Source: an uncultured Gammaproteobacteria bacterium (GTDB lineage: Bacteria; Patescibacteriota; Microgenomatia; Levybacterales; GWA1-39-11). From it: a stretch of 64,000 nucleotides of DNA. The notes below the pieces were generated by a model. The model made no database searches and was not told the DNA's origin. It saw only the letters and a list, made by a program, of their open reading frames with translations. Position numbers and translations under genes: made by a program. Positions within the stretch are counted from its first letter, which is position 1, and every line of letters starts with the position of its first letter. This document shows, in pieces, positions 1 through 64,000 of this stretch. The stretch lies in assembly GCA_964651815.1 (NCBI GenBank), contig CAZYWG010000001.1, positions 1,189 through 65,188 of the forward strand. The letters run 5' to 3'.

Positions 1-1220
1 ATAAAGTTAACAAACTCCTCTAATTCTTTAGATTTTATTTTTTTGCCCAAAAAAAGCGAAGCTACTATATAACCAAAAGAGTGTTTTTTGGAAAATTCCA
101 GAAGATCTTCTCCTAAAACTGTTGGCCTGCCTCCATCATCGCGCGAAATACTTGTAGCAATTAACGCATGGCGCCTGTCATCCATATTTTCAATTATATC
201 TTTTTTTACGGGATTTTTCTTATTTGTCTGTTTTATATACGTGTCTGGTTTACTTATTTTAATTGCCCCCGGAGTTGCACGTATATATTCAATAAAGTCG
301 GAGAAACTCTCTGCCACTGAAACTCGTGCTGTACGAAGCGCATCCCGTTTTGCGCGTGCTGTCTCTTTTTGGCTTGATGCCATGGCTTTTGCATGACCAA
401 ATTGGGGAGAGGTAGGAAACATCTCAGCAACTGTGCCGGCTATATAACAAATAATTTTTTTAGTTAATTTTCCCGTTTGGATAAGTTCTATAACATCATA
501 TTCGTCAGTCCCTCCGAGCTCCCCAAAATAAACTATAGCCGAAGTTTCCGGATCATTTTCAGCTGCTAAAAATGCGTCGAGTGGCGTTGTTGCAGGATAT
601 CTGTCACCTCCAAAAGAAAGAGAAAAGGAAAGCCTTTTTCCAAGAGAAGTCACAATATTTATTATTTCATTTGTCATACCACCCGATGCAGAAAGAACCG
701 CAATAGAACCTTGTTCAAAAACTTTTGCCATTACAAGTTGTTTGTGATCAACCCCACCAATTGCCCCTATTTTTATTTTTGAAGGAAGAAGAAGCCCAAC
801 GCTTGCAGGACCGATTAAAAAAACATTCTTATCTTTAGCGAATTCACGGAGAGAAAGCGCGTGTTTTTCCGGAACATTTTCAGCAAAAACTACACCACCA
901 ATTAGCGCAGGTAATTTATCCATCGCCTCAATTGATGAAGTTAAAACACGTCTGCCGGAAGACAAATTCAAAAAATATGTTATTTGCGAAAGTTTATCTT
1001 CTGAAACATTTTCAAATGAAGAGTAAACAGGAATTAAAATTTCGCGTCTTCCAAAAAAATATCTTTCAAATTTACGGCCGGTTGCAATAATCCCTTTGAT
1101 ACTTGGTGTTTCTTTTCCTGAAGAGAAATCAAAATCAAGAATAGATTGAATAATTGTTGGATATGATCCTAGTGTTAAAACGTTGGTTTGTGATTTTCTG
1201 ATTTTTTGAATATCGAGCAT
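1..1220 (-). CDS. aclA: ATP-citrate lyase large-subunit-like protein (CoA-binding / phospho-His domain). N-terminus at 1220; C-terminal part continues off the left edge.
   Basis: I translated the minus strand from the ATG at 1218-1220 with no stop to the window edge. Motifs match ACLY/AclA: QSILDFDF, REILIPV, IGPASVG..KIGAIGG, GGDRYP, and the phospho-His motif FGHAKA...ETA.AK..AL. It is not in the ORF track because it runs off the edge. The track ORF at 88..396(+) is its antisense shadow. Confidence 0.75.
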   Translation of the reverse strand, partial: MLDIQKIRKSQTNVLTLGSYPTIIQSILDFDFSSGKETPSIKGIIATGRKFERYFFGRREILIPVYSSFENVSEDKLSQITYFLNLSSGRRVLTSSIEAMDKLPALIGGVVFAENVPEKHALSLREFAKDKNVFLIGPASVGLLLPSKIKIGAIGGVDHKQLVMAKVFEQGSIAVLSASGGMTNEIINIVTSLGKRLSFSLSFGGDRYPATTPLDAFLAAENDPETSAIVYFGELGGTDEYDVIELIQTGKLTKKIICYIAGTVAEMFPTSPQFGHAKAMASSQKETARAKRDALRTARVSVAESFSDFIEYIRATPGAIKISKPDTYIKQTNKKNPVKKDIIENMDDRRHALIATSISRDDGGRPTVLGEDLLEFSKKHSFGYIVASLFLGKKIKSKELEEFVNF

Positions 1221-1221
1221 A

Positions 1222-2424
1222 TTATTTATTTAGAGCTTTTGTAACAATATCTGTTAATACAAGTTCCGGACCAAATACTTCTCCGCCAATTCCATTTTCC
1301 TGCATGAATTTTTTTATCATTTTCAAACCGTCTTCCTGGTGTGGTCCGCCGCGTCTTACATAAATCTTGACGCCTTGCTCCTTCAATGTATCTTTAAATT
1401 GTTCAAGTGCACGAATCAATCCACGGAAAGTTATTCGAACATCTGTAAAGTTTGCAACCCCACCACCTATTATTAAAACCTTGTCAGCTGCATGCGAATT
1501 AACAAGTAGACTCAGTATATTTTTGGTATAAAGTAATGTTTCTTCTTCATTAGGATTTCCGGAGTATTCACCATAATTGGCGAGTTTTGGACCAAAATCA
1601 AGGTTATAAACTTCATCTGCTAATACAACGCTCGCTCCGCCGCCTGACAGTAACATAAAAATCGAGCCTTCAGGATTTAAAACTACCAATTTAAATGACG
1701 CTTGCGACTTTTCAGATAAGTTTTGAACGTTTATTTCTTCTGTTGATTTATGAGTTGGTGTCGACCCGGATGAAATCATGGGAGCTTCTCTAAAATCTCG
1801 CGAGCTCCAATTGTCAACAAAAAATTCCGCGGCGGAATCAATTTCTGCTGCAATATCAAGCATATAAGGTTTTTTAAAAGAAATGACAAGTGGATTAATT
1901 TCCAAAAAGGAAAAATAATTTATATCAAATGCTTCTATGATTTTCTCTAAAATATCTGGATTTAAATCTATTTCTATCGCAATTTTTTTAACGTCCTCTG
2001 CATCTTTTATTAATTCACTTTTTACTTCTGACGCATGGTCTTCAATATCAACCCCGCCTTTTTTTGAATATGAAATAACTGTTCCGAGACTGGTCCTTGC
2101 AAGTGCTAGATATCTTTCTTCGTCGTCCGTATGTGGAATAAACTCTTCAATAAGAAAATGGCTGTACCCTTTTTTAATCCAACCAGAAATTGCATTAATC
2201 ATTTTGTCTGCCCTGGAAACATCGAGCAATACCAAACCTTGTTTAAACCGCCTCTTTACACCCTGATCAACCTTGACAACATAGCGACTTTCAGGCCTGA
2301 TAGATTCCTCAATCTTTGCTATGGAATCTTTTTCACCATTGAAAGGAAATCCTGAGTAAGAATTTTTCAAATGATTATTAATTATTGTCTTGGCACGAAA
2401 CTCCGAAAGCTTAACTCTAGGCAT
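1222..2424 (-). CDS. aclB: ATP-citrate lyase small (ATP-grasp) subunit
   Basis: Long collinear similarity to the ACLY N-terminus / Chlorobium AclB: VKVDQGVKRR, FLEINPLV, LDIAAEID, LNPEGSIFMLLSGGGASVV, LANYGEYSGNP, LIIGGGVANFTDV, IYVRRGGP. The stop codon lies 1 nt before the aclA start. Confidence 0.8.
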   Translation of the reverse strand: MPRVKLSEFRAKTIINNHLKNSYSGFPFNGEKDSIAKIEESIRPESRYVVKVDQGVKRRFKQGLVLLDVSRADKMINAISGWIKKGYSHFLIEEFIPHTDDEERYLALARTSLGTVISYSKKGGVDIEDHASEVKSELIKDAEDVKKIAIEIDLNPDILEKIIEAFDINYFSFLEINPLVISFKKPYMLDIAAEIDSAAEFFVDNWSSRDFREAPMISSGSTPTHKSTEEINVQNLSEKSQASFKLVVLNPEGSIFMLLSGGGASVVLADEVYNLDFGPKLANYGEYSGNPNEEETLLYTKNILSLLVNSHAADKVLIIGGGVANFTDVRITFRGLIRALEQFKDTLKEQGVKIYVRRGGPHQEDGLKMIKKFMQENGIGGEVFGPELVLTDIVTKALNK

Positions 2425-2443
2425 ACGACTTCCTTAAAAATAT

Positions 2444-2488
2444 TATGGAGCCCTTAGGAGTCCCGATTTATCGGGACGACATATAGGG
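2444..2488 (+). repeat. Conserved ~45-nt intergenic element, copy 1: ATGGAGcCCTTAG - palindrome GTCCCGATTTATCGGGAC - GACATATAGGG
   Basis: Near-identical flanks to the copy at 8098-8142. The central perfect palindrome differs between copies. Both copies read as 13-codon ATG...TAG mini-ORFs. Confidence 0.4.
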
Positions 2489-2614
2489 TTCAGTTTTTAG
2501 TATACAGCATTCAGTATTTAGTATCGAGTATTCGGAAGATTTTAAAAATTCAGCAGGAAATGTTAAATTTGTAACTTTGTTACGAGTCCTGGTTTTTATC
2601 GATACGGTGCAATC

Positions 2615-3409
2615 TTAAACCTCGATTTTGGTAAAATCCTGCGGAATTATAACTTCGCAATCTACAATATCTTTAATTGTTTTTATCATCTCGTCTTCCC
2701 GACCTTCGCAGTCAGGATACATGTGAGTCAAAACTACTTTTTTAAAGTTGCCGAGTTTTGCAAGCTTACCAACTTCAGAAGGTCCTAGATGTGACTCCGA
2801 ACGGTTATCAGGATACGAGCATTCCAAAATCGCAAGGTCTGCATTTTTCCCGAGCTCGCAAATCCGTTCATCATATCCCATGTCCCCTGAGTAAACTATC
2901 GACTTTCCCTCAAAATCGAGTCTGTAACTAACGCTACTTGCAAAATGCTTAATTGGAGAAGCCGTTACTTTCCAACCATTTTCTTCAAAAATCGAATCCT
3001 CCCCAATTTCATTTATTTTAAAAAGCTCCGGTTTTTTAATTTCATAATTTGGATCAACTAATTTTTCTATATTTAAAAGTGTTTTAAAAATTTCATTTAT
3101 CCCATTAGGCCCAATTATATTTAAAGTCGAACTATCCTTTTCATCTTTTGCAGCAACTTTTCTGGTCTGCATAAGCTGCATTAAATCAGCAAAGTGGTCT
3201 ATATGAAAGTGGGAAATAAAAACGTGGGTTGGTTTTTTAACAATATCGGTTCCTTCCTCAAGCATTTTGTGGAGTACTCCCAAACCAATGTCGAAAAGTA
3301 AAGAATTTGAACCCGCTTCTACATACCACCCGGTAAAAGACCTAAAGATTTTACCCTCAATTTTTGGTGATGGAGTAGACGATCCAGTCCCGTAAAAAGT
3401 TATCTGCAC
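2615..3409 (-). CDS. MBL-fold metallo-hydrolase, probable ribonuclease Z (tRNA 3' processing)
   Basis: HFHIDH (HxHxDH) motif, FYGTGSSTP N-terminus and VYSGDMGYDE..LTHM. The architecture is collinear with short-form RNase Z. Confidence 0.55.
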   Translation of the reverse strand: MQITFYGTGSSTPSPKIEGKIFRSFTGWYVEAGSNSLLFDIGLGVLHKMLEEGTDIVKKPTHVFISHFHIDHFADLMQLMQTRKVAAKDEKDSSTLNIIGPNGINEIFKTLLNIEKLVDPNYEIKKPELFKINEIGEDSIFEENGWKVTASPIKHFASSVSYRLDFEGKSIVYSGDMGYDERICELGKNADLAILECSYPDNRSESHLGPSEVGKLAKLGNFKKVVLTHMYPDCEGREDEMIKTIKDIVDCEVIIPQDFTKIEV

Positions 3410-3473
3410 AAAATATATTTTAACAGATTAGTTTGGGTTGATGTGGAGTATGAAAATGAAAAAAGGTCACGAA

Positions 3474-5621
3474 TTACTGCGCGCTAATTCTACCGGTGAA
3501 TGTGCTTTTGGCAAGCATGGCTTGCACTATGTTGTTGGGGACCTCTTCATAGTGGCTAGGTTCCATATAATAGGTAGCTCTGCCTTGAGACATGGACCTT
3601 AAGGTAGTTGCGTAGCCTGAAAGCTCCTCAAGCGGAACCATAGCCAGAATAATACGCGCATTACCTCTTTCTTCACTGCCCGAAATTTGAGCACGTTTTG
3701 CGGAAAGATCACCAATTACATCTCCCATAAATTCTTCTGGAGTTGTAACTTCAACTTTCATGATTGGCTCAAGAAGCTTCATCTCTGCCTTTTTACTTGC
3801 GGCCTGTAATGCCATAGATGCCGCAATTTTAAAAGCAATATCAGACGAATCAACATCGTGATATGATCCATCATAAACGGTTACTTTCATATCTACTACC
3901 GGGTATCCAAGAAGCATCCCTTTTTCTAAAGTTTCTTTAACACCTTTCTCAATAGACCCGATAAATTCAGAAGGAATTGCTCCACCTTTAATTGCATTAA
4001 CAAATTCAAAACCTTCACCTCTTGGCTGAGGAGTTATTCTTAGCAAACAGTGTCCATATTGTCCATGACCCCCCGTTTGCTTAATGTATTTACCTTCTCC
4101 TGTTGTTTCAATTCCAATTGTTTCTTTATACGCAACCTGCGGCGCTCCCACATTTGCACCTACATTAAATTCTCTCTTCATGCGGTCTACCATAATTTCG
4201 AGCTGAAGTTCTCCAACTCCTGAAATTATTGTCTGGTTTGTCTCATGATTTGTTTTGACACTAAATGTAGGATCTTCTTCCATAAGTCTTTTCAAAGCCA
4301 TACCCATTTTTTCCTGGTCTGATTTTGTTTTTGGTTCAATAGCTAAAGAAATGACGGGCTCGGGGAATGTTATTTTTTCAAGAACAATGGGTTTTGCCTG
4401 GTCACAAATTGTGTCTCCAGTTATAGTATCTTTAAGACCAACTACAGCAACAATTTCTCCGGCGTACGCTTCTGTGATTTCTTCTCTTTGATTTGAATGC
4501 ATAAGAAGTAGCCGACCCACACGCTCTTTTACGTCTCTTGTTGAATTATATGCGTATGACCCTGATACCAATTTTCCGGAATAAATTCTGACGAACGTGA
4601 TTTTTCCAACGTGAGTATCAATTTGGACTTTAAATGCAAAACCGGTAAATGCTTCATCAGGAACGAGCTTTCTAACTTCTTCAGCATTCGTCTTTGGATT
4701 AATTCCTTTTACTTCACCCAAATCTGCAGGGGACGGAAGATAATCAACAACAGCATCAAGTAATGGTTGAACACCTTTGTTTCTTAGCGAAGTACCTGCA
4801 TAAATTGGAACTAATTTGTAACCAACAACAGCGGCTCTTAATCCTTGCTTTAATTCTTCATTTGAAATTTCTTCATTGTTTAAATATTTTTCCAAAAGAT
4901 TGTCATTATTTTCTGCAATTTTCTCAATCATTTTATGTCTATACTCTTCAACCTGTGCTTTCATGTCCGCAGGAATTTCATCAGACACATCATATGTTGC
5001 ACCAAGTTCTTCACCGCTCCATGTAAGCGATTTCATGTTAAGTAAATCAACTACGCCTTTGAAGTCGTTTTCCGCACCAATTGGTAGAACCATAATGCAA
5101 GGGTTTGCTCCGAGCCTATCTTCGATTGATTTAACAGTCTTCAAAAAGTCAGCGCCGAGTTTGTCCATTTTGTTGATGAAACAAATTCTTGGGACATGAT
5201 ATTTGTCAGCTTGTCTCCAAACAGTCTCAGATTGCGATTGAACTCCTTCTTCCGCATCCAAAACAGTTACAGCTCCATCAAGAACTCTTAGTGAACGCTC
5301 AACCTCTGCCGTAAAATCAACGTGCCCCGGGGTATCAATTAAGTTTATGCGGTATGGGACATCTTGTCCTTCAGATCTACCCAAAGGCGAATGAGTCCAA
5401 AAGGTTGTGGTTGCAGCAGATACAATTGTTATTCCGCGTTCTCTTTCCTGATCCATCCAGTCCATGACGGTATTTCCCTCATCGATGTCACCTATTTTGT
5501 AGGATTTTCCAGTGTAATAAAGGATTCTTTCAGAAGTCGTGGTCTTACCCGCATCAATGTGCGCAATAATTCCGATATTGCGGATCTTGTCTAAAGGTAC
5601 TTGTCGTGATGTATCAGCCAT
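3474..5621 (-). CDS. fusA: Translation elongation factor G
   Basis: [39 protein letters not shown]-domain followed by full EF-G domains. The track ORF extends to 5669 via an upstream TTG. The ATG at 5619-5621 matches the EF-G N-terminus. Confidence 0.93.
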
Positions 5622-5707
5622 ATTTAAAAAAATTCGTCCGACGAATCGAACGTAAATGTATTTTACCAAAAAATAGCTGAACCTGCAACGACTTTATGGA
5701 AAGTGAA

Positions 5708-6517
5708 TTAAGGATCTAGTAATTGTATGGAATCTATTATTTTATTAGCAACATTTACAATGTCGGAATTCTGATCAGTTATGTGAGAATATATCTCATA
5801 AATATTTTTTTTAGTAGCTAGGAAAAAGTATTTATCTGTAGGTGAAATTTGTGGTTCTCCATTGTTAAAGTTGGTCATAATTGCTGTTTGCCCCCATTTT
5901 GATTCCGGAGTAGTGTTGACAGGAGCAAGACCATAAGAATTCATAACCCGGGTATTAAGGAGTACTTGATTTGTATAACTACTTGGATTAGGCGCACAGA
6001 GGATTTTTATGTAGTTGTCATCATCATGTGGCACATAGGTAACATCGGCCGCATATTTTATGAGTGTTTGAGATTGAAACATTGCCTCTGTGGACTTAGC
6101 TTCCGAATATTTCCAATAACGGGTGTATTTTGGATCCAGTGTAAATCCTGTTCCGGCTGTTGGAGTTGGCTCAGAGTCTATAAATGGCTTCATCTTAGGC
6201 GGTAAAGGGAACGATACGTTACATGAAGAGCTCTTCGATGACCAGTCAGTCATATCAACTACAGGCGTTGGGCTTATAGATGCACTCAGTGAAATAATGG
6301 GGGATGGACTTGGATTACTATTATTTGTCACGGTTTTATTACCGGTCATTGAATCCGGATTTGATTTCTGTGATAGCAATTTATCCCCAATAGGTCTCAA
6401 TAAATAACCTATCAAACCTCCAAACACCAGTGCCACTATTACTACAACAACCGGAAGAACTTTTGGAGAGGAAGAAATTTTTTCCTGTGACGGGACCGGA
6501 GCTGTAGCATTATCCAT
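5708..6517 (-). CDS. Hypothetical protein, N-terminal signal anchor (VVVVIVALVFGGLIGYLL), Ser/Pro/Thr-rich
   Basis: Long ORF with no recognisable family and a single N-terminal TM helix. Confidence 0.4.
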   Translation of the reverse strand: MDNATAPVPSQEKISSSPKVLPVVVVIVALVFGGLIGYLLRPIGDKLLSQKSNPDSMTGNKTVTNNSNPSPSPIISLSASISPTPVVDMTDWSSKSSSCNVSFPLPPKMKPFIDSEPTPTAGTGFTLDPKYTRYWKYSEAKSTEAMFQSQTLIKYAADVTYVPHDDDNYIKILCAPNPSSYTNQVLLNTRVMNSYGLAPVNTTPESKWGQTAIMTNFNNGEPQISPTDKYFFLATKKNIYEIYSHITDQNSDIVNVANKIIDSIQLLDP

Positions 6518-6635
6518 AGCTATAGTTTTTCACAAATTAATATATAAAGTCAACAAAATTATTTTAGTTATCCTGGAATAATGTCATTTCGAGCCAGACT
6601 TTATCGGACGAAGCAATCTCTACTATGCTATAATC

Positions 6636-7034
6636 GTGGCTATGAGTATGGAACAAAAACAAGCGTCATTTTTTGATCTGAGTCCCGAAAATGTTCAAGC
6701 AGAAGGACAACGTCTTTTGGGTTTAATTGGGTTAGAGGAAAATCCAACCATTTTTATATCTAATTTACTTTCGAATTGGAGAGATGTTCAAATAATCGGG
6801 CAGGGATATAAAGAAGTAATAAAGGAACCACAAGAGAATGTACCTGGAACCATACTTCCTATAAATAAGGTCCTTGAAATTTACCCCTACAATGATGACC
6901 AATTAAGAAAAATTGCAAAAAAACTAGGTTCGGAAAAAGTAAAAGGAAAGTGGCAAATTAACTTAGACGATTTAGCAGAATATGCAAACGGAAATCATCG
7001 AAGAAAACCGAGACAAAAAAGATTACATGTATAA
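6636..7034 (+). CDS. Hypothetical small protein. Weak excisionase/MerR-like HTH resemblance at the C-terminus (KGKWQINLDDLAEY).
   Basis: ORF only. Overlaps the first ATG of the next gene. Confidence 0.3.
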   Translation: MAMSMEQKQASFFDLSPENVQAEGQRLLGLIGLEENPTIFISNLLSNWRDVQIIGQGYKEVIKEPQENVPGTILPINKVLEIYPYNDDQLRKIAKKLGSEKVKGKWQINLDDLAEYANGNHRRKPRQKRLHV

Positions 7035-8097
7035 GAATAGAATTTCTAAACTTAGAGGGTCGTTTGATAAAGAAAAAATTGATGCGTTTCTAGTTTCATC
7101 AGCTTTAAATATTCATTATTTAACAGGCTATTCTAACTTTTCGAAGGACGAGCGAGAAGCTTATTTATTTATCACCGAATCGACTGCGACGCTTTTTACA
7201 GATTCGCGATACATTGAAGCAGTTGAAAAAATAATTCCATCAAATGTGAAAGCGACAATTGAAAAACCACTTAAAACTCTTGGTCAAATAGTTAAAGATT
7301 TAAAAATAAATAGGATTGGTTTTGAGACAAATTTTACAGTATACGAACTTGAGAAATTCAAAAAAGAAATTTCTTCAAAATTTGTTTTGTCTGATGATTT
7401 GGTAGAAAAACTTCGGGAAATAAAAGACGTTGATGAAATTAGGGCGCTAAAAAAAGCCGCAGCTTTAACGGATATAACTTATTCTCATGTTCTCGAGAAT
7501 ATAAGAATGAAAATTAATGTTACAGAGAAAGAATTGGCGTGGCGAATGGAAAAATTCATAAAAGAAAACGGAGGAACTCTGGCCTTTGATTCAATTGTAG
7601 CGTTTGGTGCAAATTCCTCGATTCCACATCACATAACATCCAGCAAAAAATTATCAGTCAAAGATGAATTTATATTACTAGACTTTGGTGCAAAAATCGA
7701 CGAATATTGTAGCGATATGACAAGAACTTTACTTACAAAAAGCTCGTCAACCCGCGCGAAGAAAGTTTACCAAGCGGTTCTTGATGCACAAAAAAAGGCA
7801 GCCGACTCAATAATTGTGAATAAAAAAGGTAACGCTGCAAATGCTGCAAAAATTGCAAACGCCGTTCTTGTCTCAAAGGGATTTAAACCTGTCCCTCACG
7901 GCTTAGGCCACGGGATTGGACTTGAGGTTCATGAGAAGCCGCATCTACATCCAAAATTTGATGATATTCTAGTGAATGGAATGGTTTTTTCAATAGAGCC
8001 TGGAATTTATATCCCGGGTTTTGGTGGCGTAAGAATTGAGGATGATTATTTATTAAACAATAATGAAATCAAACAGATTACGACATCCTTAAAATAA
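7027..8097 (+). CDS. Xaa-Pro aminopeptidase / M24 family metallopeptidase
   Basis: M24 pita-bread motifs: DFGAKIDEYCSDMTRT, HGLGHGIGLEVHEKP, IEPGIYIPGFGGVRIED. Start could be 6982. Confidence 0.8.
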   Translation: MYKNRISKLRGSFDKEKIDAFLVSSALNIHYLTGYSNFSKDEREAYLFITESTATLFTDSRYIEAVEKIIPSNVKATIEKPLKTLGQIVKDLKINRIGFETNFTVYELEKFKKEISSKFVLSDDLVEKLREIKDVDEIRALKKAAALTDITYSHVLENIRMKINVTEKELAWRMEKFIKENGGTLAFDSIVAFGANSSIPHHITSSKKLSVKDEFILLDFGAKIDEYCSDMTRTLLTKSSSTRAKKVYQAVLDAQKKAADSIIVNKKGNAANAAKIANAVLVSKGFKPVPHGLGHGIGLEVHEKPHLHPKFDDILVNGMVFSIEPGIYIPGFGGVRIEDDYLLNNNEIKQITTSLK

Positions 8098-8142
8098 TAT
8101 GGAGTCCTTAGAAAGGCTAGCGACACTAGCCGACGTATAGGG
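8098..8142 (+). repeat. Conserved ~45-nt intergenic element, copy 2: ATGGAGtCCTTAG - palindrome GGCTAGCGACACTAGCC - GACGTATAGGG
   Basis: Same flanks as the 2444-2488 copy. The central palindrome is different but still self-complementary (compensatory). Confidence 0.4.
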
Positions 8143-8216
8143 CAAACTCGCCAAAATAAATTTATCATTTCAAACCTCTTGAATTTTCCGCTATATCAAG
8201 CTAAAATAAGAAACCA

Positions 8217-8849
8217 ATGAAACCGGCAGTAATCTTTGGAATAGTTGTATTTGTAGGATTTTTACTAATATATATGCTTTTCAATAAAAGTAACTCTACT
8301 GCGCCCCAAACCGCAACTAATTTTTTGACTCCAACACCTAGTCCCACAGTTGAGCTCAACACCCCAACGCCAGTCCCTACAATTCCTGAGACAGACAGAA
8401 TCTCTGGAAAAACCGCAACAATAAAAACGATAAAAGGGAATATTGATGTAGAACTTTATGCAACAGAAGCCGCTAAAACAGTCATGAATTTTTCAACACT
8501 CGCCAAACGTGGTTACTACAATAATTTAACATTTCATAGGGTTGAAGATTGGGTTATTCAGGGAGGGGATCCAAACGGAAACGGATCTGGCGGCGTTTCA
8601 ATTTATGGAGTTACATTTGAGGATGAATTGCATCCGGGCGACCCGCTTTATCAAGCAGGATACGTCCGCGGAATTTTGGCAATGGCCAATCATGGTCCAA
8701 ACTCTAATGGAAGCCAGTTTTTTATTATGAAAAAAGATACACCACTACAACCTAATTACACTATCTTTGGGAAAGTAACTAGTGGTCTGGAGGTGGTTGA
8801 TACAATTGTCCCCGGAGACAAAATTACAGGAATAGATGTACAGCAGTAA
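8217..8849 (+). CDS. Cyclophilin-type peptidyl-prolyl cis-trans isomerase, N-terminal membrane anchor
   Basis: FHRVEDWVIQGGDPNGNGSGG and HGPNSNGSQFFI cyclophilin signatures, with an N-terminal TM helix. Confidence 0.85.
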   Translation: MKPAVIFGIVVFVGFLLIYMLFNKSNSTAPQTATNFLTPTPSPTVELNTPTPVPTIPETDRISGKTATIKTIKGNIDVELYATEAAKTVMNFSTLAKRGYYNNLTFHRVEDWVIQGGDPNGNGSGGVSIYGVTFEDELHPGDPLYQAGYVRGILAMANHGPNSNGSQFFIMKKDTPLQPNYTIFGKVTSGLEVVDTIVPGDKITGIDVQQ

Positions 8850-8850
8850 A

Positions 8851-9525
8851 TTATTCTAATTCTTCTAGAATTAAAACCTTTGAATTTTTGACGCCTTTTT
8901 TTAATTTTTCCTCGTGCGCAGGGTAATCTTCGCCGATATTTCTTCTATAATGCATTGGGATTGTCACTTTTGCAGCAATTGCGTTGGCCGCTTCAACCAT
9001 TTCTTCAACTCCCATTGTGTAATCTCCACCCATCGGAAGCATTGCGACGTCAAGTTTTTTAGCAGCAAATGTTTTCATTTCCGGAATAAAATCCGTATCT
9101 CCAGCGTGGTAAATTTTTAGATTATTTACGAATATGATGTAACCAACCCAATTATTTGTTTTAGGATGAAAGTTAAGTTTTTCGGGAGCAACATTATATG
9201 CCGGGACTGTCTCGAACTTCAATCCTTTAATCTCATATTCCTGATTTGGTGTTACATTGAATTTTTGGGAATCGGGAATTTTAAGGGTCACAAGAGAGTC
9301 GGAAGTTGCAACAACAATTGTTTCACTTTTTAAGATGTGATCAATGTCACCTAAAGACAAGTGGTCGGGATGCGCATGGGTTATAAATATAATGTCGGCT
9401 TTCTCCGGACCGAGTTCCGGAAGTTGATATGGATCAATAAAATAAATCTTATTTCCGCTTTTTGTATCTGTTATTGAAAAGCTCGCATGACCAAACCATC
9501 TTATGTTTTCCATAGGTGTTAACAA
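8851..9525 (-). CDS. MBL-fold metallo-hydrolase
   Basis: FITHAHPDHLSLGD HxHxDH motif. Confidence 0.7.
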   Translation of the reverse strand: MLTPMENIRWFGHASFSITDTKSGNKIYFIDPYQLPELGPEKADIIFITHAHPDHLSLGDIDHILKSETIVVATSDSLVTLKIPDSQKFNVTPNQEYEIKGLKFETVPAYNVAPEKLNFHPKTNNWVGYIIFVNNLKIYHAGDTDFIPEMKTFAAKKLDVAMLPMGGDYTMGVEEMVEAANAIAAKVTIPMHYRRNIGEDYPAHEEKLKKGVKNSKVLILEELE

Positions 9526-9595
9526 TAATACAACTTGCGATTGTAATTCTCAACTAATTCATTTATTCTTAACATGAATCGAGATTATTCTCACC

Positions 9596-11092
9596 ATGAA
9601 TTTATTGATACAAAAGCTTTTGTCTTTTGAATTTTATAAGAAAAACTACTTTATAGTTTCAGTTTTTTTAATTCTTGCGCTTGCCACATTTTTAAGGTTT
9701 TATAATTTTGGTAATCGTTACGCATTGGCCGGAGACCCGGCACGGGACGCAATAATCGCAAGATACGCTCTGGAAAATCATAGAATACCCGCAACCGGCC
9801 CTTTTTCTTCCGCAGGAAATTTTACAACGGGTAACATCTGGTACATCTGGCTTATTTTATCTTCTGCAATTTATCCCTTCTCAATTTTGACACCTTGGAT
9901 TGTTATGGCGGCGTCTTACGTTTTTATAGTTTTCATGATGATTTTAATTGGGTATGAACTCCTTGATAAAAAGTTTGGAATAATACTTGGACTATTGAGC
10001 GCGGTTTCTTTTGCTCAAATTAACCAAAGCCTGAATCTGGCTAACCCCTCACTTGTTGCTCTTTTTTCAACACTTGCCATATATTTTTTAATAAAGTATG
10101 TAAAAACTGGAAAAAATCTTTTTGCTTTTTTGTTTTCATTGTTTATTGCGATTGCAATTAATACTCATTTTCAGGCAATGTATCTATTAGTTTTAATTCC
10201 ACTTGCGTATATCTTTAAGCGTCCAAAACCTATATATCTTATATCCGCGGCATTTGGATTAACAATTCCTTTTATTCCTTTTGTAATTTTTGATGTGAAA
10301 AATAACTTCTATAATTTTCGCGGAATAATAGATTACCTGCAATATGGACAGTATAAAATTTATGTCGCAAACAGATGGTTTACTTATGCAGGCATTTTTT
10401 GGCCACAACTTTGGAGTAGTATTGTTGGAGGGATTCCGCTTTTAGGTTATTTTACAATATTTCTTTTAATTTTTGCGGTTTTAAAAAATGCAGTCAAAAG
10501 AAAATTAAACAAAGAAATAATTTTACTTATTCTCTCATTTGCTGTGATGTTTTTTGCTTTAAGATATTACCGTGGTGAGCGCTTTTTTGGCTACTTTGTT
10601 TTTCTCCACCCATTCATAATTACTCTTTCCGGTTTTGCTTATTACGCCGTTTTTAAAATGAACAAAATACTGGGAGTTATTTTAATCACAATACTTGTCT
10701 TAATTAGTATAAATAGAACACTTCCGTCTTTATTACAGGGACCGGGCGACGCGCAGGTAAGATCTACCGCCTGGGAAAAATTATTTTCAGAAGTTTACCC
10801 AGGGAAAAAATTTCAACTCTATAGTTACATAAGTACATCTGAAGGCATAACTTTACCTCTGGCTCTCTACTTATATAGAGATGGTAGACTTTCAGATACG
10901 GGATATAAAATTGGGTTTGGAAGCACCGACTTGAAAGAAAGACCGCATTTTAAAATGGTTAAAGATATAAAATTGGGATTTGAGATTTGGGATTTAAACA
11001 GTTCAACTTCTGCGCAATTAAGAAAATCAGATTGGCATAGCGTTAACCCAAGCGCGGTTTACAAAATTTCAGCCGACTGGTACGATAAGTAA
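9596..11092 (+). CDS. Polytopic membrane protein, GT-C-fold glycosyltransferase-like (ArnT/PMT family)
   Basis: About 12 predicted TM segments. N-terminal loop ALAGDPARDAIIARYALENHRIP resembles the GT-C catalytic loop. Confidence 0.45.
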   Translation: MNLLIQKLLSFEFYKKNYFIVSVFLILALATFLRFYNFGNRYALAGDPARDAIIARYALENHRIPATGPFSSAGNFTTGNIWYIWLILSSAIYPFSILTPWIVMAASYVFIVFMMILIGYELLDKKFGIILGLLSAVSFAQINQSLNLANPSLVALFSTLAIYFLIKYVKTGKNLFAFLFSLFIAIAINTHFQAMYLLVLIPLAYIFKRPKPIYLISAAFGLTIPFIPFVIFDVKNNFYNFRGIIDYLQYGQYKIYVANRWFTYAGIFWPQLWSSIVGGIPLLGYFTIFLLIFAVLKNAVKRKLNKEIILLILSFAVMFFALRYYRGERFFGYFVFLHPFIITLSGFAYYAVFKMNKILGVILITILVLISINRTLPSLLQGPGDAQVRSTAWEKLFSEVYPGKKFQLYSYISTSEGITLPLALYLYRDGRLSDTGYKIGFGSTDLKERPHFKMVKDIKLGFEIWDLNSSTSAQLRKSDWHSVNPSAVYKISADWYDK

Positions 11093-11096
11093 TAAC

Positions 11097-12008
11097 CTAA
11101 GCTTTTGCAAAATATATGTTTACGTACTCCGGTGCTTCTCCATCAACGGTAGAGCTCACAATCTCAAGTATTATTGGCCAATGTGTGTTGCCGGGATATA
11201 ACACACGAGAATTTAAATGAACCCCAATATCCGCAAATGTTGTTTTACCATTTCCACCAGGTGTCGCTAATACGTGTAATATTGCATGAGTATTTCCTCT
11301 TAATGTCATTTCAGATTCCGTTTCTCCAATCCAAAGCTTTTGTGAAGAGGATTTTGGCGCTTCATTTAAATACTGTTTTATCTCTTCTCTAAAATTACGG
11401 CCCATATCACTTATCTGTATAGGTCCTTTTTGTTGATCAGAGGGAATCCATTTTCTATCTTTTGAAATCCGCATTTTTACACCTAATATGCTATTTGATC
11501 TGTTATCTCGAATAAAATCCCAGTTTTCATCAGGGCCTGGATCCCCACTGATAACAATATCCTCATTATCAAAAGCTTTTTGTAAATCTCCATTAACAAG
11601 TCTCGCACCATGATCATAATAAAGCTTAAACAAACCGCTACCCTCATCTAACCTAACGCTTCTTAAAGAATAATTGCTAACATGAGCAACTGCCTCAACC
11701 ATTCCGTCTAGTCTAATCTGTGAGTTTAACAAATCCGAAATTTGAAGACCTTGAGCATCAACTTCAAGTCCTAGTTGAGCATATCTACTTCTTGGGGACG
11801 TTTGTAACTTAGATATTGAACCTTTGGGATTATCTTTTAAAAAAGTCTGTAAAAAAGATGCAGGAATTGAAATGGGGGTAGGAATAGGTTTTTTAGTTAA
11901 AGGAGGAACTTCAAGACCCAAAGAAAGTCTAATATCAGGACTTACACCAAAATGAGCTTCAGGATTAGTTGTGAGAGTTTCTCTCGCCATGGGATGTGAT
12001 TTTACCAA
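11097..12008 (-). CDS. Hypothetical protein (no family recognised)
   Basis: 303-aa ORF between rpsG and the GT-C gene. An alternative start exists at the internal Met (11990). Confidence 0.45.
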   Translation of the reverse strand: MVKSHPMARETLTTNPEAHFGVSPDIRLSLGLEVPPLTKKPIPTPISIPASFLQTFLKDNPKGSISKLQTSPRSRYAQLGLEVDAQGLQISDLLNSQIRLDGMVEAVAHVSNYSLRSVRLDEGSGLFKLYYDHGARLVNGDLQKAFDNEDIVISGDPGPDENWDFIRDNRSNSILGVKMRISKDRKWIPSDQQKGPIQISDMGRNFREEIKQYLNEAPKSSSQKLWIGETESEMTLRGNTHAILHVLATPGGNGKTTFADIGVHLNSRVLYPGNTHWPIILEIVSSTVDGEAPEYVNIYFAKA

Positions 12009-12074
12009 AATTTGAATCTAAAATCAATAATATAGGATGATTTGAGGAGTTACAAACAGATGTTTGGAAACAGT

Positions 12075-12551
12075 TTACCAGCGGAAGTGAGAAAAGGCTT
12101 TGTTTGCTTCTGCCATACGGTGGGCTACATCTCTTTTTTTCACTGCTTCACCGGCGTTTTTAGTAGCGTCAAGAAGTTCTGCTGCAAGCTTGTCTGCCAT
12201 TGTCTTGTATTCTGAAGTCGGACGTTTTTTTGCGGCTTCCAGTAACCAGCGAATTGCAAGAGCAGTTTTTCTTGCGCCGCGGACTTCCTGAGGGACTTGA
12301 TATGCAGCGCCTCCAATACGTCTTGCTTTTACTTCTGTCTTTGGTCCAACTGACTCTATTGCTGACTCAAACAATTTAACAGGATCTCCCTCTTTTTTAA
12401 GTATCTCTAATGCATTATAAACAACTCTTTGTGCAACTGTCTTTTTACCGTCACGCATTAGTCGGTTTGTAAACATTGTTATAAGTACACTCCCGTAAAC
12501 CGGGTCACCCTGAATATTTCTTTTTTTATAACTTGCTCCACCTCTTGCCAT
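12075..12551 (-). CDS. rpsG: 30S ribosomal protein S7
   Basis: MARGGASYKKRNIQGDPVYGS...KTVAQRVVYNAL, canonical S7. Confidence 0.95.
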   Translation of the reverse strand: MARGGASYKKRNIQGDPVYGSVLITMFTNRLMRDGKKTVAQRVVYNALEILKKEGDPVKLFESAIESVGPKTEVKARRIGGAAYQVPQEVRGARKTALAIRWLLEAAKKRPTSEYKTMADKLAAELLDATKNAGEAVKKRDVAHRMAEANKAFSHFRW

Positions 12552-12557
12552 AATTTT

Positions 12558-12977
12558 TTAAGCTTGTGCTTCCGGTCTTTTTGTACCGTATTTACTCCTT
12601 GATGAGCGTCTTCCTTCTACTCCAGCTAGATCAAATTTACCCCTAACCAAATGGTATTTTACTCCTGGTAAATCTTTTACGCGGCCGCCGCGGACCAAAA
12701 CTATTCCGTGCTCAGCCAAGTTGTGGCCAATTCCCTGAATGTATGCCGTAACCTCTTCTCTATTAGAAAGTTTCACACGGGCAACTTTTCGGAGTGCTGA
12801 GTTAGGTTTTCTTGGAGTCATGGTACGCACTAGAGTTACAACTCCCCGCTTTTGAGGTGACGGGACTGTTGTGTATTTTCTTTCTTTTGCGTTAAAGACA
12901 GTTCGAAGACCGGTTACTTTAACCTTTTTAAATTTTTTGGTTCTTCCTTTTCTTATTAATTGATTTAATGTCGGCAT
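12558..12977 (-). CDS. rpsL: 30S ribosomal protein S12
   Basis: [12 protein letters not shown]...[10 protein letters not shown], canonical S12. Confidence 0.95.
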
Positions 12978-13017
12978 GGATTGTTATTTTACAATATTCG
13001 AAGCTGAAATACTAGTG

Positions 13018-16000
13018 TTATGAAGTGGCTGTTGGCTCAGGAGTATTCTGCTCTACAACACTGGCTTCAATAAATTCTTCTCTGACTGGAATAAGACGTC
13101 CAACAATGACATTTTCTTTAAGCCCGATAAGATTATCAACCCGTCCTTCAAGTGCAGCATCAGTTAACACCTGGGTTGTTTCCTGGAAAGATGAAGCTGA
13201 AAGCCAAGAATCTGTGACAAGTGAAGCTTTTGTTATTCCAAGAATTATCTCGCGTGCTGATGATGGTTCTCCGCCCTCAGAAATAATATTTGAGTTTTCT
13301 TCTTCAAATCTTAGTTTAGAAACTAGATCTCCAGGCATAAGATTTGTGTCGCCCGGTGTTTCAATCATTACTTTGTCAGACATTTTGCGGACAATTGTTT
13401 CAAAATGCTTATAATTAATTGCAATTCCTTGAGACTCATAAACACTTTGTATTTGGGCAATAAGATATTGTTGCGCCGCGCGAAGCCCTGAAATCTTCAG
13501 TACATCACGAGGATCAAGATAACCTTCACAAAGTTGCGTTCCTGCGTCAACAGTGGCACCTTCCTCAACAAGTACGGTAGAAGTCAAAGGAACAAAATAT
13601 TCACGTTCTTCAACCGGTTTAACTCGGGTATTTCTTACGCGAATTATATATCCGTCCTCTACTTTATTAATTTGAATCTTTCCGGCAATCTCGGCAATTG
13701 GAGCCAAAACTTTTGGGCGGCGTACTTCAAACAATTCTTCAACACGCGGCAATCCTTGTGTAACGTCAGACATAACAACTCCTCCAAAGTGACGAACACG
13801 CATGGTAAGCTGGGTTCCAGGCTCTCCAATTGATTGAGCAGCAATAACTCCAACCGGGGTTCCCATATCTGCACGGTTGTATGATGATAGATCCCAACCA
13901 TAACACGCGGCACAAAGTCCGTATCTGAGACGGCAGAAAAGTGGAGAACGAACAGTAATCTCTGTAATTGTTTCGTCTTTTAAAATTGCTGCAAGCGCTT
14001 CGTAATTAATTTCAGTCCCTTTTGAAACCCGAGTTTTTTTATCTTTTTTGCTCACAATATCTTTCATAACAACACGACCAAGAAGCATGCTTGTCATGTA
14101 AGACTCGTTATCGCGGCGAGTCATGTCAACCATTATTCCTTCTGAAATACCACAGTCTCCTTGGCGAATTATGACGTCGTGGGCTACATCTACCAAACGG
14201 CGGGTAAGATATCCGGCATCAGCAGTTTTTAGAGCAGAGTCAGTCAAACCTTTACGTGAACCGCGGGCAGAGTTAACGTATTCAAAAATTGAAAGTCCTT
14301 CGCGGAAATTTGATTTAATAGGAAGTTCAACAATTCGTCCGAGCGGGTCAAAAATAAGTCCACGCATAGCTGCCAACTGTTTAATTTGATCTTTTCCGGC
14401 CCTCGCTCCTCCTGATTCGGCAATAATTCTGACGATATCATTTTTGTCGAATAATTCCCAAGTAAGATTTGCCATTTTCTCAGTTGCTTCAAGCCACACG
14501 TTATTTGAAAGTCTTCTTTGCTCTGCATGTGTGATAAGACCGTTTTGATATTCTTGCTCAATTTCCTTGATTTTGTCTTCCGCTTCATTAACTAAAGTGT
14601 CTTTGTTTGGAAGGCGTTTCAAATCAAATGTTGATACGGAAATTCCTGAAACTGTTGCTGCATAAAACCCTATTTCTTTAAGATTATCAATTAAAGCTGC
14701 GACTTCCTCTTCATTTGCTATAACCATAGCTCGTGTAACAATATCTTTTATAGTGGACGCCTTTACTTCATGATTTATAAATCTAAGTGCTTCTGGTAAT
14801 CTCTCATTGAATATAATTCTTCCAATTGTTGTATCCATGATTTTTCCATCAATTCTCACTTTTATAGGTTCGCGGAGTTGAATGTGTTTTAGAGAGAAAG
14901 CAAGATGAGCTTCTTTTGCATCAGAAAAAACAGTTGGATTTTCGCGTTTTATTCTTTCATCAACTGAAGTAAGATAAAAGGCTCCAAGCGCCATTTCCTT
15001 ATTTGGGAGTGTGATTGGAGCACCATCTGCCGGCTTCAATAAATTATGTTGCGGCATCATTAAGCGTGTTGCTTCTTCTTGTGCGCGAGCCGACAAAGGG
15101 ACATGAATTGCCATTTGGTCTCCATCAAAATCAGCGTTATAACCGGCACAAACGCAAGGGTGAATTTTAATAGCCGATCCTTCAACTAAAACAGGATAGA
15201 ATGCCTGGATACCAAGCTTGTGTAAAGTTGGTGCTCGGTTAAGAAGCACAGGGTGGTTTCTGGTTATTTCTTCTAAAATATCAAAAATCTCAGGAGATCT
15301 TCTTTCTATAAATCTTTTAGCGGCTTTTACGTTGGGAGTAGTAAGACCACGCGAAATAACCTCACGAATTACAAAGGGTTTGAAAAGTTCTAATGCCATT
15401 TCTTTTGGAAGTCCACATTGGTTAAGAGTTAATTCCGGTCCAACGATAATAACTGAACGTCCGGAATAATCAACTCGTTTTCCAAGTAAGTTCTTACGGA
15501 ACCTACCTTGTTTTCCGCGCAAAATATCCGAGAGTGACTTAAATTGTTTTTGGGTTTGTGAAGTTCTAATAGATGTATCAATAAGGTAATCAACAGACTC
15601 CTGCAACATTCTTTTTTCATTTCTAAGAATAATTTCCGGTGCACCTAGAGAAATTAAATGTTTCAAGCGGTTGTTTCTGTTAATTACGCGGCGGTATAAG
15701 TCATTTAAGTCACTGGTTGCAAAACGTCCACCATTAAGTTGAACCATTGGGCGAAGATCCGGTGGTAAAACCGGCAATACCTGCAACACAAGAGAAGACG
15801 GTTTAAATCCTGCTTTAATAACTGATTCAATTAAATGTTGGCGTTTCAATAATTTTAATTGTTTTTGCCCTGAAGATTTCTGTACCTCTTCACGAAGATC
15901 CCCAATAAGTTTGGTTAAATCAATCGATTCAATAGCATGAAGAATTGCAGAAGCGCCAGTCTCAACCTCAAAAAAGATTGGTACATCATATTCAATTAAA

Positions 16001-16785
16001 CGGACGTATTCTTCTTCTGATAATACATCCCAAAGCTTGAGACCCTTGATTATATCCCCGACTCTTGTAAAAATTTCTTCAGTTCTTGCAACTTCTGTTT
16101 CTACTCTTTTCTCAAGTGCCATTTTCTTTTGGCGAAAAGCCACATCCGTCTCTTCAAGTACTAATGTTTGTTTTTCTTGTTTTAGAGTCCCTTTTACTTC
16201 TTTTACTTTTGATTTTTCATCAGTTTCAAGAGTATCCTTTTCTTCTTGTGCTTGTTTTTTGAGTTTTGAAATTCTTTCTTCTTTTATATTGTTAAGTGTT
16301 TTTTGTGCATCTTTTCTTTTATCCTCATCAATTTTTGTAACAAGGTATGAAGCAAAATAGATAACCGATTCCAAATCTTTTTGGCCAATATCAAGAAGGA
16401 CCGAAAGTTTTGATGGGCTACCTTTTGAAAACCATATATGAACAACAGGAGACGCAAGACCAATATGACCCATTCTTTCGCGTCTCACCCGAGAGTATGT
16501 AACTTCAACTCCACATCTATCACAAACTATTCCTTTGTATCTGATCCTTTTGTATTTTCCACAATAACATTCAAAATCGCGCGTAGGACCAAAAATTCTT
16601 TCATCAAATAATCCGTCTTTCTCCGGCCTGTAAGTACGGTAGTTAATTGTTTCGGGTTTTGTAACCTCACCATATGAATATGCCCTAATATCAGCAGGTT
16701 CTGCCACAAGAACCTTAAGACCTTTGAAGTCTGAAATATTAATAGCGTCAAATTTTTTCTCTTGTTTGTTTCTTTTAGGTTCCAT
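13018..16785 (-). CDS. rpoC: DNA-directed RNA polymerase subunit beta'
   Basis: Zn-finger CYCGKYKR...CDRCGVEV and NADFDGD catalytic motif. The probable start is the internal Met (MEPKRNK) just after the rpoB stop. The track ORF runs to 16827 and overlaps rpoB. Confidence 0.95.
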
Positions 16786-16789
16786 ATTT

Positions 16790-19700
16790 TTAGCTAGTCT
16801 TCCCTTCCGGCTCAGGCTGAACTTCACTTGTTGCTATTTCTTCTCCGCCAAGTGATTCTGCTTCTTTTTCGTCAGTTACTTCCACGCCTTCCAAACCTTC
16901 TTTTAATTCCTTCGCTTCTTCGCGTACCTCTTCTTGAGTATCTGATGTATCTTCTTTGTCGTCAGCAACAACTGCCTGCATTGGAATAATATTTAGTGAT
17001 AAAGATTGTAATTCTCGTATCAAAACTTTAAATGATTCAGGTACACGGGGTGTTGGAATATCAACGCTTTTAATTATTGCCTCAAATGCCTTCGCGCGTC
17101 CCGATACATCATCCGATTTAATTGTCAACATTTCCTGCAAAGTGTACGCTGCCCTATGCGCTTCAAGCGCCCAAACTTCCATTTCTCCAAGTCTTTGTCC
17201 TCCCATTTGAGCTTTTCCACCCAGTGGCTGTTGAGTAACAAGTGAATATGGTCCTGTAGACCTTGCGTGCGCCTTGTCTTCAACCATGTGGATAAGCTTC
17301 ATGATGTATCCAATTCCTACAACTACATCATTTTCATAAGGTTCACCGGTTCTCGAATCAAAAAGTTTCATCTTACCGTTGACAGGCATTCCTGCTTCTT
17401 TCAAAAGATCTATATACTTTTCTTCATCCATCTTTTCAAATACCGGCAAAGAGATTCTAAGATTAAGTTTCTGTGCTGCAAGTCCAAGATGGGCTTCGAG
17501 AAGCTGACCAAGATTCATACGTCCCAAAACTGAAATTGGAGAAATGATAATATCAACCGGCGATCCATCTTCAAGATATGGCATGTCACAATCCGGAACT
17601 ATTTTTGAAATAACACCTTTATTTCCGTGGCGACCTGCGAGCTTATCTCCCACAACAACGTGTCTCATTTGTGCAACCTCTATCTGAATTTTTCTGATTG
17701 TACCAGGTTCAAGTTCATCACCTTTTGCGCGGTCCAATATTTGTACATTTGTAATAATTCCGTGTTCGCCGTGGGGCATGCGGAGTGAAGTATCCCTAAC
17801 TTCACGTGCTTTCTCACCAAAAATTGCACGGAGAAGTCTTTCTTCTGCTGTTAATTCCGTTTCTCCTTTTGGAGCTATTTTACCTACTAAAATGTCTCCC
17901 GGCTTAACTTCTGATCCTACTACAACAATTCCGTCATCATCTAAGTTTGCCAAATCTTCCTCAGCAACGTTTGGGATATCACGAGTCGTCTCTTCTGGCC
18001 CAAGCTTTGTATCAACAACGGTTGCTTCATATTTTTCAATATGGACGGAAGTAAGCGAATCATCACGCACTAAACGGTCTGAAATAACAATTGCGTCTTC
18101 ATATCCTAGCCCGTCAAACGACGCGTATGCTATAACAAGATTTTTCCCGAGTGCCAGTTCTCCATTTTCCGACGCTGGCCCATCAATTAAAACGTCTCCT
18201 TTTTTAACTTTTTGTCCTGCATAAACAACCGGCTTTTGGTTGAAGAAAGTGTTTTGGGCGGTTCTTTTGAATTTATCTATTTTGAATGTCTCTTCTTTTG
18301 ACCCGTCTTTAAGGATTACACGATTGGCGTCAACAAAAGAAACAGTTCCGTCATATGGCGCTATTTTTACCCTACCCATGGCATATGAAACCATTGATTC
18401 CATGCCAGTCCCAATAATTGGGCTTTCATTTTTGACAAGAGGTACTGCTTGGCACTGCATGTGAGTACCCATGAGAGCACGGTTTGCTTCATCATGGTCA
18501 ATAAATGGAATTAAAGCAGCCGATGTCCCTACAACTTGTCTTGGAATGACATCAATAAATTCAATTTTTTCTTTTTCAACCTCAAGATATTCACCGTTGA
18601 AACGGGCCGGGACCAGATCATCAACAATGTATCCATCATTATCTACTTTAATATCAGCATGGGTTATGTAATGTTCCATCTCAGTCTCTGCGTCCATGTA
18701 AACAATTTTAGTTGAGACTTTAAGCCTTGATTTTGACCCTTTTTTCTCAGTCTCAACAACTTTGTATGGCGCTTCAAGAAAACCATAATCATTAACACGG
18801 GCGTAAAGCGCTAAATATGTAACGAGACCTATATTTGGTCCTTCTGGCGAACGGACTGGGCAAATTCTTGAATATTGAGATGAATTTATGTCACGGATTG
18901 AAAATGAAGCACGTTCACGGGAAATTCCACCTGTTCCCATAACAGTTAAGCGACGAATATTATCAATTTCAGATAAAGGATTTGTCTGGTCTAAAATTGC
19001 TGAAAGCTGTGAAGTTCTGAAAAATTCGTTGATTGCTGCAATTATTGGGTGCGCATTTATGAAATGAGATGGAGAAAATTGCTCTTCTGTTGAGGCCAAA
19101 GACATTTTTTCTTTAATTATACGTTCGAGACGGAGTGCTCCAACACGAAAAGCGGTTGTTTGAACAAGCTCACCAACGGAACGAATGCGGCGGTTTGCCA
19201 AGTGGTCAATATCATCAATCTTCCCTTTTCCATGAGCCAATTGAAGAAGATAAGAAACTATTCCAATTACGTCATCAATTGTCAATGTTAACGCTTCTTG
19301 TGCAGAAAAATTTGAAAGTCCTGCAAGCTTCTTATTAACTTTGTAACGGCCGACGCGTGAAAGATCATAGCGCCTTCTGTCGAAGAAAGAATCGCGGAAA
19401 TTTTGTCTGATTGTGTCAATAACAACCGGTTCTCCCGGGTTCATTTTCTTAAAGATTTCGATTAATGCATCCGTTCCGCCTTTTGCGTCATCTTTTTCAA
19501 GAGTATTTTTTATATAAGTATCTGCTCCTTCAACGCCTTTAAATCTCTCATAAATTTCATCATTTGTTTCAATACCAAGTGCTTTTAGAAATACTGATGC
19601 TAAGAATTTTTTGCGGCGGTCGATCCTTACCACAACCATATCTGTTCTTGTAGTTGAAAATTCAAGCCATGAACCGTGTACCGGCCTCATTTCTGCAGTG

Positions 19701-20164
19701 TAAAGTGTTTTCCCTGTAATTTGGTCTTCTGTTGCGGTAAAGAAGACTCCCGGAGATCTGACAATTTGGCTAACAATTACCCTTTCTATTCCATTGACAA
19801 TAAATGTCCCCCGGTCTGTCATTTTTGGGACTTCACCCAAGAATACGTTTTGTTTAATATTTTTGCCGGTTTTTTTGTTAACGAGAGTTGCTTCAACTGT
19901 CAGAGGTGAAAAAAAAGTAAGGCCTTTTGCTAGTGCAATTGCTTCTGTAATTTTGGGGTCTCCTAGTTTGTAGTTTCCGAGCGCCAATTCCCAGTTTTTG
20001 CCCGTAAAATCTTCTATTGGGGAAATTTCTTCAATTACTTCTCTAATACCTTCTTCAATAAACCATTTATACGACGCCTTCTGGATTGAAAGGAGATCTA
20101 ACTCAGGTAAGGTTTTTTCTTGCTTACCCCAATATTGTCTTGTACTGCCTAGTTGTTTTGCCAT
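16790..20164 (-). CDS. rpoB: DNA-directed RNA polymerase subunit beta
   Basis: Full-length beta subunit with canonical motifs and an acidic C-terminal tail. Confidence 0.95.
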   Translation of the reverse strand: MAKQLGSTRQYWGKQEKTLPELDLLSIQKASYKWFIEEGIREVIEEISPIEDFTGKNWELALGNYKLGDPKITEAIALAKGLTFFSPLTVEATLVNKKTGKNIKQNVFLGEVPKMTDRGTFIVNGIERVIVSQIVRSPGVFFTATEDQITGKTLYTAEMRPVHGSWLEFSTTRTDMVVVRIDRRKKFLASVFLKALGIETNDEIYERFKGVEGADTYIKNTLEKDDAKGGTDALIEIFKKMNPGEPVVIDTIRQNFRDSFFDRRRYDLSRVGRYKVNKKLAGLSNFSAQEALTLTIDDVIGIVSYLLQLAHGKGKIDDIDHLANRRIRSVGELVQTTAFRVGALRLERIIKEKMSLASTEEQFSPSHFINAHPIIAAINEFFRTSQLSAILDQTNPLSEIDNIRRLTVMGTGGISRERASFSIRDINSSQYSRICPVRSPEGPNIGLVTYLALYARVNDYGFLEAPYKVVETEKKGSKSRLKVSTKIVYMDAETEMEHYITHADIKVDNDGYIVDDLVPARFNGEYLEVEKEKIEFIDVIPRQVVGTSAALIPFIDHDEANRALMGTHMQCQAVPLVKNESPIIGTGMESMVSYAMGRVKIAPYDGTVSFVDANRVILKDGSKEETFKIDKFKRTAQNTFFNQKPVVYAGQKVKKGDVLIDGPASENGELALGKNLVIAYASFDGLGYEDAIVISDRLVRDDSLTSVHIEKYEATVVDTKLGPEETTRDIPNVAEEDLANLDDDGIVVVGSEVKPGDILVGKIAPKGETELTAEERLLRAIFGEKAREVRDTSLRMPHGEHGIITNVQILDRAKGDELEPGTIRKIQIEVAQMRHVVVGDKLAGRHGNKGVISKIVPDCDMPYLEDGSPVDIIISPISVLGRMNLGQLLEAHLGLAAQKLNLRISLPVFEKMDEEKYIDLLKEAGMPVNGKMKLFDSRTGEPYENDVVVGIGYIMKLIHMVEDKAHARSTGPYSLVTQQPLGGKAQMGGQRLGEMEVWALEAHRAAYTLQEMLTIKSDDVSGRAKAFEAIIKSVDIPTPRVPESFKVLIRELQSLSLNIIPMQAVVADDKEDTSDTQEEVREEAKELKEGLEGVEVTDEKEAESLGGEEIATSEVQPEPEGKTS

Positions 20165-20200
20165 CAGAAATAAATTCTAGAAGAAACGCACTTAATAAAA

Positions 20201-20238
20201 CAAAAAAATAGGAAGGAAGCCAAACTTCCCCCTTTTTT
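20201..20238. terminator. Putative bidirectional rho-independent terminator (A7 - GGAAG..CTTCC hairpin - T6)
   Basis: aaaaaaataGGAAGgaagccaaaCTTCCcccttttttcgg lies between the mltG 3' end and the rpoB promoter. Confidence 0.4.
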
Positions 20239-20248
20239 CGGTAGGCTT

Positions 20249-20277
20249 ATTTATATATGAAAGCCAGTGGTTTGTCA
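20249..20277 (-). promoter_or_regulatory. Sigma70-like promoter for rpoB-rpoC-rpsL-rpsG (TTGACA - 17 nt - TATAAA on the minus strand)
   Basis: Reverse complement of tgtcaa (20272-20277) and tttata (20249-20254) with a 17-nt spacer, about 85 nt upstream of the rpoB ATG. Confidence 0.4.
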
Positions 20278-20302
20278 AGCACCAGATTCCAACAAGCAAA
20301 AT

Positions 20303-21256
20303 TTATAGATATTTTTGAATGTCTGCGGCGTGCTCTTCTGCTGTTTTCTCCGGATGAATTTTACCCGTTTTGTCAGATATATAATATAGGTAGTCTGAGC
20401 TCGTGGGGTTAAGAGCTGCCTGGATTGCTACAACTCCTGGGTTTGAAATTGGGGTAGGCGGAAGTCCTGGGTTTTGATATGTATTATAAAGTGAAGCAAT
20501 TTTTAGATCGTCGAATGTTAGTTCTTCCTTCCACCATTTACCCGTATCTTTTTGATAGCCAAGAGCATAAGCAACAGATGGATCAACGTCAAGCTTCATC
20601 CCAAGACCCAACCTATTATAGATAACTGACGCGACTATTGGGAAGTCCGGAGCGAACTTTGCTTCTTTTTCAATGATTGATGCAATAATTACAGCATTTG
20701 TAAACTTTGCACCAGTTTCTGGAATTCCGGCTTGCTTCATACGATTATCAAAATTATTTTTCATGAGTGTAATTATTTGTTCAGCTGTTGCGTCGCGGGG
20801 GATTAGATAAGTATCCGGGAAAAGATAACCTTCCTGTTCAACAAGCTGTGACCTCCATGAATCTTTATAAGACGGTAAATTTTTCTGAAAAATGTCCGCA
20901 ATTTCTTCAGCCCTCAAACCTTCCGGAACAGTCACCCAAATATCAAGAGTGCCGTGATTTAACGTTTCTACCACTTTTGAAAGACTCATAGCTGGCGATA
21001 GACGATAATCCCCGGCTTGAATATTTTTATCTTGATTATTTAACTTTACAAAGACAAAGAAAATAACTGGGTCGCGAATTAGACCTTGTGTTTTAAGCGA
21101 ATTACCTATTTCGCGTACTGGTTCACCTTTGTTTATTACAAATATTTTTTGGGAGTGGTCTTGTGAATTAACTGAACCATTACCTATAAACCAATAGAAA
21201 AAGGCCGCAACTGCAAGAATTGCGATGATTATGATTGCAATAAGAGCTCGCTTCAT
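20303..21256 (-). CDS. mltG: Endolytic murein transglycosylase MltG (YceG-like)
   Basis: N-terminal TM helix and YceG-like domain (DIWVTVPEGLRAEEIA, YLFPDTYLIP, YNTYQNPGLPPTPISNPG). Confidence 0.8.
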   Translation of the reverse strand: MKRALIAIIIIAILAVAAFFYWFIGNGSVNSQDHSQKIFVINKGEPVREIGNSLKTQGLIRDPVIFFVFVKLNNQDKNIQAGDYRLSPAMSLSKVVETLNHGTLDIWVTVPEGLRAEEIADIFQKNLPSYKDSWRSQLVEQEGYLFPDTYLIPRDATAEQIITLMKNNFDNRMKQAGIPETGAKFTNAVIIASIIEKEAKFAPDFPIVASVIYNRLGLGMKLDVDPSVAYALGYQKDTGKWWKEELTFDDLKIASLYNTYQNPGLPPTPISNPGVVAIQAALNPTSSDYLYYISDKTGKIHPEKTAEEHAADIQKYL

Positions 21257-21316
21257 AAACTAAATGCTATTTTATATAGAAAATCTTTCGGAGTCAATCG
21301 ATGGGGGAATGGACAA

Positions 21317-22594
21317 CTATTTCTCTATAGTAAAAATTGGAAAAAGATCTAGGGAGTCGTGGGCTTCATGTAGTCTATATTCACTGTCGCTATACATCAT
21401 ATACAATTCATCATCGTGTCCAACCTTATCTCCCAATCTTTTGTATAAAAATAGTCCGGCGCGATGATCTTCAGGAGCGCCGAGAATCCTTGCAACTGTC
21501 GTAATATTTTTGCTGGAAATTTTTGTAACCTTACCCGTTAATAAAGTTTTCCTTACAAGTCGGTGTTTTCCAGGCAACATACCTTTTGACGTTACATTTT
21601 CATCTCCTCCTTGAGCCTTCACAATCTCCCTAAATTTGGTAAGAGCTTGACCACTTGTCAGTAAATCCTTTGCCCACGCCTTTGTGTCTTTATATTTTTT
21701 TTGGAATTCGTCTTTTATTTTTTGTGAAGAATCAACAAGACACAGCTCTAAAAGCTTGGCAGATGCGTCAATACTTAAATCTTCTAGTGCGAGTGGCCTA
21801 TCTTCAGTTTGCTCTAACACTTTTAGTGAGTCGCGTGCTTCAAGGAGAGGACCTACCCCATTTCCCGCAGGTTCTTCCATTCTGTGAATAATCGCTTCAA
21901 CTTTTATCCCAAAGCGGCCTCCGAGATATTCAAATTTTTTCTTAAGAACGGCAGCTTCTTCTTCTCTGTGAATTTTGACAGTTGTTCCATATGGCAAATC
22001 AATTACAACGTGCGTTGCTCCAAAAGCAACTTTTTTTGCCATGACCGACACAACTATTTTGTCATAGCTTTCAAATACAAGCGGCTCTTCAATTTTTATA
22101 ATATCGTCGTCAGCCGGTGCAATCTTAAAACTCCCACCCCAAACAATACATGCACCCACTTTTTTTACAATTTCATAAATTTCTTCTTTTGTGAAGGTTA
22201 CATTAGAAAGAACCTCCATGCAGTCTGCCGTTCCGGCTGGCGTTGTAATTGCACGTGAAGAACTCTTTGGGATTTTAAAACCGGCGGCAGCAATTATTGG
22301 GACGAGAATAAGTGTGACACGAGTTCCGGGAACTCCACCTATTGAATGTTTATCTGCGACTAGCCCTGAAAACTCAAGCTTTTCCCCAGTCTCAACCATT
22401 GCTTTTGTAAGGAAATATAATTCTTCATCAGAAAATCCTTCAGAATATCCGGATGCTACAAAATATGTGGTCAAAATATCGCCCAGCTTATCTTGCGATA
22501 TTTGATCCATAATCGCATATATCTCGCGATATGATAGCTTTTTTCCAACTAATTTTTTGCGTATTGCTTCAAGAGCTAAAGTTTTCTCATCCAT
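21317..22594 (-). CDS. deoA: Thymidine / pyrimidine-nucleoside phosphorylase family protein (possible AMP phosphorylase role)
   Basis: DKHSIGGVPG and TTPAGTADCMEVL glycosyl-transferase family 3 motifs. 425 aa. Confidence 0.8.
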   Translation of the reverse strand: MDEKTLALEAIRKKLVGKKLSYREIYAIMDQISQDKLGDILTTYFVASGYSEGFSDEELYFLTKAMVETGEKLEFSGLVADKHSIGGVPGTRVTLILVPIIAAAGFKIPKSSSRAITTPAGTADCMEVLSNVTFTKEEIYEIVKKVGACIVWGGSFKIAPADDDIIKIEEPLVFESYDKIVVSVMAKKVAFGATHVVIDLPYGTTVKIHREEEAAVLKKKFEYLGGRFGIKVEAIIHRMEEPAGNGVGPLLEARDSLKVLEQTEDRPLALEDLSIDASAKLLELCLVDSSQKIKDEFQKKYKDTKAWAKDLLTSGQALTKFREIVKAQGGDENVTSKGMLPGKHRLVRKTLLTGKVTKISSKNITTVARILGAPEDHRAGLFLYKRLGDKVGHDDELYMMYSDSEYRLHEAHDSLDLFPIFTIEK

Positions 22595-22618
22595 AGCTTA
22601 ATACAACCAATATATACC

Positions 22619-22698
22619 AATACTACCAATTTCCAATAATTTAATTTTCTCTCGATTGAAATATTTGTAGTATTTGTGGCATTGGTAGTATTTGTATT
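22619..22698. repeat. Palindromic intergenic element A: AATACTACCAAT ... (TTTGTAGTATTTGT) ... ATTGGTAGTATTTGTATT
   Basis: 12-bp perfect inverted repeat (22619-22630 / 22681-22692) plus a direct GTAGTATTTGT duplication, 25 nt upstream of the deoA-like start. Related to the element at 34027-34119. Confidence 0.5.
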
Positions 22699-22701
22699 AT
22701 T

Positions 22702-22962
22702 TTATACTTCCTTTCCCAAAATCATCCTGAATGCGGATCCTACAACAGACTTTATAATTTTCATTGTCCAATAAAGTATTGCGCTAAAAACTTTGATAAT
22801 TGCAGGCTCTACTGCAGAAAAATAATATTTAATTCTTCCCCATGCGCTTTTTAGCTTATAATTTTTAATCTCATCTTCATTCATTCCAAAATCACTCGAA
22901 CTATTAGGTAGATCTTCTTGAACTGGTGTTAAATTATTATTTAAATTGCTTTGTTCTTCCAT
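22702..22962 (-). CDS. Hypothetical small protein
   Basis: ORF only, last gene of the sortase operon. Confidence 0.3.
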   Translation of the reverse strand: MEEQSNLNNNLTPVQEDLPNSSSDFGMNEDEIKNYKLKSAWGRIKYYFSAVEPAIIKVFSAILYWTMKIIKSVVGSAFRMILGKEV

Positions 22963-23711
22963 AAATACGTTGTCTTATCTGCAACCTGTTGCAAAGCCGC
23001 CCTTACAATAAGCCGTTTCCATATTGTACCTGGCGGCGTACAGGTAACTATTGTTATATATGAATTATCAAAACTCTGCGAAAGCATATTGGTGTCATCA
23101 GGAGAGGTAATAATAATTGAGAAGATTTTATATTTATAAGTTGCATCGGCAACTGTTGCATCAATTTCGTCGCCAATTTTAATTGTATGAAGAGTAGCAA
23201 AAATTGCTTTGTAATTATGCTGGTCAAACCAGGCGGGAATTGTTGAATGTCCAAAAATAACGGCCGTTCCTTTTTCTCCCGGGATAGAAGTACCAAGATA
23301 TTGAACCAGATGGTGATCCAGATCATAGTCGGTTGTTGAAACTCTCGCACTTTCTATTCCTAGTTTTGGAATAGATAAAAGATATGATGAAATTTTCACT
23401 TTTTTCTGAGAAGTTATATTTGTAGTAAGACTTGGGTACCAATTACGGGCGTCTGTGTAATCATGAGTTAAAGAATTTATTCCCTGCGTAAGCAAACTTC
23501 CAAACCCGGAGTCTCCTGAAATTACCATATATTTTGGGATAGGTGCCTCAATTCCAGCAGATGCGTATGCATTTCCTAAAAAAAGCTGGTATGAGATTAT
23601 AGGGAAGAAAAAATAAGCAAACATACCCATTCCTAAAATAATTAAAAAAAGTCCAAGCATTTTCTTGCGTTTAAATCCTAACGTTTTGCGTTTTATATAA
23701 TAGGTAGACAT
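22941..23711 (-). CDS. Sortase (transpeptidase)
   Basis: N-terminal TM helix, LSIPKLGIESARV, GTAVIFGHS, and the catalytic TLxTC-type motif SYITIVTCTPPG. Confidence 0.75.
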   Translation of the reverse strand: MSTYYIKRKTLGFKRKKMLGLFLIILGMGMFAYFFFPIISYQLFLGNAYASAGIEAPIPKYMVISGDSGFGSLLTQGINSLTHDYTDARNWYPSLTTNITSQKKVKISSYLLSIPKLGIESARVSTTDYDLDHHLVQYLGTSIPGEKGTAVIFGHSTIPAWFDQHNYKAIFATLHTIKIGDEIDATVADATYKYKIFSIIITSPDDTNMLSQSFDNSYITIVTCTPPGTIWKRLIVRAALQQVADKTTYLWKNKAI

Positions 23712-23715
23712 TGGT

Positions 23716-26013
23716 TTACTCTTTGACTTCTATATTTATATTTTTAGGGTTTAAGGGCAAGATGGCAGGGAGGAACGGAATTTTATTAGAAAATGAAATG
23801 TTCACGTCGGTTACGCCGGTTATACTCCTGATCTTATTTTGGGATGATTTTTCCGACTTTCCACCTAAACTCGCTGCAAGCTGACTAGGATCAATTTGTG
23901 GTACATAAACAGCATGGACTTTAAGAGTTGCCGTGGCGCTTGACCCGTCTTTAGAAATTTTTATATTATTTACGTCTGTTGTTGAATCGCCTTTGCGCAA
24001 AACGTAAGTGCCAGGTACTTGGCTCTTTGACAGATTTTCTACAAAGTTACTTAAATCCGATTTATTGTACTCCCCTATACTGTATTTAATAGTTGCAGAA
24101 ATCCCAACGCTTCCTGCTTGATCATTAACTTTTTTAGTATAACTTTTATCACTCACGTCTTGAGTTAAACTCTTTGGGAAAATTTCTGTATCAGTACTGG
24201 CTCCTGATTTTGCTTTTGACATAGCATCACTTTCAAGTGAAGAAATTACTTGAGCGAGCAAATCGTCGATATCTTTTTGTGAAACAACTGTAGAGGTTGT
24301 TTTTGTACCTCCGCTTATTGCGCTGCCATTTTTCCCTATGAAATCTGAAGAAGAAAAACCTTTGACAGTGAAATTAGAACCTGAGGGAAGATTGTATTCT
24401 TTGCCAAAATTTGACGCTTCTACTTTTCCGTCCGCAGAAGAAAGGGATGTTGCAAAAGAACTAGTGGATGCGATTTTTACGTCATTTAAAAGCTGGAATT
24501 CAAGATTATTTGGACCAACTAAAATTGTACCTTTTGAAAATGACTTATCACCCTCATTTTTATTATAAATTGTAATGGATCCTTTTGCGTGGTCTCCGGT
24601 ATCTTTTGTCCCTGAGGAATTTTTTGTTTCCGAACCATTTACTTCTTCGCTTGTAGCGCTGAGTTTTATAGCATTGTCCCCTGTTGGGTTTTGAGAAAAT
24701 GAAATATCCTGGGATTTATCAATAGCTTTTTTATCAGTGAAAATTACAACCGTTGCATGCAGCAAATAGTTAACGTATACAAACAGAAATAATACTATGA
24801 CAACAATAACTATGACCAAACCTGCTATTAATTTAGGACGTCCCGCTGACGTATTATTTAAAAATGGTAGACTTGGGAAAGAGAAACTTGGAATTTTCAA
24901 CTTTTTAAAGTTAATGCCGGAAAAAACGTTTCCTATATTTATGGGAAATTGCGATTTTGAAGTCGTTTGAAAATCGCCCTCTATCTCACTTTGGCCGGGG
25001 GTATCTCCCTCTTGAAAATAGGATATCTCGGGCTCCTCCTTCTTACCCCGCGGACTTTTGGCTGAAATGGCGGCTTTGACACTTTCTGTTTCATTTAAAA
25101 TATCTTCACTACTTTCTTCCGGCAACTTTTCTAAATTTTCTAGTTTTTTGGCTTTTTCAATTGCAACGTCTGAATCTTTTGCAAAACCAAATTCCTGAGC
25201 ACTTGCTTCTTCCAGTACATCTTCCGGAACTACTTCTTCCTCAACAGTTTTAACGTTTGCCAAAACCTCTAGCTCCATTTGTGATGCTACTCCGTTGATC
25301 GTTGCTTCATTTTCAAAACCTTTTTCAAGCGTTACGACTTGTGGAACATGAAGAAAAGGGATATCCCTTGGCCATTTGTGTGACAAGAATTGCTGCTGAA
25401 TTGATTCTCCGCCATCATAATCTGCCAAAATTATTTTTGATGGAAGAACATCTACGCTTTCAAGCTTTTTTAACAAAGTTTCAGAAGACGTCATAATATT
25501 ATCCGAAACTGACTCGTTTGCCATCTCCAAAATTTTTCCTCCTCTGACCAAATACGCATACATATGTCTTTTTGCAATTTCAAGAAATATTGCCGATACA
25601 GGGGCTCCTTCATTTTTTTCAATAAAGTGGACAATTGCTTCAATTGATGTGAGAAAGCCAACGGGGACAAGCCCTAAATCCTGGCAAACTTTTTTTAGAT
25701 TATCCAAATATTGTTTTTGGATTTTTCCATCCACTACCCAGTCGTATGGAACAGAAAAAATAGTTTTTTCTACTGTTCCGTCTGCTGGAAGGCTCGTTTC
25801 AACAAAGCTAATTGCGCGGTCACTGGCATGAAGCAAATCCTCTGCTGATAAGTCATCTGTATCTTTTGATGTTTCAACTTCGTGACTTGCGAGAATAAAA
25901 AGTTTGTCGTTTATTTCTTCAAATAAAATCGCTCCAACTTTATAGGGTTTGAAAAGGAGTGCAAGAAAAAAATTCTTCTTCTCCTCACTTTTTTTTAGGA
26001 AAGGCAGTTGCAT
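23716..26013 (-). CDS. Bitopic membrane protein. N-terminal cytoplasmic domain has weak FtsA/PilM-like actin-fold resemblance, then one TM helix and a large Ser/Thr-rich extracellular domain.
   Basis: TM helix LIAGLVIVIVVIVLFLFVYV near residue 390. N-terminal DLGLVPVGFLTSIEAIVHF...YAYLVRGGKIL resembles the FtsA 2A subdomain but the ATP-binding Gly loop is degenerate. Stop lies 4 nt before the sortase start. Confidence 0.55.
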   Translation of the reverse strand: MQLPFLKKSEEKKNFFLALLFKPYKVGAILFEEINDKLFILASHEVETSKDTDDLSAEDLLHASDRAISFVETSLPADGTVEKTIFSVPYDWVVDGKIQKQYLDNLKKVCQDLGLVPVGFLTSIEAIVHFIEKNEGAPVSAIFLEIAKRHMYAYLVRGGKILEMANESVSDNIMTSSETLLKKLESVDVLPSKIILADYDGGESIQQQFLSHKWPRDIPFLHVPQVVTLEKGFENEATINGVASQMELEVLANVKTVEEEVVPEDVLEEASAQEFGFAKDSDVAIEKAKKLENLEKLPEESSEDILNETESVKAAISAKSPRGKKEEPEISYFQEGDTPGQSEIEGDFQTTSKSQFPINIGNVFSGINFKKLKIPSFSFPSLPFLNNTSAGRPKLIAGLVIVIVVIVLFLFVYVNYLLHATVVIFTDKKAIDKSQDISFSQNPTGDNAIKLSATSEEVNGSETKNSSGTKDTGDHAKGSITIYNKNEGDKSFSKGTILVGPNNLEFQLLNDVKIASTSSFATSLSSADGKVEASNFGKEYNLPSGSNFTVKGFSSSDFIGKNGSAISGGTKTTSTVVSQKDIDDLLAQVISSLESDAMSKAKSGASTDTEIFPKSLTQDVSDKSYTKKVNDQAGSVGISATIKYSIGEYNKSDLSNFVENLSKSQVPGTYVLRKGDSTTDVNNIKISKDGSSATATLKVHAVYVPQIDPSQLAASLGGKSEKSSQNKIRSITGVTDVNISFSNKIPFLPAILPLNPKNINIEVKE

Positions 26014-26031
26014 ATTTAGTTTAGGGCGGCC

Positions 26032-27852
26032 TTATTCAACAACAGCATAAATTCGCCTGTTGGATTTTCCAAGGCTTTCCTCTTTTATTATTTTAAACTT
26101 TTTAATCTCACCTGTAAAATTAACATGAGGACCGCCACAAAATTCGGCTGAGTACGGTTTATCCGACGACCGGTTTGAAAAAGGACCAATAAAATATATC
26201 TTCACATCTTTTTGATATTTTCCATCAAACAACCCTATTGCGCCAATTTCTTTTGCTTTTTGAAGTGGCATTATTTCAAAATGCACGGGAAGATTATCTT
26301 TAATTTTCTCATTGACTATTTCTTCGACCCGTTTTACTTCTTCTTCCGTAAGTTTTCTATCAAAATTAAAGTCGAATCTAACTCTTTCCGTTGTAATATT
26401 TGAACCGGTTTGATGAACTTGGTCTCCCAAAACATCTCGAATTGCCTGATGCATTAAGTGAGTTGCCGTATGTCCTTTAATTGTTTGTTCCTGATGATCT
26501 GCTAGACCACCCGCGAATTTTTGTTGTGCTCCTGCACGCGACAAATTTTGGTGCTCTTCCATTTTTTCCGCAAATTTCTGATTATCAAACTCATAGCCAA
26601 GACTTTTAATTTGCGTTGGAGATAAACCATGACTAGTATATAAAGCAAATGCATCGTCTGCCGTTATTTCAGTTATACCCATCAACTCGTCCCCTACTTT
26701 TTTATACTTTTTACCGATGAATTTCTTTGCCTCAGAAAGTGTATTTTTATACTTCTGCTCTTCCTCAAGAATTACATTTTTAATAGTTTCGAATTGTTCG
26801 ATTAGATATTTATCTGTTTCACTGTAACTATCAACAATAGTCTCAATTACCGGAACGATTGTACTTCCATTTAGGCTTTCGAAGTTATCAAATGCACGCC
26901 GTAAAAGTCTTCTCAAAATATATCCTTGTTCTTTATTTGACGGACGGACATTGTTAGCGGTTAAAAAGATTGATGCAACTAAATGATCTGAAATAATCCT
27001 TACTTCTCTTTGATTAGAAGCATATTTTTTGGAGATTACATTTTCCAGGCTTTCAACAACCGAATTAAACAACGATGTTTTAAAAACATCTTGCTTATTT
27101 TCGGTCGCCATTATCAATCTTTCTAGTCCACCTCCAAAGTCAACATTTTTTTGTGATAATTCTTCAAACCCCTCGCCAGTTTTTTTGTATTGCATAAAGA
27201 CAGAATTACATATTTCTATATATCTTCCGCAATCACAATTAATATGACATTTCGGGCCGAATTTAGAATCGTGATCTGTTTCAAAATCGTAAAAAATTTC
27301 AGTATCTGGACCACCCGGTTCACCCACTGGCATTTTATCAGGTATGCCCGAACGGGACCACCAATTTTTTTCAACTCCATAAAAAAATATTCTTTCGTCC
27401 GGGTTTAAGCCTTCTTTTTTAAATAAACCTCGCCAAATCTCTTCGGATTCCGAATCTTTAGAAATATTCCCAAATCCTTCAAAAACCGTGACATACAATT
27501 TAGCAGGATCAATAGCCAACTCGCGGATTAAGAATTCAAAAACCCATGGAATTTGCTCGTTTTTAAAATAATCGCCGAGAGACCAATTTCCAAGCATTCT
27601 AAAAAATGTTGTATGACGCATATCTCCAACCTCATCTATGTCTTGCGCTCGAAAACAATTTTGAACATTAACTAACCGATTCCCTTGGGGATGTTTCTCC
27701 CCCAATAGATACGGGACCAAGGGCTGCATACCTGACGATGTGAATAAAGTGGTGGGATCATTTTCAGGAACTAGTGAAGAATTTGCGATTTGAAAATGAT
27801 CTCTTTTTTTAAAGAATTCTATATATTTCTGAATTATTTCTTGCGCTTTCAT
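26032..27852 (-). CDS. alaS: Alanine--tRNA ligase (short form, 606 aa)
   Basis: N-terminal class II core (LFTSSGMQPLVPYLLG, NCFRAQDIDEVGD) and editing-domain HxxxH (HTATHLMHQAIRDVLG). Confidence 0.85.
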   Translation of the reverse strand: MKAQEIIQKYIEFFKKRDHFQIANSSLVPENDPTTLFTSSGMQPLVPYLLGEKHPQGNRLVNVQNCFRAQDIDEVGDMRHTTFFRMLGNWSLGDYFKNEQIPWVFEFLIRELAIDPAKLYVTVFEGFGNISKDSESEEIWRGLFKKEGLNPDERIFFYGVEKNWWSRSGIPDKMPVGEPGGPDTEIFYDFETDHDSKFGPKCHINCDCGRYIEICNSVFMQYKKTGEGFEELSQKNVDFGGGLERLIMATENKQDVFKTSLFNSVVESLENVISKKYASNQREVRIISDHLVASIFLTANNVRPSNKEQGYILRRLLRRAFDNFESLNGSTIVPVIETIVDSYSETDKYLIEQFETIKNVILEEEQKYKNTLSEAKKFIGKKYKKVGDELMGITEITADDAFALYTSHGLSPTQIKSLGYEFDNQKFAEKMEEHQNLSRAGAQQKFAGGLADHQEQTIKGHTATHLMHQAIRDVLGDQVHQTGSNITTERVRFDFNFDRKLTEEEVKRVEEIVNEKIKDNLPVHFEIMPLQKAKEIGAIGLFDGKYQKDVKIYFIGPFSNRSSDKPYSAEFCGGPHVNFTGEIKKFKIIKEESLGKSNRRIYAVVE

Positions 27853-27886
27853 AGAGATTTATTATAGCATGAATAGTTATAAGCGA

Positions 27887-27915
27887 TTGACAATTTAGCC
27901 TCGTTACCGTAAAAT
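27887..27915 (+). promoter_or_regulatory. Sigma70-like promoter (TTGACA - 17 nt - TAAAAT) for the RND efflux operon
   Basis: ttgaca 27887-27892, taaaat 27910-27915, about 70 nt upstream of the ATG at 27985. Confidence 0.5.
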
Positions 27916-27984
27916 CATAAAGTTGCTTTTGTATTCCGCAAGGAACTGCCATAACTGCCCCCCAAGTAACTCCACTTTATTGTC

Positions 27985-29493
27985 ATGGCAAACACAAGAA
28001 AAAAAAATATTGGATCAACTGTTACTTCTCGTGTTTCGAGTTTCTACTCGCAAACTTCAAGCAGAATAAAAGACCTGAATACTCGACAAAGAAGCAAAGT
28101 AATATGGCGGAAAACAACCGTGTTTGTCCAAAAAAGACCGATGGCAAGTTTTTTCATCGCGCTTTTTATTCTCTTCTTGGCAATAGTTCTCAACTCTGTA
28201 ATTTCCCCAAAACCCAAAGAAACTACAACTCTTCCACCTGTAAAAGAGGTCACAGTTTATAAGGTGGGGGTTGCACCAAGAGTAAGTATATCGGCAAAAG
28301 TTAAAAAAGCAGGTGTAATTCAAATTGTGGCACAAACCCCAGGTATTGTTTCCGCCATCAATGTGGTTGAGGGACAAACTGTCACACGCGGAACCAATCT
28401 TTTAAGTCTTGCCAATAACTACCAGGGTGGTAACGCGTTTTCAGTCCAGCGGCAAATTGCTGCAGATCAATACCAAAATGTGCAGGATACTTATGATGCC
28501 CAAAAAGACTCTATTGGAAAGCAAATGCAAATTGCCGATGCAAATAAAAATAATTCCGACATGATGCGCAGCCTTATTAACCAATCTATTTCCGACACTC
28601 AAGGTTTAATAGATTTTAATGACAATATTTTATCAACTCTCAATGCAAATCTTAAAAATCTTGAAGACTCAAATAACAATGGCTCAAATGATTCGGCGAT
28701 TCTTGCTCTCAAAGGTCAAATAGCACAGGTTGGTGCGGCGGTGGCTCAATTGAATATTTCAAACCGCCAAGCTCGTTTTCAATCGGATACAGCAAATCCT
28801 CCAACTCAACTAGCTGACTTTCAACACGACTTGGCAGTCAGGCAATTTCAAATTCAGCAAAAAATGCTTGATCTAGGAAGGGAAACAAGTCGGCTGGGAC
28901 TTGCCCTCGCGCAAATAAATGAAGCCACTATGTATCCTTCTGCCCCTTTTGATGGGGTTATTGAACGCGTGCATGCAGTTGTGGGACAATCAGTGGCACC
29001 TGGGACACCCCTTGTTACAATTTCCGGAACAAACAAGAAAACAACTGTTATTGCATATGTCCCTCGGGATATCGCCGAAAAAGTTTCAAAGATTGAATCA
29101 AGCAGGATTTATGTTGGCAAAAAAGTTTATGAAGCACTCCCGGATTATGTTTCAACAGAAGCAACAGACGGTTTACTTAACGTAATTATTTACACATTAC
29201 CCGATGACGCTACTTCTCTCCTGACAGATAGTTCTTATATAAGAATAGAAGTCCCCGTTGGGTACGCAGATACCATGTCTACTATTCCTCAGATTCCAAT
29301 AGATAATGTTTTTCAGACGCAAGATGGTGCTTTTACTTATGTCACAGAAAATGGGAAAGCGGTCGCAAGAAGAATTGAGCTAGGGGACGTCCTTGGAAGT
29401 TTTGTGACTGTAGAAAAAGGGCTCAAGGCGGGTGATCACGTTATTCTCGATAGAAATATTGTAGCAGGTGATCAAATCCACGTTAATAACTAA
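27985..29493 (+). CDS. RND efflux periplasmic adaptor (membrane fusion protein, HlyD-like)
   Basis: N-terminal TM helix, coiled-coil Q/N-rich hairpin region and beta-barrel C-terminus. Immediately precedes the RND pump gene. Confidence 0.7.
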   Translation: MANTRKKNIGSTVTSRVSSFYSQTSSRIKDLNTRQRSKVIWRKTTVFVQKRPMASFFIALFILFLAIVLNSVISPKPKETTTLPPVKEVTVYKVGVAPRVSISAKVKKAGVIQIVAQTPGIVSAINVVEGQTVTRGTNLLSLANNYQGGNAFSVQRQIAADQYQNVQDTYDAQKDSIGKQMQIADANKNNSDMMRSLINQSISDTQGLIDFNDNILSTLNANLKNLEDSNNNGSNDSAILALKGQIAQVGAAVAQLNISNRQARFQSDTANPPTQLADFQHDLAVRQFQIQQKMLDLGRETSRLGLALAQINEATMYPSAPFDGVIERVHAVVGQSVAPGTPLVTISGTNKKTTVIAYVPRDIAEKVSKIESSRIYVGKKVYEALPDYVSTEATDGLLNVIIYTLPDDATSLLTDSSYIRIEVPVGYADTMSTIPQIPIDNVFQTQDGAFTYVTENGKAVARRIELGDVLGSFVTVEKGLKAGDHVILDRNIVAGDQIHVNN

Positions 29494-29496
29494 ACT

Positions 29497-32400
29497 ATGG
29501 CAGCACAAGACAGGACCGGACTTTTCAGGTTTCTAAAATTTGATCCCAACTTAAGGAAAAGTCTTTTTGCCAAGTACCTTGCAAATCCAAGACTCGTCAT
29601 TCTTCTTCTTTTTTCCGTGATACTTATTGGAGCATATTCTTATGCATCACTCCCGCGCGAGCTTAATCCAACAATTAACATTCCAATTGTCTTGGTGAGT
29701 ACTGTTCTGCCCGGAGCCTCTCCAGCCGACGTTGAGTCCCTTGTCACCGTCCCAATAGAAGATTCTATTAATAGTCTTGAAAAAGTTAAGACCGTAAGTT
29801 CTACTTCTCAAGACAATGTCTCGATTGTGACCGTTGAGTTCCAGTCAGGTACCGACCCTGATAAAGCAAAGAATGACGTTAAATCCGCTGTTGATGGTGT
29901 AAGTACTCTCCCAACAGATGCTCTAGCGCCACAGGTTTTAAAACTGGATTTTCAAAATGCTCCAGTCTGGACGTTTGTCTTGACAACAAGTGCTGACGAT
30001 GGGAGCTTGTTTAAATTTGCAAAAAACTTGCAGAAAAAAGTTGAGGATCTTCCAGAAATTGATAAAGTTGATATTGCGGGACTTGAAGACACGGAAGTAC
30101 AAATAACAATAAATCCGGAGTCATACGCTGCATACAATGTAAATCCCATCCAACTCTCAAGTATAATTACTTCGTCGCTTAAAAGTTTTCCCGCAGGTTC
30201 AGTCAGAACAGAAAATAGCACATTCTCCCTAACCATTGATCCGCAAGCAACAACAGTTGACGATCTAAGAAATCTACAAATAGCGCTCCCTGGTCCTGCT
30301 GCACAAACCGTAGCTCTCTCAGATATTGCGACAATTGTAGACCGGCCAAAACCTTCACAAGGACAATCATTCATTGCTTACCCTCATGGAAAAGTTGGCC
30401 GCGCCGTAACTTTTGCAGTTCACAAGACGAGTGCAACAAATATTAACACAGCAGTTACTTCTGCCAAACGCCTTGTTGATTCTGAAGTGAAAAATACTTC
30501 AGGCGTCTTTCGCGCGGTGACACTCATTAACACGCAGGATGAAATAGATAAACAATTTCGTGATTTGACAAGGGATTTCTTAATTACAGTTATTCTTGTT
30601 GTCCTAGTGCTCTTCATATTCTTGGGTCCACGTCAAGCACTTGTCTCGTCCCTTTCCGCTCCGTTGAGTTTTTTAATTACTTTTATAGTAATGAAGCAAT
30701 CCGGAATTACTCTTAACTTCCTGTCGCTCTTTTCCCTAATTTTATCACTGGGACTTTTGGTAGATGATACTGTCGTTGTAATCTCTGCTGTCAGCGCGTA
30801 TCACAAGACGAATCGGTTCAGTCCTTACGAGACCGGACTTTTAGTGTGGCGTGACTTTTTAACTCCTGTATTTACAACAACCGTTACAACAGTGTGGGCA
30901 TTTCTTCCTCTGTTATTGTCAACCGGAATAATTGGAGAATTTATAAAATCAATTCCAATAGTTGTCTCCACTGCTTTAGCTGGGTCTTTTATAGTAGCCA
31001 TGTTTATAACACTACCGCTCACGGTAATATTTCTTCGTCCTCAGATTCCAGAGCGTGTTACAAAATTAATCAAAATTCTCGCTGCGATTATTCTTGTTGC
31101 AATTCTTTGGTCGGTTATTCCAAAAGGGAAACTTTTTATTGTAGAAATTATCGCACTAATCGTATTTATTTTTGTGATCTACTCACTTCGTAGCTATAGA
31201 ACAGTCATAAAACAAAGGGTTGCGGAATATTTTGTCCCTAAAAATCATCGACAAGTGAGTTTTAGAACAAAAATAATTCGGAATATTTTCGGGCGAGATT
31301 ATAGCGAGGGTGTTATCAGTTTTGACAAAATAAATGCTGCCTATAAACAAACTATTGAAAAGATTTTATCATCAGGGCACAACCGCAGAATGGTTATTAC
31401 AATGGTTATAATATTTTCGTTATTTTCATTTTTGCTTTTACCATTGGGTCTTGTAAAAAACGAATTTTTCCCAAAGACTGACCAAAACATTGTGTATCTA
31501 ACTCTCGAGCTTCCTGCAGGTACACAAATCGGGGATACAAAAAAAGAAGCACTAAAAGTTCTTACCGATCTTAAAAATACAAACGGGATCAAGTTTGCGA
31601 GTCTTGACCTAGGACAATCAATTGGCAATAACGGCGGGACGCAAGGGGCTGGGGACAACAATGCGCTTTTTAGCCTAAATCTTCTTGATGCCGGCAAAAG
31701 GCGCGAGTCAACAGAAATTGCGGATTCACTTAGGACCAAATTTGCTAATTATCAAAAAGGTAGACTTAACGTAGTGGAAGAGTCAGGAGGACCGCCGGCA
31801 GGTGCAGACCTTCAGATAAAATTGCTCGGGGATGACCTCTCCATTTTAGGAAAAAAAGCAGATGAGGTTGCTGCATACCTGGAAAAGCAACCCGGCGTAA
31901 CTAACGTTGATAAATCAGTTAAAAGCGGAACTAGTAAATTGGCTTTTGTCCCGGATAAGTCCCTTCTTGCTCAGCAAAATATTGGGTATGACCAGCTTGG
32001 ACTTTGGCTTAGACTTTACGCCTCCGGATTTAAGGTAGCCTCACACAAGTTCCCGGGGGACAATAAAGACCGGGATGTCACATTAAGACTTTATCCCGAA
32101 TCCGCATTTGCAAATAGACTTGACCAAGTGATATTACCGCTTCAGGCTGGTGGAAATATCCCATTGTCATCTCTTGGTAAGTTAAATCTCGAGGAAAACC
32201 CAACAATCATTACACGCGAGGATGGAAAAAGGACAATCTCGGTAACCGCAGCTGTAAAGAGAGGATTTAATGTTCAGGATAAAAATAAGTCGCTTGAGTC
32301 CTTTGCAAATACTAAGCTTGCGCTGCCCGAGGGATATTCATGGAAAACGGGTGGAGTAAATGAAGAAAACGCAAATTCTGTTCAATCAATTTTAAGTGCC

Positions 32401-32871
32401 ATGCTTTTATCCTTCTTGCTCATTATTGTAACAATGGTACTTCAGTTTTCATCATTCAGACGCGCATTAATAGTTATGTTGGTAATACCACTTTCTATTT
32501 CGGGTGTTTTTATAATTTTTGCGCTCACCGGAACACCACTTTCTTTTCCAGCTCTTATTGGGGTTCTTGCTCTTTTTGGAATAGTTGTAAAAAATTCAAT
32601 ACTTATTGTGGATAAAATTTTGGAGAATCAAAAACACAATATGACCTTTATTGAATCTATAAGTTCGGCTTCAGCTTCTAGACTTGAACCCATTGCCTTG
32701 ACTACTTTTGCGACAATATTGGGACTTACACCAATTACGCTTACCGACCCATTATGGCGAGGTTTAGGAGGCGCAATTATTGCAGGGCTTGTGTTTTCAG
32801 GAGCTATAATGCTCTTCTTTATTCCTGTTGTGTACTTCAGTTGGTTCAATCAAAAACCAACGAGAAAATAA
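29497..32871 (+). CDS. RND family efflux transporter permease (AcrB/MMPL-like)
   Basis: 1124 aa with 12-TM pseudo-symmetric architecture. N-terminal ASLPRELNPTINIPIVLVSTVLPGASPADVESLVT matches AcrB. Confidence 0.85.
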   Translation: MAAQDRTGLFRFLKFDPNLRKSLFAKYLANPRLVILLLFSVILIGAYSYASLPRELNPTINIPIVLVSTVLPGASPADVESLVTVPIEDSINSLEKVKTVSSTSQDNVSIVTVEFQSGTDPDKAKNDVKSAVDGVSTLPTDALAPQVLKLDFQNAPVWTFVLTTSADDGSLFKFAKNLQKKVEDLPEIDKVDIAGLEDTEVQITINPESYAAYNVNPIQLSSIITSSLKSFPAGSVRTENSTFSLTIDPQATTVDDLRNLQIALPGPAAQTVALSDIATIVDRPKPSQGQSFIAYPHGKVGRAVTFAVHKTSATNINTAVTSAKRLVDSEVKNTSGVFRAVTLINTQDEIDKQFRDLTRDFLITVILVVLVLFIFLGPRQALVSSLSAPLSFLITFIVMKQSGITLNFLSLFSLILSLGLLVDDTVVVISAVSAYHKTNRFSPYETGLLVWRDFLTPVFTTTVTTVWAFLPLLLSTGIIGEFIKSIPIVVSTALAGSFIVAMFITLPLTVIFLRPQIPERVTKLIKILAAIILVAILWSVIPKGKLFIVEIIALIVFIFVIYSLRSYRTVIKQRVAEYFVPKNHRQVSFRTKIIRNIFGRDYSEGVISFDKINAAYKQTIEKILSSGHNRRMVITMVIIFSLFSFLLLPLGLVKNEFFPKTDQNIVYLTLELPAGTQIGDTKKEALKVLTDLKNTNGIKFASLDLGQSIGNNGGTQGAGDNNALFSLNLLDAGKRRESTEIADSLRTKFANYQKGRLNVVEESGGPPAGADLQIKLLGDDLSILGKKADEVAAYLEKQPGVTNVDKSVKSGTSKLAFVPDKSLLAQQNIGYDQLGLWLRLYASGFKVASHKFPGDNKDRDVTLRLYPESAFANRLDQVILPLQAGGNIPLSSLGKLNLEENPTIITREDGKRTISVTAAVKRGFNVQDKNKSLESFANTKLALPEGYSWKTGGVNEENANSVQSILSAMLLSFLLIIVTMVLQFSSFRRALIVMLVIPLSISGVFIIFALTGTPLSFPALIGVLALFGIVVKNSILIVDKILENQKHNMTFIESISSASASRLEPIALTTFATILGLTPITLTDPLWRGLGGAIIAGLVFSGAIMLFFIPVVYFSWFNQKPTRK

Positions 32872-32889
32872 ACTTGATATAATCCCCCT

Positions 32890-33291
32890 ATGCCATTAAA
32901 TGAAAGGGTTTCACGAAGAGATTTTTTGTTTAAAAAACCCGCAAAAATAGTTGCTAACAATATAAGAAATGTAGTGCAAGCAGGAGGTATTGCGGGAGAA
33001 GTTGTAGCAATTGCCTCATTTGCGATGTACGGATACAGAAAAGCTCAGAGCGATATCTTAATGCGTGAAATACCAGTTACCGAGCTTACGAATCCTGCCA
33101 GGCCGAACCAAACCATAACTCGTCAAAAACCAAGAAACGAGTACGAACAGCGAGCAGCGATGGTAGCAAGTAATCTTGATGATTCAGCAGACAGATGGAG
33201 TGACGTTGGCTTAATCTCACTAGTTGCTGCTATACCAGAAACATTTTTAAATCTTCAGGAACTTGTAGAAAAGCTTGAAGAAAATCCCTAA
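32890..33291 (+). CDS. Hypothetical protein with Tat-like twin-arginine N-terminus (VSRRDFLFKK)
   Basis: S-R-R-x-F-L-K consensus followed by a moderately hydrophobic stretch. Confidence 0.4.
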   Translation: MPLNERVSRRDFLFKKPAKIVANNIRNVVQAGGIAGEVVAIASFAMYGYRKAQSDILMREIPVTELTNPARPNQTITRQKPRNEYEQRAAMVASNLDDSADRWSDVGLISLVAAIPETFLNLQELVEKLEENP

Positions 33292-33400
33292 TCAAGCGAT
33301 ATCAAGTTCTGCCTTTTTCTGAGCTACTTTATCTAGAAACTTTGGTTCCGAACTATCTTTGGGAGTTGGCTTTGGAAGATCTCCTCCATCGTGCATAAAA

Positions 33401-34021
33401 CTACTTTACTATATATTCTCTCAGGGGGCAATCTGTATGCTTGCAGGAGGCTTTGCAGTAAGTTCTTCCATACCAAATCAAACCTAGGCCGAATTCTCTC
33501 CAATCTTTCTGTGGAACAATTTCCATTAAATCCCGCTCGATTTTAACAGGGTCTGAATTTTTTGTTAAGCCGAAGAGATTCGAAAGACGTCTTACGTGTG
33601 TATCGACAACTACTCCTTCACTTTTTCCAAATGCTTCCTGCAAAATAACATTTGCAGTTTTTCTTCCAATAAAGGGTAGTTCTGTCAACTCTTCCATTGT
33701 CTCGGGCATTTTCCCTTTATATTTTTCTGCAACAATATCCGCTGCTTTTTTGATTGCTTTTGATTTTCCTTTATGAAAGTTGATGCTTTTTATGTCCGAA
33801 TCAAACTCATCAAGGGGAGTTTTTTGATAGTCTTCGAGTTTTTTGTATTTTTTAAATAAATTTTCAGTAACTTTATTAACTCCAACGTCTGTTTGTTGAG
33901 CAGATAATGCAACGGCAACATATAACTCCCAAGGGTTTCCATGATTTAAAGGTGTGTGGGGATTAGGAAATAAATTCTTTAATTCCCGAGAAATTTTTTC
34001 AGCTTTTGCTTTATTATCCAT
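33401..34021 (-). CDS. nth: Endonuclease III (HhH-GPD base-excision DNA glycosylase, 4Fe-4S)
   Basis: HhH ELPFIGRKTANVIL, catalytic Asp region, and the C-terminal Cys cluster CKASCKHTDCPL. Confidence 0.85.
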   Translation of the reverse strand: MDNKAKAEKISRELKNLFPNPHTPLNHGNPWELYVAVALSAQQTDVGVNKVTENLFKKYKKLEDYQKTPLDEFDSDIKSINFHKGKSKAIKKAADIVAEKYKGKMPETMEELTELPFIGRKTANVILQEAFGKSEGVVVDTHVRRLSNLFGLTKNSDPVKIERDLMEIVPQKDWREFGLGLIWYGRTYCKASCKHTDCPLREYIVK

Positions 34022-34026
34022 ATGTT

Positions 34027-34119
34027 AATACTACCGATACTACAAATATTTAAATGGTGTCAAAGCTAAATCATTAAATTATTTGATATTGGTAGTATTG
34101 GTATTGTATTTGTAGTATT
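34027..34119. repeat. Palindromic intergenic element B: AATACTACCGATACTACAAATA ... ATTGGTAGTATTGGTATTGTATTTGTAGTATT
   Basis: Inverted arms built from ATACTAC / GTAGTAT heptamers, 6 nt upstream of the nth start and downstream of yvcK. Paralogous to the element at 22619-22698. Confidence 0.5.
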
Positions 34120-34123
34120 CAAT

Positions 34124-35074
34124 CTACTTCCCTATTATACTTGACAATACTTTTGCCAGTTTTTCTTGGTCATGTCTCAAAAATTGCCCTTTTCTTAAAA
34201 ATTTTCCGGTTATCGTCTTAAAATGGTTGTTAAAATTTTCCGCGTCATATGCAACATAATCAACGTTTTCCTTTTTATATCGCTCGAGGGTTCTCCCCGC
34301 CATTTTTTCAACATTCACAACAACATAATCCAAAATACCAACTCCCAAGTATGATTCTATAGCTCCTACAAAATCCGAGGCTGCAAAGTTATTTGTCTCC
34401 CCAAATTTTGTCATTATATTTGTGATGAAAATAATTTTAGCTCGAGTTTTGGATAGCGCCGGCACAATGCCGTCGACGATAAGGTTGGGCAAAATAGATG
34501 TATACAGATCCCCTGGTCCAAGTATCACAAAATCTGCCTGTTTAATTGCACGGACCGCGTCTTCATTCGCGTCAACTTGGGGTTGAAGATAAATTCTTTT
34601 TATTTTAAGCGTTGGGTCATGTTTTGGGATGTCAATATTGGTCTCTCCCTCAATAACCGTACCGTTTTCAAGTTCTGCATGAAGCTTTGTCTTTTTAAGA
34701 GTTACGGGAATAACTTCCCCTTCTACATTTAGGATATAAACCGCCTCTTTGAGTGCTTCTTTCCAGCTTCCTGTGATTCTTGCGAGTGCAGTCAATAACA
34801 AATTTCCAAGACTATGCCCTTTGAGAGAAGAATTTTCCTCAAAGCGATAATTGAAAAGCTCGGAAACCATTTTGTTGTCGGAATTCGACAACGCAACAAG
34901 CGCACGTCTTACATCACCAGGCGGCAAAATCCCAAATTCTTCGCGTAAGACTCCCGTTGAACCTCCATCATCAGCCATAGATACTATAGCAGCTAGGTCA
35001 TATTCATACTCTTTAAGGCCTGAGAGCACTGTAAAAACGCCAGTCCCACCTCCAATAACTACTACTTTTTTCAC
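34124..35074 (-). CDS. YvcK-like gluconeogenesis factor (UPF0052, CofD-like)
   Basis: KKVVVIGGGTG...AIVSMADDGGSTGVLR signature. Confidence 0.8.
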   Translation of the reverse strand: MKKVVVIGGGTGVFTVLSGLKEYEYDLAAIVSMADDGGSTGVLREEFGILPPGDVRRALVALSNSDNKMVSELFNYRFEENSSLKGHSLGNLLLTALARITGSWKEALKEAVYILNVEGEVIPVTLKKTKLHAELENGTVIEGETNIDIPKHDPTLKIKRIYLQPQVDANEDAVRAIKQADFVILGPGDLYTSILPNLIVDGIVPALSKTRAKIIFITNIMTKFGETNNFAASDFVGAIESYLGVGILDYVVVNVEKMAGRTLERYKKENVDYVAYDAENFNNHFKTITGKFLRKGQFLRHDQEKLAKVLSSIIGK

Positions 35075-35138
35075 AATGGGAGTATTATACCAAATAGGAA
35101 GCTTAGGGACTACCGTCTACTGTCTACGGTCAAGTTTG

Positions 35139-35645
35139 CTATTTGCTTTTTTTGAGGCCTCGGAAAAGTCTTTTTTTAGAATGTCCGTTTTTAGGAGTCT
35201 CACTTTCTTCTTTTGGCTCGCTTTGATTTTTAAAAGTCATATTATGTATAACAGGGTTAGGAACATCCATTACTACTTCACGCAATTCTTCTTCTTTCTC
35301 TTTGATCAACTCTTCTGGAACTACCTCATCTTCTGTGATTTCTGACTCTAAATCTTCTGCAATTTCTTCGTCCGAAACTTTTTCTTCTGGGATACTATCT
35401 GCTTTATCTACTGTGGTTTCGGCTTTGTGATTTGTGTTTTCATCGACCTTTGCCGGGCCCTGGACTTTTTGGGAGGATTGTTTCTTTTGCTCAATAAAGT
35501 CTTCTACCAACTCAAGCCCCAAGTCCAACATATCACGCAAAATTTGTCTTCCTTTTTTAGTTGTAAGCAATGTTGCAGTAAGGGCACCTAGAATGAAGCC
35601 CCAGAGGAATGCAGAACCGCCTTTTCCATGTTTATTCGTCTCCAT
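35139..35645 (-). CDS. YtxH-like membrane protein
   Basis: N-terminal GFILGALTATLLTTKKGRQ YtxH motif, acidic coiled-coil tail. Confidence 0.55.
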   Translation of the reverse strand: METNKHGKGGSAFLWGFILGALTATLLTTKKGRQILRDMLDLGLELVEDFIEQKKQSSQKVQGPAKVDENTNHKAETTVDKADSIPEEKVSDEEIAEDLESEITEDEVVPEELIKEKEEELREVVMDVPNPVIHNMTFKNQSEPKEESETPKNGHSKKRLFRGLKKSK

Positions 35646-35901
35646 CTTTGTCTTTGATGCGTTTTAAAATTTTAGAAATTGTGGAAAGTGACTTTGCAGA
35701 AAGAAACAGGCCTGATAAAAGTGACATTGGCTCAGAAACTGATTCTGTAATTGTTTCTGTATTCTCAAGAACTTTAGTTGCGCGGAAAAGAGTCTTTCGT
35801 AGCTCGCGAAGTATAAAAAATACTTGAATCCCTAATACAAGGAGAAGCATCGACAATAAAATAATGACGACAAGCATGACCGCCTGGACAGGGTCTATCA
35901 T
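35632..35901 (-). CDS. DUF948-like small membrane protein
   Basis: N-terminal TM helix followed by a helical domain. It pairs with YtxH as in Firmicute ytxG/ytxH loci. Confidence 0.5.
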   Translation of the reverse strand: MIDPVQAVMLVVIILLSMLLLVLGIQVFFILRELRKTLFRATKVLENTETITESVSEPMSLLSGLFLSAKSLSTISKILKRIKDKDGDE

Positions 35902-35965
35902 AGTTATAAATTATCACGGTTTGAATTTAAAAGCAAGAATATAAACCTGATCTAACTATAATTGT

Positions 35966-36595
35966 TTACTTCACTTTAACGTCAATTATCTTTTCCGATT
36001 GTTTCCCGAATCTGTTTTTTGCCACTACTTTGATTTTGTTGTCACCGGAAAATAGATATTCTGATTTTCTAAAAGCACCCTGGAGATTTACGTATACTTC
36101 ATCATTATCAACTGTCACTGTTGCGTATGGATCGGTTTTACCACTAACTTCTGCCACGTTTCCGTCAATTGTTTGTCCGTTTTTTGGACTAATAATAGTA
36201 ATGGACGGTGGAAAAAGCAAAGAGCTATATTGTATGAATATATAAACAGCAACTACAAATATTACTATGAAGAGTAATATTCCCCGAGCGCTCAGAAAAA
36301 AATGGCGATTAAATTTGTGCTGAGACCTTCTGAAATCGGGGACTATATGAACTTTTTGTTTTGATTCATACTCGCGGCGGAATAAAGGTACGGAGCTCGC
36401 TGCTGGAATACCAAGAAATTTAGCATAGTTTTTTACAAAACCCTGGGCATAACTTTCGGAAGGTAATTTTTTAAAATCCCCCCGCTCAATTGCCGCAAGA
36501 TATATTTTTTTAATTTTTGTAGCTTCTTCAACATTTTCAAGGCTCAAACCGCGAGACTCCCTAGTCTCTTTTAAAAAATCGCTTATTTTCCTCAT
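35966..36595 (-). CDS. rodZ: RodZ-like cytoskeleton protein (HTH_XRE - TM - C-terminal domain)
   Basis: MRKISDFLKETRESRGLSLENVEEATKIKKIYLAAIERGDF...LP matches the RodZ HTH. Single TM helix. Confidence 0.65.
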   Translation of the reverse strand: MRKISDFLKETRESRGLSLENVEEATKIKKIYLAAIERGDFKKLPSESYAQGFVKNYAKFLGIPAASSVPLFRREYESKQKVHIVPDFRRSQHKFNRHFFLSARGILLFIVIFVVAVYIFIQYSSLLFPPSITIISPKNGQTIDGNVAEVSGKTDPYATVTVDNDEVYVNLQGAFRKSEYLFSGDNKIKVVAKNRFGKQSEKIIDVKVK

Positions 36596-36606
36596 AAAGA
36601 AAACAC

Positions 36607-38754
36607 TTATTGCATTTGGCTTAAGAATTGGTCGGGGTCGCGGATTAAAACATCTCTTGGTTTTGATCCGTCGGCAGGCCCTACAACTCCAGCTTCTTCA
36701 AGTTGTTCAAGAAGCCGAGCGGCACGGTTGAAACCCACGGAAAGCCGGCGCTGCAAAAGTGATGACGAGGCGCGGTCATGAGAACATACTATTCTGACTG
36801 CTTGATCAAAAAGCTCATCGTGACCACCTCCACCACCCATGCCATCTCCGGAAACGTTTCCTCTACCTTTAATATTTACCGCCTGCTCAACCACTTCCGT
36901 TGTATATTGAACCGGAATTCCACGTGATTTTATAAAGTTAACAACTCGTTTTACATCTTGGTCGGAAACAAAAGTCCCTTGTATACGCGTTGGCTTTGCC
37001 TGGTCCGGTGGGACATATAGCATATCTCCGCGTCCCAGTAATTTTTCAGCTCCTGGTTGGTCAAGAATAACTTTACTGTCAATCATTGATGAAACGTTAA
37101 ACGAAATGCGGCAAGGTATATTTGCTTTAATAAGACCTGTCAAAACATCAACCGACGGGCGCTGCGTTGCTAAAACCAAGTGAATTCCTGTTGCACGTGC
37201 CATCTGGGCAAGACGAGCAATTGAATCTTCAACTTCTACACTTGCGATTGCCATAAGATCGGCCAATTCATCTATAAAAATTATGATATATGGAAGCGCT
37301 TGAAAACCAGCAAGTTCGTTATATGAATCTATATTTTTAACGCCCGAATCCTGGAATTGGACATATCTGCGGTCCATTTCTTTCATTGCCCATTTTAGTG
37401 CTGAAACTGCTTTTTCTGGTTCCGCAACGACGGGCGTTAACAAGTGGGGAATATTATTGTAACCCGTTAATTCAACTCTTTTTGGATCAATCATAATCAT
37501 TTTAACTTCTGAAGGGGATGCGCGGAATAAAAGGGAGGTTATGATTGAATTAACAATTACGGATTTTCCGGATCCAGTTGTACCGGCAATAAGTACGTGT
37601 GGCATCCGCGCAAGATCTGCAACTACTGCGTTACCGGAAACATCCAACCCAAGTGGCACAGAAAGTTTGGATTTTGCTTTCTCAAGCTGAGGGGATTCAA
37701 GCATTGTTTTAAGGGATACAATTTCAAGAGAACGGTTTGGAATTTCAATCCCAACAAGATTTCTACCTGGAATAGGCGCTTCAATTCTGATTTGTCCGGT
37801 CGGTGCTTCTGTTGCAAGCGCCAAATTATTTGACAATGAAATTATTTTTGAGAGTTTTGTCCCTAACGCAATTTCCAAAGCATATTGTGTAACAGACGGT
37901 CCAACATTAATTTCTGAAACCCTGGCCTTTACTCCAAAACTTTGCAGAGTCTCTTCAATTGTCTTGGCGATTTTTTTGACGTCTCCTGTATCACGCTTTC
38001 CGGCGTGTATTGCAAGAAGAGAAAGAGGTGGATACTCCCAAACGCCCATTTCAAGAGGTTTATTGAGAATTAATTTATCAGATATTGCACCTTGCCCCCC
38101 TTGCGCAACTGGCATACCATCTTTTGTGGTTAAAGAATTAGGCCTTGGCGGTGGAAGCGGTTTTGCAGGTTCCCCTTTTATTGGATCTTTTAGACCTTTA
38201 ATTGTAATTTGCTGCATGTTTGTGACTGCTGCTTTTTTTGTTTTAAAAAGTGGTGCAAGAGATTTTAAGGACGCGGCAAACACACCTCCCACGCCTGACA
38301 AACCCGCCATAATCTGTGCAATTGAAAGATTAAGAAAAACCATTAAGCCAACAACAGCTGCAGCAACAAATACAAGAAGAGAAAGCCAAGAACCAAAAAC
38401 AGAGTCAGATAAAGAAAACAATTTTGCACCAACAACGCCAGATTGAAATAATCCAAATAACGCAAGGCTTAATAATAGCAATCCAAAAAAAGTGGTAGCT
38501 TTAGAAATTGGCAATTTTATTCCTGTAAGAATTAAACCGAATAAAATGACTATTATAGGAACGAAAAATGAAAGCCAACCAAAGTATCCCGTTAAATAAA
38601 GGTTAATTTTTGTGAGAAAGGAGTTTGCTTGAGTGTATGAGGCGAACATTGCAAAACCAGCAAGAATTGAACCAATGGCAAAAAGCATATAAACCGTATT
38701 TTTCTTAAGCTTTACTGATCTTCTTTTTTTGTATTTTTTCCTTTTCCTTGCCAT
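36607..38754 (-). CDS. ftsK: DNA translocase FtsK/SpoIIIE
   Basis: N-terminal TM helices, motor domain with Walker A GTTGSGKS and VIDELADLM, and a C-terminal gamma (winged-helix) domain. Confidence 0.9.
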   Translation of the reverse strand: MARKRKKYKKRRSVKLKKNTVYMLFAIGSILAGFAMFASYTQANSFLTKINLYLTGYFGWLSFFVPIIVILFGLILTGIKLPISKATTFFGLLLLSLALFGLFQSGVVGAKLFSLSDSVFGSWLSLLVFVAAAVVGLMVFLNLSIAQIMAGLSGVGGVFAASLKSLAPLFKTKKAAVTNMQQITIKGLKDPIKGEPAKPLPPPRPNSLTTKDGMPVAQGGQGAISDKLILNKPLEMGVWEYPPLSLLAIHAGKRDTGDVKKIAKTIEETLQSFGVKARVSEINVGPSVTQYALEIALGTKLSKIISLSNNLALATEAPTGQIRIEAPIPGRNLVGIEIPNRSLEIVSLKTMLESPQLEKAKSKLSVPLGLDVSGNAVVADLARMPHVLIAGTTGSGKSVIVNSIITSLLFRASPSEVKMIMIDPKRVELTGYNNIPHLLTPVVAEPEKAVSALKWAMKEMDRRYVQFQDSGVKNIDSYNELAGFQALPYIIIFIDELADLMAIASVEVEDSIARLAQMARATGIHLVLATQRPSVDVLTGLIKANIPCRISFNVSSMIDSKVILDQPGAEKLLGRGDMLYVPPDQAKPTRIQGTFVSDQDVKRVVNFIKSRGIPVQYTTEVVEQAVNIKGRGNVSGDGMGGGGGHDELFDQAVRIVCSHDRASSSLLQRRLSVGFNRAARLLEQLEEAGVVGPADGSKPRDVLIRDPDQFLSQMQ

Positions 38755-38884
38755 AACAAATTAGTCTATAAAGGATAACATTTTTCAGTATAAATTCAAA
38801 GCTACCAAGTAAAAACTACAGTCAGCATGATAACTATAGGACATTCTGAACTGTTTGTCAATATGGTGAAATTTAACTAAATTT

Positions 38885-39391
38885 TTATGCTTTCAGATAA
38901 TGTTCGAGGTTTTTTAACCTGACACGCACAGCCGAAGGACTAACAAAAAACTTTCTAGCCATGATTTCGACGTCGAAGCTTTTTTCCCACTCCTTTCTAA
39001 ACCACCTAGCAGGCATTAAAATATTTGCTGCAAATACATTTGCCTTGCTTTCTCTTAACTCACCCTCCGGGGTCTGCCTACAAAATCCTGGCTCAGATTT
39101 TAACATGTGGTAAAGCTCATGAAAAACAGTAAACCTTTGAGCACCCAACGGAAGATTTTCATTTATTAATATATGCCAGTTACCACTATTTGGATACACA
39201 AAACCCAATACTTCGTCTTCGAAAAAACTATTAACATCAATGGTCGCTGTTTTAAAAACCTTGGTAATTATTGCAGTTGGAACTGGGGGTTCATAAATTT
39301 TAAACATTTTAAGAACTTCTTCTGCATCTGACTGGACTTCAATGTATTTATTTGGAGTTTTATTCATCACTTTTCTTATATGTTTTTTCAA
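38885..39391 (-). CDS. ImmA/IrrE-family zinc metallopeptidase
   Basis: HEXXH HELYHMLK within a COG2856-type fold. Directly downstream of, and overlapping, the XRE gene. Confidence 0.75.
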   Translation of the reverse strand: MKKHIRKVMNKTPNKYIEVQSDAEEVLKMFKIYEPPVPTAIITKVFKTATIDVNSFFEDEVLGFVYPNSGNWHILINENLPLGAQRFTVFHELYHMLKSEPGFCRQTPEGELRESKANVFAANILMPARWFRKEWEKSFDVEIMARKFFVSPSAVRVRLKNLEHYLKA

Positions 39392-39710
39392 GATATAGCT
39401 TAAAAGATTCTAGTTGTTTTATTGCTTCCTCTGATAATTTCGGGTATTTAGATCGTAGATATACCCCCATTGAAGGCAATCTATCTTCTTTGAGACTCGC
39501 ACCATAACCTGCCGCATGAAATAATGCTTGATGCGACACTCCTAGTGCATTAGAAAGCCGTATTAAAACTATTGCTGATGGTGATTTAATCTTGTCGTCT
39601 TCCAATCTGGAAATATAACTCCTAGCTAATTTTGCATTGAAAGCCAATTCTTCTTGAGTGATCCTTTTTTGGACACGGGCCTGCTTTAAAAAACTTCCAA
39701 GTGATGACAT
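39360..39710 (-). CDS. XRE-family helix-turn-helix transcriptional regulator
   Basis: ITQEELAFNAKLARSYISRLEDDKIKSPSAIVLIRLSNALGVS HTH_XRE domain. Confidence 0.75.
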   Translation of the reverse strand: MSSLGSFLKQARVQKRITQEELAFNAKLARSYISRLEDDKIKSPSAIVLIRLSNALGVSHQALFHAAGYGASLKEDRLPSMGVYLRSKYPKLSEEAIKQLESFKLYLEKTYKKSDE

Positions 39711-39766
39711 ATGTTCTTATTATAACATATTTTGTCCAGATACGAACACCTATTTTACTGGGATTT

Positions 39767-41413
39767 TTATACCTCAAGTACCACGGGGATTACTAACGGC
39801 TGATATCCTTCGTCAAACAAAATTTGCTCTGTCTTTTGCTGAATTGTTTTCCTGTAAAATCCCCAATTAGTAACTTTTTCCTGTTTTTTTGTAAAAACAT
39901 TATTCAAAATTTGGCTAAGATCTTTAACTAAAGACTCTTTGTTGGTTATGTTAACACCTCGCAAAATAACATCAGGGTTTGACAATAATTGACCGTTTGT
40001 TGAAGATACCTCCGTCACAACAATAACAACTCCCTCTTCTGCAATTTGTTGTCTATCCATAATTACATAGCTTTCTATTTGGCCGCCCGTTACCTGGTCC
40101 ACGTAAACATTAGGGAAAGACGCCGCCTTTCCAACTCTGAATCCGTTTTGGGTAAATATAATTTCGCGTGAATTATCAGCAAAAATTACTTTGTCATCTG
40201 TATATCCCATGTTATTTGCAATCTCTCGATACGCAACCATATGCTTATAGGTACCACCAATTGGAAGTACGAATTTAGGATTGGTTAGAGAAATTAAAAG
40301 CTTTAAATCATCTTGAGAGCCGTGACCTGAAACATGGAAATCATCTGTAATTTGCGAATATACAACTCTTGCATCTTTTTTTGAAAGCGTATCAATAAGT
40401 GAATTAATGTTTATCTCATTTCCTGGGATTGGGTCTGCTGAAAATATAATGCTGTCACCGCGGGTTATTCTAATGTCGCGGTCTTGATCTTGTGAAATAC
40501 GGACTAAACCAGATTCAACTTGCGCTTGACTTCCGGCAATCAAAATTAAAACGCTAGAAGGCGCAACTCTCTTAATTTCTTGCGGGCGAATTTCCATTTT
40601 AGGCGGCAAATCCATATATTTTAATTTCCGCCCAATGTCCCGGGACTTTAAAAAACTGCGGCCGATAAAACATACCCTCCTGTTAAACTTTTTGGCAACC
40701 TCAATTGCTTGGTTCATTCGCGATATGTTAGAACTGTAAGTTGTAATAAATATTTTTCCTTTTGCGCGCCGGAATTCCTCTTCAAAACTCTCAGTGATAT
40801 TTATTTCCGACTTTGAATGCCCCGGACGCTCAGCTCCAAGACAATCTGACATTGTGCATAAAATTCCTTCCTCTCCCCATTTTGCAATTTTTCTGATTTC
40901 CGACGGTTTACCATCAACCGGGGTGTAATCAAATTTAAAATCACTGCCATGGTAAAAATTTCCCACAGGCGTCCTGATTAAAAGATTTGCCGCATCAATT
41001 ATTGAGTGGGTGACGCGGGCAAATGAGACTGAGAACTGGCCAAGACGGACAGTGTCATCAAATTTCACGGTTTGGACCATGTTTGTTTCACCAAATTCTT
41101 TCAATTTTTCATTTGAAAGAGCGGCTGTTAGGGTTGACGCATAAATTGGAAATTTAGGCAGAAGCGGGAGGATAAAAGGAAGCGCCCCAATATGGTCTTC
41201 ATGTCCGTGGGTCAAAATCATGCCGACAATTTTTTTATTTGTATTTTTTAAATACGAAATATTGGGGATCATAAGGTCAACCCCAGGCATTGAGTCATCC
41301 ACAAAACCAATCCCACAATCAACGAGTAAAATCTCGTCACCGTAAACGTACGCAGACAAATTTTTAGTAACATCTCCAACGCCACCTAGAGAAATAAATG
41401 AAACACTATCCAT
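39767..41413 (-). CDS. rnj: Ribonuclease J (MBL + beta-CASP)
   Basis: LTHGHEDHIGALP, beta-CASP region and C-terminal domain. 548 aa. Confidence 0.9.
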   Translation of the reverse strand: MDSVSFISLGGVGDVTKNLSAYVYGDEILLVDCGIGFVDDSMPGVDLMIPNISYLKNTNKKIVGMILTHGHEDHIGALPFILPLLPKFPIYASTLTAALSNEKLKEFGETNMVQTVKFDDTVRLGQFSVSFARVTHSIIDAANLLIRTPVGNFYHGSDFKFDYTPVDGKPSEIRKIAKWGEEGILCTMSDCLGAERPGHSKSEINITESFEEEFRRAKGKIFITTYSSNISRMNQAIEVAKKFNRRVCFIGRSFLKSRDIGRKLKYMDLPPKMEIRPQEIKRVAPSSVLILIAGSQAQVESGLVRISQDQDRDIRITRGDSIIFSADPIPGNEININSLIDTLSKKDARVVYSQITDDFHVSGHGSQDDLKLLISLTNPKFVLPIGGTYKHMVAYREIANNMGYTDDKVIFADNSREIIFTQNGFRVGKAASFPNVYVDQVTGGQIESYVIMDRQQIAEEGVVIVVTEVSSTNGQLLSNPDVILRGVNITNKESLVKDLSQILNNVFTKKQEKVTNWGFYRKTIQQKTEQILFDEGYQPLVIPVVLEV

Positions 41414-41525
41414 AATTGTTATTCTAATACATGCAAATGTTTACTCCAAATGCATCCTAATGATATTATTCGGAGTAATTCGGACTAAAAATTAGAATAC
41501 ATTCGTGTGTGGCAGCTTACTACCA

Positions 41526-42668
41526 CTACCATGCAGGAATATATTCCTTCACATTTTGCGCCGTTAAATGAAATTGTCCCGCCGGTATTTTCCCGGACAA
41601 TCCGTAAAAAACTACCTTGCGGACAAGACCCTGAATGATTCTCTCAAGCGAACGGATTCCCGAATCGTATCCCAAAGGTCTTACAATCTCGTCCCAAACA
41701 TTATCATCTATCATTATATCCTGAGTTGTCATCCCCGATTCTTTTAAAACTTTTGGGAACATATAATTTTTTGCAATTGTTATTTTCTCAATATCAGTAT
41801 ATGAAGGCATTTGGATAATTTCAAGACGGTCCAAAACTGCCGTAGAAATATCTTTTGTGTTATTTGACGTTGCAACAAAAAGAACGTTTTGAAGATTAAA
41901 TGGATAATCAATAAAGTGGTCTGAGAATGCCTTGTTTTGCGTAGGGTCCAAAAGTTCAACCAAAACTCCCATAATATCAGCCCTTGCTTCTGCCGAAACT
42001 CGATCAATTTCATCAAGTAAAATGACAGGATTATTTGTCCCTGCCCGTCTTAACGCTTTCATAAGAAGACCCGGCTCGGCATCCGGAAAAAGCCTGGTTT
42101 TTCCGCGGAGTTGAGAAGCAGAACCCATTCCCCCAAATGGAATACGCTCTATTTTCCGTCCTAAAGCTTCAGCAATTGAATATGCGATTGTTGTTTTTCC
42201 TACTCCTACCAAACCGACAAGTGAAATAATTGGTGCGCGGGCAAAAGATTCCACTCCCATTCCTTTTTGTTTTTTGTGGATAATAATTGCCAAATATTCT
42301 AAAATTTTCTCCTTAACATCATTTAAGCCAAAATGATTTGTATCAAGAACTTGCTTTGCATGGACAAGATCCAAAATATCTTCCGAGTTTTTATTCCACG
42401 GTAAATTTGTAATCCATTCTATATATCTAGAAATTGAGTCATATTCAAGAAAAAAACTACCGTCATTTTTTATAATTTTCAAGCGGTTAAGCATAGCCGT
42501 TGCTTTATCATGCAAATCAGGAGGTAAAGAAGCACTATTTATAGACGACTCGAGTTTTCCGAGCTCTGAATCAACGTTAAAACTCCCGTTTGTATTAGTG
42601 TTTGTTTGCGGAGTTGTCGGACTCTCCGTCACACCCGAACTGTCCACTTTTTGAGCAGAATTATCCAT
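41526..42668 (-). CDS. Lon-like AAA+ ATPase module only (no Lon N-terminal domain, no S16 protease domain)
   Basis: Collinear with Lon residues ~250-580: HFGLNDVKEKILEYLAI, Walker A GLVGVGKTT, Walker B ILLDEIDRV, sensor-1 ATSN, VLDRLEII. The ORF terminates (YIPAW*) where the protease domain would begin. The next downstream gene is rnj. Confidence 0.8.
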   Translation of the reverse strand: MDNSAQKVDSSGVTESPTTPQTNTNTNGSFNVDSELGKLESSINSASLPPDLHDKATAMLNRLKIIKNDGSFFLEYDSISRYIEWITNLPWNKNSEDILDLVHAKQVLDTNHFGLNDVKEKILEYLAIIIHKKQKGMGVESFARAPIISLVGLVGVGKTTIAYSIAEALGRKIERIPFGGMGSASQLRGKTRLFPDAEPGLLMKALRRAGTNNPVILLDEIDRVSAEARADIMGVLVELLDPTQNKAFSDHFIDYPFNLQNVLFVATSNNTKDISTAVLDRLEIIQMPSYTDIEKITIAKNYMFPKVLKESGMTTQDIMIDDNVWDEIVRPLGYDSGIRSLERIIQGLVRKVVFYGLSGKIPAGQFHLTAQNVKEYIPAW

Positions 42669-42740
42669 AGTTTAAGTATAACATCATACTAAAATAGATA
42701 ACAGATGAAGAAAAATCGAAAAAAGTTTATAAAAAGCTTG

Positions 42741-42759
42741 ACCCCGATCTAATCGGGGT
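42741..42759. promoter_or_regulatory. Perfect palindrome ACCCCGAT-CTA-ATCGGGGT in a divergent intergenic region
   Basis: 8+3+8 inverted repeat, about 70 nt upstream of the Lon-like gene. Belongs to the CCGAT-N2-3-ATCGG class seen at 2460-2477 and 58783-58799. Confidence 0.35.
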
Positions 42760-42840
42760 TGACAGATATACTATTTCAAATTAAACTAGATGTTAGGTCT
42801 AAAAAAGGCATGTTTAAGATAAAAACTTCTAGTTTCACTA

Positions 42841-42869
42841 TTGACAAAATGCGTCCTATAGGATATATT
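42841..42869 (+). promoter_or_regulatory. Sigma70-like promoter (TTGACA - 17 nt - TATATT). Gives a near-leaderless mRNA for the peptidase gene.
   Basis: -10 ends 11 nt before the ATG at 42881. No Shine-Dalgarno sequence. Confidence 0.5.
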
Positions 42870-42880
42870 ATCACTTAACT

Positions 42881-44566
42881 ATGCTTTTAAAGCGAACTGC
42901 CTTTTTTGCTGCTTGTTTAATGCTTTTCTTAGTAGCGGCTTTAGTGGGAACAAAAACCCAAAGCGCTGCGGAAAAGAAACTCAAAGATATCCCTTCTAGA
43001 AATTTTAAACGCGCCTGTGATGTATCAAAAGAAAATGGCGTTGCAAGCTGCCACATTCAAGTAGTCACTGACGGAAATGGAAAGCCTCAGGCGTCCCCCA
43101 ATGTTGTTTCAGGTTTTGGCACAGTCCAATTTCATTCAGCATACAATTTACCATGTACTCCGGGCGGCCCGGTTGCATCAACATGTTCTACGCCTATAAC
43201 TTTTGGTCCTCAAATAATTGCAATAGTAGACGCGTATAATGACCCCACTGTTGAGAATGACCTTTCAGTTTACAGTTCAACTTATGGACTGCCTGCTTGT
43301 ACAAAAGCAAACGGATGTCTTACTGTTGTTAATCAGTCTGGAGGGTCAATTCTTCCTCAAAACAACAGCAGCTGGGCACTTGAAACTTCGCTTGATGTCC
43401 AAACAGCACATATGATTTGCCAAACCTGTAAAATTTTACTCGTTGAGGCGTCTACTAACAGTCTTCTAGACTTGGCAGTTTCAGTTAATCAAGCAGCAGC
43501 CATGGGCGCAACTTCAATTTCTAATAGCTACGGCGCGTCTGAATGGTCGGGAGAAACAGGATATGATTCTTATTATAATCACCCAAATGTAGCAGTTACT
43601 GCTTCTTCTGGGGACGGTGGATACGGCGCGGAATTCCCGGCGGCATCAAAAAACGTTATAGCAGTTGGCGGAACAACACTTTCACTTTTTACAGATAATT
43701 CTTATTCCGGAGAGTCTGTATGGAATGGGACAGGAAGTGGTTGCTCGGCTTACGAATTGGCGAACAGTTATCAAACTGCGCTTTCCAACTGGAATCTAAC
43801 AAATTGTGGCACCAAACGAGCAATTGCAGATATTGCAGCAGATGCTGACCCAAATACAGGAGCTGCAATTTATGACTCAACGCCTTATAACGGGAGTGCG
43901 GGGTGGTGGATTGTTGGTGGGACAAGTCTTGCTTCACCTATTGTTGCTAGCGAATACGCACTTGCCGCGGTAACAAATTCTAATCCTGCATCAGTTCTAT
44001 ACTCAAATTATAATTTGACTAATTTTCATGATGTTACTTCCGGCTCAAACGGCAATTGCGGCGGAACAATAATGTGTAATGGCGCCGCAGGCTTTGATGG
44101 ACCAACCGGTCTTGGAACATTAAATGGACTTGTGGGATTTGGTGCTTCCATTACTACACCAACACCTACCGCAACACCTACGCCTACACTAACTCCGTCA
44201 CCTACTGATACCCCTACTATAACTCCTTCACCTACCGGTACTCCATCGCCAACCGCAACACCAACTCCTACAAACGGGCCAGATACACAAGCGCCAACAG
44301 TCTCAATAACAAGTCCTCTAAATGGGGGGGTAGTCAAACAATTTCTTAAAACATCAATTTCGGCGGCTGCAAACGACAATGTTGGCGTAACAAAAGTTGA
44401 TTTCTACGTAAACGGAACGCGAATTTCAACAGATTTTACTTCTCCTTATTCAACTAACTGGACCGTACCGTTCGGGAGAAACAGATTATATAATTTGACA
44501 GCAAAAGCGTATGATGCTGCTAATAATGTAGGTACAAGCACCACGGTTACAGTAACTTCCCAGTAA
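42881..44566 (+). CDS. Secreted subtilase-superfamily serine peptidase (S53 sedolisin-like / S8) with Pro/Thr linker and C-terminal Ig-like domain
   Basis: Signal peptide, IAIVDAYND (Asp), SSGDGG and GGTSLASP (Ser) motifs, PT-repeat linker (TPTPTATPTPTLTPSPTDTPTITPSPTGTPSPTATPTPT), then a beta-sandwich tail. Confidence 0.75.
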   Translation: MLLKRTAFFAACLMLFLVAALVGTKTQSAAEKKLKDIPSRNFKRACDVSKENGVASCHIQVVTDGNGKPQASPNVVSGFGTVQFHSAYNLPCTPGGPVASTCSTPITFGPQIIAIVDAYNDPTVENDLSVYSSTYGLPACTKANGCLTVVNQSGGSILPQNNSSWALETSLDVQTAHMICQTCKILLVEASTNSLLDLAVSVNQAAAMGATSISNSYGASEWSGETGYDSYYNHPNVAVTASSGDGGYGAEFPAASKNVIAVGGTTLSLFTDNSYSGESVWNGTGSGCSAYELANSYQTALSNWNLTNCGTKRAIADIAADADPNTGAAIYDSTPYNGSAGWWIVGGTSLASPIVASEYALAAVTNSNPASVLYSNYNLTNFHDVTSGSNGNCGGTIMCNGAAGFDGPTGLGTLNGLVGFGASITTPTPTATPTPTLTPSPTDTPTITPSPTGTPSPTATPTPTNGPDTQAPTVSITSPLNGGVVKQFLKTSISAAANDNVGVTKVDFYVNGTRISTDFTSPYSTNWTVPFGRNRLYNLTAKAYDAANNVGTSTTVTVTSQ

Positions 44567-44654
44567 ACAAAATCTAATTATAACTTTTTAGTCTCATTAA
44601 AACACCGAAAACGGATTACGGATTGAACGGGGGGATAGCTATCTGAGAATTAAA

Positions 44655-47060
44655 TTATCTTCTGTTGCGGTCGTCGCGGGTTCCAGCCGGACGAAGGGAA
44701 TCAAAAGGGGCCGGTCCACTATTTCTTGAACCGCGTCTAAAAGGTGGCCTTCCGCCAGTTCTACTTGGTCCTGAGCTTCTTGGACCGCTTGATCTGTCAT
44801 TTCTGGGTCCATAAGATCCACCACGTGACGGCCCTGAAGAACTTCTAGGAGGTCCAAAACTTCTTGCGTCTCTACGTGGAGGTCTATCTTCTACTTGAAT
44901 TCCTCCCGAATCACGTGGACCTTGTCCACCTCGGTCTGATCCTCCTCCACCTTGACCGCCTTCCGGTCTTTCAGGTCTTTCGCCAAAAATCATTGAAAGA
45001 TTAATTCTTCCGTGCTCATCAACTTCTTTTACATTTACTTTTACTTTTTGTCCAATTTCAACAACATCACTCGGATCTTTTACGTATTCTGTTGACATTT
45101 CAGACACATGAACAAGCCCTTCTTTTCCGGGAACTATTTCAACAAAAGCTCCAAATGTTACAATTCTTTTGACAATTCCTTCAAAAACTTCACCACGTTT
45201 CAGTTCTCGGGTAATAAGGTCAACCCATTCTGCTGCGCGCTCTACTGCCGCTTCATCTATTGCAGAAATTGAAACCGTTCCGTCTTCTGCAACGTCAACT
45301 GTAGCACCAGTTGTTGCTGAAATGTTTCTGATTGTTTTTCCACCGCTTCCAATAACCTCGCCAATTTTTTCAGGATTAATCTTAACTGTCCTAATCTTTG
45401 GGGCATATTTTGAAACATCTTGACGTGCAGATGGAATTACTTTCAACATTTTTTCCAAAACTTCAAGACGAGCAACACGAGCTTTTTCAAGCGTTTCTTC
45501 AACAATTTCGTCGGATAATCCGGGAATTTTTACGTCCAATTGAATTGCGGTTATTCCTTTTGCAGTACCCGCAACTTTGAAATCCATGTCTCCTGAAAAA
45601 TCTTCAAGTCCAATAATATCTGTCAAAACTACAAATTTATCGCCAAGTGTCATAAGTCCGATTGCAATTCCTGCAACTGGAGCTGTGATTGGAACTCCGG
45701 CATCCATTAATGCAAGGGTTGAACCACAAACGGCAGCTTGTGAAGTAGATCCGTTTGAAGACATAATTTCTGAAACAACACGAATTGCGTATGGAAATGC
45801 CGATGCTTCTGGTAAGACTGCTTCAAGCGCTCTTTCTGCCAGTGCTCCGTGCCCAATTTCACGTCTATTCGGGGACATCATGCGTCCCGTCTCTCCAACA
45901 GAATATGGAGGGAAAGAATAATGATGCATGTAACGTTTCTTCTCTTCACCTTCTGGCCCTTCAATTATTTGCTCTAGAGAAGATGGTCCGAGCGTTGCAA
46001 TTGACAATCCTTGAGTTTCTCCACGTGCGAACAAAGCAGAACCGTGAACGCGAGGTATAAGTCCAACTTGAGCAGAGATTGGCCTGATTTGGTCAATTTT
46101 TCGCCCATCCGGCCTTTTTTTGTTATTAATAATTTCCTCACGTACTGTCTTTTTGAAAACATAATCAACCGCACCGGCAACTTTTCCTTTGTCATCTATA
46201 TTTTCTTTTTCAAGTTCATAAATTGCGTCAATTATTTCCTGAAGTTCCGCTCCTACCTCACGGTTCACACCTTTTTCAATTAAATCCATCATCTTGTCCT
46301 TGTATGATTTCTCGACAAGCATCTTTATCTCTTCCATCTTTTCGTCCTTTGCGAGCTCAATTTTTTTGTCTCCAATTTCTTTGACCCATTCATTTATTGC
46401 TTCTTCGATTCTTTCGTTTGCTTCTTTGGCAAGTTTTATTCCGCTATCAACTCTCTCTTCTGTTACTTGCTTGGCTCCTGCCTCAATCATAACTGCTTTA
46501 CCCTGGCGGGATGATACTATTAAATCAAGTTCCATAAAAGGCTCTTCTGTTGCGGCCGGATTTATAACTAATTCCTCTTCCGCGTCTTTTTTAAGAAGTC
46601 CCACACGGGTTACACCAATAGGTCCATTCCATGGGATTTTTGAGAGTGATAAAGCTGCAGAGACACAAACCGCACCCAAAATATCGGGTTTGTTTTCTCC
46701 GTCTACTGATAAAACAGTAATTACTACTTGAATGTCTTTTTTGAGTTCTTTTGGAAAAAGAGGTCTGATAGAGCGGTCAATAACACGTGCTGTCAAAATA
46801 GCCTCGTCCGAAGGTCTTCCTTCACGTTTTACCCAGCGGCTTCCTTTTATCTTGCCTCCAGCGTAAAGTCTTTCTACATATTCAACCGAAAGAGGAAAAT
46901 AGCCAAGAGTGGTATCATTTTTACCCATGACAACGGTTGCAATAACCATTGTGTCACCCATGCGTCCGAGAACAGCTGCCGTGGCTTGTTCTGCCATAAC
47001 ACCGGTCTCGAGCGTGATAGTATTACCGTTTACTTTAATTACTTTCGATGATTTCTTCAT
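44655..47060 (-). CDS. pnp: Polyribonucleotide nucleotidyltransferase (PNPase) with a ~110-aa Arg/Gly/Ser/Pro-rich C-terminal tail
   Basis: Two RNase PH domains plus KH and S1, then the tail GGQGGGGSDRGGQGPRDSGG...RSSGPSRTGGRPPFRRGSR. Confidence 0.95.
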   Translation of the reverse strand: MKKSSKVIKVNGNTITLETGVMAEQATAAVLGRMGDTMVIATVVMGKNDTTLGYFPLSVEYVERLYAGGKIKGSRWVKREGRPSDEAILTARVIDRSIRPLFPKELKKDIQVVITVLSVDGENKPDILGAVCVSAALSLSKIPWNGPIGVTRVGLLKKDAEEELVINPAATEEPFMELDLIVSSRQGKAVMIEAGAKQVTEERVDSGIKLAKEANERIEEAINEWVKEIGDKKIELAKDEKMEEIKMLVEKSYKDKMMDLIEKGVNREVGAELQEIIDAIYELEKENIDDKGKVAGAVDYVFKKTVREEIINNKKRPDGRKIDQIRPISAQVGLIPRVHGSALFARGETQGLSIATLGPSSLEQIIEGPEGEEKKRYMHHYSFPPYSVGETGRMMSPNRREIGHGALAERALEAVLPEASAFPYAIRVVSEIMSSNGSTSQAAVCGSTLALMDAGVPITAPVAGIAIGLMTLGDKFVVLTDIIGLEDFSGDMDFKVAGTAKGITAIQLDVKIPGLSDEIVEETLEKARVARLEVLEKMLKVIPSARQDVSKYAPKIRTVKINPEKIGEVIGSGGKTIRNISATTGATVDVAEDGTVSISAIDEAAVERAAEWVDLITRELKRGEVFEGIVKRIVTFGAFVEIVPGKEGLVHVSEMSTEYVKDPSDVVEIGQKVKVNVKEVDEHGRINLSMIFGERPERPEGGQGGGGSDRGGQGPRDSGGIQVEDRPPRRDARSFGPPRSSSGPSRGGSYGPRNDRSSGPRSSGPSRTGGRPPFRRGSRNSGPAPFDSLRPAGTRDDRNRR

Positions 47061-47141
47061 TTATATTCTGGGGTTTATTTAAGTGGTTTGACTTTTGTTT
47101 TCTTAAGTTTTAAATCTTAAGTCTAAAGTCTTATACTTGAG

Positions 47142-47411
47142 TTATGCGGCCAGTCCTACTTTCTTTCCTATTTCTCCACCCCTGTCCTTATCCATTCTAA
47201 TTAAAAAATTAAAAAGTCTGCGTCTTTTTGAGAGCATATTAAGTAAACCACGGCGAGAATGTGAATCTTTTTGGTGGATTTTTAAATGATCCGTAAGCTT
47301 TTGAATTTGATGAGTCAAAAGTGCAATTTGGACCTCAGGACTTCCCGTGTCACCTTTAACGGTTGCGAATTCTTCTATAATTTTTTTCTTGTCGTCTGTA
47401 GCTAAAGCCAT
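47142..47411 (-). CDS. rpsO: 30S ribosomal protein S15
   Basis: Canonical S15 (LTHQIQKLTDHLKIHQKDSHSRRGLLNMLSKRRRL). Confidence 0.92.
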   Translation of the reverse strand: MALATDDKKKIIEEFATVKGDTGSPEVQIALLTHQIQKLTDHLKIHQKDSHSRRGLLNMLSKRRRLFNFLIRMDKDRGGEIGKKVGLAA

Positions 47412-47539
47412 ATATTATTATTGGTTGTTAGTTCGTGGTTCTAGGGGATTATTTTATTAATTCCTAAGAACTATGAACCAAAATCTAATAACCAACTTGT
47501 ATTTTAACAGATTTGAACCCGATTTTCAATTGGCTCTTG

Positions 47540-48751
47540 TTAATTCCCTTTTCTTGACCCTTTGAAGACCTTGGGGAGAAACCAATCATCTGGAATTTCA
47601 TCTGACGCGGCGTTTTCTGTTTCACCACTCGCTTTATTTATATTGGGAGTATTGAAAATGTCATCTGCAAATGAATCCAAGCTTGGGTTTTGCGTTGGCT
47701 GCGCCGAGGACGCAGGCGGCATTTGCGGTGCCATTTGAGGCCTGTTGGTTGCTGCAACAGGTTGATTTTGAACTGTAGGACTAGGATTTTGGTTTTGGGA
47801 TGGAGCATTGAACTTTAATTTTGGATTGTTGGATTGATTTTGGTTACGAACCGGACCGGCCTGGTTCTGGTTTCTATTCTGATTTTGTGGAACTGATTGG
47901 TTTTGTCCTCTTTGTGACTGTCCACTCTGTCCACTTTGTCCCTGCGGACGCGAGTTAAGAAAATAGTCTTCTTTTGGAAAGCTATCTTGCGCATTAGTAG
48001 ATCTTATATCTTCTTTTTTCTCTTTTCTCTTAGCGCCATTTTGAAGCAAAAAACCGGCTGCTTCAAAAGCAAAAGCAGACGTTGTGGGATGGGTAAAATT
48101 ACGAGTCGCAAAAGTAATTCCATCCATGAGATTTTGGAATGCATCAAGATCTATATCAAGTGCAGCTTCCATAATAAGCGAGGTAACAATTTCTGAAACG
48201 GAAGAAAATGCCGGATCAATTAGATTAACGTCTCCAATAAGGTTATTCATTGGGCTACGGTCTATATGAATTGTACGGACAGACTTTGGGTCAACAAAAG
48301 ATGTGAGCTCTGTTTCATCTAATACGCCAATAGTGATAATTAACGAAGGAGAAGAACCTTTCTTAATATATTGGACGTCGCGTTCATCAAAATTTATGCC
48401 GTTTGTCTCGGCAAATAGGTTTACATTTAGCTTGTCTCCCTCTATATTATATGAGACTTTCTCTATTTCTCCCTCGCGGTAAGGGACTGCAATTGTGACA
48501 ATTTTGGTAAGTCCGTCAAAAGAGTGCCCAATCTGGTCAACACCAAAAAGGTTTGAAACTTCAACTATCGGATCTTTTTTAGAGATTATTTGGACGTTTT
48601 TGCCCATTTGCTCAAGTGTGAGATAAAGGCCAAGGGCCGCGGCTACCGTGTCAATACTTTGGCTTTCACCAAGAATAATTCCAACGCTTGCCTCTGAATC
48701 AAGAAGCTCAAGTATTTGACTCTTTTGGTTTTTTAACAATGAATTCGTCAT
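47540..48751 (-). CDS. DHH/DHHA1-family (NrnA-like) protein with degenerate catalytic motifs and a Gln/Asn-rich C-terminal tail
   Basis: NrnA-like fold and position in the nusA-infB-...-rpsO-pnp cluster. Motif I is GESQSID (not DxD) and motif III is IHIDRS (not DHH). The tail is QGQSGQSGQSQRGQNQSVPQNQNRNQNQ... Confidence 0.55.
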   Translation of the reverse strand: MTNSLLKNQKSQILELLDSEASVGIILGESQSIDTVAAALGLYLTLEQMGKNVQIISKKDPIVEVSNLFGVDQIGHSFDGLTKIVTIAVPYREGEIEKVSYNIEGDKLNVNLFAETNGINFDERDVQYIKKGSSPSLIITIGVLDETELTSFVDPKSVRTIHIDRSPMNNLIGDVNLIDPAFSSVSEIVTSLIMEAALDIDLDAFQNLMDGITFATRNFTHPTTSAFAFEAAGFLLQNGAKRKEKKEDIRSTNAQDSFPKEDYFLNSRPQGQSGQSGQSQRGQNQSVPQNQNRNQNQAGPVRNQNQSNNPKLKFNAPSQNQNPSPTVQNQPVAATNRPQMAPQMPPASSAQPTQNPSLDSFADDIFNTPNINKASGETENAASDEIPDDWFLPKVFKGSRKGN

Positions 48752-48802
48752 TTTAGGTATTTACCGTTTAGCCTCAATAATTTGGCAGATTGTGGCTATT
48801 TC

Positions 48803-50299
48803 TTAGCTGCTAACTTTGCTATAGGCTATTATAACATCTTGTGGCGCAAAGTCAATATCGTGGCTAATCATGATACCGCACTCGGAATTCTTTTGGGCTA
48901 TTTTCACATCTTCTTTTCCCTGCTTGATTGAGGAGATTTCCGCAGCACCCATCTCACGCTCGGCTCTGAAAACCTTAATACGGTCCCCAACGGCAATCCT
49001 CCCTGCGGTCACTTTAAGCCCAAGAATGGCTCCCGTTGTACCCATAAATGAGGCCTGAATTGTGGCTCGTCCCAGCTCTTTTTCAATTTTTTCTTCACCC
49101 AAAACTGATATCAAATTATTGATATCATCAAGCATTTGATAAATTATGTTGTATGATTTATAAAAAACTTTTTCCGAGTCAGCAAGCTGTTTTGCTTCAC
49201 GTGTAACATTTACATTGAATCCCATAACGAGCGCTTTGAAATCCTTTGCCATTAGAATATCTGAAACTGCAATATCCCCTTGCCCTTCATAAATTACTTT
49301 TATGTTGTCGGGCATTGAGTTTTTAACAGCCTCCATTTCTGCGCTTGTCTCACATTTTAAAACAATTGGAATAAATTCAGGGCTATCCACGGTCAAAAAT
49401 TGCATTAAGTCGGCAGGCGTTTGGACAATAATTTCTTTTACTGGCGCAACAATTGGCTCAACTTGCCTGTCATAAATAACAGATCCAGCCGGCAAAACTT
49501 CTGTTAGACCAAGAATTTCAACGGCTTCTCCCGGAAACGCTTCTTTTACATTTTTTGCGTTAACATTAACAATTGCCTTCACTTTTCCTTTTTCTTCCCC
49601 ATGGGCAAAAAGCGCTTGGCCAACAGAAAGCGTCCCTTGTTTTATAACTAAAGAGCCAACAATGCCGCGGCGCATATCGTGCTTTACATCAATTGCTACG
49701 GCCATAAATTCCGTGTTTTTGTCTTTTTTTGCACCCGAATAATCATAAACCAAAACAACGAGGTCAAGCAGATCTTTAACTTTCTCCCCGGTTTTTGAAG
49801 AAACACCAATATAAGGGACATTTCCACCAAGTCCTTCTAATAAAATTCCTTCAGATAAAACCTGCTGTTTTGATTTTTCGATTTGCGCAGTTTCCATATC
49901 AATTTTTGTAAATACCACGATGAATGGGATTTTTGCCTCAAGAATTTTTCCGATTGATTCACGCGTTTGGGGCATTATTCCATCGTCGGCAGCAATTATG
50001 AGTAAGGCGATATCTGCAGCATTAACTCCTTGTGAACGCATATTGGCGAATGCCTCATGCCCCGGGGTGTCTATAAAAGTTATGTGGCGGACCTGACCTT
50101 CGTGTTTTATTTCAATCTCTGAGGCTCCAATTTTTTGGGTAATTCCACCTTTTTCGCGGGCGGCAACAGAAGTTTCGCGGATTTTATCAAGTAATGAGGT
50201 TTTTCCGTGGTCAACGTGGCCTAAAACAGAGACGACTGGCGCGAATTCAGATGTATTTGCTTGCACTGTAACTTTTTTAAGTTTGTCTTTTTTGTCCAT
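48803..50299 (-). CDS. infB: Translation initiation factor IF-2 (short form, 498 aa)
   Basis: G-domain VVSVLGHVDHGKTSLLD, DTPGHEAF, plus the beta-barrel domains. Confidence 0.92.
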   Translation of the reverse strand: MDKKDKLKKVTVQANTSEFAPVVSVLGHVDHGKTSLLDKIRETSVAAREKGGITQKIGASEIEIKHEGQVRHITFIDTPGHEAFANMRSQGVNAADIALLIIAADDGIMPQTRESIGKILEAKIPFIVVFTKIDMETAQIEKSKQQVLSEGILLEGLGGNVPYIGVSSKTGEKVKDLLDLVVLVYDYSGAKKDKNTEFMAVAIDVKHDMRRGIVGSLVIKQGTLSVGQALFAHGEEKGKVKAIVNVNAKNVKEAFPGEAVEILGLTEVLPAGSVIYDRQVEPIVAPVKEIIVQTPADLMQFLTVDSPEFIPIVLKCETSAEMEAVKNSMPDNIKVIYEGQGDIAVSDILMAKDFKALVMGFNVNVTREAKQLADSEKVFYKSYNIIYQMLDDINNLISVLGEEKIEKELGRATIQASFMGTTGAILGLKVTAGRIAVGDRIKVFRAEREMGAAEISSIKQGKEDVKIAQKNSECGIMISHDIDFAPQDVIIAYSKVSS

Positions 50300-50334
50300 A
50301 TTTTGTATTTATAAACTAAGCTTCTCATGACAGA

Positions 50335-51669
50335 TTACTTAGGCTCACTCGCGTCGCTATCGCTTTTGCGAAGCGTGCCGGTGTCCTCGACAGAGTCGAT
50401 AGGGGCGGCCGCAGTTTTTTCTTCGCTTTCTTCAGAAACTTTCATGTCTGCGTCTGTGTCTGCGACAGGAGTTTCGACAAGGTCTGTTGCTGCTATTTCT
50501 GTGGGTGCCTCTGTAGGAGGTCCCGAAACAGGTTTTTCCTCCGACGCAGCGTCTTCAGGTATCATTACATGCTCTGGTTCAACTGCTTGAACTTCAGGTT
50601 CAAGTGGTTTTGCTTCTTTTGGAACTTCTACTGGCGCGATTTCAGCAGGAGTTTCCACTGGCTTTACCTCAGCAGGAGTTTCCACTGGCTTTACCTCAGC
50701 CGGAGTTTCCACAACAGGCGCGTCAATTCCTTCTACCTCAATATTATATTCCGCAAGTTTTGAAGCTAAACGGACGTTCTGTCCCTCGCGACCTATAATC
50801 AATGGAAGTTCTTCACGTGGAGCTGTGACTTTTGCAGTTTTTTCTTTCTCATTTACTTCAACGGTCAAATTCTTAGCTGGAGAAAGTGCATTTGTTATAA
50901 GGTGAACCGGGTCATTACTCCACTGGATAACATCAATTTTTTCAAGACCATCAAGCGCATCAATTACCGCCTGAATACGCACACCTTTTTGTCCAACGCA
51001 AGATCCTACAGGATCAATACCAGATTGCTCAGAATAAACAGCAATTTTAGCACGGTTTCCAGGCTCCCTAACTACTTTTTTAACCGTTACCGAACCTGAC
51101 GAAACCTCCGGGACTTCACGTCGCAAAAGCCCTTCAATCAAACCGGGGTGTGCACGAGAAACCATGATTTCTCTTTTCTCTTCATCTATTCCGCGGATAT
51201 AAACAGGCATTTTTTTATTAATAAAATATTGTTCTGTAGGAATTTTGTCCACAGCTTCCATCATGGCTTCCGCTTTTCCTACGTCAAGGATGATATTTGG
51301 CCCGACAAAACGCAAAATCATACCATTGACTACGGTACCTATTCTTTTTGTGTATTCAAGAATTACAGCGTCTTTTTCTTTTTCGCGGATTTTCTGGAGT
51401 AAAACTTGCTTTGCTGTTTGAGCGGCGATTCTGCCAAACCCTGGAGGCGTTACATTTTCTTTTTTGTGAAGGACGGAAGTTTCACCTGTATTCTCATTTA
51501 GGTCAACTGTGTAGTCATCTATTTCTTCATCGGGGATGGGATTATCTTTGCGGTAAGCAGCAAGAATTGCGCCCTTCATTGTCTCAAGGACAACAGCAGG
51601 GTCAACACCCCTCTCTGAGGCTATCTGATTTAATGCTAATGCAAATTCGCTTCTCTGTATTGCTGCCAT
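50335..51669 (-). CDS. nusA: Transcription termination/antitermination factor NusA with a repetitive acidic C-terminal extension
   Basis: N-terminal domain, S1 and two KH domains, then the tandem repeat PVETPAEVK x3. Confidence 0.92.
   Translation of the reverse strand: MAAIQRSEFALALNQIASERGVDPAVVLETMKGAILAAYRKDNPIPDEEIDDYTVDLNENTGETSVLHKKENVTPPGFGRIAAQTAKQVLLQKIREKEKDAVILEYTKRIGTVVNGMILRFVGPNIILDVGKAEAMMEAVDKIPTEQYFINKKMPVYIRGIDEEKREIMVSRAHPGLIEGLLRREVPEVSSGSVTVKKVVREPGNRAKIAVYSEQSGIDPVGSCVGQKGVRIQAVIDALDGLEKIDVIQWSNDPVHLITNALSPAKNLTVEVNEKEKTAKVTAPREELPLIIGREGQNVRLASKLAEYNIEVEGIDAPVVETPAEVKPVETPAEVKPVETPAEIAPVEVPKEAKPLEPEVQAVEPEHVMIPEDAASEEKPVSGPPTEAPTEIAATDLVETPVADTDADMKVSEESEEKTAAAPIDSVEDTGTLRKSDSDASEPK
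50644..50712 (-). repeat. 27-bp tandem repeat (about 2.6 copies) inside the nusA 3' region, encoding PVETPAEVK
   Basis: agcaggagtttccactggctttacctc is repeated head-to-tail. Confidence 0.7.
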
Positions 51670-51670
51670 A

Positions 51671-51711
51671 ATTACTTTTCAAGTAATTATGCATCAGGCA
51701 TGAAATGCCTG
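51671..51711 (-). promoter_or_regulatory. Two adjacent hairpins abutting the nusA start codon (candidate autoregulatory leader structure)
   Basis: ATTACTT-ttc-AAGTAAT (51671-51687) and CAGGCAT-gaa-ATGCCTG (51695-51711). The first ends 1 nt from the ATG and occupies the usual SD position. Confidence 0.35.
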
Positions 51712-51895
51712 AGCATCTACTACTTTTACTTTTTTGTTAAATAAGTTTAGAAATTTATTACTCTTCACACACAAAGTGTGTGGGCAACCTCTAAACCTCG
51801 TTACTATTATCAATCTAAAAGTTTGTTTACACCAGACACTAAGTGACTGGGCATTCTATAACTTTTATTACTTTTTTAATATAACTTGTTGAGAT

Positions 51896-51922
51896 AAAAA
51901 AAGGTGGTTCTTCCGACCACCT
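51896..51922 (-). terminator. Rho-independent terminator on the minus strand (AGGTGGT-tcttccg-ACCACCT followed by T7)
   Basis: 7-bp GC-rich stem with a 7-nt loop, followed on the minus strand by TTTTTTT. No annotated minus-strand CDS lies upstream of it within 450 nt. Confidence 0.5.
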
Positions 51923-52145
51923 CCAACAAATCAACCTAGCCCTATTTTAGCGAAAAAATGCCCATTAGTCAAGGAAACGAATCAGGATTAACGAGAGAAT
52001 AATGCTTTCACAATGTTTACAAAATTCTTATAACATCTTAAATAATTCACTGTAAAGTAAACTGGGTTTGCTAACATTTTATATACTTTGTCTTATTGAC
52101 ACAGCATATTTGAATGCTTTAATCTATTAAGAATCAAACAGCTAT

Positions 52146-52222
52146 TGCCCTACGCTGCTTGTCCTTATCCCAGTCTTGGGAAAGGAGCAACCCTACGCAA
52201 CTCAAACTGCGAAGGGGATAAG
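52146..52222 (+). promoter_or_regulatory. Structured non-coding element in the long leader of the first repeat-protein gene (possible riboswitch or attenuator)
   Basis: CTTATCCC (52164-52171) pairs with GGGATAAG (52215-52222) enclosing inner stems. CCCTACGC is duplicated. A candidate TTGACA -35 lies at 52096-52101. Confidence 0.25.
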
Positions 52223-52373
52223 TTTTCTTAATTGTTGATTATCAATTCCTGCCTATGGAAACTGTATTTTTTGCGCCTAAAAATAAATATAATTTTTTCT
52301 CCACGAATTATTCCCAGTTTTTCAATTTGAGATCCGATCGAAACTTTTTAATGGTTCGGATGTAGGGAAGGAG

Positions 52374-52970
52374 GTGAAAATAATGATAAAAAAATTAGCA
52401 ATAACAGCAGCTGCTGCAGGCATAATGCTAGTATCTGCTCTTCCAGCATTTGCTTCAACAAGCGTTACCATTTCTGGTAATGGCGCCTTATCCCACAACG
52501 GAGTAGGTGTTTTCAGTTTAAGCTCTTCGAAAGTAAAGCAAACTAACAACACTTTTGTAGGCACATTTGTCTCGTCCTCTACAAATACAGGGGGGAACCA
52601 TTCCAGTTTTAATACTGGCGGAAGTAACTCAATTACAACCGGAGGGTCAACAACAGGAGTAAGCGTTGGTGTTGAGGGAGGAACAAATACTAATTCAGGA
52701 ACTCCATGCGGTTGCCAAACGGGCGGCAGCACAGACGTTACCATTTCTGGTAATGGAGCGCTTTCTAGTAATGGTGTTTTAGTTGTCAGCAGTAATTCAA
52801 ATACTGTGAAACAAAGTAACAATACTGTTGTCGTAACTGGTGTTGAAACAGAAACCAACACAGGAGGCAATTCCACAAGCTTTAATACAGGTGGAAGTAG
52901 CTCTATCACAACGGGTGATTCATCAACCGCTGTAGAAGTCACGGTAACTGGTTCGTCAAATTCTAACTAA
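52374..52970 (+). CDS. Secreted tandem-repeat protein (2 repeat units), ISGNG/NTGGN repeat family
   Basis: Strong SD GGAGGTG. Signal peptide ending AFA|ST. Two ~90-aa units each begin VTISGNGALS.NGV and contain NTGGN..SFNTGGS.SITTGG/DS, separated by a CGC motif. Confidence 0.7.
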   Translation: MKIMIKKLAITAAAAGIMLVSALPAFASTSVTISGNGALSHNGVGVFSLSSSKVKQTNNTFVGTFVSSSTNTGGNHSSFNTGGSNSITTGGSTTGVSVGVEGGTNTNSGTPCGCQTGGSTDVTISGNGALSSNGVLVVSSNSNTVKQSNNTVVVTGVETETNTGGNSTSFNTGGSSSITTGDSSTAVEVTVTGSSNSN

Positions 52971-53090
52971 TCACAAGATTAGTCAGAATAGAATAGGGCG
53001 CAGAGAGCCCTTAGAAGTGAGAGAAAACCTCTTTTCGAGAAATCGGAAGAGGTTTTTTCTTGTTTACCCTGAGTGTGTTTTGAGGCTAAA

Positions 53091-53765
53091 TTACTTGACT
53101 GGATCGGCAAATACAAGGAGGCGGAACCAGTCTGTTCCTACAGGTGTACACGTCTGCAAGATAAGCTGCGTACGCGTCTCCTTTGTTAAATACTGAATAT
53201 CCGAGGGTAAAACGGTCCTAAGCTCACGTACCTTATATATATAATCGCGGTTTTCCCGAGTTACGATTATCTTGTCCCCTGGTTTTAGTTCATCAAGCCT
53301 GAAAAAAATCACATTATAACGGGTGATTCTCCACGGAAAGTCTGATGAATGGGCAAAAATATACATAGTCCCGCTTTGCGCAGGATATGACGTACCTTTT
53401 GCTTGGGCAACGCCGTGTGTTAATGCTTCGTGATAAGTAGACGAATTAAACGGATCAACACCCCAAATAATAGGTGCTGCGACATTAATTTTTGGGATTG
53501 TAATTCTGTTTGGGCTATGAACAGCGGGCATAACGGGAAAAAATAACAGAATTAGTGGATAGTAAATATAAAAAAGAAGAAATGCTGCCAAAATCATGAT
53601 AGAGCTCCCTATCTGCTGGCGACGATTCTTTCCGAATATCAATTGAACAATGCGGCTTGAAATTAATAAAAGCCCTTTTTGGCTTTTTGTTTTTTTTTTG
53701 GATTTTCTTTTTATTCTTTTTACTTTTTTGGGGGATTTTGTTTTTTTCTTAGGCATGGAATTCAT
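53091..53765 (-). CDS. Sortase (transpeptidase), Lys-rich N-terminus
   Basis: TM helix, ITIPKINVAAPII, YIFAHSS, and the catalytic LILQTCTP (TLxTC). Immediately downstream of the LPETG-bearing protein. Confidence 0.8.
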   Translation of the reverse strand: MNSMPKKKTKSPKKVKRIKRKSKKKTKSQKGLLLISSRIVQLIFGKNRRQQIGSSIMILAAFLLFYIYYPLILLFFPVMPAVHSPNRITIPKINVAAPIIWGVDPFNSSTYHEALTHGVAQAKGTSYPAQSGTMYIFAHSSDFPWRITRYNVIFFRLDELKPGDKIIVTRENRDYIYKVRELRTVLPSDIQYLTKETRTQLILQTCTPVGTDWFRLLVFADPVK

Positions 53766-53786
53766 TATACGCTTGTTAGGAGGGAA

Positions 53787-54968
53787 TTATTTACGCGAAC
53801 GAGGAGGCGAAACGTCCGTTGAGAAACGCAAATACCATCCAGATAGGAAAATTGAAAACAAAAATAATGTTGCTAAAAACATCCAGGCGGAGCCAGTCTC
53901 TGGCAAAATTGATCCGGTGGACGCTGCAAGTACTTGACCGCCGGAACTTCCACCTGAACCTCCTCCGGACCCACCACCAGAATTGCTTGAACCTCCTCCA
54001 CCCGATGACGGTGGATTATTGGTAGGATTGCAATTATCGGTGCATGGGGGTGGAGGTGGAGGCGTTTGGGGGCAATCAATGGTAAAAGAATTATCATTTC
54101 CGGCATTATTAACGTTTACTACGCTAGCAATACTACCCGTTGAGATTGAAACATTTCCATTATTGTTGTTTGCCGTATTATTTCCGGTATTTAATGCAAC
54201 CCAAATCACGTTATTGAGGTTGAAACGATTATCTACAGAATAATTAAGGGTATTAGTAAAATTGTAGGCAATAATATTGTTTGATCCTGTGCCGTTCCCT
54301 GAAATGTTAAAAATTGGATCTAAATTAAGTCCAAATCCCGACGCCGTATTTTTATTTATATTTTGGTTTGAGACATTGACAAGAGACGAGATATTTCCCG
54401 TAAGTATAAATACATTTCCGTTGTTGTTATTTGCCGTATTATTTCCAGTATTGGCAGCAGTTGTAATTGAATTTGTGATATTTGCCGTGTTGTTTTGGGT
54501 AACATTTGCAGCAAGATTTTCATTTACGATAGCTGTATTGGTAGATCCAGCACCGTTATCCGTAATATTTACTGTTGTTGAACTTTGTGATTGAGCACAA
54601 TTACAATTTCCCGTTGCGCTGTTTGAATTTATATTATTGTTGGTTACATTAGTTGTTGTGGAGACATCTCCTGTTTGAATTGCAGTCGACCCCGCTTGTG
54701 AAGGATCCGTTGATGGCGAACCGGTGTTATTATTTGCCGTATTGTTGCCTGTATCCGAATTAGTTTTTACGTCATTTTGAACATTTGCAGTATTATTTTG
54801 AGTAACAGTTGTGGTATTTGTTGACGTGACACTTGCTGTATTCTGCGAACCATCACCGTTGCCTGTAACTGTCACCTCAACCGTATCAGCCACAACTACA
54901 CCTGCGGCTCGCAAAAAGGATAGCAATATTAATGGCAGGATAAAAAGCGAAACAATTATTTTCTTCAT
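53787..54968 (-). CDS. Cell-wall-anchored (LPETG) Asn/Thr-rich tandem-repeat surface protein, same repeat family
   Basis: Signal peptide. Repeats contain CNC and TIDC motifs, then a Pro7 and Gly/Ser linker. The C-terminal sorting signal is LPETG + hydrophobic helix + RSRK. Confidence 0.8.
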   Translation of the reverse strand: MKKIIVSLFILPLILLSFLRAAGVVVADTVEVTVTGNGDGSQNTASVTSTNTTTVTQNNTANVQNDVKTNSDTGNNTANNNTGSPSTDPSQAGSTAIQTGDVSTTTNVTNNNINSNSATGNCNCAQSQSSTTVNITDNGAGSTNTAIVNENLAANVTQNNTANITNSITTAANTGNNTANNNNGNVFILTGNISSLVNVSNQNINKNTASGFGLNLDPIFNISGNGTGSNNIIAYNFTNTLNYSVDNRFNLNNVIWVALNTGNNTANNNNGNVSISTGSIASVVNVNNAGNDNSFTIDCPQTPPPPPPCTDNCNPTNNPPSSGGGGSSNSGGGSGGGSGGSSGGQVLAASTGSILPETGSAWMFLATLFLFSIFLSGWYLRFSTDVSPPRSRK

Positions 54969-55045
54969 TATTACTTAATAATATATAAACCCAGAGTGAT
55001 GTAAAGCGTTAAGAAGTTTGTAAGAAACGGGTTTTGAATGGCCGC

Positions 55046-57337
55046 TTACAAGAGCAGGTGTACCCCTTTAACAACTACACCCCGCAAGTACGTCAACTTC
55101 TTTTTAAGAATTATGACGCTTACTATTGGAATGGCGATAAATAGAATCCACGCAAGATTGAAGGTCAACATGTGAGCAGCGCTTTTTACGCTTGTATTAA
55201 CAAGGCCGCTATTAGAATTTCCGGTGATTCCTGCAAAAAGACCTCCGGTTGTACCACCTGTTGCGCTTGTTCCGAGGACATTTCCCCCAAAGAAGACTGT
55301 TGAAGATGAACCTCCGGAATTTGTTGTCACTGTTCCGGCTCCGGCAGATACTGTACCTCCAGAATTCGACGTGTTAGACCCGTTTGAATTATTGTTTGAA
55401 TTATTTCCGCCGCCTCCACCATTTTGCGGATTTTGGGCCGTTTTTGCAGGATCATTTGGGTCAGACATGCCTGGTGTTACAAAATTTCCAAGCCAGCTTC
55501 CAAATACATTGACAACTGTCACAACCAATTTTCCGCCGCCTGTTATATTGTTATTTACAAAGTTAACAAGATTTGCAATTACGTTTGCATTACCAGTTGT
55601 AATATTTGAATCTCCGCCAGTGTTGTAGTTGGAATTATTTCCGCCCGTGTTGGCTGACAAATTAATATTATTTTGGATATTTGCGTTGTTTGACTGTGTT
55701 GTAGTGTTATTGTTTGTTGTAGAACTATTTGCCGTGTTGTTTGACCCAGCACCGTTGTTTGAATTTCCGTCGATTGCAGTGACTGCACCCGTTACTGGAT
55801 CCACTTCAAATTCTGTTCCGGCAGAACCCGCCATAGTTGCTCCATCCGGCGCGCCCATTATTTTTCCAATCCAATGCCCTGCTTCATTGACAATAACAAG
55901 CCACCATGTGCCACCGTCAACATTATTGTTGGCTACATTCAAAACATTTGCATCAACACTTGACGAACCTGTAGTGACGGTTGAATCGCCATTTGTATTA
56001 AAGTTTGCATCATTTCCACCCGTAGCTGCGTTGAATGTGAGATTATTGTCAATATTTGCATTGTTTGTCTGTCCGGTTGTGTTGTTATTTGTTGTAGAAC
56101 TGTTTGCTGTGTTGTTTGACCCTGCGCCGTTGCCGGAATTGGCCGTTGTTGAAGTGGAGCTGCAGCCGCAAAGAAGTGCGTCTATTGTTGATTGTGGCAA
56201 AATAATATCCCCTACCAAATTTCCGAAAATATTAACCACATTGTAAAGTACGTTGCCTGAAATATTGTTGTTGGCAAAAGTCAAAACGTTTGCATCTACA
56301 TTTGCGTTTCCTGTTGTGATATTGGAGTCTCCGCCCGTATTAAATTGCGTTGCATTATTTCCGGAATTAGCCGATAAATCAAGGCTGCTTCCAATACCCG
56401 CATTATTTGACTGCGAAGTATTGTTATTATTTGTAGTCGAACTATCCGCGGTATTTGTGGAATTTGCACCGTTGCCGGAATTACCAACTATATTTTGTGC
56501 TCCGCATCCATTTGTACAAGAGCTTGTTGCATTCCCGGGCGCCAAAATTATGTCCCCTGTTTGGTTAGTATCTACATTGAATGTTGCAACAGCCACACCG
56601 TCAACATTATTGTTAACTGCCGTGATCACGGTCCCTGAAGTATTTGCGTCACCTGTAGTTATTGACGAATTGCCAGTGTTCATTGAAGCGGTATTTGTAC
56701 CCGTTACAGTTGCCGTAGTGAGATTGTTTGCCACATTTGCGCTGTTTCCTTGAGATGTAGTTGCCGAATTTTGGTCAGTTGAACTTGCAGAGTTATTAGA
56801 ATTAGAACCATTACCGGAATTAAGGGTTGCCGAATTTCCGCTGCATGTAGAACACGAACCACCACCTGTTGCCAAATTATTGTTACCTGTTGTTGCGAGT
56901 GTTGAATTGTTTGTTGCACCACCTGTTGTAATATTTGTATCCCCAACATTTCCGCTTGCATTAGTCCCGCCTCCGGTTTGTGTCTGTGTGTCAGCTTGCG
57001 CGTTAAAGTTAGGAGAAGTCGGTGCTGTTGGCGCGGTTGGAGCCGTTGGCATAGTTGGTGGTGTTGGTAGGTCTGGTGCTGCAGGTGGCGCAGGTGGAGT
57101 TGGCGCGCTTGGCGCGGTTGGCATAGTTGGTGCGGTTGGTGGTGCCGGAGGCGCTGGCGCTGTTGGCATAGTTGGTGCGGTTGGTGGTGCCGGAGGCGCT
57201 GGAGCACTTGGTGCAGTGGGCGCGTCCGGTGCACTAGGTCCATCATCTGCTAAAGCTGCTACTGGCAAAGAAAGCCGGCCAAGTAGTAACACTATGATTA
57301 GCGCGATTGATAGTATTTTTTTAATTTTGTTTGTCAT
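55046..57337 (-). CDS. Large (763 aa) surface repeat protein: signal peptide, Pro/Ala/Thr-rich N-terminal linker, at least 4 long repeat units of the same family, C-terminal TM anchor
   Basis: Repeats read NSGNGAGSNNTANSSTTNNN...NTGGDSNITTGNANV...CGC. The C-terminus is hydrophobic helix + KKK. Many + strand ORFs in this interval are low-complexity artefacts. Confidence 0.75.
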   Translation of the reverse strand: MTNKIKKILSIALIIVLLLGRLSLPVAALADDGPSAPDAPTAPSAPAPPAPPTAPTMPTAPAPPAPPTAPTMPTAPSAPTPPAPPAAPDLPTPPTMPTAPTAPTAPTSPNFNAQADTQTQTGGGTNASGNVGDTNITTGGATNNSTLATTGNNNLATGGGSCSTCSGNSATLNSGNGSNSNNSASSTDQNSATTSQGNSANVANNLTTATVTGTNTASMNTGNSSITTGDANTSGTVITAVNNNVDGVAVATFNVDTNQTGDIILAPGNATSSCTNGCGAQNIVGNSGNGANSTNTADSSTTNNNNTSQSNNAGIGSSLDLSANSGNNATQFNTGGDSNITTGNANVDANVLTFANNNISGNVLYNVVNIFGNLVGDIILPQSTIDALLCGCSSTSTTANSGNGAGSNNTANSSTTNNNTTGQTNNANIDNNLTFNAATGGNDANFNTNGDSTVTTGSSSVDANVLNVANNNVDGGTWWLVIVNEAGHWIGKIMGAPDGATMAGSAGTEFEVDPVTGAVTAIDGNSNNGAGSNNTANSSTTNNNTTTQSNNANIQNNINLSANTGGNNSNYNTGGDSNITTGNANVIANLVNFVNNNITGGGKLVVTVVNVFGSWLGNFVTPGMSDPNDPAKTAQNPQNGGGGGNNSNNNSNGSNTSNSGGTVSAGAGTVTTNSGGSSSTVFFGGNVLGTSATGGTTGGLFAGITGNSNSGLVNTSVKSAAHMLTFNLAWILFIAIPIVSVIILKKKLTYLRGVVVKGVHLLL

Positions 57338-57436
57338 TTTATTTTTTACGAACTATTTTTTAATCGAACTCTTATTAATTTCTATATTTTCTATTTACTA
57401 ATAACTATTTACTGTTTCTATGTTGTTCGGAAACTT

Positions 57437-57477
57437 GTAGGGTGTTTTTGTCGAAGTGCTAACAAAAAGCACCCTAC
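57437..57477 (-). promoter_or_regulatory. Strong intercistronic hairpin 17 nt after the stop of the first repeat-protein gene (possible attenuator or processing site)
   Basis: GTAGGGTG-TTTTTG ... CAAAAA-g-CACCCTAC gives a ~14-bp stem with a 12-nt loop. No adjacent U-tract. Confidence 0.35.
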
Positions 57478-57493
57478 CAAGTAATCCTTAAAG

Positions 57494-58753
57494 CTAGATT
57501 GACAATCCAAAGAAAGACAATAAAGCTTGAATGTCGAAAGAAAGGCTAACACTTGATCCTCCGGGAAGTGGAAGTACAAATGGTGTTCCTCCAACAGTGT
57601 TGACGTTGCCGCTGTTATTAACATCGGTTGAGTTAGTGGAATCGCCAGTTATGATAGCTGGGTCGTTTCCATTTTCTACAGATCCAGTGTTAAGGTTTGC
57701 GTCATTGTAACCAGTCTTTGCATTTGAGTAGACATCGTTGTCGAGGTCTGCTGCATTTGCTTGTCCGATTTCATTGGCGTTAGCAAGAACTAGGTCAATA
57801 CCGTTTTGGGTAAGACCGTTTTCTCCATAAGAAGAAGCTCCGTTTCCGTCAATTTTTGCAAGAACGTCAAATGTGCATCCACAGTCAACGCTGGCACTAT
57901 TAAAGTTAACCATGTTGTCTACGTTTGCACCTGCTTTCGCATCGCCGGTTGAGATTACTACATCTCCTCCGGTGTTGAATTTAGCATCGTTGCCTCCGGT
58001 TTTTGCATCTGAGTTAACATCGTTGTCGATGTTAGCTGAGTTTGCCTGCTCAACGCTTGAAGAATTTGCTAAGACTGCGCTAATCCAGTTATCGCTGCCA
58101 GCTCCATTTCCAAGAATTTTGAAGGATGCACCAGATCCTGAAGCTCCTGCTCCGCCTCCGATCATTGCAGAATTTGAATTCGCAACGGTCTTAACGTTTG
58201 CATTTGCTGTAGCATCTCCGGTTACAACTACCACGTCTCCTCCGGTGTTAAGATTTGCATCGTTACCTCCGGTTTTGGCGTCTGACTTGATGTTATTGCT
58301 AACATCAGCACTGTTTGCTTGTTCAACAGTGTTTGAATTTTCATTTGTAAGAGTTACAAGATTTTCGGATTTTGCTCCGTTTCCTGAAATTAATACATTT
58401 GTGTCAGATCCACAATTACATCCAGCGACCGTAGCAGCATTGCTGTTAAGGACATTGGTTACGTTTGTGGTGGTTTTTGCATCACCAGTTTTAACGGTTA
58501 CGTCTCCACCGGTGTTGTAATTTGCGTCATTGCCACCTGTATTTGCGTTAGTGGTAATGTTATTGTTTACATTTGCTGTATTACTCTGTGAAACGGTGGT
58601 TGAATTTGACTGTACTGCTTGCACAGCATTATTTGAACCAGATCCATTTCCAGAAATTTGAATAGTAGTATCAGCGAAAGCTGGAGTTGCCATAGAAAGA
58701 ACTACTGCACCTGCTGCTATTACTGAAACTACTTTTTTTTGAAATTTTGTCAT
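57494..58753 (-). CDS. Secreted tandem-repeat protein (4 repeat units), ISGNG/NTGGN family. Putative major subunit of the locus.
   Basis: Strong SD (AGGAGGTGATT). Signal peptide AFA|DT. Four ~90-aa units: IQISGNGSGSNN / VLISGNGAKSEN / FKILGNGAGSDN / IDGNGASS, each with TGGNDAN.NTGGDV...TGDA and ending in CNCG / GGG / CGCT. Confidence 0.8.
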   Translation of the reverse strand: MTKFQKKVVSVIAAGAVVLSMATPAFADTTIQISGNGSGSNNAVQAVQSNSTTVSQSNTANVNNNITTNANTGGNDANYNTGGDVTVKTGDAKTTTNVTNVLNSNAATVAGCNCGSDTNVLISGNGAKSENLVTLTNENSNTVEQANSADVSNNIKSDAKTGGNDANLNTGGDVVVVTGDATANANVKTVANSNSAMIGGGAGASGSGASFKILGNGAGSDNWISAVLANSSSVEQANSANIDNDVNSDAKTGGNDAKFNTGGDVVISTGDAKAGANVDNMVNFNSASVDCGCTFDVLAKIDGNGASSYGENGLTQNGIDLVLANANEIGQANAADLDNDVYSNAKTGYNDANLNTGSVENGNDPAIITGDSTNSTDVNNSGNVNTVGGTPFVLPLPGGSSVSLSFDIQALLSFFGLSI

Positions 58754-58782
58754 TTAATAATCACCTCCTTTTCGACCAAGAT

Positions 58783-58799
58783 TTCCGATAATATCGGAA
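58783..58799. promoter_or_regulatory. Perfect palindrome TTCCGATA-A-TATCGGAA abutting the SD of the repeat-protein operon (candidate operator)
   Basis: Same CCGAT..ATCGG core as the sites at 2460-2477 and 42741-42759. Confidence 0.35.
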
Positions 58800-59087
58800 C
58801 ACTTCTTTATCCCGTCCCTCGTTAGAGAGAAGCCGGAACCTGCCGTTTCTTTTTTGACAAAAAAAACGGAGACTCCTCGACACAATCACCTAAGATTATG
58901 TAGAGAAGCCTCCGTTTGCGGTCAGCTCCGAATACTTATTTTATACTTTTAACTGTTCAATTTGTCAATAGCCATTTTGGCTTTTTTACAATTTTATTAC
59001 AAATATTTGTTCAATTACTTCGTGTCGCCCTAATCCCTCAATCTATCAACTTCAATTGAACCTTAATTCCTAATTCGCGATTCAAAT

Positions 59088-59333
59088 TTATTCCGTTCTC
59101 CTGAATTGCGTATGAATACTAAAAACTTTTTGGTCGGATGTTTTTTCTTCAACACCAGTCTGCGTTTCGTGTGTTATATTTATTGAGGTTTTTTTGATGT
59201 TGCGGACAGTTATTTGAGTAACTGTTTTATCCTGAACGTAAATTTCAATACTCCCAAAATCAACTGAGTCGAGTGCGCTTTCAATCTCTTCTATGAGATC
59301 TTTTTTTTGTTTGGTCTTGACAAAGCTCGACAT
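59088..59333 (-). CDS. DUF2292/YezD-like small protein
   Basis: FGSIEIYVQDKTVTQITVRNIKK matches the YezD family core. Confidence 0.45.
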   Translation of the reverse strand: MSSFVKTKQKKDLIEEIESALDSVDFGSIEIYVQDKTVTQITVRNIKKTSINITHETQTGVEEKTSDQKVFSIHTQFRRTE

Positions 59334-59384
59334 ATTTTAAATCATCGCGTCTCACATACCTATATATATAGATTCTGAATTTTC

Positions 59385-59951
59385 CTATTTGAATGATACG
59401 GGAATTATTGTTTTTTTACCTGCTATTTCTCCTACTTGAAGCTTTAAATCTTTGTCTGTTTCATTTACTGCAATCCCAATGCGCGTTGGAGTTGTAGAAA
59501 TAGCTTGTGCTTCAACCGGATCGCTGTGGATATCAGCGGCAAACCAATTTTTTGTATCATTGTTTACAGAAATTCTCACATAATCTCGGCTGTTAATCTG
59601 CAAACCCTGGTTAAGGCTGTTTATTATTTTAATGTTTACAATTAAAAATACTCTACCCGTAACTGCTGACGCCGGTTGGCCTTTGACAACAATGTGGTGA
59701 CGCAGTTCAGCCGATTGAATAATATATGTAAAATCACCCGTTTTTGCACCTTTACTATCTTTCAGCGGGAAGGTAAAGTTTCTATTGATTTCTGTTGTCT
59801 TTACATCATTATTATTTGTGGTTGTGTTTGCTCCGGCAACGGACGCGTTATCCTTTTTCCCAAATACTGCAAAAATTCCCAAGACAACAATTACAAAAAT
59901 GGCTATTGGAATAACTAATCGCAAAATATTTTTCTTGTTAATGTTTGGCAT
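59385..59951 (-). CDS. Membrane-anchored hypothetical protein (DUF4352-like beta-sandwich). The track ORF extends to 60119.
   Basis: The internal Met MPNINKKNILRLVIPIAIFVIVVLG gives a proper signal anchor. The upstream 56 codons are probably non-coding leader. Confidence 0.5.
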   Translation of the reverse strand: MPNINKKNILRLVIPIAIFVIVVLGIFAVFGKKDNASVAGANTTTNNNDVKTTEINRNFTFPLKDSKGAKTGDFTYIIQSAELRHHIVVKGQPASAVTGRVFLIVNIKIINSLNQGLQINSRDYVRISVNNDTKNWFAADIHSDPVEAQAISTTPTRIGIAVNETDKDLKLQVGEIAGKKTIIPVSFK

Positions 59952-60124
59952 TTTAATGCTTGGCGCAAATTTACTTCCGGCAATTCGTGCTTCGCGACTT
60001 GTCCCTACGAATGAGAATAAAAATCCTTTTAATTTTTGGGCGTTTTCTTCAAGAACGTCAGCAACTGCGTTGATGGTTGGAAGGTATGCAAATGTTGATG
60101 CTTTTCTAGGTGATGCCATATTTC

Positions 60125-60181
60125 AAAAAAAAACGCCCCTCGAAGTTCTGTACCTTTTGGGTAAACAGAACGTAGTGGGGC
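60125..60181 (-). terminator. Rho-independent terminator-like structure on the minus strand (nested GC hairpin followed by T9)
   Basis: GCCCC...GTTCTGT-loop-ACAGAAC...GGGGC, then TTTTTTTTT on the minus strand. No CDS lies upstream of it, so this may be the end of a small RNA or an attenuator. Confidence 0.45.
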
Positions 60182-60322
60182 AGAGATTTGTAATCCGAAA
60201 TATATCAAACCACGCTTATCTTGTCAATACGTAGTTTGACAATTTTACATAATCAATACTAAATCCTAACAAAGCATTTTGCGGATAAATAGCTGAACTT
60301 AATTTTTGTTATAATTTTCATA

Positions 60323-60796
60323 ATGATAAATACAATTATTACAGACTTTTCCCGCGTTATTCTGAATCCCAAAGATAAAAATTACAAAGATACGGTGAAC
60401 GGCTTATACAAAACGCTAAAACAAAAAAATCCTCTACTCAACTTCTTTGAATATTTTGAATTTGATGATGAAGTTTTAAATTTATATTCATCCCTAAAAG
60501 ATAAATATTCTCTTAACATTTTTACAACAGGCGGAATTCAAAAAGCACCGGAAGTACAATCAAAAATCGCCGGGATTTTTGAGAATGTATTTTCTGCGGA
60601 AGATCTTGGAGTTGAAAAAGACCAAGCAAAAACATACAAATTACTTTCCGATAAACTGCAAACGCGTCCCGAAGATATTTTATATATTGACGACCAGATT
60701 AAAAATATTGAAGCAGCAAAAGAAGCCGGAATGACAACTACTCTTTTTCAAAACATTGAACAACTTACATCAGAATTAAAAAAATTTACCCCGTGA
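60323..60796 (+). CDS. HAD-superfamily hydrolase-like protein (short)
   Basis: N-terminal IITDFSRVIL (motif I-like) and C-terminal YIDDQIKNIEAAKEAG (motif IV). Confidence 0.45.
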   Translation: MINTIITDFSRVILNPKDKNYKDTVNGLYKTLKQKNPLLNFFEYFEFDDEVLNLYSSLKDKYSLNIFTTGGIQKAPEVQSKIAGIFENVFSAEDLGVEKDQAKTYKLLSDKLQTRPEDILYIDDQIKNIEAAKEAGMTTTLFQNIEQLTSELKKFTP

Positions 60797-60863
60797 AACA
60801 TCCGTTTTTTTGAGTGAAAAATCTTTTAATAATGTTTGATTACTATTTATATACAAGAGATAT

Positions 60864-60892
60864 ATTGACTCAAAAATTTTCACATCATATAC
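60864..60892 (+). promoter_or_regulatory. Candidate sigma70 promoter (TTGACT - 17 nt - TATACA) upstream of the tasA-like leader
   Basis: About 320 nt upstream of tasA. An intrinsic terminator lies between them. Confidence 0.35.
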
Positions 60893-61100
60893 ATGTAATT
60901 GCCAATAAAACGGCGCCGACTGACAATCTAAATTTCTTCGGGATATATTCTTAGCGTAAGCCATGAATCTCTTGCAGAAAAGTCGGATCTCTATAATTTG
61001 CCCACTTATAGAGTAGCTTTCCATTTGTGAGTTTTTTTTGAAATTATATATTAGTAAGATTTAGTTTTTAGACATATAACTATCCTGCCCAGCGATAGAA

Positions 61101-61128
61101 ATCAGCTTCTGGCAGGGCTGATTTTTTG
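61101..61128 (+). terminator. Rho-independent terminator/attenuator (ATCAGC-ttctggcagg-GCTGAT followed by TTTTTT) in the tasA-like leader
   Basis: 6-bp stem plus flanking pairing, then a T6 tract, 85 nt upstream of the tasA SD. Confidence 0.55.
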
Positions 61129-61213
61129 ATGGCGTTAAGCCATCACCCCGAGCGTTAGCGAGGGGTCTTATAAATCTTTCGGTGGACAAAAAATGATTGG
61201 AGGTGAATTATAA

Positions 61214-61804
61214 ATGAATAAGAAAATATTTTTTAGCGCGATTTCAGTTGTAGCAGCCCTAGCTCTTATGGGCGGCGCAACCTTCGCATTCTTTTCAAGC
61301 AGCGCAACTAGCACAGGAAATATATTTGCCAGCGGTACGCTTGCTCTTAAGCTTGATGATACTGATGAAACTACACCAGCTGCAACTGTTACAGCTTCTA
61401 TTGGTGCTAGTAATTTAGCTCCAGGTGGTACGGTATCCGGTTTCATTTCGATGCATAATGACGGATCAATAGCAATCCAACATGTCGATTTAAGCGGAAC
61501 AGAAACCGCTACAAGTGTTCCTGATCTTGCAACAAAATTGCAATTCACTTCGGTCAAACTGGGTGATGACAACACTTGCTCAACCGGTACATCAGATATA
61601 ACTGCATCACTTATAGCAGCGATCGGTGGAAATACATTAGATAAATTAAATTTGACTGAGTATGATCTACCTGGTCTTGCAGTAAGTGCTACCAAGTATG
61701 TGTGCATGACTTTAACATTTGACCCGCTTGCTGATAATACATTTCAAGGTAAATCAATTACCGAGAAGTTTACGTTTGTTGGCGATCAAGACGCGAGTCA
61801 ATAA
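61214..61804 (+). CDS. tasA: TasA/camelysin-like (peptidase M73 family) secreted protein with a SipW-cognate signal peptide
   Basis: Strong SD GGAGGTG. N-terminus ALALMGGATFAFFSSSATSTGNIFASGTLAL matches B. subtilis TasA GGGTWAAFND...ATFASGTLDL. SNLAPGG..F..MHNDGSIAIQHV matches TasA SNLKPGD..F..NNGSLAIKEV. Confidence 0.8.
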   Translation: MNKKIFFSAISVVAALALMGGATFAFFSSSATSTGNIFASGTLALKLDDTDETTPAATVTASIGASNLAPGGTVSGFISMHNDGSIAIQHVDLSGTETATSVPDLATKLQFTSVKLGDDNTCSTGTSDITASLIAAIGGNTLDKLNLTEYDLPGLAVSATKYVCMTLTFDPLADNTFQGKSITEKFTFVGDQDASQ

Positions 61805-61858
61805 TTTTTTGTTGGTGGCAGGGTTCTGCAGAGCTCTGCTACCAACTCAGGATATGTC

Positions 61859-61944
61859 ATCCCCAACTTGATTGGGGATCTAGACACCGTCCTCGGACTT
61901 GATCCGAGGAACCAGAATAAAATAGAATCCGGATCAAGTCCGGA
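61859..61944 (+). promoter_or_regulatory. Three consecutive hairpins with conserved pentaloops (CTTGA, CTTGA, TCAAG) between tasA and sipW. The last abuts the sipW ATG.
   Basis: ATCCCCAA-CTTGA-TTGGGGAT (61859-61879), CCTCGGA-CTTGA-TCCGAGG (61891-61909), TCCGGA-TCAAG-TCCGGA (61928-61944). Plus GTTGGTGGCAG...CTGCTACCAAC at 61811-61846. Confidence 0.35.
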
Positions 61945-62544
61945 ATGACAAAAAAAAATAAAATGAAAATATTAAAAACATTTACAAAAGGCCTTTTTAC
62001 AATTGCAGTTTTAATTATTCTGCCAATTGTACTATTCACATTCATAACTGCTAAAACCAACTTTTTTGGGATTCAATCTTTTGTTGTCCTTTCCGGATCA
62101 ATGCAGCCAACTCTTCCCGTAGGTAGCGTAATTTATACACAACATAGGACCCTTTATCAAAAAGGCGATATCATTGCTTTCAAACGCGGTGATGTAAATG
62201 TAACCCACAGAATTATAAAAATTAATGAAGACGGAACTTTTGTGACGCAGGGAGACGCCAATAATGCTGCAGACAATAAGACTGTAGCGAGTAGCGACAT
62301 TTTGGGTCGCGAGACTTTCTTTCTTCCGTATGTAGGCCGCGCAATTGTTTTTCTAAAAACGCCAATTGGATTTTTTGGCAGTGTTGTTTTCCCTATTACT
62401 GTTTTTATCATTCTTGAACTATGGAACCTTAAGCGGGAAATAGAAAAAGAAGTTGAGCGGAAATTACAAAAGAAAATGGAAACAGCACATAACCTGTCAT
62501 TGCGAGGTCCCCAAGGGACCGAAGCAATCTCAATCGAATTATGA
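61945..62544 (+). CDS. sipW: Signal peptidase I, SipW/archaeal-eukaryotic type (S26B)
   Basis: N-terminal TM helix, VVLSGSMQPTLPVGSVIY (catalytic Ser), GDIIAF, VTHRII (His), FVTQGDAN..D and a C-terminal TM helix. This matches SipW-type peptidases, not LepB-type. Confidence 0.8.
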   Translation: MTKKNKMKILKTFTKGLFTIAVLIILPIVLFTFITAKTNFFGIQSFVVLSGSMQPTLPVGSVIYTQHRTLYQKGDIIAFKRGDVNVTHRIIKINEDGTFVTQGDANNAADNKTVASSDILGRETFFLPYVGRAIVFLKTPIGFFGSVVFPITVFIILELWNLKREIEKEVERKLQKKMETAHNLSLRGPQGTEAISIEL

Positions 62545-63242
62545 ACAAACTTAAATTTATTTCTTTAGGAATTATTTGCACATTTTTAATTGCATTTTTG
62601 TCTTACAAAACAACTTTCGCGTTGTTTTCAAGCAATGCACATTCCACCAACAACGTCTTCTCAGCAGCCCAAGCCTTCCCAACAGCAACTCCATCTGCAA
62701 CCCCAACACCTTCTCCAACACCCACTCCCCAAATCGCCCAAACTTTGGTCATAAACGAAGTACTACCGGTTTCAAGCTGCGTAGATGGACAAAAAGACAC
62801 AAATTGGATAGAAGTTTATAATGGAACAGGTGGCGATGTAAATTTGAAGAATTTCAAACTTAGCGATGGATCTAATATTACCGACTTGGTTACTTCAAAC
62901 ACCACGCTACCCTCACATCAGATTGCTTTAATTGCAAAAGACGGAAGTATATTTAATAAAGGTACAGATAAAGGAAACAAATGTTGGCCCGATAACAATG
63001 CAATAACTGTTAACCTCGGTAACAATGCCCCTGTAAATTTTGCATCTGGTATATTAAGACTTCTCGCCTCTGACGGGACTACCGTTATTGACCGGGTTGA
63101 ATTTGGAACAGCTCCTTTAAATCCTGCAACTAATCAATCTATCGAAAGAAAACCGGTTGGGCACGATTCTATAACGGGAGACTTTTTTGTAGCTAGCGAC
63201 TTTATTTTACAAACTAGCCCAACACCAGGGCTTGGATTATGA
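62541..63242 (+). CDS. Secreted lamin-tail-domain (LTD) protein with SipW-cognate signal peptide and Pro/Thr linker
   Basis: N-terminus KTTFALFSSNAHSTNNVFSAA (SipW-cognate class), linker PTATPSATPTPSPTPTP, and the LTD core LVINEVLP...WIEVYNGTGGDVNLKNFKL. Overlaps sipW by 4 nt. Confidence 0.7.
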   Translation: MNKLKFISLGIICTFLIAFLSYKTTFALFSSNAHSTNNVFSAAQAFPTATPSATPTPSPTPTPQIAQTLVINEVLPVSSCVDGQKDTNWIEVYNGTGGDVNLKNFKLSDGSNITDLVTSNTTLPSHQIALIAKDGSIFNKGTDKGNKCWPDNNAITVNLGNNAPVNFASGILRLLASDGTTVIDRVEFGTAPLNPATNQSIERKPVGHDSITGDFFVASDFILQTSPTPGLGL

Positions 63243-64000
63243 AAAGATTATTTAGAATTATATTAGCATTAGTAATAATAGGAGTAATGGTTAAATTTGT
63301 TGCGCCGGACCTTTTTAAACCATCAACCGTCCGGGCATTTGGTGACTTGGTTGTCAATTTCCATGTCCCTTTGAATAACCCCATTTTCACTGTTACCAAT
63401 ATGGCGCCCGGGGATCCGCCGCAAAACCGTAACGTTGATGTCCACAATAATGCCTCCGTTTCAAGGCTCGTATCGGTAAAGGGAGTAAGGACAGGTGGGG
63501 TTGGAGCAGACCCAAAACTCGAGACAGTTCTTGATCTGGTAATAAAAGACGGCGCAACCCCAGTCTACGGGACAGGCAGCCTTACAGGCCCTAAATCTGT
63601 CAAAAACTTTTTTGATGACAGCACTGCAACAGATGGTGTAAAACTCAACATAATTAATCCTGGAGGCGATAAAACATATAATTTTAAAGTCACTTTTCCC
63701 TCATCTGCCGGAAATGATTTTCAGGCAAAGTCGGTTATTTTTGACCTGACTTTTGGTGAAGTTACGGGAAATAATGTGGTTATAAATGAAGTTTACTATC
63801 TTGTTGACCCAAGCAAAGGTCTTGATAGTCCCAAAGACCGCGGGATACTTTCTGTCAATGGAAATAATGTAACAATTGTAATTTCCGGAAACGGCGCTTG
63901 GTCAAAAAATAAAGTTGTCGTAACCCAACTCCAAGCATGTAAACTCCTCCAGACAAATAATACAAATGTTGTGACAAACGTAACATCAAATACAAATACC
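63239..64000 (+). CDS. Secreted protein, partial (continues off the right edge). LTD-like INEVYY motif and an ISGNG motif shared with the 52-59 kb repeat family.
   Basis: ATG at 63239 overlaps the upstream stop (ATGA). N-terminal TM/signal, VVINEVYYLVDP, NVTIVISGNGAWSKNKVVV. Not in the ORF track because it has no stop inside the window. Confidence 0.6.
   Translation, partial: MKRLFRIILALVIIGVMVKFVAPDLFKPSTVRAFGDLVVNFHVPLNNPIFTVTNMAPGDPPQNRNVDVHNNASVSRLVSVKGVRTGGVGADPKLETVLDLVIKDGATPVYGTGSLTGPKSVKNFFDDSTATDGVKLNIINPGGDKTYNFKVTFPSSAGNDFQAKSVIFDLTFGEVTGNNVVINEVYYLVDPSKGLDSPKDRGILSVNGNNVTIVISGNGAWSKNKVVVTQLQACKLLQTNNTNVVTNVTSNTNT

Follow-up and report, generated by a model that had tools for sequence, protein, structure and literature searches.

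An apparently functional two-subunit ATP-citrate lyase, resident in a Levybacteria-like CPR bacterium and probably acting outside the reductive TCA cycle

The stretch of DNA that we analyzed—64 kb of a ~194-kb contig, hereafter the window—comes from a Microgenomates bacterium (Patescibacteria/CPR) that resembles Levybacteria, and carries at its left edge an aclB–aclA pair that, as judged from its sequence, encodes a genuine and apparently functional two-subunit ATP-citrate lyase (ACL). That the enzyme is an ACL, that it is complete, and that it is resident in its lineage we consider nearly certain; and we favor, with moderate confidence, the reading in which this resident ACL would work outside any reductive TCA (rTCA) cycle by cleaving citrate that the cell acquires. 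The occurrence of ACL in CPR genomes is already known as an observation: the relevant passages of earlier reports mention, briefly, that aclAB occurs while other rTCA genes are absent, both in Patescibacteria genomes (PMC9671151, citing Probst et al., 2017; PMC12577380) and in the MAG mg089 (Kato et al., 2022), and conclude that such organisms are non-autotrophic. A sequence-only reading of the window had considered an ACL unexpected in this lineage, which expectation falls in view of those publications and of at least 120 homologous sequence clusters with at least 49% identity. To the earlier reports we add the placement of the genes in the fusA–tuf region, a check of the catalytic residues, and a comparison of congruence with marker genes.

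Table 1. Positions of the aclB–aclA locus, its surroundings, and two translation genes within the window.
Feature	Position	Strand	Basis
aclB, ACL beta subunit (400 aa: ATP-grasp and citrate-binding domains)	1222..2424	-	Pfam and structure matches
aclA, N-terminal 406 of 610 codons	1..1220 (frame 1220..3)	-	Translation, Pfam Ligase_CoA
aclB–aclA junction (TAA 1224-1222, 1-nt spacer, ATG 1220-1218)	1220..1224	-	Direct sequence reading
Intergenic region 5' of aclB (190 bp)	2425..2614	-	
AAGGAAG ribosome-binding site, 4 nt before the aclB ATG	2435-2429	-	Sequence
Promoter-like site (TTAACA, 16-nt spacer, TAAAAT)	2566-2539	-	Consensus scan
RNase Z-like MBL-fold hydrolase gene (upstream context)	2615..3409	-	NCBIfam RNase_Z-like, below cut-off; Pfam MBL domains
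fusA, EF-G (upstream context)	3474..5669	-	Translation, alignment to EF-G genes of related loci, Pfam labels of the latter
AlaS (606 aa)	26032..27852		
IF-2 (498 aa)	48803..50299		

The aclA gene is truncated by the left edge of the window and extends past it; the portion present comprises the CoA-binding domain, the CoA-ligase domain, to which the phospho-histidine loop belongs, a linker, and ~55 residues from the start of the citrate-synthase-homology (citryl-CoA lyase) domain. On inspection of the 1-nt junction no separate Shine–Dalgarno sequence was evident for aclA, which suggests that the two genes may be translationally coupled. The promoter call upstream from aclB is weak, since the consensus scan gave 11 promoter-like sites against the 10.7 expected by chance; the counts from the promoter and terminator scans being at the chance level, we make no regulatory claim. 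The fusA and MBL-fold hydrolase genes constitute context and lie outside the enzyme, and the latter gene, entertained as a thioesterase partner, was dropped because its NCBIfam match, though below the cut-off, is RNase Z-like. Scanning of the window for Rfam families and for tRNAs gave no matches, and the window contained no operon-linked citrate transporter or acetyl-CoA-consuming enzyme.

The missing end of AclA is carried by two contigs, L001 and L002, each of which agrees with the window at every one of 3409 bases (L001: 100% identity, 0 mismatches). The full protein has 610 aa (L001 positions 3289-5121) and terminates in a fused citrate-synthase-like domain (Pfam Citrate_synt, PF00285; 78 bits). 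The sequence-only reading was therefore right in that AclA runs off the left edge, but not in that the lyase domain was out of sight, inasmuch as residues 352-406 lie within the window and form a part of that domain, the remainder coming from L001; and the citryl-CoA-lyase domain that it had proposed to look for is there, fused to AclA.

Both subunits proved to be ACL from end to end, as had been asserted earlier. AclB matched the two Pfam families specific to ACL—Citrate_synth_N (PF24948; residues 6-204, 105.1 bits, cut-off 83) and Citrate_bind (PF16114; residues 227-399, 208.9 bits, cut-off 26.8)—so that the beta subunit holds the ATP-grasp and the citrate-binding domains, and the pair aligned over its length with ACL structures, which were the best matches among the solved ones. 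The ACLY-A/ACLY-B of Methanosaeta (Methanothrix) concilii (PDB 6HXI/6ZNW) was the best for both full-length subunits, with 226 bits for AclB (6hxi_A) and 367 bits for the 610-aa AclA (183 for the 406-aa part in the window); this enzyme shares the two-gene layout and the domain order, whereas the CPR subunits are each ~20 residues shorter (400 vs. 421 and 610 vs. 631 aa), the HMMER alignment leaves out the ~45 residues at the N-terminus of AclB, and the genes reside in a reduced bacterial genome instead of that of a methanogen. Human ACLY (e.g., PDB 3MWD, 6HXH, 6UUZ) was nearly as similar, at 221 bits for AclB and 365 for full AclA (195 for the part in the window), and has the same predicted chemistry; but its two halves are fused into a single chain and joined by a regulatory linker that the CPR enzyme lacks, and the human protein provides cytosolic acetyl-CoA for lipid synthesis and histone acetylation. 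The Chlorobium limicola AclBA (PDB 6HXJ), likewise a two-subunit enzyme that matches the CPR one in domain content and in the gene order aclB–aclA, was clearly more distant (136 bits for AclB; 255 for full AclA and 125 for its part in the window), and operates in a complete rTCA cycle, of which there is no evidence here.

All the catalytic and citrate-binding residues that we checked—their roles in ACL being described in PMC10115795—are kept. In AclB, K51, R59, E103, and G261-263 align with human K58, R66, E118, and G281-283, while R357 aligns with human R378; the citrate-binding set G289, N325, T327, and R358 (human G309, N346, T348, and R379) is present together with the mobile F326 (human F347). 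Each of these residues is invariant in 120/120 homologues except for E103, which is E in 118/120 and D in 2/120. In AclA, the window includes H276 (human H760) in the motif QFGHAKA of the phospho-histidine loop (GHAG type)—the ACL phospho-His region that the first reading had recognized—along with E114 (human E599, the catalytic glutamate) in AENVPE, and G180-181; H414, H489, R490, R500, D538, R577, and R597 lie beyond the window edge, on L001. The L001 sequence conserves the lyase-domain residues H414, H489, R490, D538, R577, and R597, human H900, H975, R976, D1026, R1065, and R1085 being those conserved in AclA. Drawing on family knowledge and on this conservation, we would expect ATP in the ATP-grasp domain of AclB to phosphorylate AclA His276, and that phosphate to pass to the citrate held by the AclB loops (G289, N325, T327, R358); attack by CoA would give (3S)-citryl-CoA, whose cleavage to acetyl-CoA and oxaloacetate would depend on Glu114 of AclA and on its C-terminal citrate-synthase-homology domain (H414, H489/R490, D538, R577, R597).

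The most likely role of the enzyme would be the cleavage of acquired citrate to acetyl-CoA and oxaloacetate. In a fermentative, host-dependent cell without a TCA cycle, citrate from the environment or from a host would furnish acetyl-CoA for acetylation (UDP-GlcNAc, cell-wall precursors) or for the recovery of ATP via acetate formation, and oxaloacetate that may proceed to aspartate, malate, or pyruvate. Such a supply would meet a need, since the related Pacebacteria are described as having no TCA cycle and as being unable to make acetyl-CoA or oxaloacetate (PMC6064768). The neighborhood of aclBA is of a housekeeping nature and carries little information on function; weak hints from context are that the gene next to aclBA is murB in four relatives and, in the locus L011, one for an MBOAT acyltransferase. 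Against the proposed role stands its cost, an ATP-spending cleavage of citrate being expensive for a fermenter; the classic citrate fermenters employ an ATP-independent citrate lyase.

A bolder version of this proposal, to which we would assign a rather low likelihood, makes the ACL, fed by host citrate, the only route by which Levybacteria-like CPR bacteria obtain acetyl-CoA and oxaloacetate, with a housekeeping-like expression and with fusion intermediates preserved in the AclB group. The location of the ACL in the rpoBC–rpsLG–fusA–tuf translation region implies that its expression may resemble that of a housekeeping gene; and the ~390-aa AclB group includes three-gene forms with the lyase domain as a separate protein (L010, L012), so that the group may preserve intermediates of the fusion leading from citryl-CoA synthetase (CCS) plus citryl-CoA lyase (CCL) to ACL.

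If, alternatively, the ACL were to operate backwards in vivo, as a citrate synthase that yields ATP (acetyl-CoA + oxaloacetate + ADP + Pi -> citrate + CoA + ATP), the purpose would be either substrate-level phosphorylation or the provision of citrate for 2-oxoglutarate and glutamate synthesis. A fermenter with few routes to ATP would gain from such a reversal, and a precedent is said to exist in Desulfobacter postgatei, which reportedly uses its ACL in the oxidative direction for ATP. We nevertheless judge that direction unlikely: separate sources of acetyl-CoA and oxaloacetate would be required, whereas related Microgenomates, according to PMC6064768, have neither, and no gene for aconitase or isocitrate dehydrogenase was found in the window or beside the aclBA genes of seven related loci.

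Very improbable is the explanation in which the operon encodes the key enzyme of an rTCA cycle through which the organism fixes CO2, even if ACL is the classical marker of that cycle and metagenome pipelines score aclA and aclB for carbon fixation. Among the window ORFs of at least 150 aa (64 kb of the ~194-kb contig) there was no match to 2-oxoglutarate or pyruvate:ferredoxin oxidoreductase, to fumarate reductase, or to aconitase, isocitrate dehydrogenase, or malate dehydrogenase; nor did the ~20 kb around the aclBA of four syntenic relatives (L005, L006, L008, L013) contain other rTCA genes; within those ORFs and flanks the gene co-occurrence expected of an rTCA pathway was not seen. Patescibacteria MAGs with aclAB are stated, in the pertinent part of PMC9671151, to lack the other rTCA genes; the genome has the reduced, CPR-type features that had been noted from the sequence, the short IF-2 and AlaS both being located in the window (Table 1); and the Chlorobium rTCA enzyme is, among the solved ACLs, the one of lowest similarity. 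It is almost certain that the present ACL plays no part in CO2 fixation, and a role other than autotrophy, which the sequence-only reading had offered as an option, emerges as the best reading.

The aclBA genes are almost certainly not a recent import, but long established and inherited within the lineage, a conclusion founded on native composition and codon usage, a shared chromosomal slot, and a divergence congruent with that of marker genes. Their GC (0.36-0.37), GC3 (0.24-0.27), and RSCU distance (0.27-0.30) are all within the range of the neighboring housekeeping genes; the order fusA-(rnz)-aclB-aclA-murB...tuf-rpsJ is kept in the four syntenic genomes, whose AclB proteins are 53-70% identical to that of the window, the slot lying after fusA and, in the relatives, before tuf; and RpoC, S12, S7, AclB, and AclA all place the three genomes for which marker data exist in one order of identity, L005 > L006 > L008. 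The slot forms part of the conserved rpoBC–rpsLG–fusA–tuf translation-gene region. That the operon was acquired horizontally in recent times, or that foreign DNA was joined to a CPR contig by an error of assembly or binning, has in our estimation barely any probability: ACL is indeed patchy across bacteria, one close homologue (P0051) is labelled Sulfurimonas sp., and the EF-G and the M24 peptidase beside the operon gave identity rankings discordant with those of the other markers, which discordance means that exchange does occur in the region; but, apart from the native composition and the congruent ranking, the operon keeps its position in four other genomes, and two sequencing runs gave independent assemblies of the same junctions that show 0 mismatches to the window.

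P0051 is the one exception among the named homologous clusters, the others being Levybacteria, Blackburnbacteria, or Patescibacteria; its contig is most likely mis-binned, since it is of 3.1 kb, carries aclBA only, and groups in the neighbor-joining (NJ) tree with P0044, the contig of which shows the CPR synteny. The Campylobacterota donor at which the Sulfurimonas label hinted was ruled out on those same grounds. Among 20 representatives of the AclB family, almost all of them singletons, the labels recovered were candidate division WWE3, one truncated "Candidatus" label, and "bacterium". In the NJ tree of 123 AclB-type sequences, with human and M. concilii anchors, the window AclB belongs to a group of 63 proteins of ~380-412 aa that separates from those anchors, with a bootstrap of 30/100 for the split; we therefore claim no donor or sister lineage, and the phylogeny through which the first reading had hoped to identify a donor pointed to none. 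P0263, tried as a Chlorobium-type anchor, turned out to be M. concilii-like instead, with C. limicola as its weakest ACL match too, for which reason the nearness of the window enzyme to the archaeal and eukaryotic type rather than to that of Chlorobium is probably not evidence of ancestry. The horizontal acquisition that had been suggested earlier thus does not hold as a recent event, whereas an ancient horizontal origin of the ACL is possible.

As to the related synthetases, AclB scored 34 bits against the SucC model (cut-off 375) and AclA 122 bits against that of SucD (cut-off 336), the latter match being in the N-terminal part, while the 406-aa portion of AclA in the window reached about 100 bits or less with SucD. 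The CCS and CCL of Hydrogenobacter thermophilus (PDB 6HXQ, 6HXP) share the overall chemistry and homologous domains, but that chemistry is there distributed over two enzymes with a separate lyase, which domain in the present locus is fused to AclA. That the pair should be a citryl-CoA synthetase, a succinyl-CoA synthetase, or some other ADP-forming acyl-CoA synthetase has virtually no likelihood, notwithstanding the JGI annotations that label some homologues as succinyl-CoA synthetase beta subunit and the resemblance of the AclA N-terminal part to SucD models, in the face of SucC and SucD scores so far below the curated cut-offs, of bits for the Hydrogenobacter proteins (CCS subunits, 52 for AclB and 79-80; CCL, 71) inferior to those for ACL (226 and 367), of the fused lyase domain, and of the conserved citrate-binding residues. 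The comparison of ACL with SucCD and CCS that the sequence-only reading had recommended came out as ACL, in keeping with its view that the subunits are not a generic succinyl-CoA synthetase.

Genes for ACL are routinely counted as CO2-fixation markers in metagenome surveys, and the present locus shows that practice to be unsafe, because a complete and conserved enzyme occurs here in a type of genome that is reported to lack the remaining cycle. In more than 100 sequence clusters from a CPR lineage the catalytic residues are intact. Since the observation of ACL in these organisms is not new, the value of the analysis lies mainly in annotation hygiene and in a testable hypothesis. If the ACL were the only source of acetyl-CoA and oxaloacetate, citrate would be a host-derived metabolite and a handle for cultivation; and if the enzyme were indeed a sole gateway fed by the host, citrate would be a currency of the relationship between the CPR bacterium and that host.

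The sequence-only reading had recognized an ATP-citrate lyase (ACL) operon, aclB-aclA, at the left end of the window, and the database comparisons bear out that identification at the coordinates given. Of the two ACL-specific Pfam families, AclB matched Citrate_synth_N with 105 bits (cut-off 83) and Citrate_bind with 209 (cut-off 27), and the in-window part of AclA matched Ligase_CoA; the curated succinyl-CoA synthetase models remained far under threshold (SucC 34 vs. 375 bits, SucD 122 vs. 336). The top structural matches of AclB and of the 406 in-window residues of AclA were likewise ACLs: 226 and 183 bits, respectively, to M. concilii ACLY, 221 and 195 to human ACLY, and 136 and 125 to Chlorobium limicola ACL, as against 52 and 80 to the Hydrogenobacter citryl-CoA synthetase (CCS) and, for AclA, about 100 or less to SucD structures. 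The Chlorobium enzyme was also the lowest-scoring ACL match for one other family member tested, so that the greater closeness to the archaeal or eukaryotic type is probably not informative. At the level of sequence, then, the operon has every defining feature of a canonical two-subunit ACL.

Coordinates of the aclB-aclA operon and of other features in the window and in related loci
Feature	Location	Strand	Description
aclB	2424..1222	minus	intact 400-aa ORF
aclB ribosome-binding site	4 nt 5' of ATG	minus	AAGGAAG
aclB stop	1224-1222	minus	TAA; 1 base, then ATG of second ORF
aclA	from ATG 1220 to left window edge	minus	406 codons in window; ORF continues beyond
EF-G ORF as mechanically called	3474-5669	minus	731 aa, TTG start
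M24 peptidase	6982-8097
ORFs without Pfam or NCBIfam match	9596-12008; 23716-26013; 47540-48751; 52322-60119		many, ~200-765 aa
Archaeal-type AMP/thymidine phosphorylase	21317-22594	minus	PRK04350
Sortase genes	22941-23711; 53091-53765
RND efflux system	27985-32871	plus	HlyD-like membrane-fusion protein (502 aa), AcrB-family transporter (1124 aa)
Cupredoxin-like protein	L001:5167-5592		141 aa; just past left window edge, 3' of aclA
Three-gene ACL-like locus	L010:8001-10960		AclB-like 398 aa, Ligase_CoA 315 aa, Citrate_synt-like (lyase) 272 aa
Three-gene ACL-like locus	L012:8001-11376		AclB-like 388 aa, Ligase_CoA 320 aa, Citrate_synt-like (lyase) 270 aa
aclBA of another lineage (P0132)	L011:4977-13627		adjoins MBOAT-family acyltransferase; 3 kb from heliorhodopsin gene

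An exact-sequence look-up of AclB returned two contigs, L001 and L002, from independent assemblies of two sequencing runs. L001, identical to the window across all 3409 overlapping bases, carries the full AclA of 610 aa with a Pfam Citrate_synt domain. Against M. concilii ACLY-B this protein scored 367 bits, against human ACLY 365 and against C. limicola AclA 255. The citryl-CoA lyase domain, whose absence was to have counted against an ACL, is accordingly present on L001, and its first ~55 residues fall within the window, where it had been thought not to be visible. With that domain in place, the enzyme is a complete ACL. The cupredoxin-like protein encoded next to aclA on L001 has an N-terminal hydrophobic segment and a Cupredoxin_1/plastocyanin-like domain with no cysteine, so that a classical type-1 copper site is not possible; murB fills that position in the relatives.

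Alignment to human ACLY, read at residues whose roles are given in PMC10115795 and at others familiar from work on ACL and citrate synthase, paired AclA E114, G180/G181, H276, H414, H489/R490, R500, D538, R577 and R597 with human E599, G664/G665, H760, H900, H975/R976, R986, D1026, R1065 and R1085, all of which are kept in the window enzyme and in three related genomes. In AclB, K51, R59, E103, G261-263, G289, N325, F326, T327, R357 and R358 are the counterparts of human K58, R66, E118, G281-283, G309, N346, F347, T348, R378 and R379; these are invariant in 120/120 homologues, save position 103 (E in 118, D in 2). Nothing in these sequences suggests a pseudogene or a pseudo-enzyme.

The sequence-only reading had named horizontal acquisition among the likeliest explanations. 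In composition, aclB and aclA (GC 0.36-0.37, GC3 0.24-0.27, codon-usage distance 0.27-0.30) lie inside the spread of rpoB, rpoC, alaS, fusA and other neighbors. Moreover, four related loci (L005, L006, L008 and L013; AclB 53-70% identical) have the operon in the same position, between fusA and tuf in an otherwise highly conserved translation-gene region, in the order rpoC-rpsL-rpsG ... M24 peptidase-fusA-(RNase Z-like)-aclB-aclA-murB ... tuf-rpsJ. Among the three relatives with marker data, identity to the window ranks L005 > L006 > L008 alike for RpoC, S12, S7, AclB and AclA; the rankings of EF-G and the M24 peptidase conflict with that order, which conflict is a peculiarity of those two proteins and not of the ACL. 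Native composition, conserved slot and congruent ranking together point to a resident gene, already in the common ancestor of the window genome and the four relatives, and argue against a recent transfer. That ancestor may itself have acquired the operon horizontally. In a neighbor-joining tree of 123 family members with M. concilii and human anchors, the window protein fell, separate from the anchors, in a 63-member group whose proteins are ~380-412 aa long, but the bootstrap was only 30/100.

When compared with all four relatives, the window EF-G was 93.6% identical to that of L006, with L005 the most distant; L005 was also the most distant for the M24 peptidase, though RpoC, S12, S7, AclB and AclA place it closest, a discordance that suggests that related CPR lineages have exchanged the M24-fusA segment by homologous recombination. 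The EF-G ORF is ~16-20 residues longer N-terminally than its relatives (702-716 aa), and since the alignments start at residue 17-21, translation probably begins at the internal Met in position 17 (MADTSRQ...).

The best 120 AclB relatives are all at least 49% identical to the query; those with a taxon name are labeled Candidatus Levybacteria (part of the Microgenomates group of Patescibacteria), Patescibacteria group, Candidatus Blackburnbacteria, unclassified "bacterium", "uncultured bacterium" and, once, "Sulfurimonas sp." This last label we take to be a binning error, because the 3.1-kb contig contains aclBA alone and its AclB is nearest in the tree to P0044, a homologue whose contig has CPR gene order. 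The window itself encodes fusA, rpsG, rpsL, rpoC, rpoB, nusA, pnp, RNase J, ftsK and two sortases, along with the 606-aa AlaS and 498-aa IF-2 noticed at first reading; it contains no tRNA gene, and no Rfam family reached the gathering threshold in the 64 kb, including any ribosomal-protein leader 5' of rpsL-rpsG-fusA. The RND efflux system is sizeable for a reduced genome otherwise provided with Gram-positive-style sortases. The many ORFs without a family match (763, 765, 498, 419 and 393 aa among them) cluster by the sortase genes and by Big_7 and LTD-domain proteins, and on that account are probably lineage-specific surface proteins. The AMP/thymidine phosphorylase scored 448 bits to its NCBIfam model and 433 to AMP_phos, under the cut-off of 535. 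The nucleotide-salvage route described for CPR bacteria with form II/III RuBisCO begins with such an enzyme; no RuBisCO was found in the window.

As to physiological role, the window ORFs of at least 150 aa include no other enzyme of the TCA cycle, whether run reductively or oxidatively, and neither does the ~20 kb around aclBA of the four relatives. This is in line with the literature: Patescibacteria MAGs with aclAB are reported to be without the other genes of the reductive TCA cycle (PMC9671151), related Pacebacteria are described as having no TCA cycle and as unable to make acetyl-CoA or oxaloacetate (PMC6064768), and PMC12577380 names aclAB among the genes for which Saccharimonadia MAGs are enriched. 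On the reading with the best support, the ACL would cleave acquired citrate, supplying just these two metabolites, acetyl-CoA and oxaloacetate; the direction in vivo, the origin of the citrate and what becomes of the products are inferred. The adjacency of aclBA to murB in four genomes, and to the MBOAT acyltransferase in another lineage, is compatible with use of acetyl-CoA for cell-envelope precursors, though as a weak indication. The main rival is operation in the reverse, ATP-yielding direction, which is chemically possible and reportedly occurs in Desulfobacter postgatei, but which would need independent supplies of acetyl-CoA and oxaloacetate.

The deeper relatives L010 and L012 carry their ACL-like proteins in three genes, a layout like that of CCS and citryl-CoA lyase (CCL); the L010 proteins nonetheless resemble the ACLs of human and M. 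concilii far more closely than they do Hydrogenobacter CCS/CCL (lyase protein, 192 bits to the human citrate-synthase homology domain vs. 68 to CCL; small subunit, 191 to human ACLY vs. 74 to CCS). This arrangement may have come about by a secondary split or be left over from the fusion producing AclA, and may bear on the origin of ACL through gene fusion.

An ACL in a CPR-like genome, deemed unexpected in the sequence-only reading, is already known from CPR genomes that have no other part of the cycle, from published work as well as from NCBI annotations: one homologue is entered as [quoted passage not shown], and the exact AclB is itself in NCBI (P0001). What we add is that the operon keeps its place between fusA and tuf, a comparison of individual residues, and the marker-gene congruence. 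In practice, matches to aclA and aclB should not be taken as carbon fixation.

Follow-up and report, generated by a model that had tools for sequence, protein, structure and literature searches.

The window, that is, the whole 64-kb stretch of DNA analyzed here, belongs to a bacterium of the Microgenomates group, which bears out its earlier assignment to a CPR-type organism. It harbors four genes for secreted repeat proteins, termed A to D, and all four ORFs were found where a preliminary description of the sequence had placed them (Table 1). The ORF of gene D at 52374-52970 on the forward strand stands, with the correction that its start is probably ATG 52383 and not GTG 52374, because of the spacing to the Shine-Dalgarno site. 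The previously proposed order, an A-B-C-sortase operon with a divergent paralog, was recovered in ~80 species-level Microgenomates genomes as Mem244 - DUF2292 - A - B - C - sortase - divergent D, spread over many candidate phyla of the group. The conserved cluster is larger than first described, since it reaches 60119 and takes in a 244-aa membrane protein (Mem244) and an 81-aa DUF2292 protein. An orthologue of Mem244 occupies this place in 79 of the ~80 loci, and Mem244 gave no significant match in Pfam, NCBIfam or PDB; the DUF2292 gene is kept upstream of A in ~75 loci, at a median gap of 7 nt from Mem244. The sortase gene adjoins C in ~60 loci and is convergent with the divergently placed D, whose position and orientation are conserved in at least 38 loci. 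Sortases are near-ubiquitous in the Microgenomates, in which many hypothetical membrane and surface families are enriched (PMC6744442).

Table 1. Genes and sequence elements of the cluster and of its neighborhood, in window coordinates.
Feature	Position	Strand	Basis
Gene D: ~195-aa secreted protein, 2 units, CGC between, no anchor	52383..52970	+	ORF, HMM
Sortase: Lys-rich N-terminus, TM helix, catalytic domain	53091..53765	-	Pfam Sortase 3.3e-24
Gene C: 393 aa, signal peptide, 3 units, Pro/Gly/Ser stalk, LPETG tail	53787..54968	-	ORF, HMM
Gene B: 763 aa, signal peptide, 4 units and N-terminal fragment	55046..57337	-	ORF, HMM
Conserved RNA hairpin directly 3' of A stop codon	57428..57485	-	covariation
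Gene A: 419-aa secreted protein, signal peptide, 4 units, no anchor	57494..58753	-	ORF, HMM
Promoter-like site and conserved 5' leader of A	58754..58968	-	sequence elements
A Shine-Dalgarno AAGGAGGTGA	58770-58761	-	
A leader hairpin	58799-58783	-	
A leader GAAGUG	58805-58800	-	
A leader long stem, then U8	58917-58859	-	
A leader box GCTGACCGCAAACGGAGGC	58926-58908	-	
A promoter-like -10 TATAAA	58945-58940	-	
A promoter-like -35 TTGACA	58968-58963	-	
DUF2292 (YezD-like) protein, 81 aa, second gene of cluster	59088..59333	-	Pfam DUF2292 5.3e-8
Mem244: 244-aa single-pass membrane protein, first gene of cluster	59385..60119	-	ORF
Gene E, cut by window end	63239..64000	+	ORF, Pfam LTD 1.2e-13

A, B, C, and D are paralogous and share one Asn/Thr/Gly-rich unit of 85-90 aa; the residue makeup given in the preliminary description holds, and the length of ~90-110 aa claimed there does not. 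A 90-position HMM run over the window finds units in all four proteins, bearing out their description as paralogous secreted tandem-repeat proteins, and confirms the copy numbers reported before (2 in D, 4 in A, ~4 in B, 3 in C), those of B being four units and, in addition, an N-terminal fragment. Besides these, its only match in the 64 kb was the beginning of a unit in the ORF at 63239 (gene E). The 13 aligned window units share the invariant residues N8, G9, S12, N14, N30, G45, N47, N52, T61, G62, and N77. Comparison of the unit with Pfam, NCBIfam and PDB sequences gave no match, in line with the earlier view that the repeat lies outside known families; by these searches, it is an undescribed repeat family, absent from every curated library searched. 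The unit numbers are fixed at 4/4/3/2 (A/B/C/D) in ~80 loci, besides one variant locus with 5 units. Amino-acid identities of 49-64% for A and 45-63% for B, compared with 51-55% for the translation factor IF2, indicate that both are under purifying selection, with a constraint at about the level of IF2.

Structure prediction, previously suggested as a check on the unit, points to a beta-solenoid-like fold class. The predicted architecture appears two-sheet and solenoid-like, and may have rungs of ~22 residues, ~four per unit, and the predicted fold of the four-unit proteins is confident and intramolecular; Foldseek matches to the predicted unit structure were non-significant. The first ~30 residues of every B unit are predicted to be disordered, which counts against the explanation preferred below. 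Cys pairs (CC/CxC) had been said to close each unit. They follow only some of them, namely units 1 and 3 in both A and C, unit 1 in D, and the N-terminal fragment and units 1 and 2 in B. Their conservation, also put forward as a check, was confirmed: the closely spaced pairs are kept across ~80 species, and the cysteines of the orthologues are even-numbered and essentially confined to these pairs, which suggests cross-linking.

A Sec-type signal peptide is present in each of the four proteins, which between them represent three anchoring modes: LPXTG in C, a C-terminal membrane anchor in B, and no anchor in A and D. The N-terminus of C reads MKKIIVSLFILPLILLSFLRAAGVVVA|DT and its tail LPETG-SAWMFLATLFLFSIFLSGWYL-RFSTDVSPPRSRK, that is, LPETG, a hydrophobic segment and RSRK. 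C thus has the layout of an LPXTG cell-wall protein (signal peptide, LPXTG, hydrophobic segment, basic tail), and it is the only LPXTG-type protein in the window; the signal recurs in 40 of 49 three-unit C orthologues. The sorting signal reported beside a sortase gene is real, and C is, judged by sequence, a textbook sortase substrate. The sortase carries the signature His (IFAHS), Cys (LQTCTP) and downstream Arg, and scores 59.9 bits against TIGR01076 (cut-off 39.35). All class-specific NCBIfam models remained below cut-off, the best being class C (65.8 bits vs a cut-off of 160), and among PDB sequences class C sortases come closest, with values of only 1e-9 to 1e-7.

For B, a C-terminal TM anchor and a Pro/Ala/Thr stalk had been described. 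The anchor is present as an 'FNLAW' motif ('INLAW' type) followed by a TM helix and a basic tail, a pattern (xNLAW-TM-basic) found in 65 of 71 B orthologues; the Pro/Ala/Thr-rich stretch is N-terminal, straight after the signal peptide. A conserved extension specific to B (..VVNIFGxLxGDIxLP..) comes after every one of its units, and the last of these leads into a G/N/S-rich linker. A ends in a conserved hydrophobic tail (..FFGLSI) and has >729 homologues of nearly constant length. LPxTG occurs within the last 70 aa in 0/83 orthologues of A, 0/38 of D, and 1/71 of B.

Very strong Shine-Dalgarno sequences had been ascribed to the operon throughout; among the cluster genes, only A and D have them. 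In the window, strong sites precede A, D, and the neighboring TasA-like gene, and none precedes B, C, or the sortase gene. Across loci, Shine-Dalgarno cores were found for 54% of A and 71% of D, compared with 0-8% for B, C, sortase, NusA, and IF2. The earlier impression of A as a highly expressed major component is supported by its strong site, making A a candidate abundant building block.

Upstream of A, the leader box is found in 53-60 of 78 loci and GAAGTG in 61 of 78 (vs 10% background); the leader had no match in Rfam. The strong hairpin reported between A and B at 57437-57477 proved real (-22 kcal/mol, z -5.7), and a strong hairpin lies 3' of A in 71 of 73 loci. It consists of a covarying stem of 15-20 bp with an invariant loop (..GCACUUC..) and no U-tract. 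In the stem, 88.9% of cells are paired, compared with 37-48% in slid controls, and both sides vary in 14 of 15 pairs; a covariance model gives one match per locus, always after A. The loop GCACUUC is the complement of GAAGUGC, a conserved element of the A 5' UTR, and compensatory changes are seen between the two. Pairing between 5' and 3' UTRs of bacterial mRNAs is known for S. aureus icaR and B. subtilis hbs. As in these, the A transcript has a conserved 3' element that could pair with a conserved stretch of its 5' UTR, but the putative partner of the loop lies ~40 nt upstream of the Shine-Dalgarno site and is not the site itself. The leader box, the covarying 3' hairpin and the 5'-3' complementarity make up a separate candidate for a new cis-regulatory RNA from an uncultured lineage.

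Gene E is complete in an identical contig (L001), where it encodes 443 aa: an N-terminal domain, then a Lamin-tail domain split by one inserted ISGNG unit (Pfam LTD on residues 299-397, unit at ~residues 213-296). The presence of this unit agrees with the preliminary description, and the link drawn from it to a TasA/SipW cluster is loose, since that cluster is adjacent in only ~10/80 loci. The gene at 61214-61804 matches Peptidase_M73 (3.8e-15) and TIGR04088; neither a Peptidase_M73/TasA domain nor a SipW-type signal peptide was matched in A-D.

We consider it somewhat probable that this is a cell-envelope cassette common to the whole lineage of Microgenomates-group CPR, most likely for one multi-component surface structure of beta-solenoid-like paralogues, and we infer that this is a major structure of the cell surface. 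The cell wall would hold C through a covalent bond made by the sortase, and the membrane would hold B. Abundant free A and D would be held by homotypic association with these anchored paralogues, the like repeat modules of A/D and B/C stacking or packing side by side and the CC/CxC pairs possibly locking the assembly via disulfides; the product would be a surface layer, sheath or short fiber. Pfam and NCBIfam domains of known S-layer anchoring modules (SLH, CWB2 and similar) were absent from A-D, so that anchoring would have to run through C and B. A more specific proposal, possible though doubtful, is that the outer surface layer or sheath of Microgenomates CPR cells is made chiefly of A, together with D; it would consist of ~85-aa beta-solenoid modules, tethered by C and B and cross-linked through CC/CxC, and its mRNA would be controlled or stabilized by a lineage-specific loop-linear pairing of 5' and 3' UTRs.

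Assembly of A/D on B/C would parallel the logic of S-layers with dedicated anchor proteins and of curli, in which the free major subunit CsgA assembles on the cell-bound paralogous nucleator CsgB. As in curli, an unanchored secreted repeat protein with strong expression signals occurs with cell-associated paralogues of the same repeat, which is Asn/Gly/Ser/Thr-rich; a two-sheet solenoid-like architecture with rungs of ~22 residues, as predicted here, may be a further common trait. In contrast to curli, the unit spans 85-90 aa, or ~four rungs, where that of curli is one rung of 22 aa, the envelope is of monoderm type, with sortase and TM anchoring in place of CsgG/E/F, and A-D have conserved Cys pairs. 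The curlin repeat (Sx5QxGxGNxAx3Q; Pfam Curlin_rpt) had no Pfam match in A-D at E <= 1, and an hhalign comparison of the unit profile with E. coli CsgA gave a probability of 0.2%. The beta-helix/RTX S-layer protein RsaA of Caulobacter differs in its RTX motifs and type I secretion and shows no homology, nor do the disulfide-linked amyloid sheaths of Methanospirillum and Methanothrix; a lattice or hoop of A-D would be hypothetical.

Alternatively, each paralogue might act alone as an adhesin with which an episymbiont binds host or substrate, the cluster being tandem duplicates that share one sortase. LPXTG-anchored beta-solenoid adhesins such as the Lactobacillus reuteri SRRP binding region and S. 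pneumoniae PfbA are single proteins with pectate-lyase-like right-handed beta-helices, whereas the four paralogues of the locus divide over three anchoring modes and lack sequence similarity to them. We regard independent adhesins as unlikely, given that A and D lack an anchor yet are best equipped for high expression and that the conserved Cys pairs suggest cross-linking. Typical adhesins diversify fast, unlike the order, unit numbers and sequences here, and the fixed unit numbers and IF2-like conservation across candidate phyla argue somewhat against a fast-evolving host-specific adhesin, and to that extent against the putative host-attachment role raised in the preliminary description.

A and D might also be released and polymerize into biofilm fibers, a shed extracellular matrix or functional amyloid in the manner of curli, Fap or TasA that C and B would nucleate. 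This reading overlaps the envelope structure proposed above, the main difference being whether the product stays on the cell. It appears decidedly improbable in view of the missing sequence relation to curlin repeats, of the fixed four-unit architectures with confident predicted intramolecular folds, which do not resemble a minimal amyloid core, and of a TasA adjacency that is not general.

The preliminary description had favored a sortase-assembled fiber or pilus of Gram-positive type, covalently joined, with A as major pilin, B as tip or anchor, and C as basal subunit. Like such pili, the locus clusters a sortase gene with several paralogous surface-protein genes, one of them with LPXTG directly before the sortase gene, and both solved relatives and NCBIfam models place the sortase nearest to class C pilus sortases. 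However, covalent polymerization by sortase needs a sorting signal on every subunit, and LPXTG is a feature of C only; the locus is therefore not one for a sortase-polymerized pilus, and the proposal fails. The class C model stays below its cut-off, the locus has a single sortase, a regex test for a pilin-motif lysine (YPK-type, YPKN-like), which a divergent motif could escape, found none in A-D, and the predicted fold is solenoid-like instead of CnaA/CnaB Ig-like. We consider this pilus largely refuted and very unlikely. Still less credible are Ca2+-binding RTX-like beta-rolls or ice-/mineral-binding solenoids with a physicochemical role, given no Pfam HemolysinCabind match at E <= 1, a unit motif unlike GGxGxDxUx, a cluster beside which no genes for type I secretion were seen, and the non-significant Foldseek matches.

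CPR/Patescibacteria account for a large share of bacterial diversity, and their cell surface, the composition of which has to our knowledge hardly been described, is the interface of reduced organisms with hosts or environment. The cluster provides a concrete candidate for a major CPR envelope structure, with a constraint close to that of a translation factor and a domain new to the libraries searched, and offers as handles the LPXTG anchoring of C, the candidate abundant subunit A, and the Cys pairs. If true, a layer of A and D would add a new class to the surface layers, and the 5'-3' UTR pairing would be one absent from Rfam.

A 90-position HMM of the ISGNG unit, built on the four units of 56 orthologues of A, was run in six frames over the whole window. 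The preliminary description had recognized four genes for secreted, Asn/Thr/Gly-rich repeat proteins, here termed A, B, C and D, and all four ORFs were recovered as described (see the table). The unit numbers also agreed with those first counted: four units in A (domain E-values of 1e-22 to 1e-34), four in B together with a weak N-terminal fragment, three in C and two in D. No units were detected in any frame outside A-D and the truncated last ORF of the window, E, which contains the start of one unit. Alignment of the 13 window units over 87 columns yielded eleven invariant positions and the consensus xxxxISGNGAGSxNx7NxxTVxQxNxANxxNx5ANTGGNxANxNTGGDxxIxTGDx5NVxNxxNxN. Unit 1 of C resembles unit 1 of A, and otherwise the units of A showed no clear pattern of positional orthology to those of C, B or D. 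Some details of the first account required correction. Not every unit ends in a Cys pair: such pairs follow the first and third units in both A and C, unit 1 in D, and the N-terminal fragment and first two units in B. The Pro/Ala/Thr-rich stretch of B lies at its N-terminus. The Cys pairs (CC, CxC or CxxxC) are even-numbered, represent essentially the sole cysteines of these proteins, and are kept among orthologues. In D, the GTG at 52374 directly abuts the Shine-Dalgarno core (GGAAGGAG followed at once by GTG), whereas the spacing to the ATG at 52383 is normal, so that the ATG is more likely to be the start. The exact B, C and D proteins are missing from a collection of 15 billion proteins although the contig itself is present, which suggests that they were called differently or overlooked by the source annotation.

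The suspicion that the repeat lies outside recognized families was upheld by all searches performed. A-D had no match in Pfam and NCBIfam at E <= 1 except noise, neither A nor the unit profile matched any PDB sequence, and hhalign of the unit profile against E. coli CsgA was likewise negative. Foldseek found no significant match in the PDB, a scan of viral contigs, for which the alignment of units proved too variable, revealed no relatives, and the repeat family was nowhere described in the literature searched. Ten family members of atypical length, the largest reaching 1183 aa and 10 units, carried no other fused Pfam domain; the sole precomputed Pfam tag, PFF1_TM on one B orthologue, was below cut-off and was rejected as spurious. 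The 244-aa membrane protein (Mem244) and the 81-aa DUF2292 protein encoded by the first two genes of the cluster likewise had no match in the PDB. The column-profile autocorrelation of 224 units peaked at lags of 17, 22 and 39, which fits about four rungs per unit. On this basis the fold class appears to be beta-solenoid-like, as had been suspected, without detectable homology to any solved family.

The family is large. For A, more than 729 homologues were found, almost all 405-430 aa long and every one unnamed or 'hypothetical', and B has more than 441. A search of 1.84 billion proteins with the unit profile gave, at E <= 1e-3, 3114 representatives of clusters at the 50% identity level; most of these have four or five units, with up to 10 in a few. 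In GTDB contigs, with one genome per species, 107 stretches contained a relative of A, and all informatively named records among them belong to the Microgenomates (Levy-, Gottesman-, Woese-, Ames-, Roizman-, Chisholm- and Daviesbacteria). The title 'uncultured Gammaproteobacteria bacterium' is borne by many MAG records (L006-L013, L017, L020, L022-L024 and others; CAZ..., CAY..., OZ246419) that hold a Microgenomates-type locus with the same neighbours and share 67-75% (NusA) and 51-55% (IF2) identity with the window. These labels look implausible and appear to be wrong or placeholders.

The gene order Mem244, DUF2292, A (four units), B (four), C (three, LPxTG), sortase and, on the opposite strand, D (two) is shared by about 80 loci. 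Unit numbers are essentially fixed among these one-per-species loci, with a five-unit A occurring in one subfamily in an unchanged context. The nusA-infB genes often abut the cluster, as they do in the window, where an unusually long (~700 nt) non-coding stretch with promoter-like and hairpin elements lies between the divergent nusA and D. Between pairs of genomes, A is 49-64% and B 45-63% identical, compared to 51-55% for IF2 and 66-75% for NusA; thus, A and B are conserved about as well as IF2 and less than NusA. One sortase family occurs in nearly all Microgenomates, where 35 mostly hypothetical families, many of them predicted membrane proteins, are also enriched (Méheust et al., 2019; PMC6744442). 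A cluster of TasA-like, SipW and Lamin-tail-domain genes adjoins the A-D cluster in only about 10 loci. The last gene of this cluster in the window, E, had been noted to share the ISGNG motif; completed from the identical contig L001 to 443 aa, it indeed has a single ISGNG unit inserted into its Lamin-tail domain. The equivalent adjoining clusters of L004 and L086 include a HemolysinCabind protein.

Expression signals are distributed unevenly over the genes. Strong Shine-Dalgarno sites, previously attributed to the whole A-B-C-sortase operon, were found in the window for A (AAGGAGGTGA, 8 nt 5' of the ATG) and D, with none at B, C or the sortase. Among orthologues, Shine-Dalgarno-like cores lie near the start of 54% of A and 71% of D genes, compared to 0-8% for B, C, sortase, Mem244, DUF2292, NusA and IF2. 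Such sequences are rare in the lineage (window and L002-L085) and concentrated on a few genes for secreted structural proteins, namely A, D and the TasA-like gene.

Gene A is further associated with RNA elements at both ends, none of which was matched by Rfam with the locus in permissive mode and with the whole window. Compared with shuffled sequences, the spacer between A and B is far more stably folded in 71/73 loci (median z of -6.4), forming a hairpin that begins a few nt 3' of the A stop codon (median energy of -29 kcal/mol). Since a U-tract follows it in only one of 66 loci, a canonical intrinsic terminator was ruled out. Covariation supports the stem, with 88.9% of cells paired versus 37-48% when the partners were slid, 14 of 15 stem pairs changed on both sides, and a covariation score of 0.53 (controls, 0.09-0.16). 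A covariance model searched over 1.27 Mb gave exactly one sense-strand match per locus, always 3' of A. In 61/78 loci (background, 10%), the exact complement of the loop, GAAGUG(C), lies in the A 5' UTR some 40 nt before the Shine-Dalgarno site, and perfect loop-UTR complementarity of at least 6 nt was found in 53/77 loci versus 5.5% of shuffled UTRs. Compensatory variants in three orthologous loci, L019 (loop AACACUUC, UTR GAAGUGUU), L059 (loop AAGCACUUAG, UTR UAAGUGCU) and L077 (loop GUCACACUUA, UTR UAAGUGU), support a real pairing, and the two elements represent a candidate 5'-3' UTR interaction. Upstream in the A leader, a promoter-like TTGACA-17-TATAAA precedes a conserved box, GCUGACCGCAAACGGAGGC, at the start of a long stem in which GGAGG is paired with CCUCC and which ends in U8. 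The box precedes A in 53-60 of 78 loci and could act with its stem as an attenuator or 5' stabiliser; a few copies precede other genes, as near the TasA/VWA gene in L004. Taken together with the Shine-Dalgarno sites, these elements give the A mRNA the make-up of a stabilised transcript with very high expression, in agreement with its first description, and B, C and the sortase appear set for low expression.

Features of the A-D cluster and its surroundings (window positions unless stated)
Feature	Position	Strand	Remark
Non-coding stretch between nusA and D	51670-52382	+	promoter-like and hairpin elements
D	52374-52970	+	two units
Sortase ORF, 224 aa	53091-53765	-	directly 3' of C
C	53787-54968	-	three units
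B	55046-57337	-	four units
B C-terminus	55046-55170	-	[IVLFM]NLAW, TM helix, basic tail
Hairpin after A stop codon, 15-20 bp stem	57428-57485	-	covarying; invariant loop GCACUUC; also at the orthologous positions of L002-L085
A	57494-58753	-	four units
A C-terminus	57494-57580	-	hydrophobic tail
5' UTR element GAAGUGC	58800-58806	-	complement of hairpin loop
A leader: promoter-like site, box and stem	58859-58968	-	conserved
TasA-like (Peptidase_M73) gene, SipW, two Lamin-tail-domain proteins	61214-64000; L001 2916-6272	+ (window)	cluster

The proteins also differ in their anchoring signals. LPxTG followed by a TM segment and a basic tail is present in 40/49 three-unit C orthologues, compared to 0/83 for A, 0/38 for D and 1/71 for B, and C is the only LPxTG-type protein in the window, confirming the sorting signal reported beside a sortase. 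This enzyme has a Pfam Sortase domain (3.3e-24) with recognizable His, Cys and Arg, but reached no class-specific threshold (best, class C with 65.8 versus a cut-off of 160 bits). C has one unit (~190 aa) in some lineages. At Gottesman-, Ames- and Woesebacteria-type loci (L030, L034, L035, L039, L040, L046, L049, L050, L054, L055, L063, L070 and L082), C is often of this kind or without LPxTG, and ends in (V/I/M)LGL[SA]x[TA][SA][GS], a hydrophobic segment and a basic tail, with the sortase still adjoining; the sortase may recognize this ending as a variant motif. In 65/71 B orthologues (L002-L085), [IVLFM]NLAW directly precedes the TM helix and basic tail, which has the layout expected of a putative tripartite C-terminal sorting signal. 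A ends in a conserved unanchored tail, PFxxPxxPxVxFSFNxAALxAFFGMS, which is too short to span the membrane and has low AlphaFold confidence; possible roles are those of a docking strand and of a sorting signal.

These sequence features, including the one module and conserved Cys pairs common to A-D, point to a single assembly with division of labour, the steps of which we infer as follows. The sortase would tie C to the wall and B would sit in the membrane, with A and D produced in surplus and secreted in unanchored form. Free A and D subunits would associate homotypically with the anchored paralogues, in what we judge the most economical mechanism, and disulfides would possibly fix the assembly, the product being a surface layer, a sheath or short fibres. 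The logic would resemble that of CsgA on CsgB in curli and of S-layers with anchor proteins; a further analogy may be drawn with methanogen sheaths, which have disulfide-linked amyloid hoops (PMC11576556). A shed amyloid matrix would differ little from this anchored assembly. A set of independent adhesins is less probable, being a poorer fit to A and D, which are anchor-less, slowly evolving and, from their signals, apparently highly expressed. RTX-like Ca2+ binding or ice binding has a weak fold resemblance and nothing else in its favour. A sortase-polymerised pilus or fibre, the original proposal, fails its defining tests, given the lack of LPxTG in A and D, its single occurrence among B orthologues, and the predicted solenoid-like fold.

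Surface beta-solenoids, LPXTG anchoring and systems of major and minor paralogues are already known kinds. What is new is the repeat family itself, absent from all libraries searched, the fixed arrangement of seven genes with three modes of anchoring, the lineage-wide conservation of the cluster in Microgenomates, and the RNA elements tied to gene A. That the A-D cluster encodes the main cell surface layer of the Microgenomates, under a dedicated 5'-3' UTR control element, is a tentative proposal that we consider rather unlikely.

Follow-up and report, generated by a model that had tools for sequence, protein, structure and literature searches.

The closest described system is the tapA-sipW-tasA operon of Bacillus subtilis. 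TasA fibres consist of folded subunits joined by donor-strand exchange and are not amyloid; the TasA donor strand comprises residues 28-38, with F29, I32 and F39, and TapA takes part through donor-strand complementation (PMC9674648, PMC10151520). This supersedes the amyloid-like fibre of the original prediction and places the interesting logic of the present locus in its donor strands. The locus shares with the Bacillus operon a TasA-fold major subunit with a matching N-terminal pattern (hydrophobic core, GG, x-T-[WF]-A site, F at P2', ...F-A-S-G-T-L), a dedicated S26B Ser/His peptidase encoded inside the operon, an accessory protein that repeats the donor strand at its N-terminus, and the stop/start overlap of the peptidase and accessory genes. 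The differences concern the gene order (tapA, sipW, tasA in B. subtilis; tasA-like, sipW, accessory here), the accessory body (a V-set Ig domain in TapA; a lamin-tail domain, LTD, here), an additional TasA-like paralogue with adhesin-like C-terminal modules, the fusion of peptidase and accessory protein in relatives, and the CPR host, where the cluster adjoins a sortase/repeat-protein locus. The scores lie far under the Bacillus equivalog cut-offs (TasA 33 against 450; SipW, NF046067, 88 bits against 190).

Other systems share parts of this organisation. The AbpA/AbpB pili of Pyrobaculum calidifontis are donor-strand-insertion polymers of a TasA-homologous jelly-roll subunit, with a downstream TapA-like protein proposed as the first-strand donor and adhesin; unlike the present locus, they use a generic signal peptidase, and a dedicated SipW gene is not nearby (PMC9245690). 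The matrix systems of Bacillus cereus (sipW-tasA-calY) and Clostridium perfringens (BsaA/SipW) also group sipW with at least two TasA-family paralogues, a major and a minor subunit. Each of these is a complete subunit that has the canonical N-terminus for signal and donor strand, whereas the second paralogue described here is without the motif and bears RTX, ISGNG or LTD modules. Chaperone-usher pili (FimH/PapG tip adhesins, PapH terminator) are also linear donor-strand-exchange polymers with specialised subunits at the ends. One kind of end subunit has an acceptor groove and an extra adhesin domain without a donor strand, and a donor-only partner primes assembly. This likeness is an analogy only, since homology, an usher and a periplasmic chaperone are absent here and assembly occurs outside a monoderm-like envelope.

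The window analysed is a stretch of 64,000 nucleotides from an uncultured, very small Microgenomates (CPR/Patescibacteria) bacterium. Its features are collected in the table. Four same-strand genes span 61214-64570, the last three linked via ATGA overlaps. Some 15 Microgenomates loci, from Levybacteria, Daviesbacteria, Curtissbacteria and their relatives, show the same order (tasA-like, sipW, gene 3, ORF4 homologue). The core of the original prediction is supported: a TasA-like subunit, its dedicated SipW-type peptidase and additional secreted proteins cognate to it.

Table. Features of the tasA-like cluster and its surroundings (positions in the window)
Feature	Position	Strand	Basis or remark
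Fourth ISGNG-repeat protein, 198 aa	52374-52970	+	
Sortase	53091-53765	-	Pfam Sortase 85.5 bits
Three ISGNG-repeat surface proteins, 393, 763 and 419 aa	53787-58753	-	Translations
Promoter-like TTGACT-17 nt-TATACA	60865-60893	+	Read from sequence
Terminator-like hairpin (7-10 bp stem, 6-nt loop), then TTTTTT	61102-61127	+	Relaxed rules only
Two small leader hairpins (tgatggc-GTTAA-gccatca; CCCCG..CGAGGGG)	61127-61165	+	
Strong Shine-Dalgarno GGAGGTG	61199-61205	+	Read from sequence, 8 nt before ATG
Gene 1, tasA-like major subunit, 196 aa	61214-61804	+	PF12389, TIGR04088, AlphaFold/Foldseek
16-bp GC-rich stem-loop without U-tract	61811-61846	+	Conserved intercistronic element
Hairpin atccccaa-CTTGA-ttggggat, 8 bp	61859-61879	+	
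Hairpin tcctcgga-CTTGA-tccgagga, 8 bp	61890-61910	+	
Hairpin tccgga-TCAAG-tccgga, 6 bp	61928-61944	+	
Gene 2, sipW-like ER/archaeal-type signal peptidase I (S26B), 199 aa	61945-62544	+	TIGR02228, SEC11A/C alignment
Gene 3, TapA-like donor-only protein, 233 aa	62541-63242	+	Pfam LTD; N-terminal profile
ORF4, 443 aa, exceeds the window (end equivalent to 64570)	63239-64000	+	Completed on Logan contig L001

The gene 1 product has the TasA fold and a signal peptide of the SipW type, in agreement with the TasA/camelysin-like protein predicted here. The protein matches Pfam Peptidase_M73 (PF12389; 56.7 bits, cut-off 22.5) and TIGR04088 (23.6 bits, cut-off 19), and NF046066 TasA aligns to residues 1-93 (E 3e-8); PF12389 is present in all 55 homologues. 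Cleavage is predicted after A25 (TFA|FF), which leaves residues 26-38, approximately, as the donor-strand segment. The jellyroll expectation also holds: the best PDB match of the AlphaFold model (pLDDT 84.9) is the TasA fibre 8aur (Foldseek, E 4.5e-8). AbpA (7ueg) is a weak match (E 3.5e-3), and the protein is much closer to the bacterial PF12389 members. The Pfam family name, 'camelysin metallo-endopeptidase', and the label 'spore coat-associated protein N', given by one source to a homologue, would fit a secreted camelysin-type metalloprotease or a monomeric coat protein instead of a fibre subunit. Such an assignment is highly improbable, as the 196-aa sequence holds no HExxH or other zinc-binding motif and the closest structure is the fibre form of TasA. 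Furthermore, in the model the first 40 residues form an extension of low confidence, which is what a donor strand should look like, and TasA and CalY, the type members of the family, are both fibre subunits.

Gene 2 is identified by its sequence as an S26B Ser/His signal peptidase, as had been predicted. It scores 93.9 bits with TIGR02228 (cut-off 51.85), and its alignment to human SEC11A/C shows conserved SGSMxP, His and GD(A)N motifs, with S52, H88 and D104 as catalytic candidates. Transmembrane helices are found at both the N- and the C-terminus.

The product of gene 3 combines the cleavage site and donor-strand sequence of gene 1 with a linker and an LTD, without the TasA body. Its layout is a signal peptide, TFA|LFSSNAHSTNNVFSA (the donor-strand copy), a Pro/Thr linker and the lamin-tail domain (Pfam LTD, 42.7 bits; cut-off 34.3). 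The predicted LTD was thus recovered; the SipW-cognate signal class was not, as TIGR04088 gives no match even at E <= 10, and the evidence for a SipW-type N-terminus is a profile that covers residues 1-50 of the neighbouring TasA-like family. This profile matches gene 3 residues 23-42 (E 3.5e-6) through its positions 21-40 only. It finds the homologues with E 1e-7 to 4e-3 in 14 of 18 loci and E 0.3-8 in the other four, confined to about the same positions, and no unrelated ORF (n = 1,024) falls below E 0.27. The motif alignment spans 14 loci. In their donor motifs, same-locus pairs of gene 1 and gene 3 products are more similar than cross-locus pairs (0.586 versus 0.524; reached by 168 of 100,000 permutations), which may reflect shared phylogeny rather than co-evolution. 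In three loci (L012, L013, L016), a single ORF encodes SipW fused to the donor-strand/LTD protein, and Pfam places Peptidase_S26 and LTD in that one product, a Rosetta-stone link. The short gene 3 products of relatives (158-170 aa) have no tblastn match to the LTD, and the one tested with Pfam (L021) gives none; the LTD itself is therefore not essential to the system.

The variable C-terminal domains, short forms included, also bear on a different scenario, in which the fibre is SipW-processed and gene 3 and ORF4 encode independent secreted or surface proteins that share only the export and processing route. According to the TIGRFAM logic, SipW-cognate N-termini occur on many unrelated proteins, and this N-terminus is found in related loci ahead of a VWA domain (L016, 7968-9455) or other bodies (L004, L013). 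This scenario is unlikely, because the segment shared by genes 1 and 3 runs 15 residues beyond the predicted cleavage site, a stretch that a signal peptide alone does not need. It keeps the F, N and F residues that are invariant in the donor strand and ends exactly where the TasA body starts. TapA provides the precedent for a donor-strand accessory protein.

The fourth gene, whose start overlaps the end of gene 3, had been described as a secreted gene with LTD-like and ISGNG motifs. Both modules are confirmed (LTD, 51.9 bits; one ISGNG repeat, BLASTP E 7e-11 against the repeat protein at 57494-58753), and the description needs a correction: the protein itself is a second, previously unannotated TasA-like paralogue. 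A transmembrane/signal segment leads into a TasA-like N-domain (roughly residues 35-175) that lacks the donor motif FF..N.F. The LTD comes next, and in it the ISGNG repeat separates the first strand from the remainder. The repeat is also present in the closest homologues; in most relatives the C-terminal module consists of RTX repeats. The processing of ORF4 is ambiguous. Its AxA site lies about 15 residues past the hydrophobic core, so the protein may stay membrane-anchored, and its remaining LF...A segment, though shortened, could still serve as a donor.

The ISGNG repeat in ORF4 and its closest homologues, together with conserved synteny of the sortase and repeat genes, links the fibre operon to the neighbouring locus. 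The repeat proteins of the window match no Pfam family; the 393-aa protein ends in LPETG and a transmembrane segment. A sortase also lies near the cluster in L002, L006, L007, L010, L012, L015, L020 and L021, and ISGNG-repeat proteins are syntenic with it in L005, L010, L016, L019 and L020. Sortase and ISGNG-repeat genes are neighbours of the cluster in most of the approximately 15 loci, which supports the predicted island of surface structures.

The spacer between genes 1 and 2 is strongly folded (-69 kcal/mol, z = -8.3). The three pentaloop hairpins reported there exist, with perfect stems of 8, 8 and 6 bp within 86 nt, and the last one does lie at the sipW start, its final base directly preceding the ATG. 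They are real and lineage-specific, being absent from the spacer of the closest relative (L021, 76% protein identity). The 61890-61910 hairpin is able to pair alternatively with 61928-61944, its inverted copy. A fourth hairpin, the strongest, was missed earlier and begins 7 nt past the tasA-like stop. Of 19 loci, 16 have an equivalent no more than about 80 nt from the stop; it ranks in the top 1.2% of 50-nt windows by stability in 15 of them and at 1.7% in the sixteenth. The effect of these post-tasA hairpins on transcription or mRNA stability is putative, because they lack U-tracts. The suggested high-tasA, low-sipW ratio remains plausible and has its basis in this conserved hairpin, which the original prediction did not single out.

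The leader gives a weaker picture. The promoter (predicted at 60864) and the terminator, suggested as a putative attenuator or sRNA, are present as sequences, and both are chance-level consensus matches: the region holds 18 promoter-like sites against 14.5 +/- 3.7 in shuffles, this one is not picked up by the stricter rule of the consensus scan, and the hairpin with T6, 87 nt 5' of the tasA-like ATG, is one of 18 relaxed-rule sites in the window, many intragenic. Hairpins with T-runs occur 35-185 nt upstream of the tasA-like genes of six related operons (L002, L003, L006, L007, L015, L021) and are compatible with an insulating terminator as well as with a leader element. The two small hairpins located after the terminator-like site and before the Shine-Dalgarno sequence match none of the Rfam families searched. 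The GGAGGTGA/GGGGGTGA Shine-Dalgarno element is common to relatives, 5' of their tasA-like genes.

Chance-level leader signals, the missing Rfam match and the absence of the pentaloops from L021 agree with spacer hairpins that serve no regulatory function of their own; the CTTGA/TCAAG elements would be a small local palindromic duplication (REP-like or a slippage product), and the leader terminator would end the upstream HAD transcript. The RNA loops of the second and third pentaloop hairpins differ (CUUGA and UCAAG), which indicates an origin at the DNA level. An entirely non-regulatory spacer nevertheless seems doubtful. In simulation, 64 kb yields 0.24 hairpins like the three perfect ones, and the window contains no further 8-bp copy, so the elements are not a dispersed repeat. 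In addition, the hairpin next to the tasA-like stop is positionally conserved in 16 of 19 loci, and the sipW ATG adjoining the last hairpin has no visible Shine-Dalgarno sequence outside the stem.

In the proposed mechanism, SipW would cleave the gene 1 and gene 3 products after TFA, exposing an N-terminus with an invariant Phe at P2' that would anchor the donor strand, by analogy with TasA F29. Sites with aromatic P2' residues are described as poorly cleaved by LepB-type peptidases (PMC10269814), which would explain the dedicated peptidase. The donor strand of gene 3 would enter the first TasA-like subunit, so that gene 3 nucleates the fibre and caps one end with its LTD, as TapA does. The subunits would next polymerise through donor-strand exchange. 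ORF4 would be able to accept a strand and unable to donate the canonical one; it would therefore occupy the other end and display its C-terminal module. The stem-loop directly 3' of gene 1 and the hairpins occluding the sipW start may keep the accessory genes below the major subunit in expression, and the adjoining sortase and LPETG/ISGNG-repeat proteins may belong to the same surface apparatus. Polymerisation, the cleavage sites and end-capping are all inferred.

TasA homologues in Patescibacteria are already known from earlier reports. New are the LTD protein that carries only the TasA-like cleavage site and donor strand, as TapA does, the missing donor strand of ORF4, and the fusion of SipW with the donor-strand/LTD protein in several relatives. 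We favour, with moderate confidence, the reading that the four genes encode a secreted TasA-class fibre similar to the Bacillus biofilm fibre, donor-strand mechanism included. Its accessory proteins differ from the Bacillus set and probably cap both fibre ends. We infer a fibre built by donor-strand exchange, with a cap that only donates a strand and an adhesin subunit that only accepts one.

Four co-directional ORFs run from position 61214 to the end of the window, with ATGA stop/start overlaps (62541-62544 and 63239-63242) linking the last three. The core interpretation of this region as a TasA/SipW cluster is right, and the family is already known in Patescibacteria, a group in which Wang et al. 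2022 (PMC9245690) had recorded PF12389. The genes of the cluster and the fused peptidases of related loci are collected in the table.

Coordinates and domain matches of the fibre-cluster genes and of the SipW fusions on related contigs (L-numbers; LTD, lamin-tail domain)
Feature	Coordinates	Length	Match
Gene 1, TasA-like	61214-61804	196 aa	Pfam Peptidase_M73 (PF12389) and TIGR04088
Gene 2, SipW-like signal peptidase (S26B)	61945-62544	199 aa	TIGR02228
Gene 3, LTD protein	62541-63242	233 aa	Pfam PF00932, 42.7 bits (cut-off 34.3)
ORF4	63239-64000, runs off the window; L001:6067-7398	443 aa	LTD, 51.9 bits (cut-off 34.3)
SipW fusions with LTD	L012:8789-10150; L013:9176-10432; L016:10801-12060		Pfam Peptidase_S26 and LTD together in one protein
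SipW fusions, other	L019:8972-10159; L020:8879-9925; L014:1198-2607		C-terminal region without Pfam match

The product of gene 1 scores 56.7 bits against PF12389 (cut-off 22.5), with residues 2-195 on profile positions 3-194, and 23.6 bits against TIGR04088 (cut-off 19). PF12389 is present in all 55 of its 55 homologues. The protein is not a TasA equivalog, as the Bacillus subtilis model NF046066 gives 33.4 bits (cut-off 450) and aligns with residues 1-93 only (E 3e-8). In a phmmer search of the PDB sequences, TasA appeared only at E 0.44-0.52, and since plain sequence comparison is too weak for this protein, a fold search was needed. The AlphaFold model (pLDDT 84.9, pTM 0.73), built from a 43-sequence alignment of homologues, consists of a low-confidence extension in residues 1-40 and a beta-sandwich in the remainder. 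The original prediction had described the 61214 protein as TasA-like and had proposed jellyroll modelling as a check. This modelling agrees with it: the protein models as TasA-like, because its best Foldseek match in the PDB is the cryo-EM TasA fibre 8aur (E 4.5e-8, TM 0.59/0.50), ahead of weaker matches to the TasA-like TTHA1873, the CFA/I pilins and the archaeal bundling pilin AbpA. A function as a metalloprotease was rejected, as the protein has no HExxH motif.

The donor strand of mature TasA (residues 28-38; F29, I32 and F39 are buried) completes the next subunit. The N-terminus of TapA is similar to it and is considered to prime fibre formation (PMC9674648, PMC10151520). The corresponding segment is aligned as ...GGATFA/FFSSSATSTGNIFASGTL in gene 1 versus ...GGGTWA/AFNDIKSKDATFASGTL in TasA (the slash marks the predicted cleavage). 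The F27/N36/F38/G41 motif is conserved in the gene 1 family, with F27 invariant. From this motif and from the unstructured N-terminal extension of the monomer model, both indirect evidence, we infer that the subunit would polymerise by N-terminal donor-strand exchange.

The LTD protein of gene 3 had been predicted to carry the SipW-cognate class of signal peptide. Its LTD stands; TIGR04088 does not match at E <= 10, with either the whole protein or its first 60 residues, and none of the other NCBIfam models matched. Its N-terminus is recognised by a lineage-specific profile made from residues 1-50 of the TasA-like family, which matches gene 3 at residues 23-42 (E 3.5e-6). Among the gene 3 homologues of 18 related loci, this N-terminal profile reaches E 1e-7 to 4e-3 in 14 and is weaker (E 0.3-8) in L004, L011, L013 and L016. 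Of 1,024 ORFs, the best-scoring unrelated one has an E of 0.27. The match is always confined to profile positions ~21-40, which hold the cleavage site and the donor strand, and does not extend into the body. The predicted cleavage and donor strand of gene 3, ...KTTFA/LFSSNAHSTNNVFSA, which correspond to TFA/FFSSSATSTGNIFAS of gene 1, are followed directly by a Pro/Thr linker and the LTD. Over 15 residues, the donor segments of the two genes are 53-73% identical in 11 of 14 loci and 40-47% identical in the other three. Donor motifs from the same locus are slightly more similar (0.586) than those from different loci (0.524), a difference reached in 168 of 100,000 permutations; this same-locus excess could be explained by shared phylogeny.

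Judged by its sequence, the gene 3 product is TapA-like and carries the donor strand only. Its mature N-terminus copies the TasA-like donor strand as that of B. subtilis TapA does, whereas its body is an LTD. No homology to the TapA body was detected (no NCBIfam match, body assigned to the Pfam LTD), and the protein is best described as an analogue of TapA, not as a member of the TapA family. Membrane-associated hydrolases and extracellular-DNA proteins are known contexts of prokaryotic LTDs (PMC5118699), and the LTD could therefore serve as a tether between fibre and envelope or in binding of a target. A TasA-like match confined to the first ~50 residues, which comprise the signal and an N-terminal segment, is also seen in three proteins of 458-495 aa (L016:7968-9455, L004:2900-4276 and L013:6217-7629), of which the first continues as a VWA domain and the others have different bodies.

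Gene 2 was expected to encode a SipW-type (S26B) signal peptidase, and it scores 93.9 bits against the archaeal/ER-type TIGR02228 (cut-off 51.85), whereas the bacterial-type TIGR02227 gives only 29 bits (cut-off 47). In an alignment with human SEC11A/C, the VVLSGSMxP (S52), HR (H88) and GDxN (D104) motifs are conserved, which predicts Ser-His(-Asp) catalytic residues and no Ser-Lys dyad. The protein is not an equivalog of Bacillus SipW (NF046067, 88.3 bits versus a cut-off of 190). Gene 2 adjoins its candidate substrate genes, and this adjacency is kept in ~15 loci. In L012 (Curtissbacteria) and in L013 and L016 (Levybacteria), SipW and a gene 3-like protein form a single ORF of ~420-450 aa. 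Such fusions contain, in order, the SipW domain, its C-terminal membrane helix, a basic loop, a second hydrophobic segment with FAFFSD...N.F, and the linker with the LTD, a predicted topology consistent with an outward-facing cleavage site. An internal signal/donor-strand motif also follows the SipW-type peptidase within the single ORFs of L019, L020 and L014. The Rosetta-stone arrangement with the LTD protein is the strongest comparative evidence for gene 3 as a putative SipW substrate. At the P2' position of the predicted cleavage site, gene 1 and 12 of 14 gene 3 homologues have Phe, and the others have Tyr or Pro. According to PMC10269814, P2'-aromatic substrates such as TasA are poorly cleaved by Escherichia coli LepB, which provides a rationale for a dedicated peptidase.

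ORF4 is completed on Logan contig L001, which is identical to the window. The N-terminal domain of its product (approximately residues 1-175) has no match in Pfam or NCBIfam, and Foldseek alone gave nothing significant for it; the profile-profile comparison with the TasA-like family gives a probability of 98.7% (E 2.4e-16). The family begins with a hydrophobic helix followed by the conserved AxA/VGDLTV. Compared with gene 1, it is five residues shorter and does not have the FF...N.F pattern, and the N-terminal donor profile does not match ORF4. These comparisons identify ORF4 as a second TasA-like paralogue without the donor motif. A search of 1.84 billion representatives with the ORF4 family profile, which also took in the linker and the repeat region, returned 2,112 clusters (50% identity) at E <= 1e-3 and 141 at E <= 1e-30. 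The N-terminal domain (63239-63775) therewith represents a sizeable, so far unannotated TasA-like subfamily of ~2,100 clusters at 50% identity.

The C-terminal part of the ORF4 family is variable. Most relatives end in RTX calcium-binding repeats, and the closest homologues carry a Pro/Thr linker and one ISGNG repeat, the repeat type of the neighbouring sortase locus. The LTD-like and ISGNG motifs that the original prediction saw in this gene are both present, as one such repeat is inserted into the LTD. In the ORF4 proteins of the window, L003 and L018, it separates the first LTD strand, VVINEVYY, from the rest, which Pfam places at residues 299-397 on profile positions 20-108. In the relative P0062, the same domain is continuous.

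The conservation of the cluster was followed in one genome per species by tblastn and ORF mapping. Relatives of gene 1 were found in 19 loci, with Levybacteria, Daviesbacteria, Curtissbacteria and 'Patescibacteria group' among the named ones. In ~15 of the 19, the order is tasA-like gene, sipW, gene 3, ORF4 homologue and ISGNG-repeat protein, which answers the proposed survey for co-occurrence of the sipW, tasA-like and LTD genes. A sortase and large repeat proteins like those at 52.4-58.8 kb of the window usually lie near the related clusters, and a relative with 76% identity has the same layout. Such synteny supports the suggested ~12-kb surface island. The window itself contains, at 52374-58753, four proteins built of ~90-aa ISGNG...NTGGN...TGDA repeats without Pfam match. 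The one of 393 aa ends in LPETG, a transmembrane segment and a basic tail, with the sortase adjoining, and the one of 763 aa starts with a long proline-rich PAPPAPPTAPTMPTAP region and ends with a transmembrane helix. The interval from the repeat locus to the fibre operon encodes, on the minus strand (59088-60119), a small DUF2292 protein and a 244-aa single-pass membrane protein, which may be part of the system because they recur in islands L005, L012 and L019.

Several other features of these loci were recorded. In the closest relative, an IS200/IS605-type Y1 transposase gene lies between the fibre cluster and the sortase (L021:4897-5589, L022:4079-4771), and in L003 the first cluster is directly followed by a second, divergent pair of tasA-like and sipW genes (11826-13399). 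An 82-aa ORF on the minus strand (60776-61024), which overlaps the 3' end of the HAD gene and is annotated as a gene in Logan contig L023, is probably spurious, since it has no recorded Pfam match and no visible Shine-Dalgarno sequence. Microgenomates-type islands also occur under other labels, namely Woesearchaeota (L014), Nanoarchaeia (L019, which carries DUF2292, p244 and ISGNG-repeat genes) and uncultured Gammaproteobacteria (L002, L003, L005 and others). Several of these TPA MAG labels look doubtful. The occurrence of such islands under non-CPR labels suggests mis-binning or mislabelling of the MAGs, or CPR-DPANN transfer.

The non-coding parts of the cluster are highly structured. The 140-nt spacer between tasA and sipW folds at -69 kcal/mol (z = -8.3) and holds the three predicted hairpins with identical CTTGA/TCAAG pentaloops, of which 0.24 would be expected per 64 kb. 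The third is an inverted DNA copy of the second, and its last base directly precedes the sipW ATG; no Shine-Dalgarno sequence of sipW lies free of the hairpin. The pentaloop hairpins are absent from the locus of the closest relative. That they belong to a dispersed REP/BIME-like family was rejected within the 64-kb window, where only three clustered copies and one chance-like 5-bp site occur. The shared hairpin core is CGGACTTGATCCG, with 13 specified bases. The conserved element is instead the 16-bp hairpin at 61811-61846, which starts 7 nt past the tasA-like stop codon. An equivalent GC-rich hairpin follows this stop in 16 of 19 loci, ranking among 50-nt windows in the top 1.2% or fewer for stability in 15 loci and 1.7% in the sixteenth. 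U-tracts are mostly missing from these hairpins. Their possible roles are partial termination and 3' stabilisation of the mRNA for the major subunit; each of these would give the high ratio of subunit to accessory proteins that the original prediction had proposed.

Upstream, gene 1 has a strong Shine-Dalgarno sequence, GGAGGTG. Of the leader elements in the original prediction, the promoter at 60864 has a consensus match at 60865 and the terminator at 61101-61128 a hairpin with T6 at 61102-61127; neither kind of element exceeds its chance frequency. A terminator-like hairpin with a T-run recurs 35-185 nt upstream of the tasA-like ATG in L002, L003, L006, L007, L015 and L021, which is compatible with an insulating terminator or a leader element. 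The L021 hairpin cannot end the upstream gene, because that gene is divergent. Rfam searches gave nothing credible for 60700-62100 (E <= 10), and no tRNA genes or Rfam families at the gathering threshold were found in the 64-kb window.

In the proposed mechanism, SipW would cleave the products of genes 1 and 3. Gene 3 would then provide the first donor strand, with its LTD capping one end of the fibre, gene 1 subunits would polymerise through donor-strand exchange, and ORF4 would take the last free strand and display its C-terminal module. This arrangement of the fibre ends is formally like the tip adhesin/terminator logic of chaperone-usher pili. A wider and rather improbable reading is that of a bipolar modular fibre, in which a tag of cleavage site and donor strand would plug any adhesion domain (LTD, VWA or others) onto one end, the donor-less paralogue would show RTX, ISGNG or LTD modules at the other, and, in several lineages, the SipW fusions would process and release their own substrate at the membrane. 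Together with the sortase-anchored ISGNG proteins, such a fibre would give episymbiotic CPR bacteria a dedicated organelle for attachment that differs from their type IV pili.

In the literature on TasA, SipW or camelysin in CPR lineages, only the distribution note in PMC9245690 was found, and no paper was found on the present cluster or on SipW together with an LTD. What appears new, in roles that we infer, is the donor-only LTD cap, the donor-less TasA-like adhesin subunit, the peptidase-substrate fusions and the link to the ISGNG/sortase locus. Such natural fusions could be used for studying S26B specificity. CPR bacteria are believed to live on other cells as attached forms, and to our knowledge their surface structures besides type IV pili are almost unknown. 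The locus offers a concrete and widely conserved candidate fibre system in Microgenomates. It would extend to a different domain family the principle known from TapA, namely the priming of a TasA fibre by a protein with the donor strand only, and it points to the 'SipW-cognate signal peptide' as a signal combined with a donor-strand docking tag.
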